Shown: positions 1 to 64,000 of the stretch, in pieces | How the letters are laid out: every line of letters starts with the position of its first letter | Numbering within the stretch: the first letter of the stretch is position 1 | Origin: Chara braunii | Taxonomy: Eukaryota > Plantae > Charophyceae | Direction of reading: 5' to 3' | Assembly (NCBI GenBank): GCA_003427395.1 | Contig: BFEA01000003.1 | Location: 118,905 to 182,904 of the forward strand | Length of the DNA stretch: 64,000 nucleotides | Notes under the pieces: model-generated | The model's database searches: none | What the model was told of the DNA's origin: nothing | The model's input: only the letters and a program-made list of their open reading frames with translations | Translations under genes and position numbers: made by a program

Positions 1-338
1 AGGGTCATAAGCCCCCTCCTTGCCATCGGACACGGGTACCCGTTAGTGATAGTCCGTGGATGCCTTATGGGTAACGTGAGGGGTCGGGTAGTATTCCATT
101 ATGGGATCGTTGAGCTAGCAAAAACGTCACGCCAGGGAACGGAGAGGTTGCGATGGGCTGTAAGAAAACTCTACTCATAATGTGACCGTTCAAGTTGGCG
201 ATTTGCCTTCAGGTCCGTTCCTTTTATTCTACCTGGTTATTATCCTCGAAAGACTCGGTTAATAAAACAAAAGATTTTAAATATTATTTGAGTTTAGTCC
301 CTCGTTTAGAACACAGAGGTTGCGATAAGCGGTGGTAC

Positions 339-346
339 TATAAAAG
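339..346 (+). promoter_or_regulatory. TATA box upstream of ORF A (copy 1)
   Basis: TATAAAAG in a block conserved with copy 2 (43683-43690, - strand), ~190 nt upstream of a GCCATGG start. Confidence 0.55.
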
Positions 347-528
347 AAAGGGGAAGTTGATTTCTGGTTACCGCCTTGCTAGTGAGCGTCAGGCGTGCTC
401 TCCACGCTCTGAGTCAGGTTGCTGCTCACAGCCAGTCGTTCGACTGCCTTGGCCTATGTTGTTCAAGCGCCCACTATTTTGGGCCAGTGGCCTGGTACGA
501 TACGGGGTTTATTGAGCAAAGTCCGGCC

Positions 529-1052
529 ATGGTGCAACATGGATATAGGCTGGACTGTTGGAACCTCCGGACGCGTTGGAGGCAAATGTCTAGGGAGGGA
601 CCAGTATCACCGTTATCCTCAACTACGACGGGGGAGATGAAATCGAACTGAAAATTGATGTAGAAGGGGCGAAGGAGGGGGAAATGAGAACTAATTCTAA
701 GCTGCAGGATGCGATCACGGAGGCAAGGGATCGCGCGGAAAGGCGTTGCAGGAGGGATGGAGTTACCACGAGGATGTTAGTGACACTGGCGTATCATGAG
801 GCGGAGACTTCCACCGACACGATACACCGGGAACAGGCACATTTGGACAGCGACTCAGGAGGAAAGAGCGAAATGAGGGAGGGAGGAGACAGGGAAACCG
901 ATCTCCAGTCCTGGAATCGGCCGGACCAGGTTCGCAAGAACCACCCTCAGGCGCGACCTGTGGAAGGCGGGCCCGAGGCCAGCTCGCGACAGCAGAGGCC
1001 CAGAGGCCGCGAGACAGTTGAGACGAGGGGCAAGAGGGAGAGACACGTGTGA
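529..1052 (+). pseudogene. ORF A, unknown protein, copy 1 (one frameshift near 605)
   Basis: MVQHGYR...EGP joins by a frameshift to ITVILNYD...EMRTNSKLQDAITEARDRAERRCRRD...DRETDLQSWNRPDQVRKNHP. Clearly homologous to ORF 42967-43470. Confidence 0.75.
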
Positions 1053-3067
1053 GAGAGAGATTCTTCGAGGGCGGCAGAAGAGCACAGAGGGCGGACGTCA
1101 ACTTTGACTTCCGCGTATGGGAGTACACCACAGGACAGGGATGACACGGAGTAGAGAGAGACACTATGGTTAACACGTGTAGTTGCGAATCACGTGCGAT
1201 CTGGCGGATGATGCCCTACCGGTAGAAGGGACGTGAGAGCGTGTGGTGTTGTTGACGTCACCTTCACTTCCGTTGGAGCGACGAGACTGTCACCCTTGCG
1301 CGGCTTAGGCGGCTATCATGGGAGGCATCACCCTTGCAAGAGTTGCGGTCGACGTGGACAGTTCGGGATGAGCTTGACCCGAGCTTGATCAAGCCAGGGC
1401 GGTCTTTTTTTTGCGAGTTCGGGCGACGGGGCCATCCATGCACGAACCCGGTGGAAAACGAGCCGGAGACAGACTCGCGACAGCGGACAAGCGGGCGGTA
1501 AGACCTTGCGTAGAGGGCACAAGGACAAGACAATGTCAACCTGTTTCTGCTCAGGTGAGGTAGTTGATCCGTCACGAGAGAGAGAAGAGACTTCTTGGGC
1601 GTGTAATGGGTGACAGACTCAAGGGACATGTAGGCTGGTGGAGCTCAATTCTCGATGACAGGAGAAGCCAGGCGCTCTAAACAGTTGCATCCGGGGGAAG
1701 GTGTTGTTCCAATTAAGGAAGAGAAAGGGGAAATCAGGTGCAGTGGGTGAAAACACCAGGGCGTGTTCGCCGTTCGATTGCACGATGACTAAAGCTGCGT
1801 CTAGGCAGTCACTGCTCGCTCACTAGTTGCTGTCGGAAGCAAGGGGGCGTTTTGCGAGGACCAGGATGGTTGTGTGGCTATTGGCAGCCATGTCATGGCA
1901 ATGTCTAGCGGTGCACGAGATGGAGAGAGAGAGCTCCCGCTAAGAGCTCTGAGCGACCAGTCTCCGAACGGTTTGTCTTAGTAACGTACTCTCGTGTGAC
2001 TGAATGTGGACTAGTCCTCCTCACGGGGTCTGATGAAACGTTCGTTGCGTATCATTTGAGTTTGACATCATTCATGGCGTAGCTCTCCTAGTACCCGTGT
2101 TTCCAAGGAGGGTGGGTTGATGGAGTAATGTCAATTAGGCGTATTGGGCGAAGAAAAAACTGGCGTTTTTTGCCATGCCCTGCGCAAACCGGTTCAACTG
2201 CTGAACTGGTAATCCCTGTTCGTCCTTCCTTTGTTGAGTTTAAGCCACGATTTTAGTCATTCCTATTCTGTAAGTTGATCAGATTTCACAGTGGTACTGT
2301 GGAAAGATTGCGAACGGAGAACGGGGACTGACAAAAATTACCTTTTGGTGCTATATGTGGCCACTTTTCCTACAATACTCGAGTCTCGGATTGATCGAAC
2401 CCTGCCTAATAGCAACAAACAGAAGGGAAAAGGGTTTTCTTGTGAGTCATTACAGCTATGCTGGAGGCATAACTTGATCGTGTAAAAGTTTCAATTAAAG
2501 CAAGTATTCCAAGTAAGGTTTTATCAGGTATCGCAATGAGGAAAGATGTATGATAAGAGGCCTGTAGTATTCAATTGTCAGCAGGAGAACTATGGAGTTA
2601 GACTGTGTACGAGCCTGTAGCGCTTTAGTCACCGTTCGTATGACTGTGAGGTGTTGAGAGACAAGTGAATGCCATCTCAGATGACTCTCGCGTAAACGTC
2701 CATTGAACTGGTAAGCATGAGAGGGTTACAGACTTGGCATCCGTATCCACTTCGTGAATAAAGTATCGACAATGATTTCCTTGGTTGAACATTCATCGAA
2801 CTGACCCGTTTTCTCTGAGTATTATTTTTTCTTTTCTTTTCTTGTTTAATAATAACTGGGAAAATGGGCAAGATCCGGACGGCAGAGTTGCAGGAAATGA
2901 GGCCTCAGATCATTACAACACGCTTTTTGACCAGGCGTTAAGAAAGAGGAAAAGGATTTTCCCCCAACGTGATTAAGCGAGTGTCATAGCCAACGAGAAT
3001 CTCAATCTTGATGATCTGATTCGTGGGTTTAGTAGGTCGACGCTTATCAACACTACCATTTTCGTTG

Positions 3068-3136
3068 ATGGGGAAAAGGAAAATACTACGAGAAGTCGCT
3101 TACCTCCTAGTAAAATTCCTAATTGATGGTGATTAG
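3068..3136 (+). CDS. ORF B, micro-ORF or conserved C-terminus of a short protein (MGKRKILREVAYLLVKFLIDGD), copy 1
   Basis: Hand-translated. Aligns with MGKRKAILRKIFYVLAKFLLDGD* at 41491-41562 (-) with synonymous differences and the same stop position. Confidence 0.5.
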   Translation: MGKRKILREVAYLLVKFLIDGD

Positions 3137-3984
3137 GTCTTTTTTTTTTTTTTTTTTTTTTTTTCTTTTGTGTCCTCCCTCATACATGAATGAGTACGTG
3201 TCAACGTTTTTTCGTATCCTGTGAGACACGAAGCAATGGGGCTTATGTACAACACGTAGGACTGGGAAGAGCGCTTGCCTAGACCCAGATATCATATAGT
3301 TGGGCTAGCAATAGTAACGCACTTGTGTTGTGCACTTGTGTTAGTCGAGTCAGACATCATGCTCTACGGAGGGCAAAGAGGGAACACGCAATACGCCCTG
3401 TTCGTGTTAGCCGTAAAACTGTACTTTATGCATGGAGATCTTAAGGTGCACAGTCTAGAGCAAGAACGTCCATGTTCGCGATTGTAACACCGAGTGCAGA
3501 GTGACCCTGCAATCAAAGTCAATCGGCAGACCTTGATTAAGCCCAATGCCTTGATCTCCTCTAGTAAGAATGATAAAGGACATGCCAAGTGACAGTATGC
3601 AGAATATGGACGGGTCATACAATTAAGTAGGTGCTTTTGGGATGCCTAAACTGTGTGTGGGTTGCATGAGACGAAAAGCTTTGAGCGACCCTGATTATGC
3701 GTGAGAAACCCCAGTGTCGGCCTCGTTTGGGTTCCCAAGAGCCCTTTTGATGTCGAGTGTGTCATAATCTTGACGATATGTCATTCAACATTGCAAATGC
3801 GCACTTACCACTTTCGGCTTGGCCTGCTCCTGGTCGATACCGACACCCTGAAAAAAAAAACGGGCAATGTGCTGTTGTGCGAAAACTGTTGGGGGCGACT
3901 TACTTCTCCTTGAGTATCAAGCCCAACCGAGTTGTTTTCAACCCACCTTACTTGTTGTTCGTAACTTGGTAAGTCATATGAAAC

Positions 3985-4230
3985 ATGAGAGAAGACGAAG
4001 TCCTATTAGTAAAGTGTTGTTCTGTGAGAGACAGAAAGGAAAGATGGGAGGAAGAAGCCTACACAGATAGGGAAACTCATAAACTGACTCAGAGGAGGTA
4101 TGTTGTAGAGATGGTCGGAGGAAAGAAGTATATCAAATATGTGCTTTACTTTTACTGTCGAGATGGTAAATTGCACAGTTTCAATTCGTTCCTAGAAGTC
4201 ATCGAACAGGCCAGATCAAGGCGCGTGTAG
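3985..4230 (+). CDS. ORF C, 81-aa unknown protein, copy 1
   Basis: Intact. Ungapped alignment to the 81-aa ORF at 40307-40552 gives 25/81 identities, with the motif YFYxxDG(K/R)LHS. Confidence 0.75.
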   Translation: MREDEVLLVKCCSVRDRKERWEEEAYTDRETHKLTQRRYVVEMVGGKKYIKYVLYFYCRDGKLHSFNSFLEVIEQARSRRV

Positions 4231-4516
4231 AAGCAGGAAATACCCAGACTCCCTTCACGAATTTCATTGGTATCTTGGTTAAGGAAAAGTTTCACCTTGC
4301 CCACTTCAGTGCTTTCAAGTAATCGGTGTCCTGGTAATCTAACATCCCAAAAGCTTGACCAGAATCAGATCACGGTCTGATTAGGATTTCAAATCTGTTC
4401 TCAATCAGTTTTCAAATCAGCAGTTCAACAATGTCTAGTCTTGTCGGCGTATCCGATAAGTAGGAAATACGCAGCTCTTGGTGCTCAGTCATGTCATCCG
4501 TCAACAACGCTCTTGT

Positions 4517-4630
4517 GCAGTTGTCAGTGACTAGTACTCAACGCAGTTGTCAGTGTACAGTACTCAACGCAGCTGTTGGTGACTAGTACGCAAACGCAGA
4601 TGTTAGTGACTAATACTCAATGTTGTTGTC
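4517..4630 (+). repeat. ~26-bp tandem repeat x4 (GCAGTTGTCAGTGACTAGTACTCAAC)
   Basis: Units start at about 4517, 4543, 4569 and 4596, upstream of ORF D. Confidence 0.8.
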
Positions 4631-4994
4631 AAAAGAGCGGCACTCAAAGCAACATTCAGAAACATGCTCAACTCTGTAAACTTGTCAACCCAATGACTAG
4701 TTGGTAATTGAATCAGCAACCTTTACATGTGATCAGAGCTCGGTGACTGTACTTCCCTGGACCTAATCAGGACTTAATTAAAATTTTTAATCAACGCCCA
4801 GACAATTTTTCAGGTAGCAATCCAGCAGCATTCAACTACAATCATTCCCCAACAATCTGTTATCTGTGCAACAGTCAGATCCTGGTCTGAACTGAACAGA
4901 CACTTGGCGGTTGTTATCCAACACAAAGTTCAACATTATTCAGACGGTATCTTTACTAGAAGGGACCGACCTGCCCTAATTTCCACTTCAGCCT

Positions 4995-5651
4995 ATGAGT
5001 ACAGTCCAATCATCCTCGGCTCAGGAGAATGTCCTGACCAGTCTCAATCTGATCGCTTCCGGAGATGCTTTCCGGTATCGGTATGTCAGTCCAGTCGGTT
5101 TCAGACAGGAGGACTTATCCATCTATGTGGTCCACACTGAGTTCGCTGGTGGTACCGTTCATGACTTGAGGCCCTACTTGAAGAAGGGCAAGGAGTCTCA
5201 TGAGCACTTTGACTTAGTCTGGACTGCAGCAGCCAAGTACCTGGAAGAGAGGGAGAAAGAGCTCGACGAGAGCGGTGCCAAGCTGATTCACAGTTTCGTA
5301 CCAAAGCTCTTCTCTGACTATCCCAGGCCTCCAATACCTTTTACTCTTATTGATGGTTCTTGTTGGGGTGACTTGATAGATTTGGCAAAGAGGTATATAT
5401 CACCAGCGCAGATTGACTATCAGGCCTTGACGGAGCCCTCAGAGTTCGATCATCTCGGACGAGGAATCTTCTCTAGACCCTATCTGCCTACATTATGGGA
5501 AGAGTTTTGTTCCATGATTGACTTTCGAGTCATGTACCTTGGATGTAAATGTTCAAAGCTTGCAGACTTCAGGTGGCTCTATATACAGAGGTCACAACCT
5601 CATAGAGTACGGAGACACGGCAAGAAACCCAAACGACGGACAACAAAATAA
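4995..5651 (+). CDS. ORF D, 218-aa unknown protein with basic C-terminal tail, copy 1
   Basis: Intact ORF. Strongly similar to the disrupted copy at 38832-39486 (e.g. AAKYLEERE, SDYPRPP, YLPTLWEEFC). Confidence 0.8.
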   Translation: MSTVQSSSAQENVLTSLNLIASGDAFRYRYVSPVGFRQEDLSIYVVHTEFAGGTVHDLRPYLKKGKESHEHFDLVWTAAAKYLEEREKELDESGAKLIHSFVPKLFSDYPRPPIPFTLIDGSCWGDLIDLAKRYISPAQIDYQALTEPSEFDHLGRGIFSRPYLPTLWEEFCSMIDFRVMYLGCKCSKLADFRWLYIQRSQPHRVRRHGKKPKRRTTK

Positions 5652-6671
5652 AAGATTGAGTGTGATGTTCAGAGGGATGAGTGAGGACTCCTGATTGGTG
5701 TTGGTCATGCTCTCTTCCATATATACTTCCTGAGACTATTATGAGTTTCCATTCTTCCCTCATTCATTTGACTTTGTCATTGCTCGAGTCAGTCGGTCTT
5801 GCTTCTTGCATTGTTCTTACTTGATGATTGCTTTCGTGGATGATTATGTCACAGTTCTCACGATCGGATTGACTTAATTGATGCATGCATAGCACTCCAC
5901 AATTTATGATTATTATTTGCACGATTCTCCGCTGTTCCGAATCAAAATAAAAGATTCCTAAGACCGGGGACCGGCGAAGACCGTAATTGAAGGGTCTCGC
6001 TCGAAGCCGGACGCACACAGCAGGAAGGGATTTGCTTTATTTGATTTATTTTATTTATTGCAAGAGCATACAAAATCCTGTGTGACAGCCTGTTGGCTTT
6101 CCGGTCGCCTGAAGTGGCCTGACTGGAAAAAGTGCGACAGCGCGAGCGAGAGAAAGAGAGAGAGAGAGAGATAACTCGCGTACTACTCCACGACAGCCCA
6201 GTCGTGTTCGCTTGCGATCAGCCACGAGGCAGGCGGAGGGGTTTCGCAGGAGGACGACTGTAGCAGCCCGTTCCACCAGATGTGATTGCTACAGGCCGAA
6301 CAGCTCAGTACCCAAGCGGAAGTATTCGTACGGGTCGGTACATGTCATTGACACGGCCCGGAAAGAAGCCCAAGTTCCACCCCGGCGGGTACCACACACT
6401 GTGTGACTGACGACACCAATGAACGGCCACACATCTTTGTCGCTTGCGACTCAACGGTCGGGCGAGTCCCCATGCTGTATCCGCCTCCCTTAGTCCGAAA
6501 AGTCCCACCAACTGCCCGCCCAAAAAGTCTTGCCTCACAATTCGAAAAAGTGCCTAAAAGATTGGGCAAGAGGGATTGAAGTTTTCTTTTTTACTACCGA
6601 CGGATCGGGCCCGTCCACTGCGCTTCTTTTTCAAACTCCCCAAAAAGAAGAGTAGTCGGATCATACTCTTA

Positions 6672-6969
6672 GGGCCTAGTTGCACTACTCTCCGTAGGCC
6701 AAGTTTGGCGAGTAGGCGCCTGGTTGCACTTACTCGCCAAACTTGGCGAATGCAAAATGTGTCAGACGGCTCGCCACACCGTCGACACAAGCGGTGGAAA
6801 GTGAATTCGGTTTCCGCGCCTGTGCACGGCGGTTTGTGGAGGGTGGTCATCGGACCTCTCCACAAAACAACTTTCTGGAGTGCAGGGCTTCACGAGTCGA
6901 CATCAGGTAGACAAAAAATTTTAACTTTTTGTAGAAGAAATCTAGTGGCGAGTAAGTGCAACCAGGCCT
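6672..6969. mobile_element. Harbinger/Tourist-like MITE
   Basis: TTA followed by GGGCCTAGTTGCACTACTC at the left end and GAGTAAGTGCAACCAGGCC at the right end. Non-coding. An inverted homolog lies at 22226-22575. Confidence 0.6.
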
Positions 6970-7613
6970 CGAGTTCGACACAATTCTTCTTTATATATAT
7001 ATATATATATATATAAGGCTTATTTATACATTGCAAATCCTTGGGATGAGGTTGGAGACCTCAACAATTCAACCCGGAGTTATCCTGGCAGCCTCAACCA
7101 GTTTAGCTTATGAGCAGTGCTCGGTAACCCCTCCATTGTTAAAACGGTCATCCTCAAAAAGGCTGGAAACCGGGTCCAGCATCCCTTCCTAGCCTACACT
7201 TTACAATATTGCTCTTTAACACATAGTAAAGAGAGAACAAAGCAAACTCTCAAAATCCTCATCTATCAACTAGTAAACAGGAAACCCAGATAAAAGTCAC
7301 AGTCCATAGATCTGTATACCTATTCTTATGACATAATGTTGCCAACAAAAAGCCCATTTTTTCGCTGTGCTGGAAATCGGGTCCAACGTCCCCTAAATGT
7401 TTCGTTCATATATCAACAAAAGAGAGAGAAGTGAAAGTTTTCCTGTGCATCTTCCAGTCGAGAGACCGTTTTCAGAATTGGGTCTAAAATGACACCTACA
7501 GGATTGTATATACCGGTCTGAAACTGTGTCCTGAGAAGCAGGTTGCCTATGAAGGCAGACTTCTCCCCTAAAGCGGCCGAACCGAGGACACGGCCCCCCC
7601 TCTTTATCCTGTA

Positions 7614-10600
7614 TCACATTACGGTCAGCGGTCCTTTCAACCATGGGGCCAATATCATTTTCCCTTCATCAGAAATTGTCACAAAGAGGTTGTTTTTCGC
7701 CCGAGTTTTACTGAACCATACAAAATCGTGATTTTTCCAATCCGTTATGATAACGAAACGGATTTTCTTTCTAATGTAATTGGTGGTCTGTTGTAGGCCA
7801 ATTGTTTCTCTCCGGAAGACTTTCGTGTTCTTCATAGCCCATATAGATTCCATTATTATTCCTCTGTAGATCAAGGTCTTGTACCACACACCTGACGAGA
7901 AGCTAGTTCCTTCAGATGGTTGACGATAAAGGATAAAGTTGTCAATCCAAATCAATCTCTCCTCACCACAGTCCTTCCATTTTTCTTTTCACCATTCTCA
8001 TAATTCGTTTGAAAAAGGGCAGCACAACCACACGTGAGCTGCGTTTTCCCAGCCCCAGTCGCACCTTTCACAGGTGGTGGGAATATTCATACCTTTGGAG
8101 TTGAGCCATAGCGCCGAGGGAGTAATTTGGAGGGACTAGAACCAAAGGATGGCGGCCCTCTTTTGGGACGGCATTTTTTCAGCGCTTTCCATAGCTTGAA
8201 CAAGACTTCATCTTGAATGTTTGTTACTTGCTGTGTTGCTAGTCTTCTCTGGACTGTGTAAATAGGTTTCTTGATAACCTTTTCCTGAAGCAACCGCATA
8301 CCAATCTTAGACTCGTAATGGTATAGGGGGGTAGGGGACGGCTCTGCCACCGAGGCGGGCCAGCCTAACAATAATGGTTCCACCCCCTTGTAATCAGGTC
8401 CTAGATTGAGGACTTGGATTTCCCTTGCCTGTCTGCCCTGGTGTTGACAGACTCTAGCTTCCATGAAACCTATTGTAGATGGGATGGTAGCGTCCTTCAT
8501 ATATTTCAGTTTGTCTCCTCCTTTGACTTTTCGAACCCAGCATTGTACCTTTATTTCCGCCCCGAGCTCAGGCTCCAAAACTTTCCAAATTGTACCATTT
8601 CCATCATCCGCCAGCAACCAGGTATGTTGGTTGTATTTTGTCCCCTCCCTTAGGGCTGTGACCCAATGGGGGGGGTAGCTTGCTCTGTCGTCTGGAGGTT
8701 TATTTCCTGGTTTCTCAAACTGGGAAGTTTTTCTCTTACCTTCAGCAGGGGGAGCCAGTCCCCTTCGCAGAGGTCCCACAAGTCTCTAATTTGTATTATT
8801 CCTCTTTCAATCAAGGCACGCCCAAAAGAGTATACACTCCCATCTGCCATAAGTAGGTCCTCCCCCTCAGTTTTTATGAAACTGTTTTCAAATATCACTT
8901 GGTTGAGAATCTCCTCCTTGGAGTTAGGCTCCCTAAGGGGGTGGGGCAAAACTTTGTTTCATGCAAATATGATATTTTTCCAAATGTGGGAGGATGACCG
9001 TCTATGGCTATATGATTTAATCTGTAGGCATAGCCAAACATGGGTTCCTTTTTGAAGATTTTATTCCTGTTGCAAGATGTACTCAGCCAACACTACCCAT
9101 ATTTTATCTTTAGGGTCGAACATTGCCAGTACAGATCATTTTGTCAGAAGAGCAATATTTTGCTGGTAGGGGTCTAAGATCCCCATGCCCCCTTGATCTC
9201 TTGGGCAGGCTATGGTTTTCCAGGCCACTTTGACGATAAAACCTTAGTCTTCCTCCGACCGAGGTTTCTAGATGTATCTTGCCCCAACCACCTTTATCGC
9301 CTTGTAAGCCTCCTCCCTTAGCAGGTGAACCGAGAGTGGAAACCAGAGGGTAGAGAAGGTTGATGAGGAGAGAATCAGCGCTCTCCCAAATAGGGAGAGC
9401 CTGTGGTGGCGGATCCAACCCAGGATTTTCCCTACCACCTTGTCTTTAAGGAGAGCGTCCTGGGCTCCGAAACAGTCCAACAGTGAAACCTGGACCCCTA
9501 GAAAGCGGTCTGAGGAGTTTGTTGGGATCAATTTCATGCCCCAATTGACGCAAAACGAAAAGGGGGGAGCGAGGATATAAACTGACTTTTTCCAATTGAT
9601 CGACACCTCTGAAAGGATACAGTATTCCTCCAAGACCCTCCTCAGTTCCGAGAAGGATTATGGCTTGTTTGCACAAGCGACCAGAGGGCAACCTTGGCGT
9701 AGGGATCTAGTTAGTGGGAAGACTTCTGAGAGTCTGTCAATTTACTAGCACAATTGAGGAGGCATCCTCATACATAGCCCTCACCCACTTACAGAACCCC
9801 ACTCCACAACTCATTTTATAAAGGGGTGTAAATACAAAAGTCCAGCCTACCTTGTCATAAGCCTTTTTCATATCTAGTAACAACACTGCCATATCTAGTT
9901 TTTCCTTTCCTAGAATCTCAAGGGCTTGGATGATGGATATTATGTTGTCAAAGATTGTCCTCCCTTTCACAAAAGCTCCTTGTTCCCACCCTATCAATTG
10001 TGGCAGGTAGTTTGAGAGTCTGAGCACAAGGGTCTTAGCTAGGATTTTGTAAGCAACGTTTAGTACTGAGATAGGTCTGTAGTTTTTGACTTCCTTTTTT
10101 GTCTCCTTTCTTATAAAGTAGAGAGATCACGCATGTTAGCCATGTTTTAGGCAACCTACCTAATTGTAAGGAATGATTAAAAATATGACAAAAAAAAGGG
10201 CTGAAGGAATCCGAGCAACATAGGAAGAGCTTCACGGGTAATCCATTTGATCCCGGACATTTCCCTTTGACCATCTGTTTTGCTGTCGTCAATAGCTCCT
10301 GTACTGAGAAAAACTCATCCAAGGCTTGTCTGGCTGAGAGTGGTAATGAAGTTTGCATGTTGTCCCAAAATGTTGATACTCCTGAGAGATCCGTGTCTAC
10401 AGAGGCTTAGAGGCGCCTCGAGGAGACTATCTCTGCATGGTAGAGTTTGGCATACTGACACGTCTCCCCTATGTCTTGGGCAATGGGGGCATTGGGGTCC
10501 GCGGGGTGTACCAATTCCCTCAATAACGGCTTAGCTTGATGTAAGAGTACGGACCTGAACGTCATTTTGGTCATCTTGTCGTAGTCTGTTAGGCCCCTTA

Positions 10601-11596
10601 TCTTTAGCCATTCTAGTCATTCCTCCTGTTTTCTTACCTCAAGTTATTCGAGGAGTGTCAGGTTAAGCTTTCTTTCCTGGGCCCAATAATGATCCGAAAA
10701 AGGGTCTTGTCCTATTTTTTGTTCGGCTTCCCTTACCGTTGCCTGAGCGCATTTTTCCCTCCAGGACCTGTTTGCTGCTTTCATACGGGAAAAGGTGCGC
10801 AATGCCTCGGTTATGATGCCTAGCCCTACTTCGATCCAATCCTGCCCCTGGAAGAATAGGTCCTTAGCCTCCATCCAGACTTTCATCTGATTGGATACCC
10901 AATTGGGTATCCCTTTGTCCTTAAGCAAATTGACGTTAAGTTTGAAAGGGGGACATACCTTCTCGAGGTTGTCCCTGACTACCACATCCAAACACACTGG
11001 GGCGTGGTCTGACAGGAAGAATTCTTTTATATCACACCAAAGGCATTTATCCCATATAACTCCTCTACAAAGAAAAAAATCAAGTTTTGTTCTGGGTTGC
11101 GGCGCTTGTGGTGAGGGCTTAGAGTCCTACCACGTATAGCCACCAGACTCAGGATTTAAGACTTTGTAGACTTCTGTGAGGTTTTGGGACTTGGCCAACG
11201 CAGTCAGCATCACAATGTTCGTCCTTAAACCACCAGTACTAGGTCCAGCTATCGACCGCGGAAAACAATAAAGTAGAAACGTTTCTAGTTGGATGAATTT
11301 GGGCGCTCCTGTAGTGGCCTGTACGTTTCCTAAAATCATGTAGCGTTAACGGGCGCGACTTTAGGAAGTACTCGTGGTTTAAGGGTGCTGCATTATGACA
11401 ATCCAAACCAGGGTTGAGTACCGTATTCCAGTCACCTGCCATTACAAGATTTTCTACATCTAGGATCCATGAGGGCAGATGAGCGAAAAACTTAGTGCGT
11501 TGGGTATAGTCCACTGGTGCATAGGTAGCCATGACAACCCAATCTTCTTCCTGTAGGACGGCCCATAGGGTCAACAAAAAATCTATTATATCTACT
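7614..11596 (-). pseudogene. LINE ORF2 (APE endonuclease - reverse transcriptase - Cys/His motif), fragmented
   Basis: Motifs TYAP, GDWN, GYTW, SDHAPV, KCPGSNG, QGAFVKGRTIFDNI, LLDMKKAYDKVGW and CERCDWGWENAAHVWLCCP. Many frameshifts and stops. Confidence 0.9.
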
Positions 11597-13089
11597 GTAA
11601 CCGCGGGGAGCGCGGGGGCGCAGCCAGGGCAGAGGGGTTGTAGCGGGGATGAAGTTTTGATTGTTGTAATGTGTTGCTTTATAGCAGGTCAGTCATGAGT
11701 TTTTGCATTATCTAGATTTGAACGTGGGTCAGTATTTCAACATTTCACATTGCTATACGTGCTGAGGTACGATCTTCGATCACAGACCAAAGTTCGAATC
11801 CAGTCCAGAATCCATTGCTTCAGAACACCTCCAAAGAACAAGAACAAAACGAACAAGGGAAAAAAAAAAGGAAAAAAAATGAACCTAAGGAATGGCAAGC
11901 CAACATTAAATTATGAATGATGCTATGAAGAAAAAAAAAAAATTTATTTTTTTTAAGAAAAAAAAAAAGAAATTGGCATGGCCTGCGAGGAAAGCGGGTC
12001 CAGCGTCCCATCATACATTTTATAGAGCATGAAATAGTGAGAGACACAATTGCGAGCCTTCTATTACATTGTTCACTGGAAAATACCCCTTAGTACTTAG
12101 AACTTTTCAGTTTCAAGCTTCAACAATCAGTTCCCTCCTTAGTTATGGTAGTGAATGGTTTGTGTGATGCCCTTTTATCTAATAAACCGTCTACGCTGTG
12201 AACCTCTTTCGTCCCGTAACCCCCTCTGTTCGGTATCTATTAGTCTGTTGTTCCTTTTCCCATGTCCTTCTTCCTTCGTATGTTGTATTTTGTTGGTCCT
12301 GCTGTCTGCTTGCTGGCCATTATCCTTAGGCCTTTAAGTTCTTCATTTCTCCCTGGCCCTGCGGCGTAGGCAAACCATTCATTTGACCCCGTATCTTTCC
12401 TGTGTTTGGTGACTGTTGTGCTTTACTCAGAACATCCCACATGACTGAATGGGGTTTGACTGACGGGGGAGGAGGGGCAAATAGAAGAGAGGGCAGGGGG
12501 GGGTAGAAAGAAAACCTGGTTGGCGGCCACCGCAGAAACCACTATACACCTACCTATCAAATCCATTCCTCCAGAACATGTCCAAATAGCAAAGAAAAGC
12601 AAGCATAGTTACGGAGCACAAAACCTTCATGCCAAGCAGAAACCGGTCCTTGCCTAAGACCGGTCACCTCACAACGTCAACCCAGACTTGAATCATTTGT
12701 CGAGACTACACCCTCATTTTTTCGCTGCATGTGAACTGAAACATAGCTTGTATCCGTTCATTATTGGTATCGATATCGAGGTGCGTTATGCTCGGGGGAA
12801 GACCATTCAACTCACAAGGCACATAAATGAGATTGAGTAGGTCAGCCCACCATGATATTTCCCGAAAAAGAAAACCGACCCTTACAACCCAGGTAAGCGC
12901 AGCCTCTGGCTGCAAACATTTTTTAGTAGGATGCTTGTTCCACGACCATCGACTTTAAAAAAGAAAAAAAAGAAAAAAGAGACCCAATTCGATTTCACTC
13001 CTTGCCTAAGACCGGTCACCTTACACCTCAGAGTTGAGCCTTCAATCGTTCATCGACAAAAAAAGAGGGGAAAAAAAAAAAAAAAAAAA
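11597..13089 (+). mobile_element. Non-coding poly(A)-tailed retroposon (non-autonomous, SINE-like)
   Basis: A19 tail at 13071-13089. Flanked by duplicated target GTC(A/T)ACAAAAAA(A)TCTATTA (11570-11588 and 13090-13109). No coding motifs. Confidence 0.7.
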
Positions 13090-14748
13090 GTCTACAAAAA
13101 AATCTATTAGGCGTAGAATTTGCGGGGAGCGGCGTTACCGGGCGGCATAGCGCAGCGCTCCGGTAACTCCGTCGTCGCGGGCGGATAGCGCAAGGGACGC
13201 TACCTGGCCAACACCTACGTCATCGCGACAGAGATGGGAAGGTGTGCGTACACACCGCCGCATCGGTGGTGGACCTCGGTCCGAGATGTACTCACGTCGT
13301 CTAGGTAGTCCATAGCCAAACCTAGGTTAGACACTATGTAGATCCTCCGCGCGATGTTTCCACAGACACGGGCCAGAGGTAAAGTAGGTGGTGACCGAGA
13401 GTCTCACCGGTGATGAAAGGTGTTTCAAGTTTAATTGCCTATGAGGTTTTTGCCGCCTGGAGAATACATAGCCTAACTTGAGGAGATTCAGAGAAGCCTT
13501 GCGTATGGCTAACCTAGGTTACTCTCCCGGTGGTAAGTTAGGAGTGATTTATGTTTCACCAGTGGAGAAAGGGAAAGTAATTATTAACCCTAGCATTTGA
13601 GAGGAAAATTTCCAGTTGTCGGTTCGCTCCGCAGGGCAATCCCAAGCGGCCTCCGAAAAGAAAAATTGATTGGGTGCAGATTACTTGCCACGTACAATGG
13701 TTCAACTCGCTGTCCTGGTCACTCAACAGTAAACACAGAGGGGTGGCTGAAGATTCAGGAACGAGGAGCGGGAGCGGCCGACAGTAACAATGATGTTCAA
13801 GGCGAAGCGCTAGGTGTAAAAGCAGGAGAGAATTAGGCTCAGGGAAGTCGAGGTGAATTGTGAGGCTGCGTTGGGTATGCGTCTCGGCCACGCTAGGTTA
13901 AAATTAAGAGGAAGCAAATGTTCTCGATTTTCCGTGAGATAATGTCATCTCGATCGGCCAAAACAGATGGTTTCCTCGCCAGGTAGTGGTACTAGAGGAA
14001 AGGTTATACCCGACAAAGGTATCACAGTCGAATTGAAATGTATAGATTGATGGAGTTGTATTGGCTGGGACGGGCCTCCGCCCAGCAGAGGCGTTAGAGG
14101 TAAGATACCAGGCAGCGCTGGTGGCCCGATCTCCGGAGTAACAAGTTAGGGCCGTGAGTGTTTCTTCTTAGTACACAACCAGCGGTTGGGTCAGACCGCA
14201 GAGTCGGAAATCCTCGCGCAGCAGGATTAAAACAAGTCTCTGGAGTGAATATTATCGAGACTCCGACCACACCCAAATGCAAGGGTGCATTGTAATAGGC
14301 GATGGTCCAGTCCAGCAGGTTTGTGAAGTGGCGGGGCGCGAATAGTCCGCGTGGGTAATCTTAGAAGCGAATTATTAGATTGCTCAGAGTTCACTGGGAG
14401 CGGTATCTCAGCGGTCGTGGGGGTACTAAGTTGTAAGACTACGAAACACTCAATTAAACTTGATCAGACAGAAAGGCACACTCTCATCTACTGGACAGAG
14501 GGGAGTCGGAGCCTCTCGGGATAGGGAACCCATAGAAGAATTATCCTCATTTGGATTCTGGTAGTAATTTGCCCGGAGGAGCAAACCGGGACAGAAGGTC
14601 ATGTAGACATAGCGTCTTATCAGATGCGTTTCTCAGAGCAAGCGGCTTAATAGCCTTCTCCTGGGTTAATAGCGTTTCGTCACCTCTTATCTCATCATCC
14701 TGAACACGAGTTGGTGTATCTATCCTTCTGCGAGGACACAACAACAAT

Positions 14749-17315
14749 ATGGCAAGTGGAGCAGGCAGAGGGGATAAACAACATGCGATTCCAGTCACGA
14801 TTAAGAAAAACCGTTCAAGAATACGAGACTCTGTGAGTCGTTGTTATGATGAAGGAGTGTGCCCAGACAACATACATCTGGGAGAAGTAATTGAAGACGA
14901 AGGTGGCAAGCGTTTTGTGGTAAATGAGTTGGTGAACGAGGTAAAGGACGAATGGTTAAAAGAGAGATCTGTTATTGTGACGTTCCGAGGAGAAGCCCGT
15001 AGCCTTGCAAGATCGGTCAAGGAAGATCTGATTCGGGCGTATGAGGATGGTTGGACAGCCAAGCGACTATTTCACCCAAACAACAGACGAGGGAGGATAA
15101 AGTTTGAAGGCCCCAATGTCGTATCCTATGTTGCGAAAGCAAAGGAGATCGCGGATTGGCTCATTCAAGAAGGAGAGCTGAAGATCAAACTGGGCACAAA
15201 GGAATACCAGGTACTGTTCAAGCCACGACTGTCTCAGCACGAACTACAAGAAGTCAGGATCCATGAAGCAGGGAGAAAATTCTGGATCATGGCTCTAAGG
15301 ATCCCGCTGGACGCCTACCTCTTCTTAAGGAGTGAGGTGAAGGGCCTGTTCGGCGAAGTGTTAGAAATGCATAACCCGGAGTATGATAGAGACAGGCCAA
15401 GACTCATGAATGTCAAATTTGACATGCGGCCCGAGTCAAGAGGCAGCATCGATGACGAGCTAGTGATAGAGTCCCCTCGAGGAGAACGCTGGAAAGTGGA
15501 TATAGTATCAACGTATACTGACTGGTGTAGAAGATGCAAATGGTATTATCATACGGAGGAGACCTGCCCTCGTCGTCAGAACGAGGAAGGTCGCAGGAAC
15601 AACGGAGAAAGGCAAGGGGGCCACAGGGCTAGATTCCGGGAATTTTTGACAAACTTGGGGGGGAAGCGATGCAGAGCTCGAGAAACGGGTCAGATGCGGA
15701 CCAGCAGGTGAGACATTCGCAACAACAATCGAGACAGGGCAACCTCTCAGAGCAATCTCGCCAGCAAGTAAGTCGGATACATCCGAGCCAGGAACACGTG
15801 GAGTCAGCTATGCAGCAGTACGGTCCCAATGCATCGGCTCAAGGGTCCCTCCTCAGGAATGGTGCCCAAGTGCAAAGTACAGGTCACCACAGGGAGTACC
15901 AGGATTGGAGGGGGGACCAAATTTGGGGAACGACGCCTGCAAGAGCCTCAGGCCAGCCCTCACTGCCCCTTTGGCAGCCAAGGGGGGGGTGGCCACACCC
16001 CAACACAGAAGAACTGCACAGAGAATCGGCCAGGGACAGAGGGTTGGCGGGCGGCCCGACTCACCCAACGTGGCAAGACAACTATGAATACAACCCGTTT
16101 CCGGACGTAGGATTGTTCTATCAACACCAACAAGGCACAGGCAGCGGGTGGGGGCCTGGATCGGGGCACAGATTCATTGAGCACCCCCAACCCAGATACC
16201 CTTCAACGGCATACGACTGGAGGCAGCTCGCCCCTCCTCCGCAAGACAGAGGGCTCCAAGTACCGGACCTGCACAGAAGGGAAGGCAGCGGGAACTCATT
16301 CAGAAGACGACAAAGAGGCTACAGGACAAGGTGGGATGGCCAACCGGAAGACAACTGGAGGAGTAAGGGGGAAAGCTCCTTGCTTTGGAGACAAGGCCAC
16401 TCCCAACCGTTCTCTACGGTTCGGGAGGAGGTGGAGGTCGCTGAAGGGAGAGTGGCATCTGCGCACCAGCCAAGTGTCACTAAGCTCAAGGAAGAAATGT
16501 CAAAGACGTCAGTGACTTCGCATTCTAGAGTAAGGTGGGGCAGCGAATGCGAAAAACATGACTGTGGAAAATCTGTAGCCTCGTCGGTGGAGAGCTTTGC
16601 GCGCTCGGGCCAAAGAATGGTAAGCAGACCGAAGGGGACAATCGACAGGAATAGAAAGGCGGTTGCTGTCGAGAGGAACCAGATGGAAACGGTTCAAAGG
16701 TGCCTGGCTCCACTCCTATGCACGCATACTGAGAAAGGCGCGTTCTTCCTAACCACAACAAATGCAGAGGGTTGCCCGCTAATCCCCTCGGAAGAGGTAG
16801 AGCGTTCCCCCACTCCAGCTAAGATCCTGGAGTGCACCAAAAGGTTGTATGGGACACACGTCCCGGTCAGACTCATTCCGCACTACACAATGGCGAGCAT
16901 CCTGTGCTCGTCCGTGCAAGGATTCAGGAAAATTTATTTCCCCTTGCTGGATGAACGGATCCCTCCGAAATCAGAGTGCCTGCTAGCTCAAGGTGGTATC
17001 AGGTGGTTCCACATGGACGTCATTCGGGAAAGAAACGCTCAGGAACTGAAACTTATTAAAATTATCCCTGGCATCTCAGCGCTGGCGCTGTTGAACATCA
17101 ACGAAAAGCTCTTGGTCGAGGAAAATCTACATTCAGACTATCTCGTGTCTCAGTTAACAGAAGAATGGAGGTCGAGCTCCAACACCAGCTCCGCCATGGC
17201 CAACTCGGAACACCAACGCTCAAGGGGCATCTCTAGTGAGAGGGAACACCTGGGGGCTCAGGAACCATCCCGCATCCAATCCAAGGCGGGCGATGACCAA
17301 CAACATGATGGATAA
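14749..17315 (+). pseudogene. LINE ORF1 (CCHC zinc knuckle, low-complexity linker, C-terminal globular domain); one frameshift near 15650-15670
   Basis: CRRCKWYYHTEETC fits CX2CX4HX4C. ORFs 14749-15711 and 15669-17315 overlap and lie directly upstream of ORF2. Confidence 0.85.
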
Positions 17316-20300
17316 AATCAGGGCAGTAACATGGAACGTAAGGGGTCTCGGGGACACAAATGGCAGAGAGAAAAGGAGACGGTTAAAATCCTGGCTGCAC
17401 GAATGGAGGGCAAACTGCATAATGTTGCAGGAAACTAAGCTTAAAGAGTCTAAGCTGAGTGGGATGGTGACATGGTGACATGGTGGGATGGGCCGCAGGT
17501 CTGGGCCCCAGCGCAGAAAACCAGAGGAGGGGTGACAATCCTACTTCACCGGGACCTTCAAGCCTGCGTAATAAACGCAGAAGCGGACCTGTGGGGCAGA
17601 TGGGCAAGGATGAAGGTTCTAGTGGCCAACGAAGAATGGGTCTTCGTGACAATTTACGCCCCAACGGACGTGGGTGAAAGGGCGAAGTTCTCCAGCCGTC
17701 TGTTACAACACATCCCAAAGACGGAGAAGTTGATGATAGGCAGAGACTGAAACCTGAGTTTGGATGAGACACTAAGGATAGGCTCCCCACAGACAGGCAG
17801 GAGAGATGTTCAGACCCTGCTGGAGCTGAGTGCAGAGTTGGACTTAGTGGACCCCTTCCCGTCCCTCAACCAAGGAGACTCGGGTTATACATGGTACTCT
17901 CATCTACACAGAGACAGGCAACAAATTACTAGAAGAAGGGTAGACTTCTTCCTGCTCAGCGAACTCTCGCAGGACCAAGTCACAATGGTTCGAGCCTCTT
18001 GCAGTCCGCTGTCGGATCACAAACCGGTGGTTGTTGATCTTAGACTAAATCTGAATGTCTCAAGGGGGAAGGTTTTTTTTCGCCTGAACAGTCAAGTGCT
18101 AGAGGAACCCGGCATGGGTGAGTGGGTAGCCAAACACATGGACAGTTGGGGGCGTGCAAAACCACTGTTTGACTCAAAGGCAGAGTGGCTAGACGGCGGG
18201 ATCGCGATTGTCTCCGGTGTCCTAGATGTTATTTCTAGGATCATAGCAAGAGAGAGGAACAGGAAAAAAGCGGACTGTCGGAGAAGAGTGAAGGAGGCTG
18301 AAGGACGCATGGAAGGTCATCCTATCTCACTGATGGTTTGGGCAGCGGAAAGGGAACGACGTCTGAACGAGTGAGACAAGCTCCAAGAGGAGAAGCAGAG
18401 GTGGTGGTCTGAAATCTTAAAGGTAAAAGGGATCAAGTCGAATGACAAGATCTCGAAGGAGACATTCCAAAGACTGCTGCCGAGGCGGACACTGACTCAA
18501 ATGGTAGAATTACGTCACCCGTTCGTCCAGGCTGCACCTGCGGCCCAATCTGCTTCAGGCATGCTGCAGTATGCGAGAATGTACTACGCAAATATTCTCA
18601 CCTCTAGACGTCCACTGGACAATGCGCTCACGGACCTCTCCGCCACATCGGACATGTGGGAGGACACCACAGCGAAACTTCCAATTACCGCTCGGGTGGA
18701 CCTCGATAGACCGCTCACTGTGGAAGAAGTTAAACAGACCCTCAAGTGCATGGCGAAGGGAAAGTCCCCGGGGGTTGACGGCCTTACGGTTGAGTTTTAC
18801 ATCGCCAACTGGTCGGTGTTTGGCCCTGCACTAGTGCACCTCTACAATGGGGTCCTGGTGGAAGGGAAGTTAGGGAAGGGCATGACACATGGTGTCATCT
18901 CAGTTCTGTTCAAGAAGGGGGACAAATCTGAAGTCCAGAATTGGAGACCAATTTCCCTTCTAAACGTCTCGTACAAAATACTGGCAAAGACCTTGGCGCG
19001 CAGACTGTCGAGTTACTTACCAGAATTGGTGAAGAGGGACCAGGGGGCATTTGTACAGGGGAGATCCATCCTTAACAACATTGTATCCGCCATCGAAGCA
19101 CTGGAGGTAGTTCAGACAGAGAACCTGAACATGGCGGTCCTTCTCCTTGACTTGGAGAAGGCGTATGATTAATTGGGATGGCGATTCGTACTTACCACGT
19201 TGAGAAGAATGGAATTTGGGGAACGGTTTTGTGCTTGAATAGTAGCCATGTACACATACTCTACCTTTGCTGTCATGATTAACGGACATTTTTCTGAACC
19301 GTTTCCACTGTTGAGATCGTTGCAACAAGGGTGTCCGCTCACACCCCTCATCTCCGTCCTGCAACTGGAGGTGCTTCTCAACAGGATTCGTAGGCATCCG
19401 GAGATAAGAGGCTTGCACCTGCACACGGGAGAGGAGTGCAAGGTGAAGGCTTTAGCAGACAACCTGCTGGCCTTAAGAGAAAACACGGCATCATCGCTGG
19501 CGCCGTTGAAGATGGTCATGTTGGAGTATTCCGTACTTTCGGAAGCTTCCGTAAACTGGAGTAAGTCGGTGTATCTCCTCCCAACCCAATTTGTACTCCA
19601 AGTAGAGTGGGGTATGATAAGGGTGCTCGCGGGTGAAGAAGAGAGATTCCTGGGTGTACTTATTAGTCTAGAAATAGAAGCTTCGTCGCAGGGTCTCCTC
19701 CTGCAACAACATATCTCAGCCAAGCTCAGATTATGGGGTACGACATGGCACCTATCCCTTCTGGGTCGGGCGTTGGTTGCAAACGTGGCCTTGCTCTCAA
19801 TCCTGTGGTTTGTGTCCACAATGAGAGAGATAGCAGCAGGAGTAGTCAAGGCGGTACGGAGACTGGTCGCCCGTTTCATATGGAAGCCACGGGCGAGGAT
19901 CTCTGAAGGGTTCATCTCCAAGGTAGCGCTGGATACACTCTCCTTCCCTCGTTCCAAGGGCGGTCTTGGTCTAGTGGACCCAGCTCGAAGAAATCAGGCG
20001 CAATTATGAAATTGGGTGGTCAAGATAGCCAATATGAGGACTAGGGATCACTGGGTGACAATGGCGGAGCAGATCCTGATGGGCGAATGGGGCCTGAGCA
20101 GACCGCAGGACGTCTGGGCATGTTTTTTTATGCCCTCCTTTCGCAAGAAAAAGCTAAAATCCAGGTTCTGGGAACCGATCAGAAAGGCCTGGAACAGGCT
20201 CCCACCGGACGTGTAGAAGAAGCCATCCACCAAGGAAGAAGTGCTGGTACAGCTCCTGTTTGAAAACCCATCGATCATGGACCAAGACGGACAGCCCCTC

Positions 20301-21585
20301 GAAGCGGATGGTTCCACAGGCTCGTTCGGCCAAGCATGGATCAAACGAGGTGTTGTCCGTATCTCAGACCTGTGGTCAATCCTACTGGGAGGATGGAAGC
20401 CCCTGGGAGAGATCAAGGAATCCCTCAGAGGTCCGCAGAGAGTGGAAGCCCATTGGAGATCACTGGTTGATGCTATACCCCAGGACTGGTTACTGATCCT
20501 AGGTCCTGAAGGGGTGGACCCAGTGGGCAAGTGGTACGTGCCAAATCAGGAAAGGGGTCAGAACACCCTGTGGAAAGTCCTGGACATCTTGCCCAGCGGT
20601 TTCAGACGGGTCGAAAGGTGGCGTTGTGAGGGATCAACAGACACGCTGAGCCCGATGGGAGTTGAAACGGTCCAACTGTGAGACAACCCTGCTCAGGCCA
20701 GGCTCCTGGCAACAAGAGGAAAGAGGCCAACAACTAGACTGTACACCTGGATAGGTGGGGTACCACTTATCCAGCTCTGTATTGATCCAGCAGCCTGGAG
20801 CTGGTCAGCCAAGACGGAGGGAGTAGCAGAATTAAACCTTGAGAACTACTCAATAGCTCAGGGCTACCAGCAACTCAGTCACAAACTGAAGACCCCGACG
20901 CAAGTTGCTATCCCTCGGCGGCAGGCGGTGTGGAATGAGGACTTAACCGGGGCAGAGGCGGACTTTGAGAGGCTTTGGGAAACTCTGACAACGCTTCCAA
21001 ATGGGAAGCAAATCAGTATCCTGTGGATGATCTCCCTGATGGTATCCCCATCAGCGGTCTGGCTGGTAAGCAGGGCATGGAAGTAAACCTTGAGTGTACA
21101 CGCTGTCGGTGGCCTTTCGAATCGACCAGGCACCTATGGTTGGACTGTCCCGCGTCCAAACACATTTGGAACTGGTGAGCTCACCACTGGAAAGAGGTAG
21201 GAGGACAGGGAGTAGAATGGTCAGAGAGGTGGGCGCTGTTGGGATTTCTCCCACCTCACACCGAAGGGCACCGGGGTTGGGGCTACATGGCGCATGTAGT
21301 TCGGGGTCTGTTATGTGAAACCATTTGGAAAGACAGAAACAGATCCAGGTTCGAGGGCCGGCCTTTCGCTGATTTGGAGACCAAAAGGCACATCAGCAGG
21401 GGCTGAAGCAGGCCATATGGGCAGATTGGAGAAGTAAAGCAAGATCAGGGAGAGGGAACAGGGAACAACTGAAGTGGTTTCGCCACACCTGGGCGCAAAT
21501 CAGTCAGCTGGTAACAATTCACCCAAAGAAGGGCTTGGTCTTTTCAGACTGGTTCCTAGTAACGCCGCCGGTGAGTAATCAGTAG
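17293..21585 (+). pseudogene. LINE ORF2 (APE endonuclease - RT - Cys/His motif)
   Basis: Motifs WNVRGL, LQETKL, IYAP, SDHKPV, KSPGVDG, NWRPISLLNVSYKILAK, LDLEKAYD, QGCPLTP, LADN and CTRCRWPFESTRHLWLDCP. An 8-bp duplication (GGTGACAT, 17466-17481) and several stops disrupt it. Confidence 0.93.
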
Positions 21586-22225
21586 TCAGGTAGGTGTAAG
21601 GTGGCACCAGAGCACTCGGTGCGGTAGGGTCACAGTGGGCCTTTTTAGTAGACTGTCTCTAGAGCTAGTAGAACCAGGACACTCGGTTCGGCAGGGTCGT
21701 GGTGGGCCATTAGGAGAGTGCCAGTAGAACTGGGACAGTAGTCCCCTGGGCCGAGTTAGTCCCAGTCTAGTGTAGAGGCCAGTTCATACTGGGCAGGCAT
21801 TCATCAAAGTTGGAACCGATCCACTGCTAGTCCGGTATTGGTGTACTCAGGGCAGTTTTGTAGTAGTAACAGTTATCTGAAACTGCAAGAATTCAAAGTC
21901 AGACTCAGGCACGGAAATGTTCGTATGGAAGTTAAACTAGTGCATAGGTTATACTCTGCACTGGCAAGAGTATCCGCAGGTCTCCTACCTGTAAGCTAAG
22001 CTGACTGATGCTGTCAGATACATCCGGGTGGTTTGTGAGGTCCCCGGTCTCGATTGGCATTATTAATGAACTGTTGCTTTGTAAAAAAAAATTAGAAAAA
22101 GTTCTATTATATCTACTTGAAGGTCCGTGTTGAATAAAATAGCTACCCCTCCTTTCGTACCGTCTGCCGGGGGCCAAAATTGCGGGCCCGAAATGTGACG
22201 GATGGCGAGTAGTGCAACTAGGCCC

Positions 22226-22575
22226 TTACTCGCGACTACGAAGCCCTGCACTCTCAAGAAAGTTGCCAAGTTTGGCGAGTAAGTGCAACCACCGTGCACA
22301 GGCGGGGAAACCGAAACCACTCGCCGCAACTTGTGTCGACGGTGCGGCGAGCACTCTGACATATTTTTCATTCGCCAAGTTTGGCGAGTAAGGGCATCGC
22401 CACACCGCTCTCGAACTGTGCAAAATGAGAATGAACTTCCCGCGAGGACATGGCCAGATGCACCCGCCACATTTTTGTCTTTTTCACATTTCGAGAGCGG
22501 TGTGGCGAGGCCCTAAGTGTAACCAGGCGTCAACTCGCCAAACTTGGCGTATGGAGAGTAGTGCAACCAGGCCGT
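22226..22575. mobile_element. MITE related to 6672-6969, inverted, with nested insertion
   Basis: Reverse-complement similarity to 6672-6950. Ends in GGAGAGTAGTGCAACCAGGCC. Further TIRs of the family lie at 22207-22225 (followed by TTA) and ~24231-24250. Confidence 0.6.
22392..22513. mobile_element. 122-bp Tourist-like MITE nested in another MITE
   Basis: 24-bp TIR GGGC(A/C)TCGCCACACCGCTCTCGAA with 23/24 match. TAA TSD at 22389-22391 and 22514-22516. Confidence 0.85.
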
Positions 22576-23874
22576 CACTCACCAACACAGCACCCTAGGA
22601 TGTCTCTGACGCTGCGAGTGGCGCGTGTACGCCTAACGCTATTGGTGCACGAGACAGCGATATATCGCACTTCTTCTGTCTGTGAGCAGCAGGGGGTGAG
22701 GCGACAGGGAGGTAAGGAGGGCAGGAAAGATTGCGTGCGCGTGTGCGTGTGCCTGTGATAGGCAGAGAAAGAGAAGCGGGCCTCCGAGAGTCAGAACTTG
22801 AGAGGCTTGAGGCCGAGAGGCGGGAGAGGGGAGAAGATCGCAGTGTCACGGATTCCTCCCTCTCAGCTTGTAGTTCCCCGGACATTATTCGTGTTATCAA
22901 TTCACGTGTCATGTGGGTATTGAAAGTTTAATTCATTCTGCAGGCATCGATCAGAGAATAACATGTGGATCAGGAGAGCCAACGGAGAAAGCCGATCGAG
23001 GAGACCGGAGGCTGCTAGTCCTAGTGATGTTGCTGGCATCTGTTTGAGGCGGACTGCCGCTGCCGCTGCTGGATTGTGAGCGGGGACGCCTTTTGCGCTG
23101 CCCTCCTGTCTGCTGTCTATCTGAGCCTTTTCCACTTTCCCATGCACGAACATTACTTCGCTTGCGCAATTTCCACTGGCGATCTGTGTGAAGAGGAAGA
23201 GGGAGAAAGAGCGAGGAAATCCTCTGTCTTGTTCGTGTTTCTTCGTGGTTCCGTCTCGTTTGTGTCGACTGTCTAGCGAAGTCTCTACACGTTTCGGCTA
23301 TGGCGGCCGGTACGGCATCTGTGCTGTCCTGTTTGCGTCTCTGGGAATATGCGGACAACTACATTTTCGAACCCTTCGAGGAGAATAGCCCGTCTTTGCC
23401 CGTCCTCAAGGTCGATCGTGACGGCGGAGATCTGAGACTCGATGGTATGTTTTCCAGACCGGCACTGCCTCCCATGTGTTTATGCCTTTGTGTGATATTG
23501 CCCGTAATCGAGGAACTGTACGTCTGGTTTCACAGCCTGACCTCTCTCTCTCTCTCTCGTCCGTGTCATTTGCCCTCTTGGCCTAAGGACCCGCTGGAAC
23601 CTGTTGTATTGCGCTGCCCTGAAGGCGGCATCTATCCCCAAATCCGAACGCGGCCTGGATATGACATTTCCTTTCCTTTGTTGTCGATCTTCTTCGTTCT
23701 TTCTCGTAATTATCTGCTCAACTATGGCTGTGTGCTCTGCTATTTCCTCTCTAGCGTGCTCGTGCAATTCGAAATGCTATCGACGGCGGGCACAGCCCCT
23801 ACTGTGGTAGTAGTGCGTGCCCTCGAGGAGACGAAGTTAAGCGAGGGCTGCATTTGCCGGAAACGAGACTCTGA

Positions 23875-23992
23875 GGGCATACTCTCACTGGGACTTTTGC
23901 CACTCAGTTCTGGACGTAATTGCGGTCAGATACACCCATGTCGGGCCGTAATTGGAGTTAAATACATCGAGAAAAGCCCTAGCGTGACGCCC
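23875..23992. mobile_element. Degenerate Tourist-like MITE related to 28044-28427
   Basis: GGGCATACTCTCACTGGGAC at the left end and AGCGTGACGCCC at the right end; flanks TGA and TAA. Confidence 0.4.
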
Positions 23993-24322
23993 TAAGGGGA
24001 CGCGCGGTTAGCCACGTCCAACTGTGTTTCTCCATGATCAAATTATTGTGGTTGATTCTTCGAAGTGTCGATGTTGTTAATCCGGTTTTATCTCTCTTGT
24101 GAGAACGCGATTAGAAGCAAAAATGAGAGTTTTCCGCCCGTGTCCTCGTGTTTCAATGCGATGACTTGCATTAAGGCCTGGTTGCAATCTGAACTAAATT
24201 TTGATTCTGATGCAAAATTTTGGCGGATGGCGAGTAGTGCAGCTAAGCCGTTAGGCAACGATGGCGTGTCCTCTGAACGGATCCATTTCTCCAGATTCCA
24301 AAGAGCGAACAGCGCAGAACGG

Positions 24323-24921
24323 TTTCGATAAGACAAATGATATGTGCAAAAATCAATCATGTTCGTGTTTCATCAAGGGAGCGGAGGAGAGGAATGCTTT
24401 CGATCAGACAAATGATATGTGCAAAAATCAATCATGTTCGTGTTTCATCAAGAGAGCAGAGGAGAGGAATGCTCGTGAAAAATCGGTCTGCGGCTGTGAT
24501 TCAGAGACATTGTTCCGCCTTTTCGTTGTCCAGTGCAACGACTTGTCCTTCGGGTGTGCGCATAGTGAAGAAAGCTATGCGTACGACGTATGGGTAGATG
24601 TGGTCTCTGTGGAGTTACCCACTTGTCGCTTTGCCGGCCCTCATTCAGGGGCTCAATCAACCGATTATTTCTCTGTGGGCTATGGTAAGTCGTGCACCGA
24701 CTTGTCCTACCGGTGTGCGCGTAGTGAAGAAAGGAATCTCTCTCTCTCTCTCTATACGTCATCGTATATATAGGTAACACACTTGTCGCTTTGCGCGCTC
24801 TCATCAGGGGCTCAACAGCACGTCTCTCGGCAGATGCTATGTAAGCGATTAACCGATTATTTCTCTCCGGGCCTTGCTAAGTCTTGCACCGACTTGTCCT
24901 ACGGGTATGCGCGTAGTGAAG

Positions 24922-24983
<62 letters not shown>

Positions 24984-26554
24984 ATTTACTTGTCTTAATT
25001 CCCTTTGGGCGGGGTCCTGCCCTGATTGAAGCCCTCAACAGCAGAACGTCTCTCGGTATTTTTTCTCTCTTGGCTCTGCAGACTCCTACACCTAGATCGT
25101 TCTCATTTGTAATGTCTTGACATTTTTTTCTATTTTCTCTTTCTTGCGGTCTTTTTCACCTCTAAGGCCTGCCTATGTTGCTGTGTTTTTGCGTCTAGAT
25201 TTTCCGCCATTTTCCTCCTCTCCGTTTCGCGAACCTCGTCAGTTTCCCCTAACTTCCTTCGCTCTCGCTTACAGTTGCCTGCTTGCCATCCGAACCTCGT
25301 AGCTGGCGGTTGGGCTTGGATATCGCATTGATGGTCTATCGCAAACCTGGTTCAGTTGAGGTTAATAACTCTTTTCTCGTTAGAGGCGACAGGAGTGCTC
25401 TTGGGAAAGGAGTGACATGCTGAGAGATGGGTTTGGTTGCCCTTTGGAAAGAGGATTGTAAGAGGATGTTGAGCATCTTGCGAATCGAGGGAGCATTGGA
25501 TTTGATGCGCAGACCTGGGGGAGGGCGGGCGGGGGGGGAAGAGGCCGCGAGAGGGGAGGGCAGGAGTTCTCATGAACGAGTTGCAGGGAGAGCAATGATT
25601 GTATAGAGCATTATTCCTGTTGTCTTGTCGAGCGTCTGGGAGGCAAGGAGTTCTCATGAACGAGTTGCAGGGAGAGAAATGATTGTATAGAGCATTATTC
25701 CTGTTGTCTTGTCGAGCTTCTGGGAGGCAAGATTGTCTCATCGGTCCCGTGCTTGCTGACTTTGGAAAGCTTACTGTTCATGCTTGTGGAGATCCGGCAC
25801 TTTGGGTGACGTATTCAGGTTACTGCCTACCTCAAATATTCCTGTTTGTAGGCTGATTCCTGGTGAAAGGCTTGTTAACGAACTAGGTGGGAATGGCTAT
25901 ACAGATGAATGTAGACGCAGCATGCATGAAAATGTCCGAACACATGAATTTAAACGCATGGATGAAATCGTGAAAAGGCAGTGAATGAATAATGTAGAAG
26001 TTTGTACTCGTTCGAACGGTCGTCTCTGGGCTTTGCTACTATCATGATCGTCAATCGGAAAATAAGATTTGAAATTGCGGCCGTGCTCCCCAGGCGCATC
26101 GTTTAGTGCGAAATTGGATGAGATGCATTGTTCTTCCCTGTGTGTGCAATGTCGAGGGAATATTACATAAAAGAAAGGTGCATTTTTGTTTTCTTCCGTG
26201 TAGAGTGCACGAGATTAGGATGGTCCTGTGCAGAAATTCATGGCGCAAATGGCGCGCATTTTCTTCCGTATATCTTTGTTTTTGAGTGAAGTAGCCTCCC
26301 CTGTTCCTGCAGTTTCCTCTAGTTATCACGATCCTGTGCAGTACTGATGCCGCAAGTGCCGCGTATGGTTCCCCTCGTCGTTGGAAGGCCTTTTTTACGC
26401 GGTCTCGGTAATAGCAGTGAGTATAATGGAGACATGCAGTTCTTTCTGGAAACTCACTTGGAAATGCAAGTGTCTTGTCTATGTGTAGGGGAGTGAGCCT
26501 GTTTGTGTGTGTGTGAGAGAGAGGAAGGGAGAGAGAGTGAGGGAGTAGATATAT

Positions 26555-26612
<58 letters not shown>

Positions 26613-27675
26613 CAAACAAAGCAAATGACACATCCCACAGATAATCCAATTGCCACAAAGCAAATAACACATCCCACAGATCAGCATATGTTTTCTTTTT
26701 TCTTTTTTTCTTATTTTCTTAGTTTCTTATTTTCTTACTTTTTTATTTTCTTATTTTATTTTCTTGTTTTCTTATTTTCTCTTTTTTTTTTTTTTCTTGA
26801 ACTCCGTACCGTCTGTACTGAAGGGTGTCCAACATTTTCTCTTTGTACACATCCGTATCGCCCAGAACTGCATGATGTCGCACTGTGATGAACATCCTGC
26901 TGTTTTTTTGACATGTGGATAACATATACGTTGTCCCTTTTGTGCACAAGGACGCTATCAGAACTGCATAATGTCGCACTGTGATGAACGTCCTGCTGTT
27001 CTTTTGACACGTGGATAACATATACGTTGTCCCTTTTGTGCCCAAGGACGCTATCAGAACTGCATGATGTCGCACTGTGATGAACGTCCTGCTGTTCTTT
27101 TAACATGTGGATAACATGTCCTCTGTCAGGACTGTTTTGACGGGATGGTTCATGCGAGCCGTCCTGCTGAATGCTGTGCTAGCGCAGCTCTCCTTGGGTA
27201 TCCTTGTGAACATCCACATCATAGTATTTATGTTTTTGCATCTTCTTCGACAATTGGTGAAAATTCGTTCACGAAAGTTCTTGCACAATTTGTGGATGGT
27301 GCCGTGTGACCAGCGAAGTGCCAAATCGCAAATTGCTACAGACGGCCAGGGCCTTGTCCGGGCCTTGTCCAATCTGAAAGGGTACAGCAGTGCCACAAAC
27401 ATGCCCAAAACCTCAAATCTGCCGAGGTCGGGACAGATAAAGCCTCTGAAAAGGTACAGGAGTGCGATCGGAACCATGCCCAAAACCTCAAATCTGCCGA
27501 GGTGGGGACAGATAAAGCCTTCGACACTTCCTAGGAAGGCAGAAAAAGACAACAAGAAACGGGAAAAGAAGGAAGGAGAGCCGAAGGCAGAAAAAGACAA
27601 CAAGAAACGGGAAAAGAAGGAAGGAGAGCCGAAGGCAGAAAAAGACAACAAGAAACGGGAAAAGGAAGGAGAGCC
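24323..27675. repeat. Cluster of tandem duplications and microsatellites
   Basis: ~75-bp x2 (24323-24473), (CT)n 24925-24980, ~85-bp x2 (~25555-25740), (GATA)n ~26555-26612, 96-bp x~2.6 (~26863-27117), 48-bp x3 (~27535-27675). Confidence 0.85.
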
Positions 27676-27968
27676 CCACCTGTTCATCACCTCTTGCGTA
27701 CAAGGCCAGCCACGTGGATGCCCCATCCCCGTGTGTCACAAGGACCCACTTATTTTCTTTTTTTAGTACATATTTTATTTTTATTAGTACAAATTGCCGC
27801 TGTCCGGACTCGAACCGGAATGGACAAGCCGCAGGTACCTCATACCTGTATGTTTACCAAATTTCATGCGCTCCGATTCAGTGTGACAATGTATAAGAGA
27901 GAGAGAGAGGGAGAGAGAGTACTCTCATTCATGAAACTGGTCGTACAGGTTTGCAAGGTGAGGTATAG

Positions 27969-28023
<55 letters not shown>

Positions 28024-28043
28024 CGGTCGTGGGCACTCTCTAA

Positions 28044-28427
28044 GGGCATACTCACACTGCGACCCCAAATCCGCAAAATATGCGGACTTTGGAAGGGTCG
28101 ATTTGAGGTTTTGGGCATGGGTCCGGTCGCACTGCTGTACCTTTTCAGCCCGGCCAAAAAGACCCGGAAAAAAGGAGCACTTTGCGATTTGGTCACAGGG
28201 CACCATCCACAAATTGTGCAACAACTTTTGTGAACGAATTTTCACCAATTGTCAAAGAAAATGCGAAAACATAAATAGGGCATTTGCGCAAATTCCCTTG
28301 CCGCGCGGCTACACAAGCCGGTGGGCACAGGAATGGTACATTTAGGACTTTTGGCAAATCTGTGTGACCGGTCCTCTACCTTTTTTGGGGGGAATTTGGG
28401 ATTATAGGTCCCAGTGTGAGTACGCCC
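28044..28427. mobile_element. 384-bp Tourist/Harbinger-like MITE
   Basis: TIR GGGC(A/G)TACTCACACTG(C/G)GACC with 19/21 match. TAA TSD at 28041-28043 and 28428-28430. Its interior has an inverted homolog at ~27225-27520. Confidence 0.8.
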
Positions 28428-30383
28428 TAAGTTCTTCAAAATGTCTTTGTTCTCGTGCATTATACTTGGTAAGATACCAAGTATTCAATGAAGCAACATC
28501 ATGCAGATGTGAGATATGGCAGGCAACACAGAAGATAGACAGAGCACACCGACATAGATAGAGCACTCAGGAAGTTGACGAGAACGACAAACGAATTCTC
28601 TCGAACACGAGGGCACCGAAAAATTAAAATGAAACACAGCCCAAATAGCTCGAACCGAACGTGAGCATAACAGCTCATAATCCTCAATATCCAAGTCCGA
28701 GCTGCTGGCGGTCGACCTTCATCCGGCCGCCAGAGCCGGAATCGTCAGGGGTCTATGCGACGGAGATGCAGTTCCTTTTGGACTACTATCTCTTTGGGCA
28801 CTCTGTCTTACCACTTCTGCTCACCTGCTGCTCAACCGGGTGGGAAGGAAATATGAATTTGATCTACTGTCGGGAAGGAATATGTTTGTTGTGAGATTTC
28901 CCCCGGTGCTGTGGTGGAGTTTTGGTTCGTTCACACGTCATAGCATTCCACAGCTACCCTCCCGCCCTCTCCCCTGTCATGTAAGTTGCAAAACTGTAAA
29001 TGTATGTTGCAAAACTGTAAAATTAAGTAGTAATCGCTCACTAACAAATAGTTTATTGTCATCTTGTGTGGCATTGATAATGGGGTCATGCATTATCAGC
29101 GGATGAGTCGACAGCCATTCCCTCTGCTTCGGATGGAGTCGTAGCGAAGAGGACGCGGACCGTCTATGGCATCCTCGGCATGTTACGTCTCCTAGCAGGT
29201 CTCTCTCCCTCATCCTCTATTTTCTCTTTCTTTACACTCTTCAATTCTTCCGTGTCTCTCTCTCTCTCTCGTTCTCTCTCTTCTAGGTTGCTTTTGCTCT
29301 CGCTTAACTCCCCCGCTCTTGCTGAGTCTCTCCTCTCATCTTTCCTGTCTTGTGTTGTCCTCCTATTTCTCGTCCTCTACCCTATCCTTGTCTCCCACTG
29401 TCTTGGCCGCTCTCCACCCTCGCTACCGCCTTCTCTTCATCGCGATCTCTCCCCCTGTCGGCCCGCCTCTTCCCCCGTCCTCTTTTCCGTGCTTTCTGGC
29501 CGTCTGTCCTTTTCTACTTTCCTCGTTTCCCACTATTCCGTTTTCCCTCTCGTTCCCACTCTCAGTACTAACATAGTCTCGTTTCTCCTCGTTCTCTATC
29601 CTCTCCCTTTCCCTCTTTGTGGCCCCCGCCTTGTCTCTGCCGTGCCTCCTGTTCCTCACGTCTCTTTCGTCTCTCATCCGCTCCTGTCGTTCTCTCACCT
29701 CCTGTCCTTCCATATCTTTGTTTTCCTTTCTTTTTTCTCGTCTTTTTCCTGCCCTTCCCATCCCTCCCCTTCTCTCTCTTTCTCGCCACTCGCCCTTCTG
29801 ATTCTCGCGTCCGTTCTCTTTCTCTCGCCCTCTTCCTGCTCTTCTTCTCTTCTTCCTCCTCTGTTTTCCCACTCTGACCGCTCTCGTACCATTTTCTCCA
29901 GTTCAGCCCGAATGGATCTGGGCACCTTTGGAGCGAGGCCCTATGCTACCATTTCGCTTACCTCGGCTTGCGTTTTGTCCCTTTCACTTCGTTCTCCTTG
30001 CCTCAACTCTCCCCCTTTCTGTTAACCCGTCTCTCTCCTCCCTCTGCCTGTTGCGATGCTGGTGTCTCTCTCGGAATGTCCTTCCCGCTGTGCTTTCCCC
30101 CCCTTTCTTGAGGAGGACGTCGATCACACCAGAAAGCTGTTGATCATGATTTTAGTGTAAACTCCCTCTCACTTTCCATATATATTTCTCTCTAATCAGT
30201 GCAGCGATACGGGAATGTTTGCGAGTCTTGCGGATGAGAAGATCGGGAGTGTAACGCCTGCCTTCCCTGCGCTGAGTGTGCTATCATGTTCGCTATACAC
30301 GACTCCACAGAAAAAGCATGACTGGGCCAGACTGTTCCGTCACTTTCACCGACTCGTAGGGTGAACCTCGAGACATCAGTGTT

Positions 30384-30418
30384 CTGTGTGTGTGTGTGCG
30401 AGAGAGAGAGTTGTGTGC

Positions 30419-30510
<92 letters not shown>
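30384..30510. repeat. Compound (GT)n(GA)n microsatellite
   Basis: Directly visible in the sequence. Confidence 0.95.
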
Positions 30511-30513
<3 letters not shown>

Positions 30514-31675
30514 GATTGTGAATTCATCTTAGTTATCGGAGTAGTGTAGAGTGATTGAAGAAAGGCTTGTAGGACAAATCTGTAACAGCAATGGCTCTGT
30601 GGTGGTGTTTCCCCGAGTGCACAGGTCCGTATCTGATTGTCTTGACAGGACGGCAGGGTGTTGGAGTCTTCAGGGAAAGTGCTGTGTGGCGGGTGACAGG
30701 GATGGACATACTCCCGTGTTTTACCAGCACGAAACACTTGTCTGCATCACAGGTATTGTTGCGAATGCCGTGGTTTTTATTTGTTTCTTTTCAACAACGC
30801 TAAACTAGTACTGGCGCATTGGTGATCAGAGGTCCTTTTATTGCTTGGTCATTTTGTAGAGACTATATGCAGTTTTTCCTTTCTCTCTCTCTGTGTTTCT
30901 CCCTCTTTGTCGGTGGAGTTGCGGCATTACTTAGCTCCCATGGATCTCTCAGTGCAGTGATTTGGAACCACAGTCCTCTTACATTTTACCATCTCTTGGG
31001 ATCCCTTGGGATGCGGTGGTTCTGGAGATTTTCTGACTTCTCTAAGTTCTAATGGCGTGGTTTTGCCACTTGCCAACCTCCAACTTTGGTGACTGAGTCG
31101 TTGTTCCTGTTCCACATGTGCTAATAGTATTTCCCCCATGGGAAGCAAATGTTGTGGAGGTACACCAGGCTCTCTCCCCAAAACCCAGGCGTTGAGCTGT
31201 AGAGGTATGCTGGGCCCTCCTTGTGAAAACCAGGTCCATTTGACGAGATCCAGGGGTTGGGCGCCTGATGACTAGGGAACCAGGCTCTCTCTCCAGAGAC
31301 CAGGTGTAAATTGTCGAGGTATGCCAGGCCCTCCTGAAAACCAGGTTCATTTGGCTAGATTGACGCGGTTGGGCGCCTGATGTCTAGGCTATTTATGACC
31401 GCTGGTGATTGGGGTGGTTAATCCGTATTTTATATTATACTATACATTGGGGAAGCACACAAACGTATGCTGTTTGTTATACTTCCTGCCTGCCATTGAA
31501 ACTAAGTGGTAAGGTCCAAATCGGTGGATACTGACCATATTGGAGTTGATTACCCATCTATTGATATTGATTGGGGGACAGGTGACTAGACAACTTACAA
31601 CAATCATTATGGGCTCAGATGGATTCATGGAAACCAGAGCCCTGGGAGATCAGACATTGGGCCTTTACACGGTTC

Positions 31676-32230
31676 AACATTTGATGTGTCTGGAATGTAC
31701 TGGGAAATTGTGTGAATGTAATATGGACCATATACTTTCGGAGCGATCCAACATTGGGACCATACCATCTCCATTTGATGTGTTTGGAATGTACTGGGAA
31801 ATTGTGTGAATGTAATATGGACCATATACTTTCGGAGTGGACCATACCATCTCCAGATACATTTCGAATGTTGAGCAGTGGAGTGAGGGCCGTCAGAGCA
31901 TAATATAATGGGTGTGGAAACTTTCGGAGTGATNNNNNNNNNNNNNNNNNNNNNNNNNNNNNNNNNNNNNNNNNNNNNNNNNNNNNNNNNNNNNNNNNNN
32001 NNNNNNNNNNNNNNNNNNNNNNNNNNNNNNNNNNNNNNNNNNNNNNNNNNNNNNNNNNNNNNNNNNNNNNNNNNNNNNNNNNNNNNNNNNNNNNNNNNNN
32101 NNNCATAATATAATGGGTGTGGAAACTTTCGGAGTGATCCAACATTGGGACCATACCATCTCCAGATACATTTCGAATGTTGAGCAGTGGAGTGAGGGAC
32201 GTCAGAGCATAATATAATGGGTGTGGAAAC
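31676..32230. repeat. Tandem repeat array spanning an assembly gap (N at 31934-32103)
   Basis: Repeated CTTTCGGAG...GGACCATACCATCTCC and CATAATATAATGGGTGTGGAAAC units on both sides of 170 N. Confidence 0.85.
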
Positions 32231-32350
32231 CAGGGCGCTGGGGAATGACCTTTTTATTTTTATCGAGTTTGGGCCACAGTGCAGTTGTAGCAAACATGAA
32301 TTAGCCCCTTGATTGATTCAGAGCCAGGGGTGAGGTCCCACTTGCATGGA

Positions 32351-35300
32351 TTAAAAAACCACCACGGCCATTGGAAGTTGTGGTGGTATACCGATCGGCC
32401 GGGTGGATGTACAGGCCTGCCTGAGCCGGGTTAAATCCATTAATGATGAACTGTTGTGGTACCGTAGAGACAGCTGGGTAAGGTACTGGTGGTTTAAGAG
32501 TGACCTTCGATAGCGAAGATCAATGGGTAAATCTCTGTCTGGGCAAGTGGGACCCCACCCCAGGTGGACATTGTTGAAACGGGAGGGTGAAAGAAAAACA
32601 TCTGAGTGCTGATTCCTGCCGGACATATATTGACCCTTAAAGTTAACTGACCATTGGCGGCCTAGCCTGAGTGGTTGGGCGTACTGGATTGCACAGTCTC
32701 TGAGGGATATATGCATTTCGTTTGTGCCAATTTCTTTTGTGGGCATTTGTTTTTCTTGTAAATTTGTGTCGCTTATTTCCTTCATACAGTAGAACCAATC
32801 CTCAATCCCTGATATTTTTTGATGATATTTTCAAGAAAGGAAATGAGAATAAATATTCACCAACGTTGGGGCCTCTCAATGTTATGCACCCCTGCAGTAC
32901 CCCTGTTGTGCCTGGCAGCCTGAACAATTCTATGACCGTCTAACAGGTCCTTTCTGATGGGTCCTTTCTGATGGGTCGCTTCTCATGAGTTTCCTTCATA
33001 AAGCGGGTGGGACGTCCCTGTCATTCGTTATCGAAGTGCGATCTTCAACGTCCCTTCCCATCAACCGGCTGTGGTGTGTACACTGGCCAATCGACCAGAT
33101 TTGGACAAATCTGTAACGATTGGTGGGACTTTTGTACTGTGCCAACAACACTTGCTCGTCGCATGCTTTCTCATGGACATTCCCCACTGACCCTTGCTAA
33201 GGGTGGACCTGCTACATACCCTCGTTAACACCGCCATCTTGCACATGTGACGCGTCTCTCTCAGTGGTTCCAATGCATGCTGCGATGGTCCCTGTATCAT
33301 CCACTTTCTTCTTTGCCCTCACGTATTTTGCTAGTCTAACGGTCCTTCCATCTGGCAACACATGCTAAAGCATCTTTCTGTCCCATTCAAACTAGGGCTG
33401 TGCAACCCCGAGGTAGTACATACCTGACAGCATGTCAAATGGTAAGTCGTCACTCCCTTCCTTCATAGGAGAAGGTGCATACCACGTCGTTGACGTAGTC
33501 CTGGACAAACATGTGCACCTTATTTGGCAAGGTAGAAGCTACAACTCTACTCAGCCGCTGCACCCGGTTCCCTAAGCACAGCCTCTCAACACACTCGTGA
33601 CTAATGAAGTTCTGTGTGGAGTCAGTATCTGCGAAGGCACCACACTTATGGGGACCCACACTGACTTCCACAAAGAAATGCTCCCCTCTGGGATCCTTAT
33701 ACATTGCCACTAAGGACTCACGAGGGTCTTTCTCTGACCACTCCTTCTCTAGGTGTCTTCAGACACGTTTAACGAACAGAGCGTTGTTTGGTCTAGACAT
33801 GTCTGCGGGGTGACAAGAGAGTCCCTTAATGGCCATCTCCTGAGCACCTCCGTGGGTGGAAAGATCCGCACCCATTGTGGGTGGGATCTTCTGAGAGACC
33901 TTCGCGTTCTTGGACTTTTGCGTGTGCCCACATTGGCTGCAGTTAATGCAAGCTCCGTGCCAGTAATGATCCCTAAACATGTCATTAAGTCCAGCTTTCA
34001 CCCTTGCAGGTGCATTGGGTGAAACCTGAGCCTTGCCTTGACTCCTCTGCTGGCCTCCCTTACCCTGGCCAGCTGCCTTTCCTTTGAGTGCTGCGGCTAG
34101 AGTTCCTCCCTCAACACGCTCCTCGCTGCCTAAACTTGTCTCATCCGCAAATCATGACACTTCCTACCGAAGCCATGAGATGCGACTATACCATCTAGCC
34201 GTCTTGCTGCCAAACCCTTGAGGTACGAGGCAGACACAATCACGTCCTGGTCGGGCAGCGTTTGCTTGGCCCTTATCCATAAGTGTTGCCAAACCCTTGA
34301 GGTATGAGGCAGACACAATCACTTCCTGATCGGGCAGCGTTCGCTTGGCCCTTACCCACAAGTGTTGAGGTTCACCTCGTCCCCTGAGGACTCCAGAGGA
34401 GACGACGGGTGTATGGAAACCATTGTTGCTGTGGTCCAGCTGGTACCTGTTGCTGTATGGATTACTGGACTGGCTGCCCTGTGGCTGCAGCAGGTGGTTG
34501 TGAAGATGAAGAAACAGCACCGTACCTGACAAAGGTATGCCAAACTGGGGAACGAAAGTGCTTGACATTGCTGGCAATGTGGACGGCGATGGGACTGGCC
34601 GCTGCCTGACACTAGCTCCGTCAGGTCTACCCTTCCCATTCACAACACTATCTGATATAGGGTGGACTGTCAGGTCCGTCAGGTCTACCCTTCCCATGCA
34701 CAACACTATCTGATCTAGGGTGGACTGGATATCATCTAGCCTGCTATCTGTGTACTCGTACATGCTCAATATTCCCGCTTTGAGCACCTTTGTAGAGTCA
34801 TCTATGACAGCATCATCTAACCCCTCGATCGCACCCTTGTCCACCTCTATGCTCTCCAGCGTAGCTTTTCTGTTTCTCACGTCCTCCTCTCGGTTAGCTA
34901 CATTTCTGAGTTCATTCTCTAACTGAAGGTGAAGATTCTCTACTTCTTGGATCTCTAGGTCCTCCCTAGTGGGCTGAATTGGCTGGCTGAACTGTGAGCC
35001 TGCCATCTGACTAAAGGAGGAGGCTTGACCCGAAGAAGAAGTTGAGACCTGTGGGCTCTACGATGACTAACCTGCGAAGCCACTTCTTTGATCTCTAGGT
35101 CCTCCCTAGTGGGCTGAGTTGGCTGGCTGAACTGTGAGCCTGCCATCTGACTAGAGGAGGAGGCTTGACCTGGAGAAGGAAGTTGAGACCTGTAGGCTCT
35201 GCATCCTACTAACCTTTGAAGCCGCTGCTGCTGCGGCAGCCATTGCTGAAGCGCGCTCCACTGCTGCTGCTGCTTCCCTATTGCTGAAGCGCGCTCCACT

Positions 35301-35473
35301 GCTGCTGCTGCTGCTTCCCTAGCCCTCTGCAAAAGCTTGGCCCGTTTCTCTGCATGAAATCTCCTCTTGTCTCCTGGTAACAGGACCTGAAACACTACAG
35401 GTATACAATGGGCTCCCTGATGTGTCAATCTCCTATCGTCATCTCCCTCCCCCTCACTACTAGTTCTGCTCAT
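32351..35473 (-). mobile_element. Degenerate Ty3/Gypsy gag-protease-RT remnant
   Basis: Coiled-coil gag-like ORFs (34164-35473), knuckle-like CINCSQCGH, protease-like AFADTDSTQNFIS and an RT-like YRFVQ fragment. Internal duplications are present. Confidence 0.65.
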
Positions 35474-35599
35474 CAGCTGAGGCAGATCACAATCTGTACT
35501 AGTGTCCTCTCAGGGACCTACCACAGCATGGTGTTTGACCGTGTTTTATAAAAAAAGAAAGAAAAAAAGCACGGTATGAACAGCAGAACGCACGACAGA

Positions 35600-35750
35600 T
35601 GTTCTTCGGGACATCCGTTAAGATTGGAACGATACAGACAAGATTAGTGGCCATCCGTTAAGATTGGAATGCCACAGACAAGATTAGCATGGCCCCTGCG
35701 CAAGGATGACACACATAATCGAGAAGTGGTCCAAAAAAAAAAAGAAAAAA
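35600..35750 (+). pseudogene. U6: U6 snRNA retrocopy with internal duplication and poly(A) tail
   Basis: GACATCCG..AAGATTGGAACGATACAGACAAGATTAG and AGCATGGCCCCTGCGCAAGGATGACAC..AATCGAGAAGTGGTCCAAA match plant U6. 15-bp TSD AGAA(C/T)GCACGACAGA at 35585-35599 and 35751-35765. Confidence 0.92.
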
Positions 35751-37726
35751 AGAATGCACGACAGAAAGTGTCAACAGCAAATGTGAAGATGCAGCAAATA
35801 ATCTATCCTACTTTGAGTAGTTCTCAATCACCAGCAAATGACAGAACTGGAAATGGTAGACTGCTACAGTTCCAGTCTATTGCCCTCTGTTAGGTATCGG
35901 CAGTCAAACACCTCAACTAATCAAAAATAAAATAAATCACTTGTCCAGATGCATGTGCGAGGATCTGGGTCCTCGGCAGGCCTAAGGGGCCCTGATACAG
36001 GTGTGCCCTAAGTGAAGGTTGGCCTAACAAATCTCGAAAGGCCCTCTGCTGTCAATGTCGTATTTGGGGTCCAGGCAGTTGTGATGTGCCAGTTGGTTGA
36101 GGGAAACACAGGCCGAGCAGCAAAGACATTCCACAGCCTTCCAGGCTTTTCCTGAAATGCAGGCCCTGGGCAAGAATTGCAGCCTCATACACAGACAGTT
36201 GGGAGGCCCAACCGAATGAGGCCCAGTAGCTGCAACAGAGACACAGCCTCCTGGGGCCTACCAGAGGCTTCTGGGCAGAGGCCCAGGCCAGCCAGGCCGC
36301 TGGTTGAGGCAGGCTCTTTCCATATAGGAAAGAGCACGCTGGCAGGTCTGGCATTCAGGCACTTGCCAGATGCTGCGGCAGAGCTGCTGGAGCGATTGCT
36401 CACGGGCTGCTTAGCGCTAAGGGCAAGGTGCTGTGCGAGTGTGGTCGCGCAGGAAGCAGGGCGCTGCTGAGGGCAGGAACATAGCCCTGCCATCCATAGC
36501 TGGATGGGCTTGGACTACAGTGAGACGCAGGGGTGGTCTGCGGGTGTACAAGGCATAGACATGGGTTAAAGTCAGGGGGGAGAGAGAAGGATGATGATGA
36601 TGAGGATGATGTGAGGGTTCATACCTGGTATTGGCGATGGTCTGCATTGGGCGACATCAAGTACTGGCTGCTGATGTCAACAGTTGTGTTGTCAATTAGT
36701 AGGCAGACAATAGCTGTGTAGGAAGTAGGCTGGGCGCAGAGCGCCAAGTAGGGAGAACGGCCTGGACACTCATGTTGGTGGTGGCGAGAGCAAGCTCTCA
36801 TTGACATTGGTTTTCAGTGTTACGATTCTTCATTGGTGTTATATTGGTGCAATTCTGCTTTCTGGATATATGGCTTTCAATGTGATTGTGCATTCTGGAT
36901 TTTGTCATCTCGCTAATGCTCATTTTCCTTGCACATGCAAAATGGAAATGAAAATAATAATAATTGAGCTCCAATTGGAGCCTTCAATTCCCCTGTATCC
37001 AACATCCTGGCTGAAAATTGATCAAGCAGCGGTGTCTGTGGTGTGCACACTGGCGTACCCGTGTGCCCACGTGATGAAGAACGAGCCAGCCCTGTCCGCA
37101 CCATTTTTGTCCTCGCGTACAGTGCGAGTCGTTTTCCGCTCCATAGTATCTTGAACGGTACACGGCAATCCCCCATAGGGCTGGCCTTCACAATACACCG
37201 TCTATGCACAGCAAGACAATGCAGCAAATCATGTGTGCTCTACTCCCATGGGTTGGCATGGTGACTGTGGCCCGTGCTTTGTCCAAGGTGCTTCAAGGCA
37301 CTGCCGTCTCCCACCAGGTGCTCCACCAGGAAGAATGTCAGCTCTCAAGGTAGAGCGCTCGTGACTCCTGAGCACAAGAGGAGTCTCCAGCATTTTCTCC
37401 CTCATGGTAAGAAACGTTAGTAACAAAGCGCATGGACATAGCTGCACCCAACCACAAATTTCGCACCAATTGAGCCAATGGGCATTTTGATGACCAGTAA
37501 AAGCCTCGGTACCACACAATACAATGCAGTGCCACCTCAGCACAAATGCCACATCAGCATGCGCTTGTTATCCCCATACACCCGCTGTCACCACTGCCTT
37601 CCATCCCACTCCCCTCTACCCGGGAGGGACTCCAATCAGTCAGCATCTAAGTATCCTTACTGCTGAGAAGCTTCGTTTCACCAAGTAACCAAGACACTAG
37701 TGCCAATATGGTGATATCTGAACCAT

Positions 37727-37737
37727 CTCTGATACCA
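37727..37737 (-). promoter_or_regulatory. Primer-binding site (tRNA-iMet) next to an LTR 3' end at 37741
   Basis: The - strand reads ...CCTTACA ATT TGGTATCAGAG. Confidence 0.65.
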
Positions 37738-38831
37738 AATTGTAAGGAAAATGAGTGAGAGGGATGGAGAGAGCCAAATTGCAATATCACGTTGTCCCAA
37801 GCAGAAGGCGTAATGCTTGGAGAAAGAAGCCAAATAAGAGCAATAGAGTGAACCCAAATGTCATTGTCAGCCTCTTCTCGCCACCATCAATGATGTATCC
37901 AATCCCCGCCCTTCTTGAAGGGCGCCCAGTGCCTTGCCTACCTCTACTCAGAATCTACTCTTGTCTACACAATGACCTGCTATAGGAATCACTTCAAGCT
38001 GAAGACCAAATGTACTTGATGAAGTCGACCATGCAGACTGCCGCATACACCAGGTATGTGCCTCTCATCTCTCTCACCTCACCCCCTTTGCTCCCACCTT
38101 ATGTCCATTTGACCAAAGGCCACCATCGCCATCACCAGGCTCTGCTGAGCATGCCCGACTATGGCTGCTCAACGCCCACAGTGCTTGCTGCGGCCTCTCA
38201 CCTCTATGCACCCGTGTGCACCCTGACGCTTGTCTCCAATGACCTCCACCTTCAAACTGGCAGCGTGGCCGCAAGATAGAGCCAACCAGAATGTGCTCCT
38301 CCTTGGGCTCTCACTTTCCTAATGGAAAGTGAGATCTGCCCTCGCGCTTTTTCTAGTCCGGCCACTTCGGGCGACCAGAAAGCCAACAGGCTGTCACGCA
38401 GGATTTTGTAGTTGTTTGCAATAAATAAATAAATTAAATAAAGCAAATCCCTTCTTGTTGTGTGCGTCCGGCTTCGAGCGAGACCCTTCAATTGCGATCT
38501 TCGTCGGTCCCCGGTCTCAGGAATCTTTTATTTTGATTCGGAACAACAGAAAATCATGCAATTGATAACCATTAAATTTTTGGTGTGTTATGCATACATT
38601 AACTTGTCAGTTTACTAATTTTGAGAACTGTGATAGAGTCGTTAAGAAATGTAATCATCAAGCATGGCAATGCAAAGAAGCAAGACTAACTGACTCAAGC
38701 AATGACAAAGTCAAATGAGGGAAGAATGAAAACTCGATGCTCACAATCTCGAGTCCTCACTCATCCCTCTGGGTCATGCTCACACTAATCTCGAGTCCTC
38801 GCTCATCCCTCTGGGTCATGCTCACAATCTC

Positions 38832-39486
38832 TCATTTAGCTGTCTGTTTCTTGTGCTTTCGGCCATGTCACCGCACTTTCTGAGATTGTGGTTTCTGTAC
38901 GTAGAGCCGCCTGAAACCTGCTAGTTCTGAGCACTTCCATCCAAGGTACATGATACGAAAATCAACCATGGCACAAAATTCCTCCCATAGTGTTGGAAGA
39001 TACGACTGAGAAAAGATCCCTCGTCTGAGATGCGGGAACTCGGATGGTTCTGTCACTGCCTCGTAGTCAACAGTAGCGGGAGAGACATACCTCTTGGCCA
39101 GATTGATCAGGTCACCCCAGTGAGAGCCGTCAGTCAGAGTAAAAGGCATTGGGGGTCTGGGATAGTCTGAGTAGAGCTTTGGTCCGAAGCTGCGGATCAG
39201 CTTAGTACAACCCTCATCAAGCTCTCTCTCTCTCTCTTCAAGATACTTGGCTGCCATAGTCCAGATTGAGTTAGAGTGCTCATGAGTCTCCTTTCCCTTT
39301 TTCACATAGTCTTAGATCATAAATGGTATCTCCTGCAAACTTGGTAAGAACAACATATATCGACAGGTCACCTTGCCTGAAGTCAATGGCGCTGACATAC
39401 TGGTACTGGAAAGCATCCTTGGAAGAAATCGTGTTGAGACTGGCCAGTACAGCCTCTTGGACCGAGAATGATTGGACTGCACTCAT
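38832..39486 (-). pseudogene. ORF D, copy 2 (frameshift near 39305, premature stop at 38868)
   Basis: MSAVQSFSVQEAVLASLN... then KKGKETHEH...KVR*HGRKHKKQTAK*, colinear with 4995-5651. Confidence 0.8.
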
Positions 39487-39883
39487 GTGCTGCTGCTGAC
39501 TGATGAAACTGAACACTTCACTCCTTATCGTGAGCTATGTCTTAATGTCTGATGGGATGGAGGGTTAACCGCTTGCTGATTGAAAGGTGATTGAATGCTG
39601 ATTGATAGGTGCTTGAACGCTGATTGATAGGTGCTTGAATGGTGATTGATTTCTCCTCTCACATCATGACAATGCCTCGTAATCCCGGTTACGGCTAGTC
39701 TCTTGAAAGTACTGAACGGTCTCTTCTACGTCTGACCCCTGAGCATTGTCGTGTGATTCCCACTTTGACAGTTTGTCTTTTTCTGTTTTACACAGTCTAC
39801 TCATGAAGTACCCCCTTCTCCTTTATAATGTCTGACTGCAAACTGATGCTGATTTTTGATGCAATCAAGAAAAGTTGAATGCT

Positions 39884-40009
39884 GATTGAGTACTGACTAG
39901 ATACTGGTTGGGTGGTGATTGGATAATGGATCACCAAACGCTAGCCGATTGAGTACTGACTAGATACTGGTTGGGTGGTGATTGGATAATGGATCACCAA
40001 ACGCTAGCC
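39884..40009. repeat. 63-bp tandem duplication upstream of ORF D, copy 2
   Basis: GATTGAGTACTGACTAG...CGCTAGCC occurs twice in tandem. Confidence 0.9.
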
Positions 40010-40306
40010 TATTGGCGCTCAAAAGGTCGAAAAAATTGCAGATCTCAGTGTGAAAAGTAATATCTGAGCCTTGACTAATCTTTTGATGAAAAATTTGGAG
40101 TAGTTCAACAATTGGGTTTTAAATTATACTTGACATTTGATTGACGTTTAAGCACCTGATTGAATGCTTTGACTCTTAAGTAGCTGGGTGTTTAGTTGGA
40201 TAACTGGTTCTCGAAGTTGCCACATGCCCTAGCCTCGCCAGTCCACCCTCTGCTGTGTACGACACGGTACTGTTAGTAACCTTTTCTCTTCTTACCCTTA
40301 CTGTTG

Positions 40307-40552
40307 TTAGCTAAAGACCTCTCGTGCCTGGTCCACCGTTTCTGCTGATGAGATGGTGCTGTGCAGTCGCCCGTCCGACTCGTAGAAGTAGACAGTGTAT
40401 GCCACGAACTTCTGATCTTTCACTATTTCTAGCACTCTCTTTCTCATCAGCCCCAAGATGTACGAAATTTCCTCAACTGCTTTCTCCTTCCAGTCATCCC
40501 TCCTGTCCAGGTGGAGGGCATAGGTCATCCTCACCTTGTCTCTGCTTTCCAT
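40307..40552 (-). CDS. ORF C, 81-aa unknown protein, copy 2
   Basis: Intact, with the same length and motifs as 3985-4230. Confidence 0.75.
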   Translation of the reverse strand: MESRDKVRMTYALHLDRRDDWKEKAVEEISYILGLMRKRVLEIVKDQKFVAYTVYFYESDGRLHSTISSAETVDQAREVFS

Positions 40553-41490
40553 GATTATCGCGCCCCTCTCATAATCTTGACTTGGGCTTGCAGGGACATG
40601 ATGGGAAGCAGAGGACCGTTAATATTTCTCATGAGATTTCGTCGGGCTGGTTTCACTTGATCACGACAGTGACTCTCAGTCGTGCACAGAATAGGCCCCA
40701 GAGTAACCAGACAAAAATACATGGATCAGGCAGATGACTGTGGAAAACAGATCTGTTGTAGTGGCCAGGAAGAAGGCTTGTTGTTTTGAAACTCAAATGG
40801 ATGTTGAAGGGGGGTTAGGGTTCTTTGTACCCCCGAATGAGGTAACGGTCGAGTAAGAGATTTCTTGCTAATTACAGGCTCTGATTGTTGTATCGTGTGC
40901 AGGGGCTATAGATGCCGATACTCAGGTAAGAGCTCGTCCGATCGGAACTTCAGCTCGGAAGCAGAGACCCTGGGCTCAGGGTGAGTCTGAACGCAAGGTA
41001 GATCCCATTACGAGGTTCATACATTTAAAGCCGTGAATCTAAGTGTGATTGAGTATTGTCGGCCCAGTCACTCATACGCCGCGTGGTATCAACCAGGGTA
41101 CCGGGGCTCAATAATCGACCCTAAGTATAGCCCACTCGTCCTACTTCAAAGACAGACCATACTCGTTACGCCACTCTAACTAAAAGTCTGACATAGTTAA
41201 AGCTCAGAGCCCGGGTCTTTCACCTAAAGACCTTGATTCCTGGCACTTGACCAGTCCGTACTCAAGTTCAGTGAAAACAGATAGGAACAAGGTCTCTGAG
41301 AAAATTGCCCTAGTGCTCACGCTGCTGGTGATTACGTAGAGGTCAACTGAGGGCAAGAGTCTCTTGAGATCAGGAAGGAGTGCACACATCGCACTCTCAC
41401 AACATAATTAAGACCCTGTTGGCTATGATGGGGAACTCATGTTACTTTTCTTTGAGTTGGAACTTGCCCCAACCTGGGCAAAATAGACAC

Positions 41491-41691
41491 TTAGTCACCA
41501 TCAAGTAGAAATTTAGCGAGGACATAAAATATTTTCCTCAGTATTGCCTTTCTTTTCCCCATCCATTCAAAAAGTCAAGGCCTAGAGCATAGCCAATGGA
41601 AATCGTCCCTGCATTCCCTTTGACATACAAGCCCACTTAGTGGGCCCGGAAGTAGACCTGCATACTTGAACGGATACCTGCTTGCAGTCAT
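41491..41691 (-). pseudogene. ORF B, copy 2 (66 codons plus stop, one internal TGA; conserved part 41491-41562)
   Basis: MTASRYPF...CSRP*LFEWMGKRKAILRKIFYVLAKFLLDGD*. A TATATAAG lies ~60 nt upstream. Confidence 0.45.
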
Positions 41692-42966
41692 CAAACTCGC
41701 AAATGCATTCAATCGCGCATTCGTCTACTCACACGGGCACTTGCAAGCTTATATAGTCATGCACTCAATTTATCTTAGGGCACAAACGAACTCATACAAC
41801 TACAAGCAAGTATTCGATCAGGTGAGTCAATGTAAGCCAACGCGTTCACACGCTCATGCAGTCTCACGGTGCAGTCACACGAAAAGGGAAGGGAAAGGTC
41901 AGAATCCTAATTGCATTTGTGGCCTCCGTCTTCACAGGGATTAAGCACACAATACAAGGATTGCATAACTCTTTGGCCTTGCCAAGTAGTCGAGTAAGCC
42001 ACTCAATGCAAGTAGTACATCAGATAGGCAAGTGTGCTCATTGGAGCGCCTTCACAGGGCTTCATGACCAGCGCCAACATTGAAGCAAGAGCTCTATAAC
42101 AACGGCCCACCTTCGCAAGTTTGCTTCTTTGATTGATTCTCTTTTAGTGATGTTGAAGGTCACGTGAAGGTGACAAAACAGTTGGTCATTGGAGCGAGTG
42201 CGCCAACCGGGTGAGTGAGATCGTCTTCAAAGATTGAGAGGCCCCTACCTCTCTGGCCCCGCGGCCCCCGACCTTTTTCCACGCGTCTTTGTAACTCAGG
42301 CATCTATTTTAGCATAGAGCCCAACGTTCGTCTTCTCGCGTGCGTCTTGCTCAGACATAGGTTGCTTTTGCTCGGATACATTGGTGTAAATGGTGAGCAC
42401 ACACAAGCCCCTCCGACTCATCCCGCTAACTCAGTTGCCTGCACTCTCGCATCTTTCTCGCATATACTTCTCCTGGCTCACTCAGTAGCTAGCTCGTGGC
42501 CGTGCGGATCATGTATGTAATGATCAGAGTAGATGCGTTGAGTCTTCCTCATCTATTAGTATAGAGCATGACGACAGTCAGAAAGGATAAAGTGTGAGGG
42601 AATCCGTTCTGCGGCATCATGAGGAAGCTGTCCGTAGAAGACCCGCTGATCCTCTCCAATTTCCTGTCGTCGTGCGCATTCTTTGGCAACTTTTAAGCCA
42701 TCAGCACCTCTAACGACTCGACTCCAGAAAGACGCGTGGCGTCAACAACGGATTATCGTGGGCTGGTTGTGCTCATGCGTCTTTCCCCTTCAGGATTTTG
42801 CCACGGCGTCTTGACAAGATGATCACTATCGTTTCTTTTGCTCTCCTTCAGGACCACGTCTAAACCGCTAGTTGACATCAACAGTAATTTTTCCCACTGT
42901 GCACGCGCACTGACTTTCTTCTTGTCCCCCTCCCCATACAACACGTGTCTCTCTCTCTCGTAACCA

Positions 42967-43470
42967 CTAGCCTCTCCCTTGAGTGTGTCGATCCCCCTGT
43001 CGCCAAGAGCTGACCTCCGGGTCGTTTTCAACTGGTCGCGCCAGAGGGTGGTTCCTGCGAACCTGATCCGGCCTGCTCCAGGACTGGAGATCAGTCTCCC
43101 GGTCACAGGCTTCACTCTCCGCCTCTGAATCACGGTCTAGGTGCCGTTGTTCGCGCTCCGCTGTGTCCGTCGAGGTCCCAATTTCCAGGTAAGAAACGGT
43201 CACTTTCAATTCGTTTGTGACCCTGTCCCTCCTGCATCTCCTCTCCGCTCGATCCTTGGCCTCTGTGATGGCCAGTTGCAACCCATGGTCTGCTCTCATC
43301 TCTTCTTCCCTTCCTCCTTCCACGTTTACCTTTAGCCGCACCTCCTGGTTACAACGATTATAGTCTAGTATAGCCGTCACTGCAGGCCCTTCCCCAAACA
43401 TTTTCTCCCACCTCCAAATGTACTGGAGGTATTTCGGCCTATAGCCATAAAGTCTGTTGCTTCGAACCAT
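42967..43470 (-). CDS. ORF A, copy 2, unknown protein
   Basis: Open from GCCATGG at 43470. Homologous to 529-1052. TATA box at 43683-43690. Confidence 0.75.
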   Translation of the reverse strand: MVRSNRLYGYRPKYLQYIWRWEKMFGEGPAVTAILDYNRCNQEVRLKVNVEGGREEEMRADHGLQLAITEAKDRAERRCRRDRVTNELKVTVSYLEIGTSTDTAEREQRHLDRDSEAESEACDRETDLQSWSRPDQVRRNHPLARPVENDPEVSSWRQGDRHTQGRG

Positions 43471-44713
43471 GGCCACCCTCGCCGAAATATTAGACAGGCA
43501 CCGACTGCTAGCTCTCGGCTAGCCGTACTCCGACACTCGGAACACGAGGCTGAGCAGTCAGACAATCCCCCGCGCATATCACGCCGCCCCAGCCCCCTCT
43601 CCTTTGGGCCTTCAAATACTCAGCGCAACAAATTTACTCAGGCTCAGAGCTGACGCGGCTGGATTGATAGACTCACCCTCCTCTTTTATAGGCTCTCATT
43701 ATTGCGATCCCCGTGCTCTAAACGGGGAACTCAGGGTAGCCCTCAGGGCTTAACTTAGCCCTCAGGGCTTAACTTATCAGTAAACTTTAAGTCCAAGAAT
43801 AATAAAATAAAATGAAAGCCGAAATTAAAATTGAAAATAAAGGAACCATCGCACAGGCGAACCTTTCATTTTTAGTCCTTGTCACTTCGTCTTACTCCGG
43901 AGTGATTGTGACCTCAAGGCATTGATCCCATAACGGGATACCAGCCATCCTTCCTCCTTTCAAAAACGCACCTTCGGACTATCCCTGACGGGTACCCGTG
44001 TCCGATGGCAAGGAGGGGGCTTATGACCTTCCATGGAGGGTGATAAGCCTCCTACCAACGCGGCCACGGGTCGCCCCTCTTTTGGGACCCTCCTGCGCAG
44101 CTGAACCGGACCGCTCAGCCACAGCGGCACGCGAGGGGCCGGACTGGTCTAGGCCACAAATCGTAACCGGGCTTCGAAATTCAAGCCGTTGGCCTCCCCG
44201 TGAAACGGAGGGCTGAAAAGACCTGAAGAGGACTGAGTAATAGTAATAATAATAATAGTAATAACAATAACAAGGATAAAAATAAAATCGAATCAAAAAG
44301 GAAAGGTCACCGCGACTCTACAACTCGAGGCCACCTATTCACCTCAGGCGAAAATAGTGAACTGTCTCGAGATACAGACTTGACACACGACTTTCCTCTT
44401 TTCTCGTTTCTCCTTTTCTCCTTTCTCCTTTGTACTTTCTTTTCCTCTGTACCTAGCCCAGATCACGACCCTCGGGCCCCAGTGAACGACCGAGTGGGTC
44501 TTGCCAGACCTGACGGTCACCTCAGCTGCAGACCCACTGCAAGGCAGGGAATGGAGCCTACGTGGTACCAACAAGGAAGTCCAGCAACCGTGTCAATCCA
44601 GTGCGGCCCTACGGACTGGTACCTGGTCTGCAGCAGAAGTATGCGGATGGCATCCTGTACACAGCAAAAAAGAAAGGGCGGTTGTCTGGAGTGCCTACCT
44701 GGTCCCATTTTGC

Positions 44714-44863
44714 CTGACAGCGACTACAGCTTCGCACATCTAACCCATAACTCGACCAAAGGGCACTCGGCGCGCAGTAGGGACCAATGGAAAGTCCTGT
44801 GGCGCACCGAGTGCCCTTTGGTCGAGTTATGGGTTAGATGTGCGAAGCTGCAGTCGCTGTCAG
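44714..44863. repeat. Near-perfect inverted repeat (62-bp arms, 26-nt loop)
   Basis: 44714-44775 pairs with 44802-44863 with 2 mismatches. Confidence 0.95.
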
Positions 44864-47339
44864 CTTCTTTTCTACTTTCGTGCCCCTGGGCGAACCAGGC
44901 GGCTACCACCGCCACAGGCTGGTAGTGCTCTGCTGTACAGCAGGGCGCTGAGCCTGAGTGGACCAATGGAAAGTCCTGTGGCGCACCCTTTTGTTGAGGG
45001 CAAGCACCAACAGGACCGGTCTGTGTCGGGGCACCTCTCCGGTATATCAGCATAGTTGTGGAGGTTCGGAAACGGCTTAATGGGCCGCGGCATCAGAGCG
45101 AGGACCTGGTATCAAGTAGGGACGCGGTACACAGAGGAGGGCCGGGACACCTCTCCCTCAAACAGCGCGCCCTGGGCCTGGCTACCGAGTTTCCAGTAGC
45201 TTCTAGTCGGGCCCCACTATCTGCGCCCACGCCCAATGCAGACAGTGGCCTGGGCCCGCAACAGTTAAGCAGCCCAACTGTGCTACGTGGCCAGCGTCAC
45301 ATGTAATTCCGTTGGCCTCTGGCCTCTGGCCACATCGCAGCCTGGATGAGCCCACAGGGCCTGGGCCTTGTAACCAAGTGGTGCGTGGCAACTGTCTGGC
45401 GGCCCCACATGCAGACATGACAAAAATAAGGCCTCATGTTAAAGTGCAGGCCCACCTTCACTTAGTGCGGCCACGAGGCTTGCTGGGGGCCCCTTTCCTG
45501 TTGGGTGTCGGGGCCTAAAAGGTCCTGCGAGGGGCTCAATCCGTGCAAAGGTAATAAAACAAAAGAAAAATGCATGGTGTTTTGTTTCTATTATTTTGGA
45601 ATGGATCTGGACTGTTTCGTAGTGTTAGACTTTGGTTATCTTTTCTGCACTTTAGGAGTAGGTAGGGCGGTAGGCCTTTGTTTTTGTCGAGTCGGAGGTT
45701 AGTTGCCCTCTCACAGTTTCCTGTCTAGGTGCAGATGCAGATAATCCGTAGATGATTGCTGCATGGTCGGTCGGATCGTCCGTAGGCAGTTGTCCTAGCA
45801 GTTTAGAAGTCTACAAGTAGGTCGGGCACAAAGGAGGTCGGGTTCTTTTTGTAAGTTTTTTTGGTTGTGGAGGCGTGCGGTCTTGGCAGAACGAGGAGTG
45901 CTGATTTTAGCGCCCGCCATCTTCATCTTCTCGTGCAGTCTGGGTGGCCATAGCTGTGGGGCCCTGACATAGGAGGAGGCAGCGCCTGGTTGGAGTTCAT
46001 CTAGGCGCTGGAGGTAACTACCTCTGCGTGTTGTTTGTGGCGGTCGAAGACAACAGCTGCTTCATTGAGCGGCTGCTGGTGGGAGGCTGCCAGATCAAGG
46101 CAGCCGTCATTCTCTCCTTCATCGAAGTTCATCTTCTTCTTCATGGTGGTTTGGCGCTGCTGATGAGGCTTCTGACCTTACACCAGATCAGCGCCTGCAG
46201 CTGCAGACACGTAGGGATTGGGGCGCTGGTAGAGTAATGCGCTATTTGTGTGTATGGGTTGCTGGAGGAAGAAGTTTCGCGGAACAGTTGCTCAAGTTCT
46301 CTTGGGGGTTAATTGAGGGTGGAGAACAATTCATGGTTGAGATTCTCAAGGGTGTACTTGATTGTTGATGGTGGAGAGCAGGGGGATGAATAACTATTGA
46401 TTGAAAACTAATTTATTTTCTCTCAATCCCATATCAGGTTTTGGCGTCTGCTGTGCAACGGCCGGAATCTGCTCTCTTCAGTCTGCCTGTCATTGCAGAT
46501 GTGTGTGGGAAGATTCGGATGCGGTCTTGGATTGTGAAATAAAGCACAAAACACTGATTCTTGAGCCTTTCTGATTCTTTCCTTTGCTTTCATCTGCACT
46601 CTACACTCCTTGCTTTCCCTTGCTTTCCTTTTGCTTGTCTTTGCTTTCTCTCCATCTCTTTCTGTGTTTATCCTCTCCCCCTTTGCCCTGCCCCTTTCTG
46701 ACAGCGGGCCATGATGGCACACGGGGATGCGGGGAGCTCGCGCTCAACTTCATCAACGTGTCGAGCCTTGTGCGTGAGAGGCACAGTCAAGCGGGAGTTC
46801 AAAATATGAATGACAAAAATGAATGGTTTCAGTGCGCTCTTCATGTTTGCCTTGTGTATTTTTATTGTTTGTTTTGCGAAGTGCGTTCTTTTAGATCGTA
46901 GATGTGGTAATGTATGGCTGTGGTGGACTAGTTCTGGAGCTGATGTGCTGAGCCTAATCTGCCCCGGTACAGTAATGGTTTCTGGCAGTCCTATGTGGGG
47001 AAATTCGGGCCTATGGTGGTCACCACTTTGGGAAAAAGGGTGCGGATATGCTATGTATTGGTAGTTTGAAAAAAGGACTGGCTGGCTGTTTTTTAGAACC
47101 CATTATAAAAGGCTGGTCATGCGCAATACTCGAGACAGTTTTGTTTGGCAGTTTCTTTTCTCAGAAGGACACTGGTTCGTCATTTGTCTTCCCCGTTTGA
47201 ATGACAAGGCGATGTCTTTCAGCCACCAGGCAGATTCGGGGGGGGTGGGACGGTTGCAATCAGACTTGTCTCGTTCGTTCTCACTTCCAACATACATACA
47301 TGCCGATGCCGATGGCAGAACAACTTCCTCAATACTGAA

Positions 47340-48292
47340 TGAGCAATAAACTTGAGATTGCACACATGTTCACACTGAAAAGTCAGAGATATGGCCTTCG
47401 GCCAGGAACCCAGCTTAAGTCAACTTGTCACGTCTAGCGGCTATGGCTGCTGAACGGTAGTCTGAATTCCCACCCGAACACTGTATTCACCATCGGACAC
47501 ACTCTCACTCACACACGCATGTACTAGGATCTACCCTGAATGTCCACGCTTCTACACACACACTCTTAAGTCAACTTGTCACGTCTAGCGGTTATGGCCG
47601 CTGAACGCTAGTCTGAATTCCCACCCGAACACTGTATTCACCATCGGACACACTACTAGGATCTACCCTGAATGTCCACACTTCTACACACACACTCTGC
47701 ACTCTATCTGTTGATGTCAGCAACCTCGCAGCAATGGCCGTCGTCGTCTTCCTCTAGCGGCTATGGCTGCTGACTTCCTCTCTAGCCCTCTTCGTCATTG
47801 GGCTGCTGCAGACCTCCGATGCACAAGTCGCACAAGCAGCGCTTCCGCATGGCTTGCGGGCGAATGAATGAATGGCTCAGCGGTGCCTCTTTATTTATAC
47901 TGTTTCGTCGGTGGTCCTTTCTGCCTTCGGTCCCAGGCCCAAGGAGTGTGCAGCCCCACCTGGTACTTGCTGACTGGGCAAGGTGAACTGGGACTGAGAC
48001 TGGGACTGGGCTGTACTTCGCTAACTCAGCTACGGACGACTGACCCCTGCAGCTCCTAAGAGCCACGTAGTAGCTTCTAGACTGGCCCTTCGCTACACTT
48101 AGGCCTAACCTACAGGACTGGCCCTAGGACTGGTGACACTACGCACACAACCCAAACATAAGTTTTAGGGGACAGGTCACGGGTTCAAGGCACACAGGGT
48201 CAATGGGTAGCTATACACGGGGTCCAGGGTTAGGTCTAGGTATGAAGCCCTGGCATCTGTATTTGTCATGCGAACTAGGTGAGAACCGTTTC
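47340..48292. repeat. Solo-LTR-like repeat related to 60718-61694 (boundaries approximate)
   Basis: Shared blocks CAGCGCTTCCGCATGGCTT..GCGAATGAATGAATGGCT..ATTTATAC and ACAGGT.ACGGGTTCAA. Internal duplication at ~47414-47697. Confidence 0.55.
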
Positions 48293-49041
48293 AGGTTAGG
48301 TGTCCTTCGAGAGACAAGGGCAGTCTGAAGATGTTTGGAGGAGAGCCATTGTCTTACAAAGATGTTATGTCGTGGGTGATAGGACAGTTGGGAAACTCAG
48401 ATCTTTTTTTATTGGCTTTGACATCACTAATCCATCAGGATTGTGACCTGTTTCTGGCACCTGGCTTTTTGGCTTTCAAATCTTTTCGATGGTGGAAATG
48501 ACCAATCTCATGTGACCAGTGACTTTTTGTCTTTTGGACCTCTTCCCTGAAAGACACCTGAAAGACACCAATAGTGTCTCTGGAAAGAGCCTTTGAAAGC
48601 CTCCCGAAATACAATGCACATCTTCCACACGGTACGTGACCACAGTCTGTAGTCCTTTGAAAATGGGCACTCGTACTGACCACAATCCCGGCAACAGAAT
48701 GGACTGGCATCGGCTGGACGTGAAATGACCCCTAGGGTGGAAAGTTCCTGTGTAGAGGCCAAAGATGGCCTTGCACAGGCTTGCAGTGAAATTGTGCCTT
48801 TGCCATGGAACAATGTTTAGCCATGATCATGAAATATCAGGCCAGAATCTGGTGTGATGGACGGATACCCTTGTTGAGGGTGTGATCACTTGGAAAACCA
48901 AGTGATGGAGTGCTGTTTTCTAGTGCCTTTCTTGGGATCACTTGGGAATGCTTCTGCCTCACATGCCTACCGAGGGGGTGGTTGTAGTGTGTTGGGTCGA
49001 CCTGCTGCAGCCGAGGGAAATGAAATGGTGTGGGAGGCATT

Positions 49042-50250
49042 TGTTATGAATATGATGGTCTGTTGAAATTTTATCAACACTCACTCACAGGAACTCCCAT
49101 ACACGCCCATACATGCACAAAAGGAAGGGGAGAGGTAGTGGAGTGTCACACCGCCCAACAAAAGGAACACAGTGGAAGACTCGGAGAAGCGAAGTGACAG
49201 AAAACACAATTCAGTGAATTCTCTCCACATAATTCCCAACAATCATTCATAGAAGAGAACCGAGAGATCACAACCAGAAATCAATGAAGAGATGATAACC
49301 CAAATACAGTGTTACAACTGTCTATTAAACTCGGAGGATCATTTTCACTGAGTAACCTCAGAATCCTGTTGCGCTACCCTCAGAGGGGAAGCACCTCAAC
49401 CCCACCACCCGGAACAGCTAAAGATGGCACTGAAACCCCAGGTAACACCCAACGCCACCCTGACATCCAACTTAGTGTCTTGCCAAAGTGAAACAGGCTC
49501 CCAGAGCCAATCGCCACTCAGATGATGAAGAAGAAGCTCAGTGCTGACAGTCCCTGATGAAGATGAAGTCCAAACGATGATAGCATCTGAGAAGATACAG
49601 CTATGACTGCATCGCCATTGGCACCCTACTCGTGAGGAGGGTCAGCAGTGCACCACATGCTCCAATGCATCAGATCTCTGATAGCCCAGACCGCTTTGGC
49701 TCCCAAAGAGTTAGAGAGGACAGTGTTGACCCCAGTCTGGTCAGCGCTCCAAAGGTTTGGCTATGTCCGCCATCTCCCACACTGGAATCAGCAACCACGA
49801 CCTGATACCGTGTGCGCAGCAACTTTCACTTGAAGTGTCAATTGCCAAGAGCCCAGGACCGATGTCCCCATCCTATCTATACCGTAGACTAGCCTAGACA
49901 CGACCTAGACGGGACTGACTGACCGACCGGTACCGTTTCTGTTTCGGCCTCTAAGGCCTCTCCCTACCCGACTATAGGCTATAGGACCGTCTATCAGCGT
50001 AGGCCCATTGGGCCTGTCTGTCCTAGGGGTAGCCCGGGTTTGCTATTCACAATTAGGGTAGCTGCGAGAAATTCGAGTTAGTATTGGGCCCATGTTTCTT
50101 ATATTTGCAAATATGTCCCTCATGAATTTTCCTTTCAGGTAGGTTTCTCGGTTAGCCCTCAGCCAAGCAAAATTACGACTTTGTCCCTACCTATGGTACA
50201 ACCTCGTTTGAGAGAGGCTACAGGCAACTTGGAACCAGCAAGTCATTGCA
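49042..50250 (-). repeat. 3' LTR of the chromovirus
   Basis: Direct repeat of 56853-58052, adjacent to the PPT. Confidence 0.95.
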
Positions 50251-50283
50251 GACCTACCCTCCCTTGGAGCGTGGACCTCCGAG

Positions 50284-53200
50284 CTAGGGGCGTAGGCGTG
50301 CAGAGCGTCGAAGGGGTTCTCCCTTTTGCGCAGCCTCATATTTGAGGATAACAGAGTTTGCTGTTTTCAGAAGCTCCTTGCAAGTAAACCAACGATCCTT
50401 AATATGGGGCTGGTAAAGAAACTGCACAAGGTACTCCTTATCAGGACTTGTACCACACTCATCCTCAACTTTTTCCACCTCATATCCCTTCCCAGGGATC
50501 GAGGGACCAAATTGAGGAGGCCTATCTGGAAATGCATTAGCTTACGATAACAACTTGGATGCATGAAGACGGGGTAGCTTTGTAGATGCAGTGGAACATC
50601 CACATGATAAGATGGCCCGAAAGGGTCAGCTCCCACTGTGTCTAAAACCTGCCATGGACGCATATAACGCGGCAACAGCTTGGGTGAGATGTCCTCTTCG
50701 CACGATAGCTCATAATTGAGTACCTAGACCTAGTCACCAGTGCGAATGGGGGATGGTCAACGATGCTTGTTAGCCTCCTGAATCATAGCCTTTTGGGTTT
50801 TGAGCAGGTTTACTCTGGTTTGTTCGATATCCCTCTCCTACTGTCTGGTGAACGCTGTAGTCCTAGGAGTCAGTCTGGGGGTAGCCTTATCGATGATGTC
50901 ATCGAGAGGCTGACGTGGCTCACGTCCCTAATGCAATGACAAGGGGTGAACCCTGTGGAGGAGTGTACAAACGTGTTGTACACTAGCTGTGCCCGCCCTA
51001 GATGGATATCCCAGTCCTACTGATTAGGGCTAATCACAGGACGCAGCAACTGGAAAAGAATCTGGTTCATCATTTTAGCCTGCCCATTGGCTTCAGGATG
51101 ACAACCAAATGTCATATCCAGTTTGGAATGAAGGTAGTACTTGCAATAGGACTGCCACTCATTGCTGCAGAAATGCGGATCTCTATCGCTGACAATGGAG
51201 GTGGGTGGTCCATGATGAGTAACCCACCTATCCTCAAAGGCCGCCTGGACGGTCGGAACTCTGGTTTCCTATGGCAAAGGAATAAACTCTGCGTACTTGG
51301 AGAACCGGTCCACACACACCATGGCCTGACGCATAGCGCGAGTAGTCCTCCCCAGGTCAGTGAAATCAATAGCCACTGACTGTGCTGGTGCCTCAGGGAT
51401 GGGAAGTGGCTGTAACAGGCCAAGGGGAGGTTGGCGAACGTCCTTATTCCTTTGGCACAACTCACTGGTCTCAAAGTAGTGCAACAGGTCTTTCCTCATC
51501 TATGGAAGAACAACTGCGAGAAGGCTGCTAATGATTTTAAGGCCCCAAAGTGGCCGCGAGCATCATGACACTCAGACGTAATGAGTGTTCTCAATTGGCG
51601 GTCCTGAGGGATGCACAAACATTCCTCTCCTTTGCTGCAAGTGTACAGCAGATTTGAAACCAGAATGGATCCTGGTTCAGAGGCAGGATCAGTTTGCAGA
51701 CTCTTGACAATCGGGCCAAAATCCAGGTCCTGTGGCAATAATTGGGCAATGGTCTAATGGGTGCCCTACCTAAAGTATGAGTAGAGGAGATCAAGCAGAG
51801 AGCGTCAGACCTACAAGAAAGGGCGTCTGCTAGCCCTTCTTATGTTTTCAAAGTCAAACAAAACAATGAACTGAATATAGTGCGCACACTTGTCATTCAG
51901 TTCCCCTTGGGTCTGTATCCACTGTAAGGTGGAGTGATCTGAATAGACATGGAAGTGCCTGCCCATGAGGAAATGCTACCAATGCTTTAGCGTTGACACT
52001 AGAGCATATAGCTCTTTCTCGTACGTGGAATCTTGCAGCTTCTTGGTTTGATCTTACTTGTGTATTCAACCAGCTGCAGACCATGCCCACCAACAATGTG
52101 AAGTACCGCCCCAACCCCATATTGGCTAGCATCAGTAGTTAGTACAAAGGGCAAGATAGGATCACGTAACTTCAGAAGAGGTGCACGCATCAAGGCCTCC
52201 TTGAGGCGTGTAAAAGCCTGCTGACAGTTTGATGTTCAAAGAAAGTGGGTGTCTTTCTTTGTGAGATCAGTGAGGGGTGCAGCAATAGCAGAAAAGTTCC
52301 TAACGAACTTTCTGTAATATGATGCAAGATCCAAGAATGATCGGACATCACGCACTGTGGTAGGCTGTGGCCGGTCCTGAATCGCAACAACCTTTGTTGC
52401 TTCAGGAGTTAGCCCTTCCCCAAAGATTACATGTCCCAGATAAGTCATAGAAGTCACTCCAAAGGACTTTTCCCTGTTGATCTTATATTGGGTCTCATGT
52501 AGTGCCCAGCTAAGGCCTGAGTATGCGATGCATCTCTGTCTGGAATGTGCCAGGGGCATTGCAAAGACCGAAAGGCATGACCAGGTACTAAGTGTCGTAT
52601 TTGGTTTTGAAGGCGGTTTTGTGGATATCGCCTTCAACCATCACAATCTGGTGGTAACCAGATTTGAGGTCGATCTTGCTGAAAATTGTGCAACCCTACA
52701 CCATATCCAGCAGATCATCAATCCTAGGAAGGGGCTTTGTAGACTTCTTAGTGATCTTATCGAGACCCCTGTAGTTGACGCACATCCTGAATTCTCCATT
52801 TTCCTTTGGAACAAAGAGAATTGGAGCCCCAAATTCAGATGTGCTGGGTCTGATCCAACACTTGCTGGTCAGGGTTTCAAGCTGTCTCTTAAGCTCATCG
52901 AGTTGAGCAGGTGACATCCTGTAGATACGACCCTTGGGAGGGACTGTACCTGGCAGGAGCTCAATCCTATGTTGGGTCTGCCTATGGACAAGTCCAATAG
53001 GCTTCTGCATCAGGTTTGGATACCGGTCCAAAACCTGTTGAATCAGTGAGGGGCAAGGAGCAACATCCACACTAGTTTGTTTCATATATGCGACAAACAG
53101 ACGTGTGTGGGCAGTCTGGCGAGAGAGCTGGAAAAACTCATGTGCTCTCATACAATAGCAATTGTTGACTGAAAGGTACCCATCAGCCAACACACAAGGC

Positions 53201-53700
53201 TGATAGTTCCCTCTACATTCAGGAAGCTCTACCTTAGGGATCTGCTAGTCGATCCTAGGGTTAGTGGCCTCCAGCCACTGCATGGAAAACACAAGTTTGG
53301 GAAAACACAGTGTTCAGGCACTGCCTGACCTTCTCCTGTTTGTCAAAGGTAATCGGTAGGTTCTTGACGGCAGAGGTAATCCGGACTGTGGAAGAGTCCC
53401 CAATACGGACTTCGAATGGCTGCTATAACTTCACAAATCTCCCATCCAGGTGCAGTTTACCAACAACCTTGGGAGAGATGAGTGCCTGACCTTCTCCTGC
53501 TTGTCACAGGTAATCGGTAGGTTCTTGATGACAGAGGTAATCCGGACTGTGGAAGAGTCCCCAATATGGACTTCCAATGGCTGCTATAACTTCACAAATC
53601 TCCCATCCAGGTGCAGTTTACCGACAACCTTGGGAGAGATGAAGTTTCGGGTAGCCCCACAGTCTAATAAGCCCTTGATCTTGGCTCCCAGGATGGAGGG
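50284..53700 (-). pseudogene. pol remnant: protease, RT, RNase H, integrase, chromodomain
   Basis: GLLDCGATRNFI; PSTSEFGAPILFVPK, RMCVNYRGL; LTTDASQYGVGAVL; HDARGHFG, IDFTDL, VDRFSKY; EYLVQF..DRW chromodomain-like segment at 50284-50478. Confidence 0.92.
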
Positions 53701-53974
53701 TCGCAACAATCTGAGGTCTGATTTATGCTTTTTCTTTTCTTGCAAAGACAGAAAAAAATCAGCAAAAGTTTGACTATCATCTTCCTGCCACGTCTTATCC
53801 AGGTCAGGGTCATGTAAGTAAAGGATCCTGACTCAGCAACTCCAACAGAGTCAGTGAGGGTAGATGCAGAGTGAGACTCATCACAATTTGAATCAGCGCA
53901 AGTGGAGGGAGCTGCTAACTCCACTTCCCTCTTGTTTAGTTTTTTGAACTAGAACCAGGTTTGCGAGGCATATG

Positions 53975-55497
53975 GGGACAATCTTTCAGGAAGTGGTCCC
54001 CCTCGCAACGAAAACAAACCTCACACTGCTTCCTTTTCTGCCATTGCCTTTCCTGGATCCTGAACGCTCTCCTAGGAAGGGTGGAAGGATCCATGACGTT
54101 AACTGGCCAATGGACGTTTCGTGGTAGATTAGCTCTCTGGGCCTGAGGGGAAGAGGCACGTCCCTCCCCTTTCCCCTTCTGATTGGCTGTGAGCCCTTGA
54201 TGCTACTGTTGTCGGTCTTTCCCTTAAAGATGGCAGCAAGGTTCTTAGCGAGGGCAAGAACGGCTGGCTCAACTGCTGATACTGATGTAGTCTCAGATGG
54301 AGGACTGCCACGTTGAGATGCATCAGAGTCAGAACATGCATCCGTAGCCAGTAGAGCACCCTTCTTCCTGCGCTGTCCTCTGGAAGAGGGTCTCCTCCTT
54401 CCTTCAAAAGGTTTTGAACCTTGAGCCAGGACTTTAGGTCTAGGGCCGCTTTGCCAAAGGACCTCCAGTCCTTGTGGCCCTGAGAGTATAGAGCAATGGA
54501 GTAGTCTGGAGGCGCAACACACAGGACATGGGTGAGCTGGTCAGACTCACTCATCTCAAGACCGGGTGTTGCAATCAAGCTCTCAAACCAACTGTAGAGC
54601 TTGGACAGGGAACCCTCAAATCTGTGTGAGCCCAACAATAGTATTTTATTTGCTGCTTTCCGGGCCTGCTCCCTGTCTGCAAACCGGTCCCGCAGAGCCT
54701 GCAACAACCCCTTCACCTTCAGCTGTTGTGCCCATTTGTGCATGGGCAGATTGTGTTTCGTTGCAGAGGAGGTGCATCAGTGCAGTCCTCTCCAGATGAC
54801 CCAGAATGGTCCCTACCTTTGTCACCTCTGGACATACAAAGCTGCCCAGGTACGCTTGCATAGCAGTAACCCAATCTGAAACATCCACCTTGGGGTCTTC
54901 CCCAGAATACATAGGAGGTGGCGTCAGCTTGGGCTGCCGCTGATCAGATGTGCCAGAGGGGGCAGGGGTAGTGGACATATGAGAAGCAGGAGGTGAAGAT
55001 AGCCGATTGTGAGATGATGTAGAAGGCGATGGGGAAGGTTGAGGAGGTTGAGGAGAAGGGACAGGTAGGTGCAAATGCTGCAGAATGTTGTTCACACTCG
55101 CAGTCAGGGACTCGAGGCTTGCTGCCAATTTATCAACCTTACGGTCGATGGCATAACCTTGGGTCTCGAGCGTGAGTATCCACTGGTCCCAATTAGAAAA
55201 GTAGGACCTGTTGATGGTGTCTGTTAACAACACCAACTCAACAGTATCCTTACTGTACTGACTGAAAGTACCACTCGTGACAACCTTTTCAACATCCTTC
55301 CGTAGCTGTCTCCTCCTCTCTTCATTCTTACTAGCTTCCCGAGCTTCCTCCATCTCCTGTTTGAAACGTTGGATCTGGGCCTTTGCCTGGAGGCGAGCTT
55401 TCTCAGCCTCACGGAGCGCGACCTCCAGAGGAGAGAGAGCAACCTGAGGAGGGTTAGTGGAAGCTTCTCCCTTAGTCTTCACTTCATCATCAACCAT
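53975..55497 (-). pseudogene. gag remnant with zinc knuckle
   Basis: Coiled coil, Pro/Ser linker, PKLTPPPMYSGED..W, LRDRFAD and CFRCEGDHFLKDC. Confidence 0.85.
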
Positions 55498-56852
55498 AAT
55501 GAACCACTCAGTCACTGAAATAAATATAGATAGACAAATACAAGGTCAACAGAGATTAAGATTACACACACAACCATTGATGTAATCACTGCCACCTGCT
55601 GAGAAGAGATGTGGTGAAGTAGGCTGAAGAGCGCTCAGCCTCTGTAGGCCGTTGAGGGCTGTTCTGGGTCAGTTTAGGGTAAATCCAGATAAAATCAGCT
55701 TGCGATTTTTCATTCACAGCCTAGAACCCTCATTTGAGTACTATAACCCTAGAATCGTTGTCAGATAATTAGACAGGATGCAACCTTGGACTGTAAGTAG
55801 GAAGGTTAGAATAGCGTAGAGTCGGTAGCAATTAACAGAATCCAGTAATCAACCAAGATGCAGCGAATGACTGATCAAGGTATTTTTAGACTCCTACTAC
55901 TGACACTGGCACTGTAGGACCCTGTATGCCCCGCTATGGGAGAGGCGAAGTACAGATACCACGTAGCTGACTCAAAACACCAATTCCAGTATAGCTTTTA
56001 GACACTGACTCAATATTGAATTGCGATTTCAGGTTGACTGACAGACTGAAATTTTGACGGACAGAACGTAAGATATGACCAACCCTAGCTGCCCCAAGCA
56101 CTGGCTATGGCAGCGCAACATTCAAAATTTCATTATCACTGACATACAGACCCTGAGCTACTCAAGTCATTGGGTGTACTGAATCGCAATACTATAATAC
56201 AGTCAGGGATGCAATTTGAGACAGAGAGAAGGTCAAACAAAGTCTATAGAAGTCAAAGTAGATGGGTAGGGGAAATAACTATGGCTGTCAGGTAGTGTGA
56301 TTTTCAAGTTTCACTGTCTACAGAAATACAATTCCAATTTTCCCTGTCTAATCACAACTATCAGACTCGCTACAGGGATTTGAGTAAGGAACACACTTAC
56401 TTCAAAGCAAAACAGTGGAAGAAAAAGTTGAACTGGCTATGGCTTCCATCTCGCCAGTTTCTTCAATTCACTGTTCCTGGTGCTCCCACGTTCCAAATCT
56501 TTTGAAACTTGGTGATATTGTAGTTCTTGATATGGCGATTAACCTCCACTAATCAGATTCACTGTATCTCGCCCATAATTTGAAACTCGACATACCCCCA
56601 GGTATCTCGCCACCAGCAGAGTCAACGCCTGGGCTAAAAATAGCCCCTCAGTGCCTCCCAGGCCACCGAGCACTGAATCGCCACCAATCTCTTTGTCATA
56701 CGAACCGCCACACACTCCTCACCAACACCCTACTGAGCGCAATACTGAAAATGCGATTTCTCCATGAAACCTGGCGTCAGAAGCTCTCAGGTAATGGCTG
56801 CCTCAGTCCATCATCTCGCCAATGTCTGGGTGCGATCTGCTCCGATACCAGC

Positions 56853-58052
56853 TGTTATGAGCATGATTGTCTGTTGAAATTTTATCAGCACTCACTCACA
56901 GGAACTCCCATACACGCCCATACATGCACAGAAGGAAGGGGAGAGGTAGTGGAGTGTCACACCGCCCAACAAAAGGAACGCAGCGGAAGACTCAAAGAAG
57001 CGAAGTGACAGAATACACAATTTAGTGAATTCTCTCCACAGAATCCCAACAATCATTCATGGAAGACAACCGAGAGATCGAAGCTAGAAATCAATGAAGA
57101 GATGATAATCCAAACACAGTGTTACAACTGTATATTAAACTCAGAGGATTGTCTTCACTGAATAATCTCAGAATCCTGTTGCGCTATCCTCAGAGGGGTA
57201 GTGCCTCAACCCCACCACCCGGAACAGCTAAAGAAAGCACCGAAACCCCAGGTAACACCCAGCGCCACCCTGACATCCAACTCAGTGGCCTGCGCCAAAG
57301 TGAAACAGGCTCCCAGAGCCAATCGCCACTTAGATGATGAAGAAGAAGCTCCGCCCTGACAGTCCCTGATGAAGATTAAGTCCAGACGATGATAGGATGC
57401 AGCTATGGCTGCATCGCCACTGGGACCCTACTCCTGGGGAGGGTCAGCAGTGCACCACGTGTTCCAATGCATCAGACCTCTGATAGCCCAGACCGCTTTG
57501 ACTTCCAAAGAGTTAGAGCGGACAGTGTTGACCCCAGTCTGGTCAGCGCTCCGAAGGTCTGGCTATGTCCGCCGTCTCCCACACTGGAATCAGCAACCAC
57601 GACCTGATACCGTGTGCGCAGCAACTTCCTCACGAAGTGTCAACTATCAAAAGCCCAGGACCGATGTCCCCATCCTATCTATACTCTAGACTAGCCTAGA
57701 CACGACCTAGACGGGACTGACTGACCAACCAGTACCGTTTCTGTTTCGATCTCTAGGGCCTCTCCCTACCCGGCTATAGGCTATAGGACCGCCTATCAGC
57801 GTAGGACCATTGGGCCTGTCTGTCCTAGGGGTAGCCCGGGTCTGCTATTCACAGTTAGGGTAGCTGTAGGAAATTCGAGTTAGTACTGTGCCCATATTTC
57901 CTATATTTACAAATATGTCGCACACGAATTTTCCTTACAGGTAGGTCTCTTGGTTAGCCCTCAGCCAAACAAAATTATGACTCTGTCCCTGCGTATGGTA
58001 CAGCCTTGTTTGAGAGAGGCTACAGGCAACCTGGAACCAGCAAGTCATTGCA
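56853..58052 (-). repeat. 5' LTR of the chromovirus
   Basis: Direct repeat of 49042-50250, adjacent to the PBS. Confidence 0.95.
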
Positions 58053-59239
58053 CATTTGGGTATGTTGGTGGGGTGTTTAGGTGGGTCCTACCAGAATGCT
58101 GAAATTATGTACATACCCTGGCAAACTGTGTGCATACCCAATTTTGCATGCCCGGTTTGTGGGCATGAGCCTAATTTTGTGCCCCCCAACCAAGGGCCTG
58201 TGGGAATGGATACACACATAATTTGGGGCATGGGAAAAGCAGTGTATCACGCTAAGTCGGACAGGGTCGGCGTATAGATGGGAATTGGGCACCGGGGCTG
58301 GGTAATTCCCATTTTAAATGGGGTGCAGATGCAATTTACCGAAAGGATTAGGATTTTTGAAGCTGTAGCAGCAATTCAGCCTCTTACAGCAGCATGTAGA
58401 CCTGAAGCTGATGGCGAAGGAAAATATTGCACACCCCAACCGTCAGCAGCCCTCGACTGGTCGGCTGCCGACCCGCCGACCGGTTGGCTGGTCAGCACCT
58501 ACCGGTCGGAGGTCGTCGACACCTTGCAAAAAAAAAAAAAAAAAAAGGTTTTTTTTGGGGGCTCATAACCCCTAATAACACCACCAACACCTCCATATGG
58601 GCCCCCAATACCCCCATACATCCCCCCACCACCCCAAACACGGCCCCCAACACCCTCAGTACCCCACCCAATACCCTCTATACCACCCCTATACCCCCGT
58701 GTACCTCCCCTATACTCCCAACCCCAACCCCCCGATACCCCCCCCTCCCCCCATGCCCAAAAGTTTCTCTGCGGATTTGGGGTGTACTCTGCAAGCGCAG
58801 TACAGCCCCCAACTCAGATTTGAAAAAAAATCAGTGGATGGTTGTTTTCTGACTGGTCGGCAGACTGACGACCGGTTGGCCCTACTGGTCGGCTGCTATA
58901 CAGTCGGCGGTCGGGGTTGGTGGTTGGCAGGCATGCAACCCTGCTTTGGACCAACAGTGCTAACCCTCGCCTTCTGAAACTGTGGCCTTGCAAATGATGC
59001 TGCAGTTTGGACCATTAGCAGTCTGTATGGACCCATAGCCATCTGGTGGCCTCCTCACAAAGATGACTATGGTGCAGACCACGGATCGTAGGATCCCAAT
59101 GGCAATGGTCGAGTGTTGCACTACCGTCTCATTTAGGAGGCCTCCAGCTTGGGATCTCTGGGTTTGGTTAAAACTTTTAGTTCTACCAATGCTCAGGTTC
59201 GACCCACCATTGCATCCATAAGAAGCAGCAGCCAGGCCT

Positions 59240-59341
59240 TTTGTGGCCAGAAATTTATGGGGGTTAACCAGCCACCATGGAAGGCAGTGATTTTGTGGCC
59301 AGAAATTTATGGGGGTTAACCGCCCGCCATGGAAGGCAGTG
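59240..59341. repeat. 52-bp tandem duplication
   Basis: TTGTGGCCAGAAATTTATGGGGGTTAACC..CCATGGAAGGCAGTG occurs twice. Confidence 0.85.
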
Positions 59342-60457
59342 GTAACTGCAGCCACTGTGTATACCGTCAGGTACTTAGGCGTGGTGGGTGGTTTAGACCG
59401 TCAGCATATCCAAGTCTCTTGGCCAAAACGGATGTGTAGCTAATTGTGGGATTCTGGGATTGTATGAAGCAGACATGGCACTTGGACAGATTTGGAAAGA
59501 CACATGGGATGTGGGGTGATGAATCTGGCTATGATTGATAGAATCTAATTGTGATTCGCAGAGGTACATCTATGTGTGTGAGTTGAACTTTCATGACTGA
59601 ATTTGGACCATGTGGCCATGCTTCTGGTCAGAAATATCCAGTGAATGTGTGAGTGCTGGGGGTCTCCCAAGCCTAATCTGAATGAAACACAAAAGAAGGG
59701 AAGGGATGTAGCGGAAATGGCCAGGTACACTTGAAGTTGTTGAAATGCAGACCTGAGTTCAAATCCAGATGGAACTAGATGAACGAAATTCCTGAATTGC
59801 CTAGGGCCAGTCAATTTCACGATGATATCTCAACACTGTCACCCTAAGTAATGAAGTAGCAGGTGGGCCCACATGTAGTGTTCCGCGGTGGAAATCTGTG
59901 GTGCGAGAGGAGATGGGAGGGCTGTTTGGATGGGGATGGACATGGTGGGAACTCCGGCCAGCCTTTTTCACTCATTCTGCACGTGCACTTCTTGTCTTCT
60001 TGTGGCTTGTCCATAATCACATGTTTGAGGATAACTGAGACAAAGACACACATTGAGAGAAATAGAACAATAAAATACTCCCACTAAGAAACAGGTGAAG
60101 TAATCTGGGCAGAGTTCATGCTATATATTTATTTTTGGTTTTACAGAGCGAGTATGCTCTTTTGGCTTCTGTTGATTGTTTCTCAATCTGTTCAGTGGCA
60201 CTTGCCAGAGGGCCAGAGGTCCGCAACAAGTCACCCTCTTTCTCGCTCCCACCTCTTTCCTTCTGTTGATAACCCCTTGTCTTATTTCTGTCTTACACGT
60301 GCAGACCTAATTTTTGGGCTGAAGCAGTGTGGGTTCAAAAAAGACTCGACCATGTTGTATACTTTCTTCTGGCCCCTACCAATTCCTAGTATGCCTTGTG
60401 TATCAGTTATGATGAAATAATGTAGCAGTTAAATGATACACAGGTGTATCATCCCCC

Positions 60458-60597
60458 CTCTGGTGGGTGACAAGTTTGTCAATAAGAGAGGCTCTTGGTG
60501 GCTTGTCAAGGGCGACTTCTGCTTCCCCACCCCCTGGTGGGTGACAAGTTTGTCATTAAGAGAGGCTCTTGGTGGCTTGGCAAGGGCGACTTCTGCT
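60458..60597. repeat. ~75-bp tandem duplication
   Basis: CTGGTGGGTGACAAGTTTGTCA..AAGGGCGACTTCTGCTT occurs twice. Confidence 0.85.
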
Positions 60598-60717
60598 TTC
60601 GGTTTACCGTCCCCTCCCTCCCTCCCCTCCACCGTCCCTGCCCCCCCCGCCCCCTCCGCCCCCTCCGCCCCACCCGCCCCCCTCTCCCCTCTCTCACTAT
60701 GAGTTTGAGCCTCACTG

Positions 60718-61694
60718 TGCAATCAGACTCACTTTCTTTCCACTTCGCACACATGCAAACAGATGGAGACTCAAACTGGCGCAGGGAGCCCACTGAAAGC
60801 TTAGAGATATGGAAATCAAGAACACAGTTCAGATGCAAGTTCTCTTCAACAGGCTATGGCGCATCAGCACCTGAACATCCCAACCTTCGTCACTGTGTCC
60901 AACCCCACTGTTCACATGCGCTCACTCTGGATCACCCTGAATACCACCACACACATACACGATGTCTAACTTCCTCCTACAGCGGCTATGGCCGCACTAC
61001 CACTACTGACTATGGCTACTATCTCCCTTCAGCCCACTTCGTCTTCGGGCAACCTGCAGACCACCCTCGCACAAGACGCTGTAGCAGCGCTTCCGCATGG
61101 CTTACGCAGCGAATGAATGAATGGCTGGGCACTGCCTCTTGATTTATACTTCTGTAACTCGTTGGTCTGCCCCTTTCCCAGTCCCTTGGTGCACACAGTC
61201 CCTCTTGGTACTTGCTGGACTGGACTGGGACGGACTGGGCCGGTACCGCTGACTGCATGGGTTTGCACTGCCAACTCGATGCATTCGCACTGCCGACGTA
61301 ACGCAGTTGGGCTCACCACTTGCCCACTTGCCTCTGTCTAAACGTGAGACAAACTTCGAAAGGCTGCTTCCAGAACTTCCGGAAGTCTGTGGGCTTGGCC
61401 TTTTGGGTACTGTAGCAGCTACGACCTTGACCTTTCAGGACTGTAGCAGCTATGACCTTCACCTTTCAGAATGCCTATAGCTACGACCTCTACAAAGCTG
61501 TGACCCCTACTCGACAGACCTACAGATCGAATCCCTACATCTACACAGTCCTGCGACAGACAAACAACAGCTAATGAAACACAGGTTACGGGTTCAAACA
61601 CTCGGGGCTCAACTCGATACTGTACATGGGTAAGGTAAGGTCTGGGGATCGAACCCTGGAATCTGCATCTGCCCCTGCAAGGGACTGCTTCACA
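60718..61694. mobile_element. Putative solo LTR
   Basis: TG...CA ends flanked by ACTG (60714-60717 and 61695-61698). TATAAAT on the - strand at ~61142-61148. Homolog at ~47340-48292. Confidence 0.55.
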
Positions 61695-62476
61695 ACTGTT
61701 GGATACGTAAGTAAGACGAAATCAATCCTGAGCAGGATGTTAATCTAGCAAACCAATTAGAATTGCTGGTGAGGGTGTGTTAGCAGCTGACTTTTTGTTT
61801 CCCTGCCTCTCCTTCTTCCACCCTTCCTCTCTCTTCCTTTACATGTCTGCTTAGTTTTGAATACTGTCTTGGCGGCAGATCGGTTCCATGCCTGCAGTAG
61901 TGAGCCCTGAATTGGTGCTGCCACTTGCACATCGATTGCAGGGAAGTGTTGGGACTGTCCTTCAATGTCAAGTGAAACACTGTGGAGCGGGATAGTGGGA
62001 AGGTCTTTGGAAGGGAAAGGCACCAGAGAGAAATTCTGCTGGCAGAAAATTGTCTATCAAGGCGGTAGACTTTGCCGACAGCTTAGATTATGTCTTTTGT
62101 GTTTGTATTGGGGCTTAGTGCAGTGAAGGGTGGTGGAGTGGCTCACATGATTGGAAAGACAGGTCAAATAATTGATCTTTGCTGCCCCCTCCTCTTTTCT
62201 TCCCTTTTCATTCCTTCTTTTGCCCCTGGATGTCTGTGGCTGCAACCGTGACTGGAGACAGCTCTGCGACCCTCACACTGTCACACGACTCTTGACACGA
62301 AGTCAAAGAAAAGAAACGAAAAAGATGAAAACGAACAAATGAAGAAAAGATGAATGGGCTGTTTGCTATTGTTGCTTAAGCAGAAATCTCAGACTGATTC
62401 TATGTGTGTCACTGCAAATCAGTCTTTGATTTGATTTTGTGATTACATTCCCAACAGAAGCTAATGGACATGGCCA

Positions 62477-62563
62477 AGCGGCCTAGCTCAGTTGGTTGAG
62501 CATGTAAGTGATGTACAGGAGGTCGTGGGTTTGATTCCCCACAGCATCCATTCGATTCCCCAC
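62477..62563 (+). other. tRNA-derived Pol III head (SINE-like or tRNA pseudogene)
   Basis: A box TAGCTCAGTTGG at 62484-62495 and B box GGTTTGATTCC at 62528-62538, at tRNA spacing. The acceptor and anticodon stems do not close. Confidence 0.6.
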
Positions 62564-64000
62564 AACCTCCTGAATGGCTAACTTCGGGTTCACCGGCTGA
62601 GAAAGTAGGCTTGTCCCTCCTTGCTGGTTGTGGAAGTTGAGTCGTTCTTGCCAGCCCGTGCCATGCGTTAGGAGCTTGGGTGCTGCTCCCCGCACAGAGC
62701 AGAGCTAGGCAGTTGTAGACCCACAACCATAGGATAGCTTAGGCCTGGTTAGTAAATTTAAGGCTGGTCCTCTTTCGTAGCCTTAGACCCTAGCCTTAGA
62801 CTCTAGTCTTAGACCCCAGATCTCCTGGGTGTGTGGATGGGCTCTTGTTTGTCCAGGGTAGGTAAGGCGAGGTAATAATATGGCCGGTCCCTTGCTTGTA
62901 GGTAGTGCGAGGCACAATACCGAGAGAAGGTGAGGGCATAGTAAAAAATGCAGCTGTCCCCCATATGAGGAGAAGACAAGCCTGCCAAAAAAAAAAAAAA
63001 AAAAAAAAAAGAACAAGAAGAAGCTACTGGACATATTTCTTTGCATTGTCCTTTTTGGAACTTGTGGCTTTTGTTTTGGGAATTGCTAGTGCTGTGCAAT
63101 GCTGGTGCCGTGAGGGCTGTGAACACGAGTGCACTTTCTATATGGAGCCCTCTCTTGTCACGGAAAATGTGATTATGGCGGTTGCTGAAGTTCATGTTGT
63201 CTTTCCTTTTTACAGAAGCGTGATGAGGAAAACTTTGTTCAGATGTTGCACATGATCTCGGAGGTGCATGGACTTTTCTTTTCGTACTCAGCAGACATCA
63301 CAATCAGGTTTGTATCAACTAGCCAATCAGGTGTTGTTGCACAGCAATACTCTTTTCCTATGTGCTTTTTCCTGTGGTATCCCCTAGTTGTTCACCACCT
63401 CTTCCTTTACTGTGTTACTGCCACAATCCTGTTGCGAGCTTCAATCTCCCCCTATGAAACGACTGATTTGGGTTTAGAAAGCTCTTATCCTGCAGAACTG
63501 GATGAGTTGTACAGTTTAACATCCCCCTCCCTCCTTTCTCCCCAATCCCCCCAGCACCTGTAATGGGCCTGGATGAAGGGTTGGGCACCAGTGATGGGGC
63601 ACAATCGGCATCGAGGCTCAACGTAGTTTCACTCTCAGAAGCAGCATTTTTATTTTACTGTTTTCCAATCTATGGCTTGTGACTTCAAACCACCACTTTT
63701 GGGAACCTTAGTTGTGTTGTAAATCGGTGGTTCTGTGTGAAACAAAATCAGCACAATAAAAGTATGTAAGAAAAACCTGAGTGAGGACGCTGCCCGGCCG
63801 GTTGGGTCCGGGTAAACTGGGCGGGCTGAAAAACCGCCCATGTTACGGACTTCGCCAGGGCTCGATCCCTGATCTATCTTTTGCTGTTTCGGCTGCGTCC
63901 CGTTTTCGGCCTGGCACCCTTTTTCCAAACCCCTCCTTTGGTACCGTAGGATTTTGGACAACTGGCGCCATGCTGCAATTCGGGCGCCACTTTCAAATAC

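Follow-up and report, generated by a model that had tools for sequence, protein, structure and literature searches.

Genes of the unit

The window analysed here is a 64,000-nt stretch of the Chara braunii contig BFEA01000003.1 (assembly GCA_003427395.1). It harbors two copies of a unit that carries four short open-reading frames, A, B, C and D, all on one strand. Copy 1 (1..6142, forward strand) is cut by the window edge on its left side and finishes in an LTR end on its right side; copy 2 (38337..44460, reverse strand) has its right end, a CA, at 38337 and a candidate left end at 44460. Three colinear inverted blocks were found to link the copies by self-BLAST: 3-108 with 44028-43924 (81%), 711-992 with 43272-42997 (70%) and 4989-6137 with 39492-38342 (76%), and no flanks are common to both. 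The spacers between these blocks cannot be aligned at the nucleotide level, and TBLASTX recovered from them only B (59% over 22 aa) followed by C (39% over 62 aa) in colinear arrangement; apart from the opposite strand of C, nothing further stood above E 0.2 in the spacer-versus-spacer comparison. A sequence-only reading of this DNA had described two copies with common end blocks and the same order of ORFs, in which the spacers have diverged beyond alignment while the ORFs still align, and both comparisons bear this out. The Rfam search of the window yielded U6 only, and nothing real around copy 2.

ORF A is intact in copy 2 (42967..43470, reverse strand, 167 aa), with a TATA box 220 nt upstream, and is broken in copy 1 (529..1052, forward) by a frameshift near 603-617; a decayed second copy of its 3' part lies at 1424..1487 (forward, 75% over 40 nt). 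Ahead of ORF A, a promoter-like block at 289..357 (forward), with a TATA box at 339-346, is conserved in copy 2 (score 49, compared with at most 33 in 200 shuffles). B is the least secure of the four ORFs, a micro-ORF of 22 aa at 3068..3136 (forward) in copy 1, possibly a remnant, and of 23 aa at 41491..41562 (reverse) in copy 2, for which the spacers match with E = 8e-5. ORF C, of 81 aa, is intact in both copies (3985..4230, forward; 40307..40552, reverse). ORF D is intact in copy 1 (4995..5651, forward, 218 aa), where the N-terminal ~130 aa are folded and the C-terminal tail is basic, and carries a frameshift near 39310 and an early stop at 38868 in copy 2 (38832..39486, reverse).

Purifying selection has shaped A, C and D in the diverged lineages, as had been proposed. 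The dN/dS values between the copies are 0.15 for D (211 codons) and 0.24 for C (62 codons), not near 1; for A, pN is 0.21 and pS 0.81 (119 codons), with synonymous sites saturated; the first 17 codons of A (dN/dS 1.2) give no sign of constraint. The unit is not confined to the window: A, C or D were found in 11 Chara braunii gene models, in the same order in two of them, which, together with the synonymous saturation in A, agrees with a mobile multi-copy module of old sister lineages and disposes of the possibility that only two copies exist. A is present in 10 further gene models, and 12 A sequences, with pairwise identities of 47-94%, form two sublineages. The partners of A vary from gene model to gene model; in the four models that include sequence ahead of A (P0011, P0013, P0014 and P0017), nothing common adjoins A and no match to the 44030-45600 region was found. 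Several Chara gene models are corrupted by ORF A, among them a DapB and a glycosyltransferase model.

No Pfam family was found at E ≤ 0.1 for D or C of copy 1 or for A of either copy, and C of copy 2 gave a single sub-threshold Pfam match. Sequence searches of Pfam, PHROGs and PDB returned no significant match for A, C or D, and neither profile nor fold searches gave a recombinase or capsid match, motifs that the sequence-only reading had not seen either. The fold search of D against PDB and BFVD yielded nothing at E ≤ 0.001 (best Z 5.2), and that of A against BFVD yielded none (best Z 6.3, with GNAT and gelsolin-like rows tied); these blanks do not amount to a new fold. C had no match in the Atlas. 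A kinase-like reading of D, given only by Atlas matches below 0.9, has no profile or fold support, and the by-eye leads of a PC4-like D and an MBD-like C were dropped for want of support. By profile comparison C is not similar to D or A, and one apparent similarity among the ORFs is an artefact, because the model P0001 contains A plus D. The highest 19-residue hydropathy values are 0.19-0.79 across A, B, C and D, and on this measure none of them has a transmembrane segment; they are therefore not env-like. Nor was an enzyme signature found in A-D, and A, C and D appear as soluble proteins with no family match. Related loci were not found in the viral contigs, JGI metagenomes or prokaryote genomes searched. 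Stand-alone relatives of D (121-139 aa, 24-32% identity) occur on short ENA contigs, and a search for D homologues of near length gave 0 of 172 candidates; one of six matches of another D search, the repeat protein P0004 with 29 residues matched, was rejected as spurious.

Ends of the unit

The conserved right end of the unit spans 5933..6142 (forward strand, probably R-U5) in copy 1 and 38337..38545 (reverse) in copy 2, and the copies are identical at 186 of 204 positions. It contains an AATAAA at 5946-5951 and a hairpin at 6098-6129 (RNA z -3.4) in which one pair has changed in a compensatory manner between the copies. Contigs leave the match at 6139 in 126 (X1) and 135 (X3) cases, as do 25 RNA reads (X6), and a further 53 and 57 contigs leave it at 6142. 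Past the end the agreement among contigs is low (0.35-0.40), with many different flanks, and the majority letters past 6139 include a tRNA-Asp primer-binding site (PBS): all 17 bases agree in X6 and 16 of 17 in X1, and X3 has 16 PBS bases in a row. The reference motifs were those printed for FIDEL, as complementary to tRNA-Asp, and for ATHILA, whose PBS is complementary to tRNA-Asn/Asp and lies 3-6 nt behind the LTR. The spacer here is 5 nt counted from 6139 and 2 nt counted from 6142. No PBS lies behind copy 1 or copy 2, and the right end of copy 1 is therefore that of a 3' or solo LTR. Copy 2 terminates in CA at 38337; copy 1 reads CA at 6139 and CG at 6142. The sequence-only reading had put the right end at 6139; the LTR end falls within 6139-6142, with 6142/38337 the likeliest position. 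A (GA)n run adjoins the end of copy 1.

The depth of matches, which here and below is not a copy number, reaches 180,847/318,527 in the end block, thousands of times the 21-30 of the flanks; in D it is roughly 100 times lower than in the end block, and in the spacers it is 23-120. Steps in this depth lie near 5665 and 5933; a 5-fold step meets a purine run plus TG at 5671-5679, which is present in both copies, the run being only 7 nt long. No clear polypurine tract (PPT) plus TG junction was seen between D and 5933, and in other copies AT-rich, TATA-like letters stand immediately upstream of 5933. The RNA reads, few in number, derive from other copies and map to both strands; they do not establish an mRNA for A-D.

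The left side is of another kind. Position 1, at first taken for a terminus, is the window edge: contigs extend to its left with the same letters that copy 2 has past 44029, where its sequence runs on. The conserved block at 3..56 (forward, 52 of 54 positions identical to copy 2; bin depth 10,747/18,263 compared with 21-30 in the flanks, again not a copy number) is the right arm of an imperfect hairpin of about 85 nt, whole in copy 2 at 43990..44075 (reverse; DNA z -2.2, RNA z -1.9), and hence an internal hairpin, not the terminal block it had been called. Further out, position 44460 combines a TG start and a 4-bp target-site duplication (TSD) candidate (chance 0.16 under a Markov null) with a shift in base composition. 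This candidate start is complementary to the right end in TG/CA only, and TSDs of 4 bp make up 6% of plant elements. Between the ends no terminal repeats above chance (≤10 nt) were found, an 8-bp terminal inverted repeat at 44137 was at chance level, and no hammerhead motif was found in the unit.

Copy 2 is enclosed by an old pair of inverted repeats, with the left arm at 45153..45540 (forward) and the right arm at 35960..36312 (reverse). The inverted homology (45153-45764 with 36312-35789; 201 of 452 columns identical) scored 135, compared with 68 for the best of 200 simple base shuffles, and leaves at most about 6.8 kb between the arms. The stretch 44030-64000 yielded neither a second LTR nor a PBS or pol of the family, and no paired direct LTRs around gag-pol were found within the window, the latter being expected of a solo LTR. 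An Athila-type PPT core was not found at a candidate LTR start, and a solo LTR would not carry one. Six-frame domain searches of 44030-46200 and 36000-38340 gave nothing, and the stretch around copy 2 bears no likeness to the LINEs of the window. LINE, DIRS and recombinase readings of the sequence around copy 2 were unsupported, and recombinase-like motifs noticed by eye upstream of copy 2 had no profile support.

Nature of the unit

On its right the unit stops at the end of an LTR, and behind other copies this end is followed by a tRNA-Asp/Asn PBS. Because of this end, the PBS and the very deep end block, the unit is very probably LTR-retrotransposon sequence and not a new or virus-like class. 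Of the two readings offered at first, the accessory region of a retroelement is the one that the LTR end and the tRNA-Asp PBS in other members uphold, and a self-standing undescribed or virus-like element is not supported, the right block being an LTR end and the left one an internal hairpin.

Where A-D sit within such an element is a more delicate question. The lack of pol or a second LTR in the 20 kb upstream, the inverted repeats and the weak TSD candidate together favor a solo giant LTR, as do the composition shift at 44460 and the want of a clear PPT plus TG junction ahead of 5933, and we give an even chance to A-D lying inside one LTR of about 6.1 kb in an abundant tRNA-primed retrotransposon family of Chara braunii. 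Against this placement, neither a full-length element nor RT nor paired LTRs were seen, copy 1 has CG at 6142, and the TSD chance is 0.16; moreover, accessory ORFs are usually reported between pol and the 3' LTR. The enclosing inverted homology could be two independent old repeats, the fall in depth (not in copy number as such) would equally suit a short LTR that is far more numerous, and the purine run plus TG at 5671-5679 could be the start of that short LTR.

The last two points fit another arrangement, which we consider somewhat less likely, in which A-D are ordinary accessory ORFs of the 3' interior and lie between pol (or, in a non-autonomous element, non-coding internal sequence) and a 3' LTR of 0.2-0.5 kb, the upstream part of copy 2 having been deleted. 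Such a position is customary for the extra ORFs of Athila, Ogre and Retand, and would suit the steep depth gradient with its steps near 5665 and 5933, the purine run shared by both copies and the TATA-like letters ahead of 5933. However, this arrangement requires a further deletion that took pol and the 5' LTR from copy 2 yet left the enclosing inverted repeats in place, the four models with sequence upstream of A have neither a match to 44030-45600 nor anything in common next to A, and the purine run is very short. Hairpins close to both ends, the stand-alone D relatives and a (GA)n behind copy 1, similar to the (CT)n targets recorded for Penelope-like families of Chara, could instead point to a chimera, in which an independent element with genes of its own (Helitron-, Replitron-, Penelope- or virus-like) abuts or has captured an abundant LTR end. 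This is improbable, since the same LTR end terminates both diverged lineages (dS > 1), HUH, GIY-YIG, recombinase and capsid matches are absent, terminal repeats do not exceed chance, there is no hammerhead motif, five 12-mers had 0 matches in the Chara Penelope consensus files, and the viral contigs contain no D relative. A segmental duplication involving host genes, or neutral decay, would agree with the near single-copy depth of the copy-1 spacers (a depth that is not a copy number) but is largely refuted and very improbable indeed, given the occurrence in no fewer than 11 further gene models, whose scaffolds differ in length, the unshared flanks, the PBS behind other copies and the frames broken in both copies.

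If A-D do lie within a giant LTR, the family would be a non-chromovirus Ty3/Gypsy element whose gag-pol resides in full-length copies elsewhere and whose U3 carries the accessory genes. Reverse transcription would place U3 and its cassette into both LTRs, and LTR-LTR recombination would leave solo cassettes, such as copy 2, that then decay, as the one frameshift in each window copy may illustrate. Genomic RNA would start near 5930 and end past the AATAAA at 5946, and the TATA block at 339 may drive a separate transcript for A. The fuller proposal, that an LTR of about 6 kb has a U3 with three or four genes kept under purifying selection and their own promoter, and that D founds a family of counter-silencing or regulatory proteins that is distantly related to environmental sequences and matches no fold, we rate slightly short of even. 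We suggest only tentatively that the products of A-D are small nuclear regulators that counter host silencing of the element or activate it, on the basis of no enzyme signature, no membrane segment and the basic tail of D.

Comparison with known elements

The unit resembles the Athila lineage (Athila, Calypso, Diaspora and FIDEL), non-chromovirus Ty3/Gypsy elements of the OTA superclade, in which extra ORFs are frequent, in that other members of its family have a tRNA-Asp/Asn PBS shortly after the LTR end. It differs in having no match to the Athila ORF-1 Pfam family and no membrane segment, in carrying three or four short ORFs where Athila has a single long one, and in the proposed LTR of about 6.1 kb, compared with 1-2 kb in a typical Athila. 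The specificity of this PBS to Athila is established within Brassicaceae only, and because the RT of the family was not seen, the Athila lineage is a candidate placement. Unlike the env-like 3' ORFs of Athila and Bagy2, A-D lack a transmembrane segment. In Ogre/Tat and Retand the extra ORFs are, in the descriptions consulted, internal and not in the LTR, and the unit has no match to their plant mobile domain or Transposase_28. The unit differs from Helitrons and Replitrons in that it gave no Rep match, has an end that is not CTRR and has end repeats of ≤10 nt at chance level, and from DIRS/Ngaro in that neither a tyrosine recombinase nor inverted or split direct repeats were found.

Retroviral genes lying in or reaching into U3 include sag of MMTV, nef of HIV and tas/bet of foamy virus, the last with an internal promoter. 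The layout would match, with small accessory genes that are copied with the LTR and have their own promoter; however, the retroviral cases involve one or two genes and LTRs under 2 kb, and no sequence or fold similarity to A-D is demonstrated. Penelope elements are not known to use a tRNA PBS. The Penelope-like Chlamys and PLE-X of Chara braunii share with the unit the host, a size of 4-7 kb and microsatellite targets, but they encode RT, several with hammerheads (PMC8557442), whereas the unit has no RT, hammerhead or 12-mer match. No published description of this Chara family was found in the literature searched; the Chara genome paper, Repbase and Dfam lay outside that scope and may list it.

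Extra ORFs are common in plant LTR retrotransposons, and their origin and role are open in the literature. A charophyte with several short conserved genes in one cassette, possibly within the LTR, would extend the range of extra ORFs to algae related to land plants; A, C and D, as small soluble proteins, are testable for counter-silencing or trans-activation. If the giant LTR is real, every solo LTR would deposit a ready-made gene cassette in the genome. The standard plant survey limits LTRs to 6,000 bp, which one of about 6.1 kb just exceeds, and such elements may therefore be missed.

Two colinear copies and selection on their genes

When the window was compared with itself by BLASTN, three matching blocks, 3–108/44028–43924 (81%), 711–992/43272–42997 (70%) and 4989–6137/39492–38342 (76%), showed that the two colinear copies proposed in the sequence-only reading are real; copy 1 occupies 1–6142 (+) and copy 2 runs from 38337 to beyond 44029 (-). 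The small ORFs A, B (a micro-ORF), C and D, said to share one strand and one order, were recovered in both copies by TBLASTX, and the spacers are as diverged as had been claimed: below E 0.2, only C (with its opposite strand) and B gave spacer-to-spacer TBLASTX matches. Both copies are decayed; ORF A is whole only in copy 2, being frameshifted in copy 1, D only in copy 1, being broken in copy 2, and C in each of them.

Nei-Gojobori counts between copies 1 and 2 agreed with the purifying selection suggested earlier, with dN/dS of 0.15 for D (dS 1.12; 211 codons) and 0.24 for C (pN/pS 0.61, bootstrap 0.42–0.86; 62 codons), and pN of 0.21 versus a saturated pS of 0.81 for A (119 codons), in which the same counts revealed no constraint on the first 17 codons. 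The selection on A, C and D shows that these genes were of use to the element. Two non-coding blocks, the end block (5933–6142 in copy 1; 186/204 identical between copies) and the hairpin block (3–56; 52/54 identical), are kept far better than synonymous sites, and therefore both act in cis.

Unit ends and primer-binding site

The terminus formerly placed at position 1 did not stand: 109 and 104 contigs continue leftwards with the letters that copy 2 has beyond 44029, and these letters complete a hairpin of about 85 nt. On the right, sequences laid on 5560–6150 left the match at 6139 (126 contigs of one set, 135 of the other, and 25 RNA reads) or at 6142 (53 and 57 contigs), and agreement among the contigs past this end was low (0.35–0.40), as with many different flanks. 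The majority letters at 6139 include GGCGCCGTTGCCGGGGA (17/17 in RNA run X6, 16/17 in genomic contig set X1, and 16 in a row in contig set X3). The right end is an LTR end, followed in other copies by a primer-binding site (PBS), and decides the class of the unit. GGCGCCGTTGCCGGGGA is the PBS printed for FIDEL, complementary to tRNA-Asp (PMC2844528), and that given for ATHILA (tRNA-Asn/Asp), 3–6 nt past the LTR (bioRxiv 10.64898/2026.03.20.713144); the PBS of Diaspora and Calypso is reported to start 5 bp past the LTR (PMC1142308). Primers of the tRNA-Asp/Asn type are ascribed to non-chromoviruses, and tRNA-Met to most chromoviruses and to Ty1/copia lineages using whole tRNAs (PMC6317226). The end block contains AATAAA as well as a hairpin, one pair of which reads C-G in copy 1 but T-A in copy 2. 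No PBS was found behind copy 1 or copy 2, and thus both are 3' or solo LTR ends.

Placement of A–D

The prospects are about even that the LTR measures about 6 kb and holds A–D inside; retroviral genes in U3 are precedents for such a gene-carrying LTR. A somewhat doubtful placement of A–D, in the 3' internal region before a short LTR, would account for the steps in depth close to 5665 and 5933 and for the 7-nt purine run with TG at 5671–5679, and it is between pol and the 3' LTR that extra ORFs are mostly described (PMC7264820). However, no second end block, PBS or related pol was detected in the 20 kb upstream of copy 2, where the one Gypsy element is unrelated, and an old inverted homology encloses copy 2 (score 135 versus 68 for the best of 200 base shuffles; 201/452 columns identical), which therefore limits the unit to about 6.8 kb at most. 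This enclosing homology may itself be two independent repeats. Also in favour of the 6-kb LTR, the single TG within 44060–45150 whose four preceding bases equal those behind CA at 38337 lies at 44460, where composition shifts; against it, such a match has a chance of 0.16, and 4-bp target site duplications (TSDs) are reported for 6% of plant elements (PMC6317226).

The inverted homology, 35789–36312/45153–45764, is old and GC-rich. A DNA transposon is a possible source, with the arms as its long terminal inverted repeats; the stretch between the arms yielded no domain.

The unit's family works like OTA-type Ty3/Gypsy elements, with Athila and Tat as candidate lineages. In full-length copies, gag-pol would drive tRNA-primed reverse transcription, the cassette would be copied together with U3, integration would leave a short TSD, and recombination would yield solo LTRs. 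In Ogre, LTRs reach 6.5 kb, whereas the extra ORFs are described as internal (PMC6431247). The unit did not qualify as a Penelope-like element of Chara (PMC8557442) or a Replitron (PMC10288648), as described there, nor as a Helitron or DIRS element. No description of the unit's family was found in the papers searched; one may exist in Repbase, in Dfam, in the supplements to the bioRxiv study or in the paper on the Chara genome.

Abundance, relatives and products

Genomic contigs placed on copy 1 at 80% likeness gave depths of 21–30 in unique flanks, 23–120 in spacers, 440–1,900 on A and 1,900–3,900 on D; the first bin reached 10,700–18,300 and the last 78,000–132,000. The end block exists in thousands, an order of magnitude only, since depth is no copy number.

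Among 1.84 billion representatives, the two best matches to D were Chara braunii gene models and three further ones were short ENA proteins; a sixth, a repeat protein, was dropped, and a profile search added one ENA protein. The stand-alone proteins P0003 and P0005–P0008 (121–139 aa, on ENA contigs of 0.5–1.5 kb) resemble the N-terminal domain of D at 24–32%; four are close to each other (61–90% to P0003), and P0005 forms a separate branch. Of 351 longer candidates, nine matched A, all being C. braunii models on scaffolds of differing lengths. One model elsewhere has A then C, and another A then D, and thus the ORF order holds beyond the window. The fusion partners of A in 10 models (Gypsy pol in four, LINE endonuclease, DapB, glycosyltransferase, and unassigned parts in three) vary as expected from gene predictors joining neighbours. 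The 12 A sequences, 47–94% identical, form a copy-1-like and a copy-2-like branch. In the protein P0017, an unassigned stretch of about 155 aa (residues ~550–705) precedes A, and another behind A (860–1147) ends in a weak aspartyl-protease match (E 0.04); the former may be one more accessory ORF, and the latter the gag-protease of the family itself.

Residues 11–110 of D are well modelled (pLDDT 77–92 by block) as helix, three strands, helix and strand, and the remainder poorly; residues 31–90 of A reach pLDDT 80–87. Neither matched a known fold (best Z 5.2 for D and 6.3 for A, among tied generic matches). D has a basic tail at its C-terminal end, and A a conserved TATA block, in both copies. 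No membrane segment was found in the unit's proteins, which are therefore not env-like. Tentatively, the products of A, C and D might be nuclear regulators or silencing antagonists. Retrotransposons with chromatin-related cargo have precedents, none of those reported being from the unit's family (PMC5890265, PMC6673714). RNA support for the unit is weak: run X6 gave 1,612 reads on 1–8000 out of 16.7 million records, only 16 of them at 99% or more and those over D on both strands, X5 gave 405 out of 8.9 million, and the end stretch received 13 of the 16.2 million in X7.

Neighbouring features

A stretch of about 52 nt (7064–7115) is covered mainly on one strand in X5 (bin depth 57 versus 4) and X6 (97 versus 19), with 200–400 reads bearing identical loose letters on each side; it resembles a short exon, or part of a repeat carried in an abundant transcript. 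Inverted copies of another abundant repeat lie at 6673–6834 and 22265–22573 (depth 8,600–25,900 in 6676–7209). A U6 snRNA match (35637–35740, +; 78.8 bits), overlapped by a 40-nt tandem duplication, is probably a pseudogene. An assembly gap (~31650–32100) is a run of N, giving X in translations. The 150-nt palindrome at 44714–44863 (arms 62 nt, 97%), whose loop repeats 28 nt of 44960–44987, looks like a local template switch. Decayed LINE-like elements occupy 14749–21500 (+; RT matches at 18501–20006) and 8000–11600 (-), with endonuclease-like parts by TBLASTN. A decayed Ty3/Gypsy element (49042–58052, -) has 1.2-kb LTRs, 90.6% alike, and pol pieces matching Chara models, and is flanked by a repeat pair (47748–47977/60997–61223, 74%).
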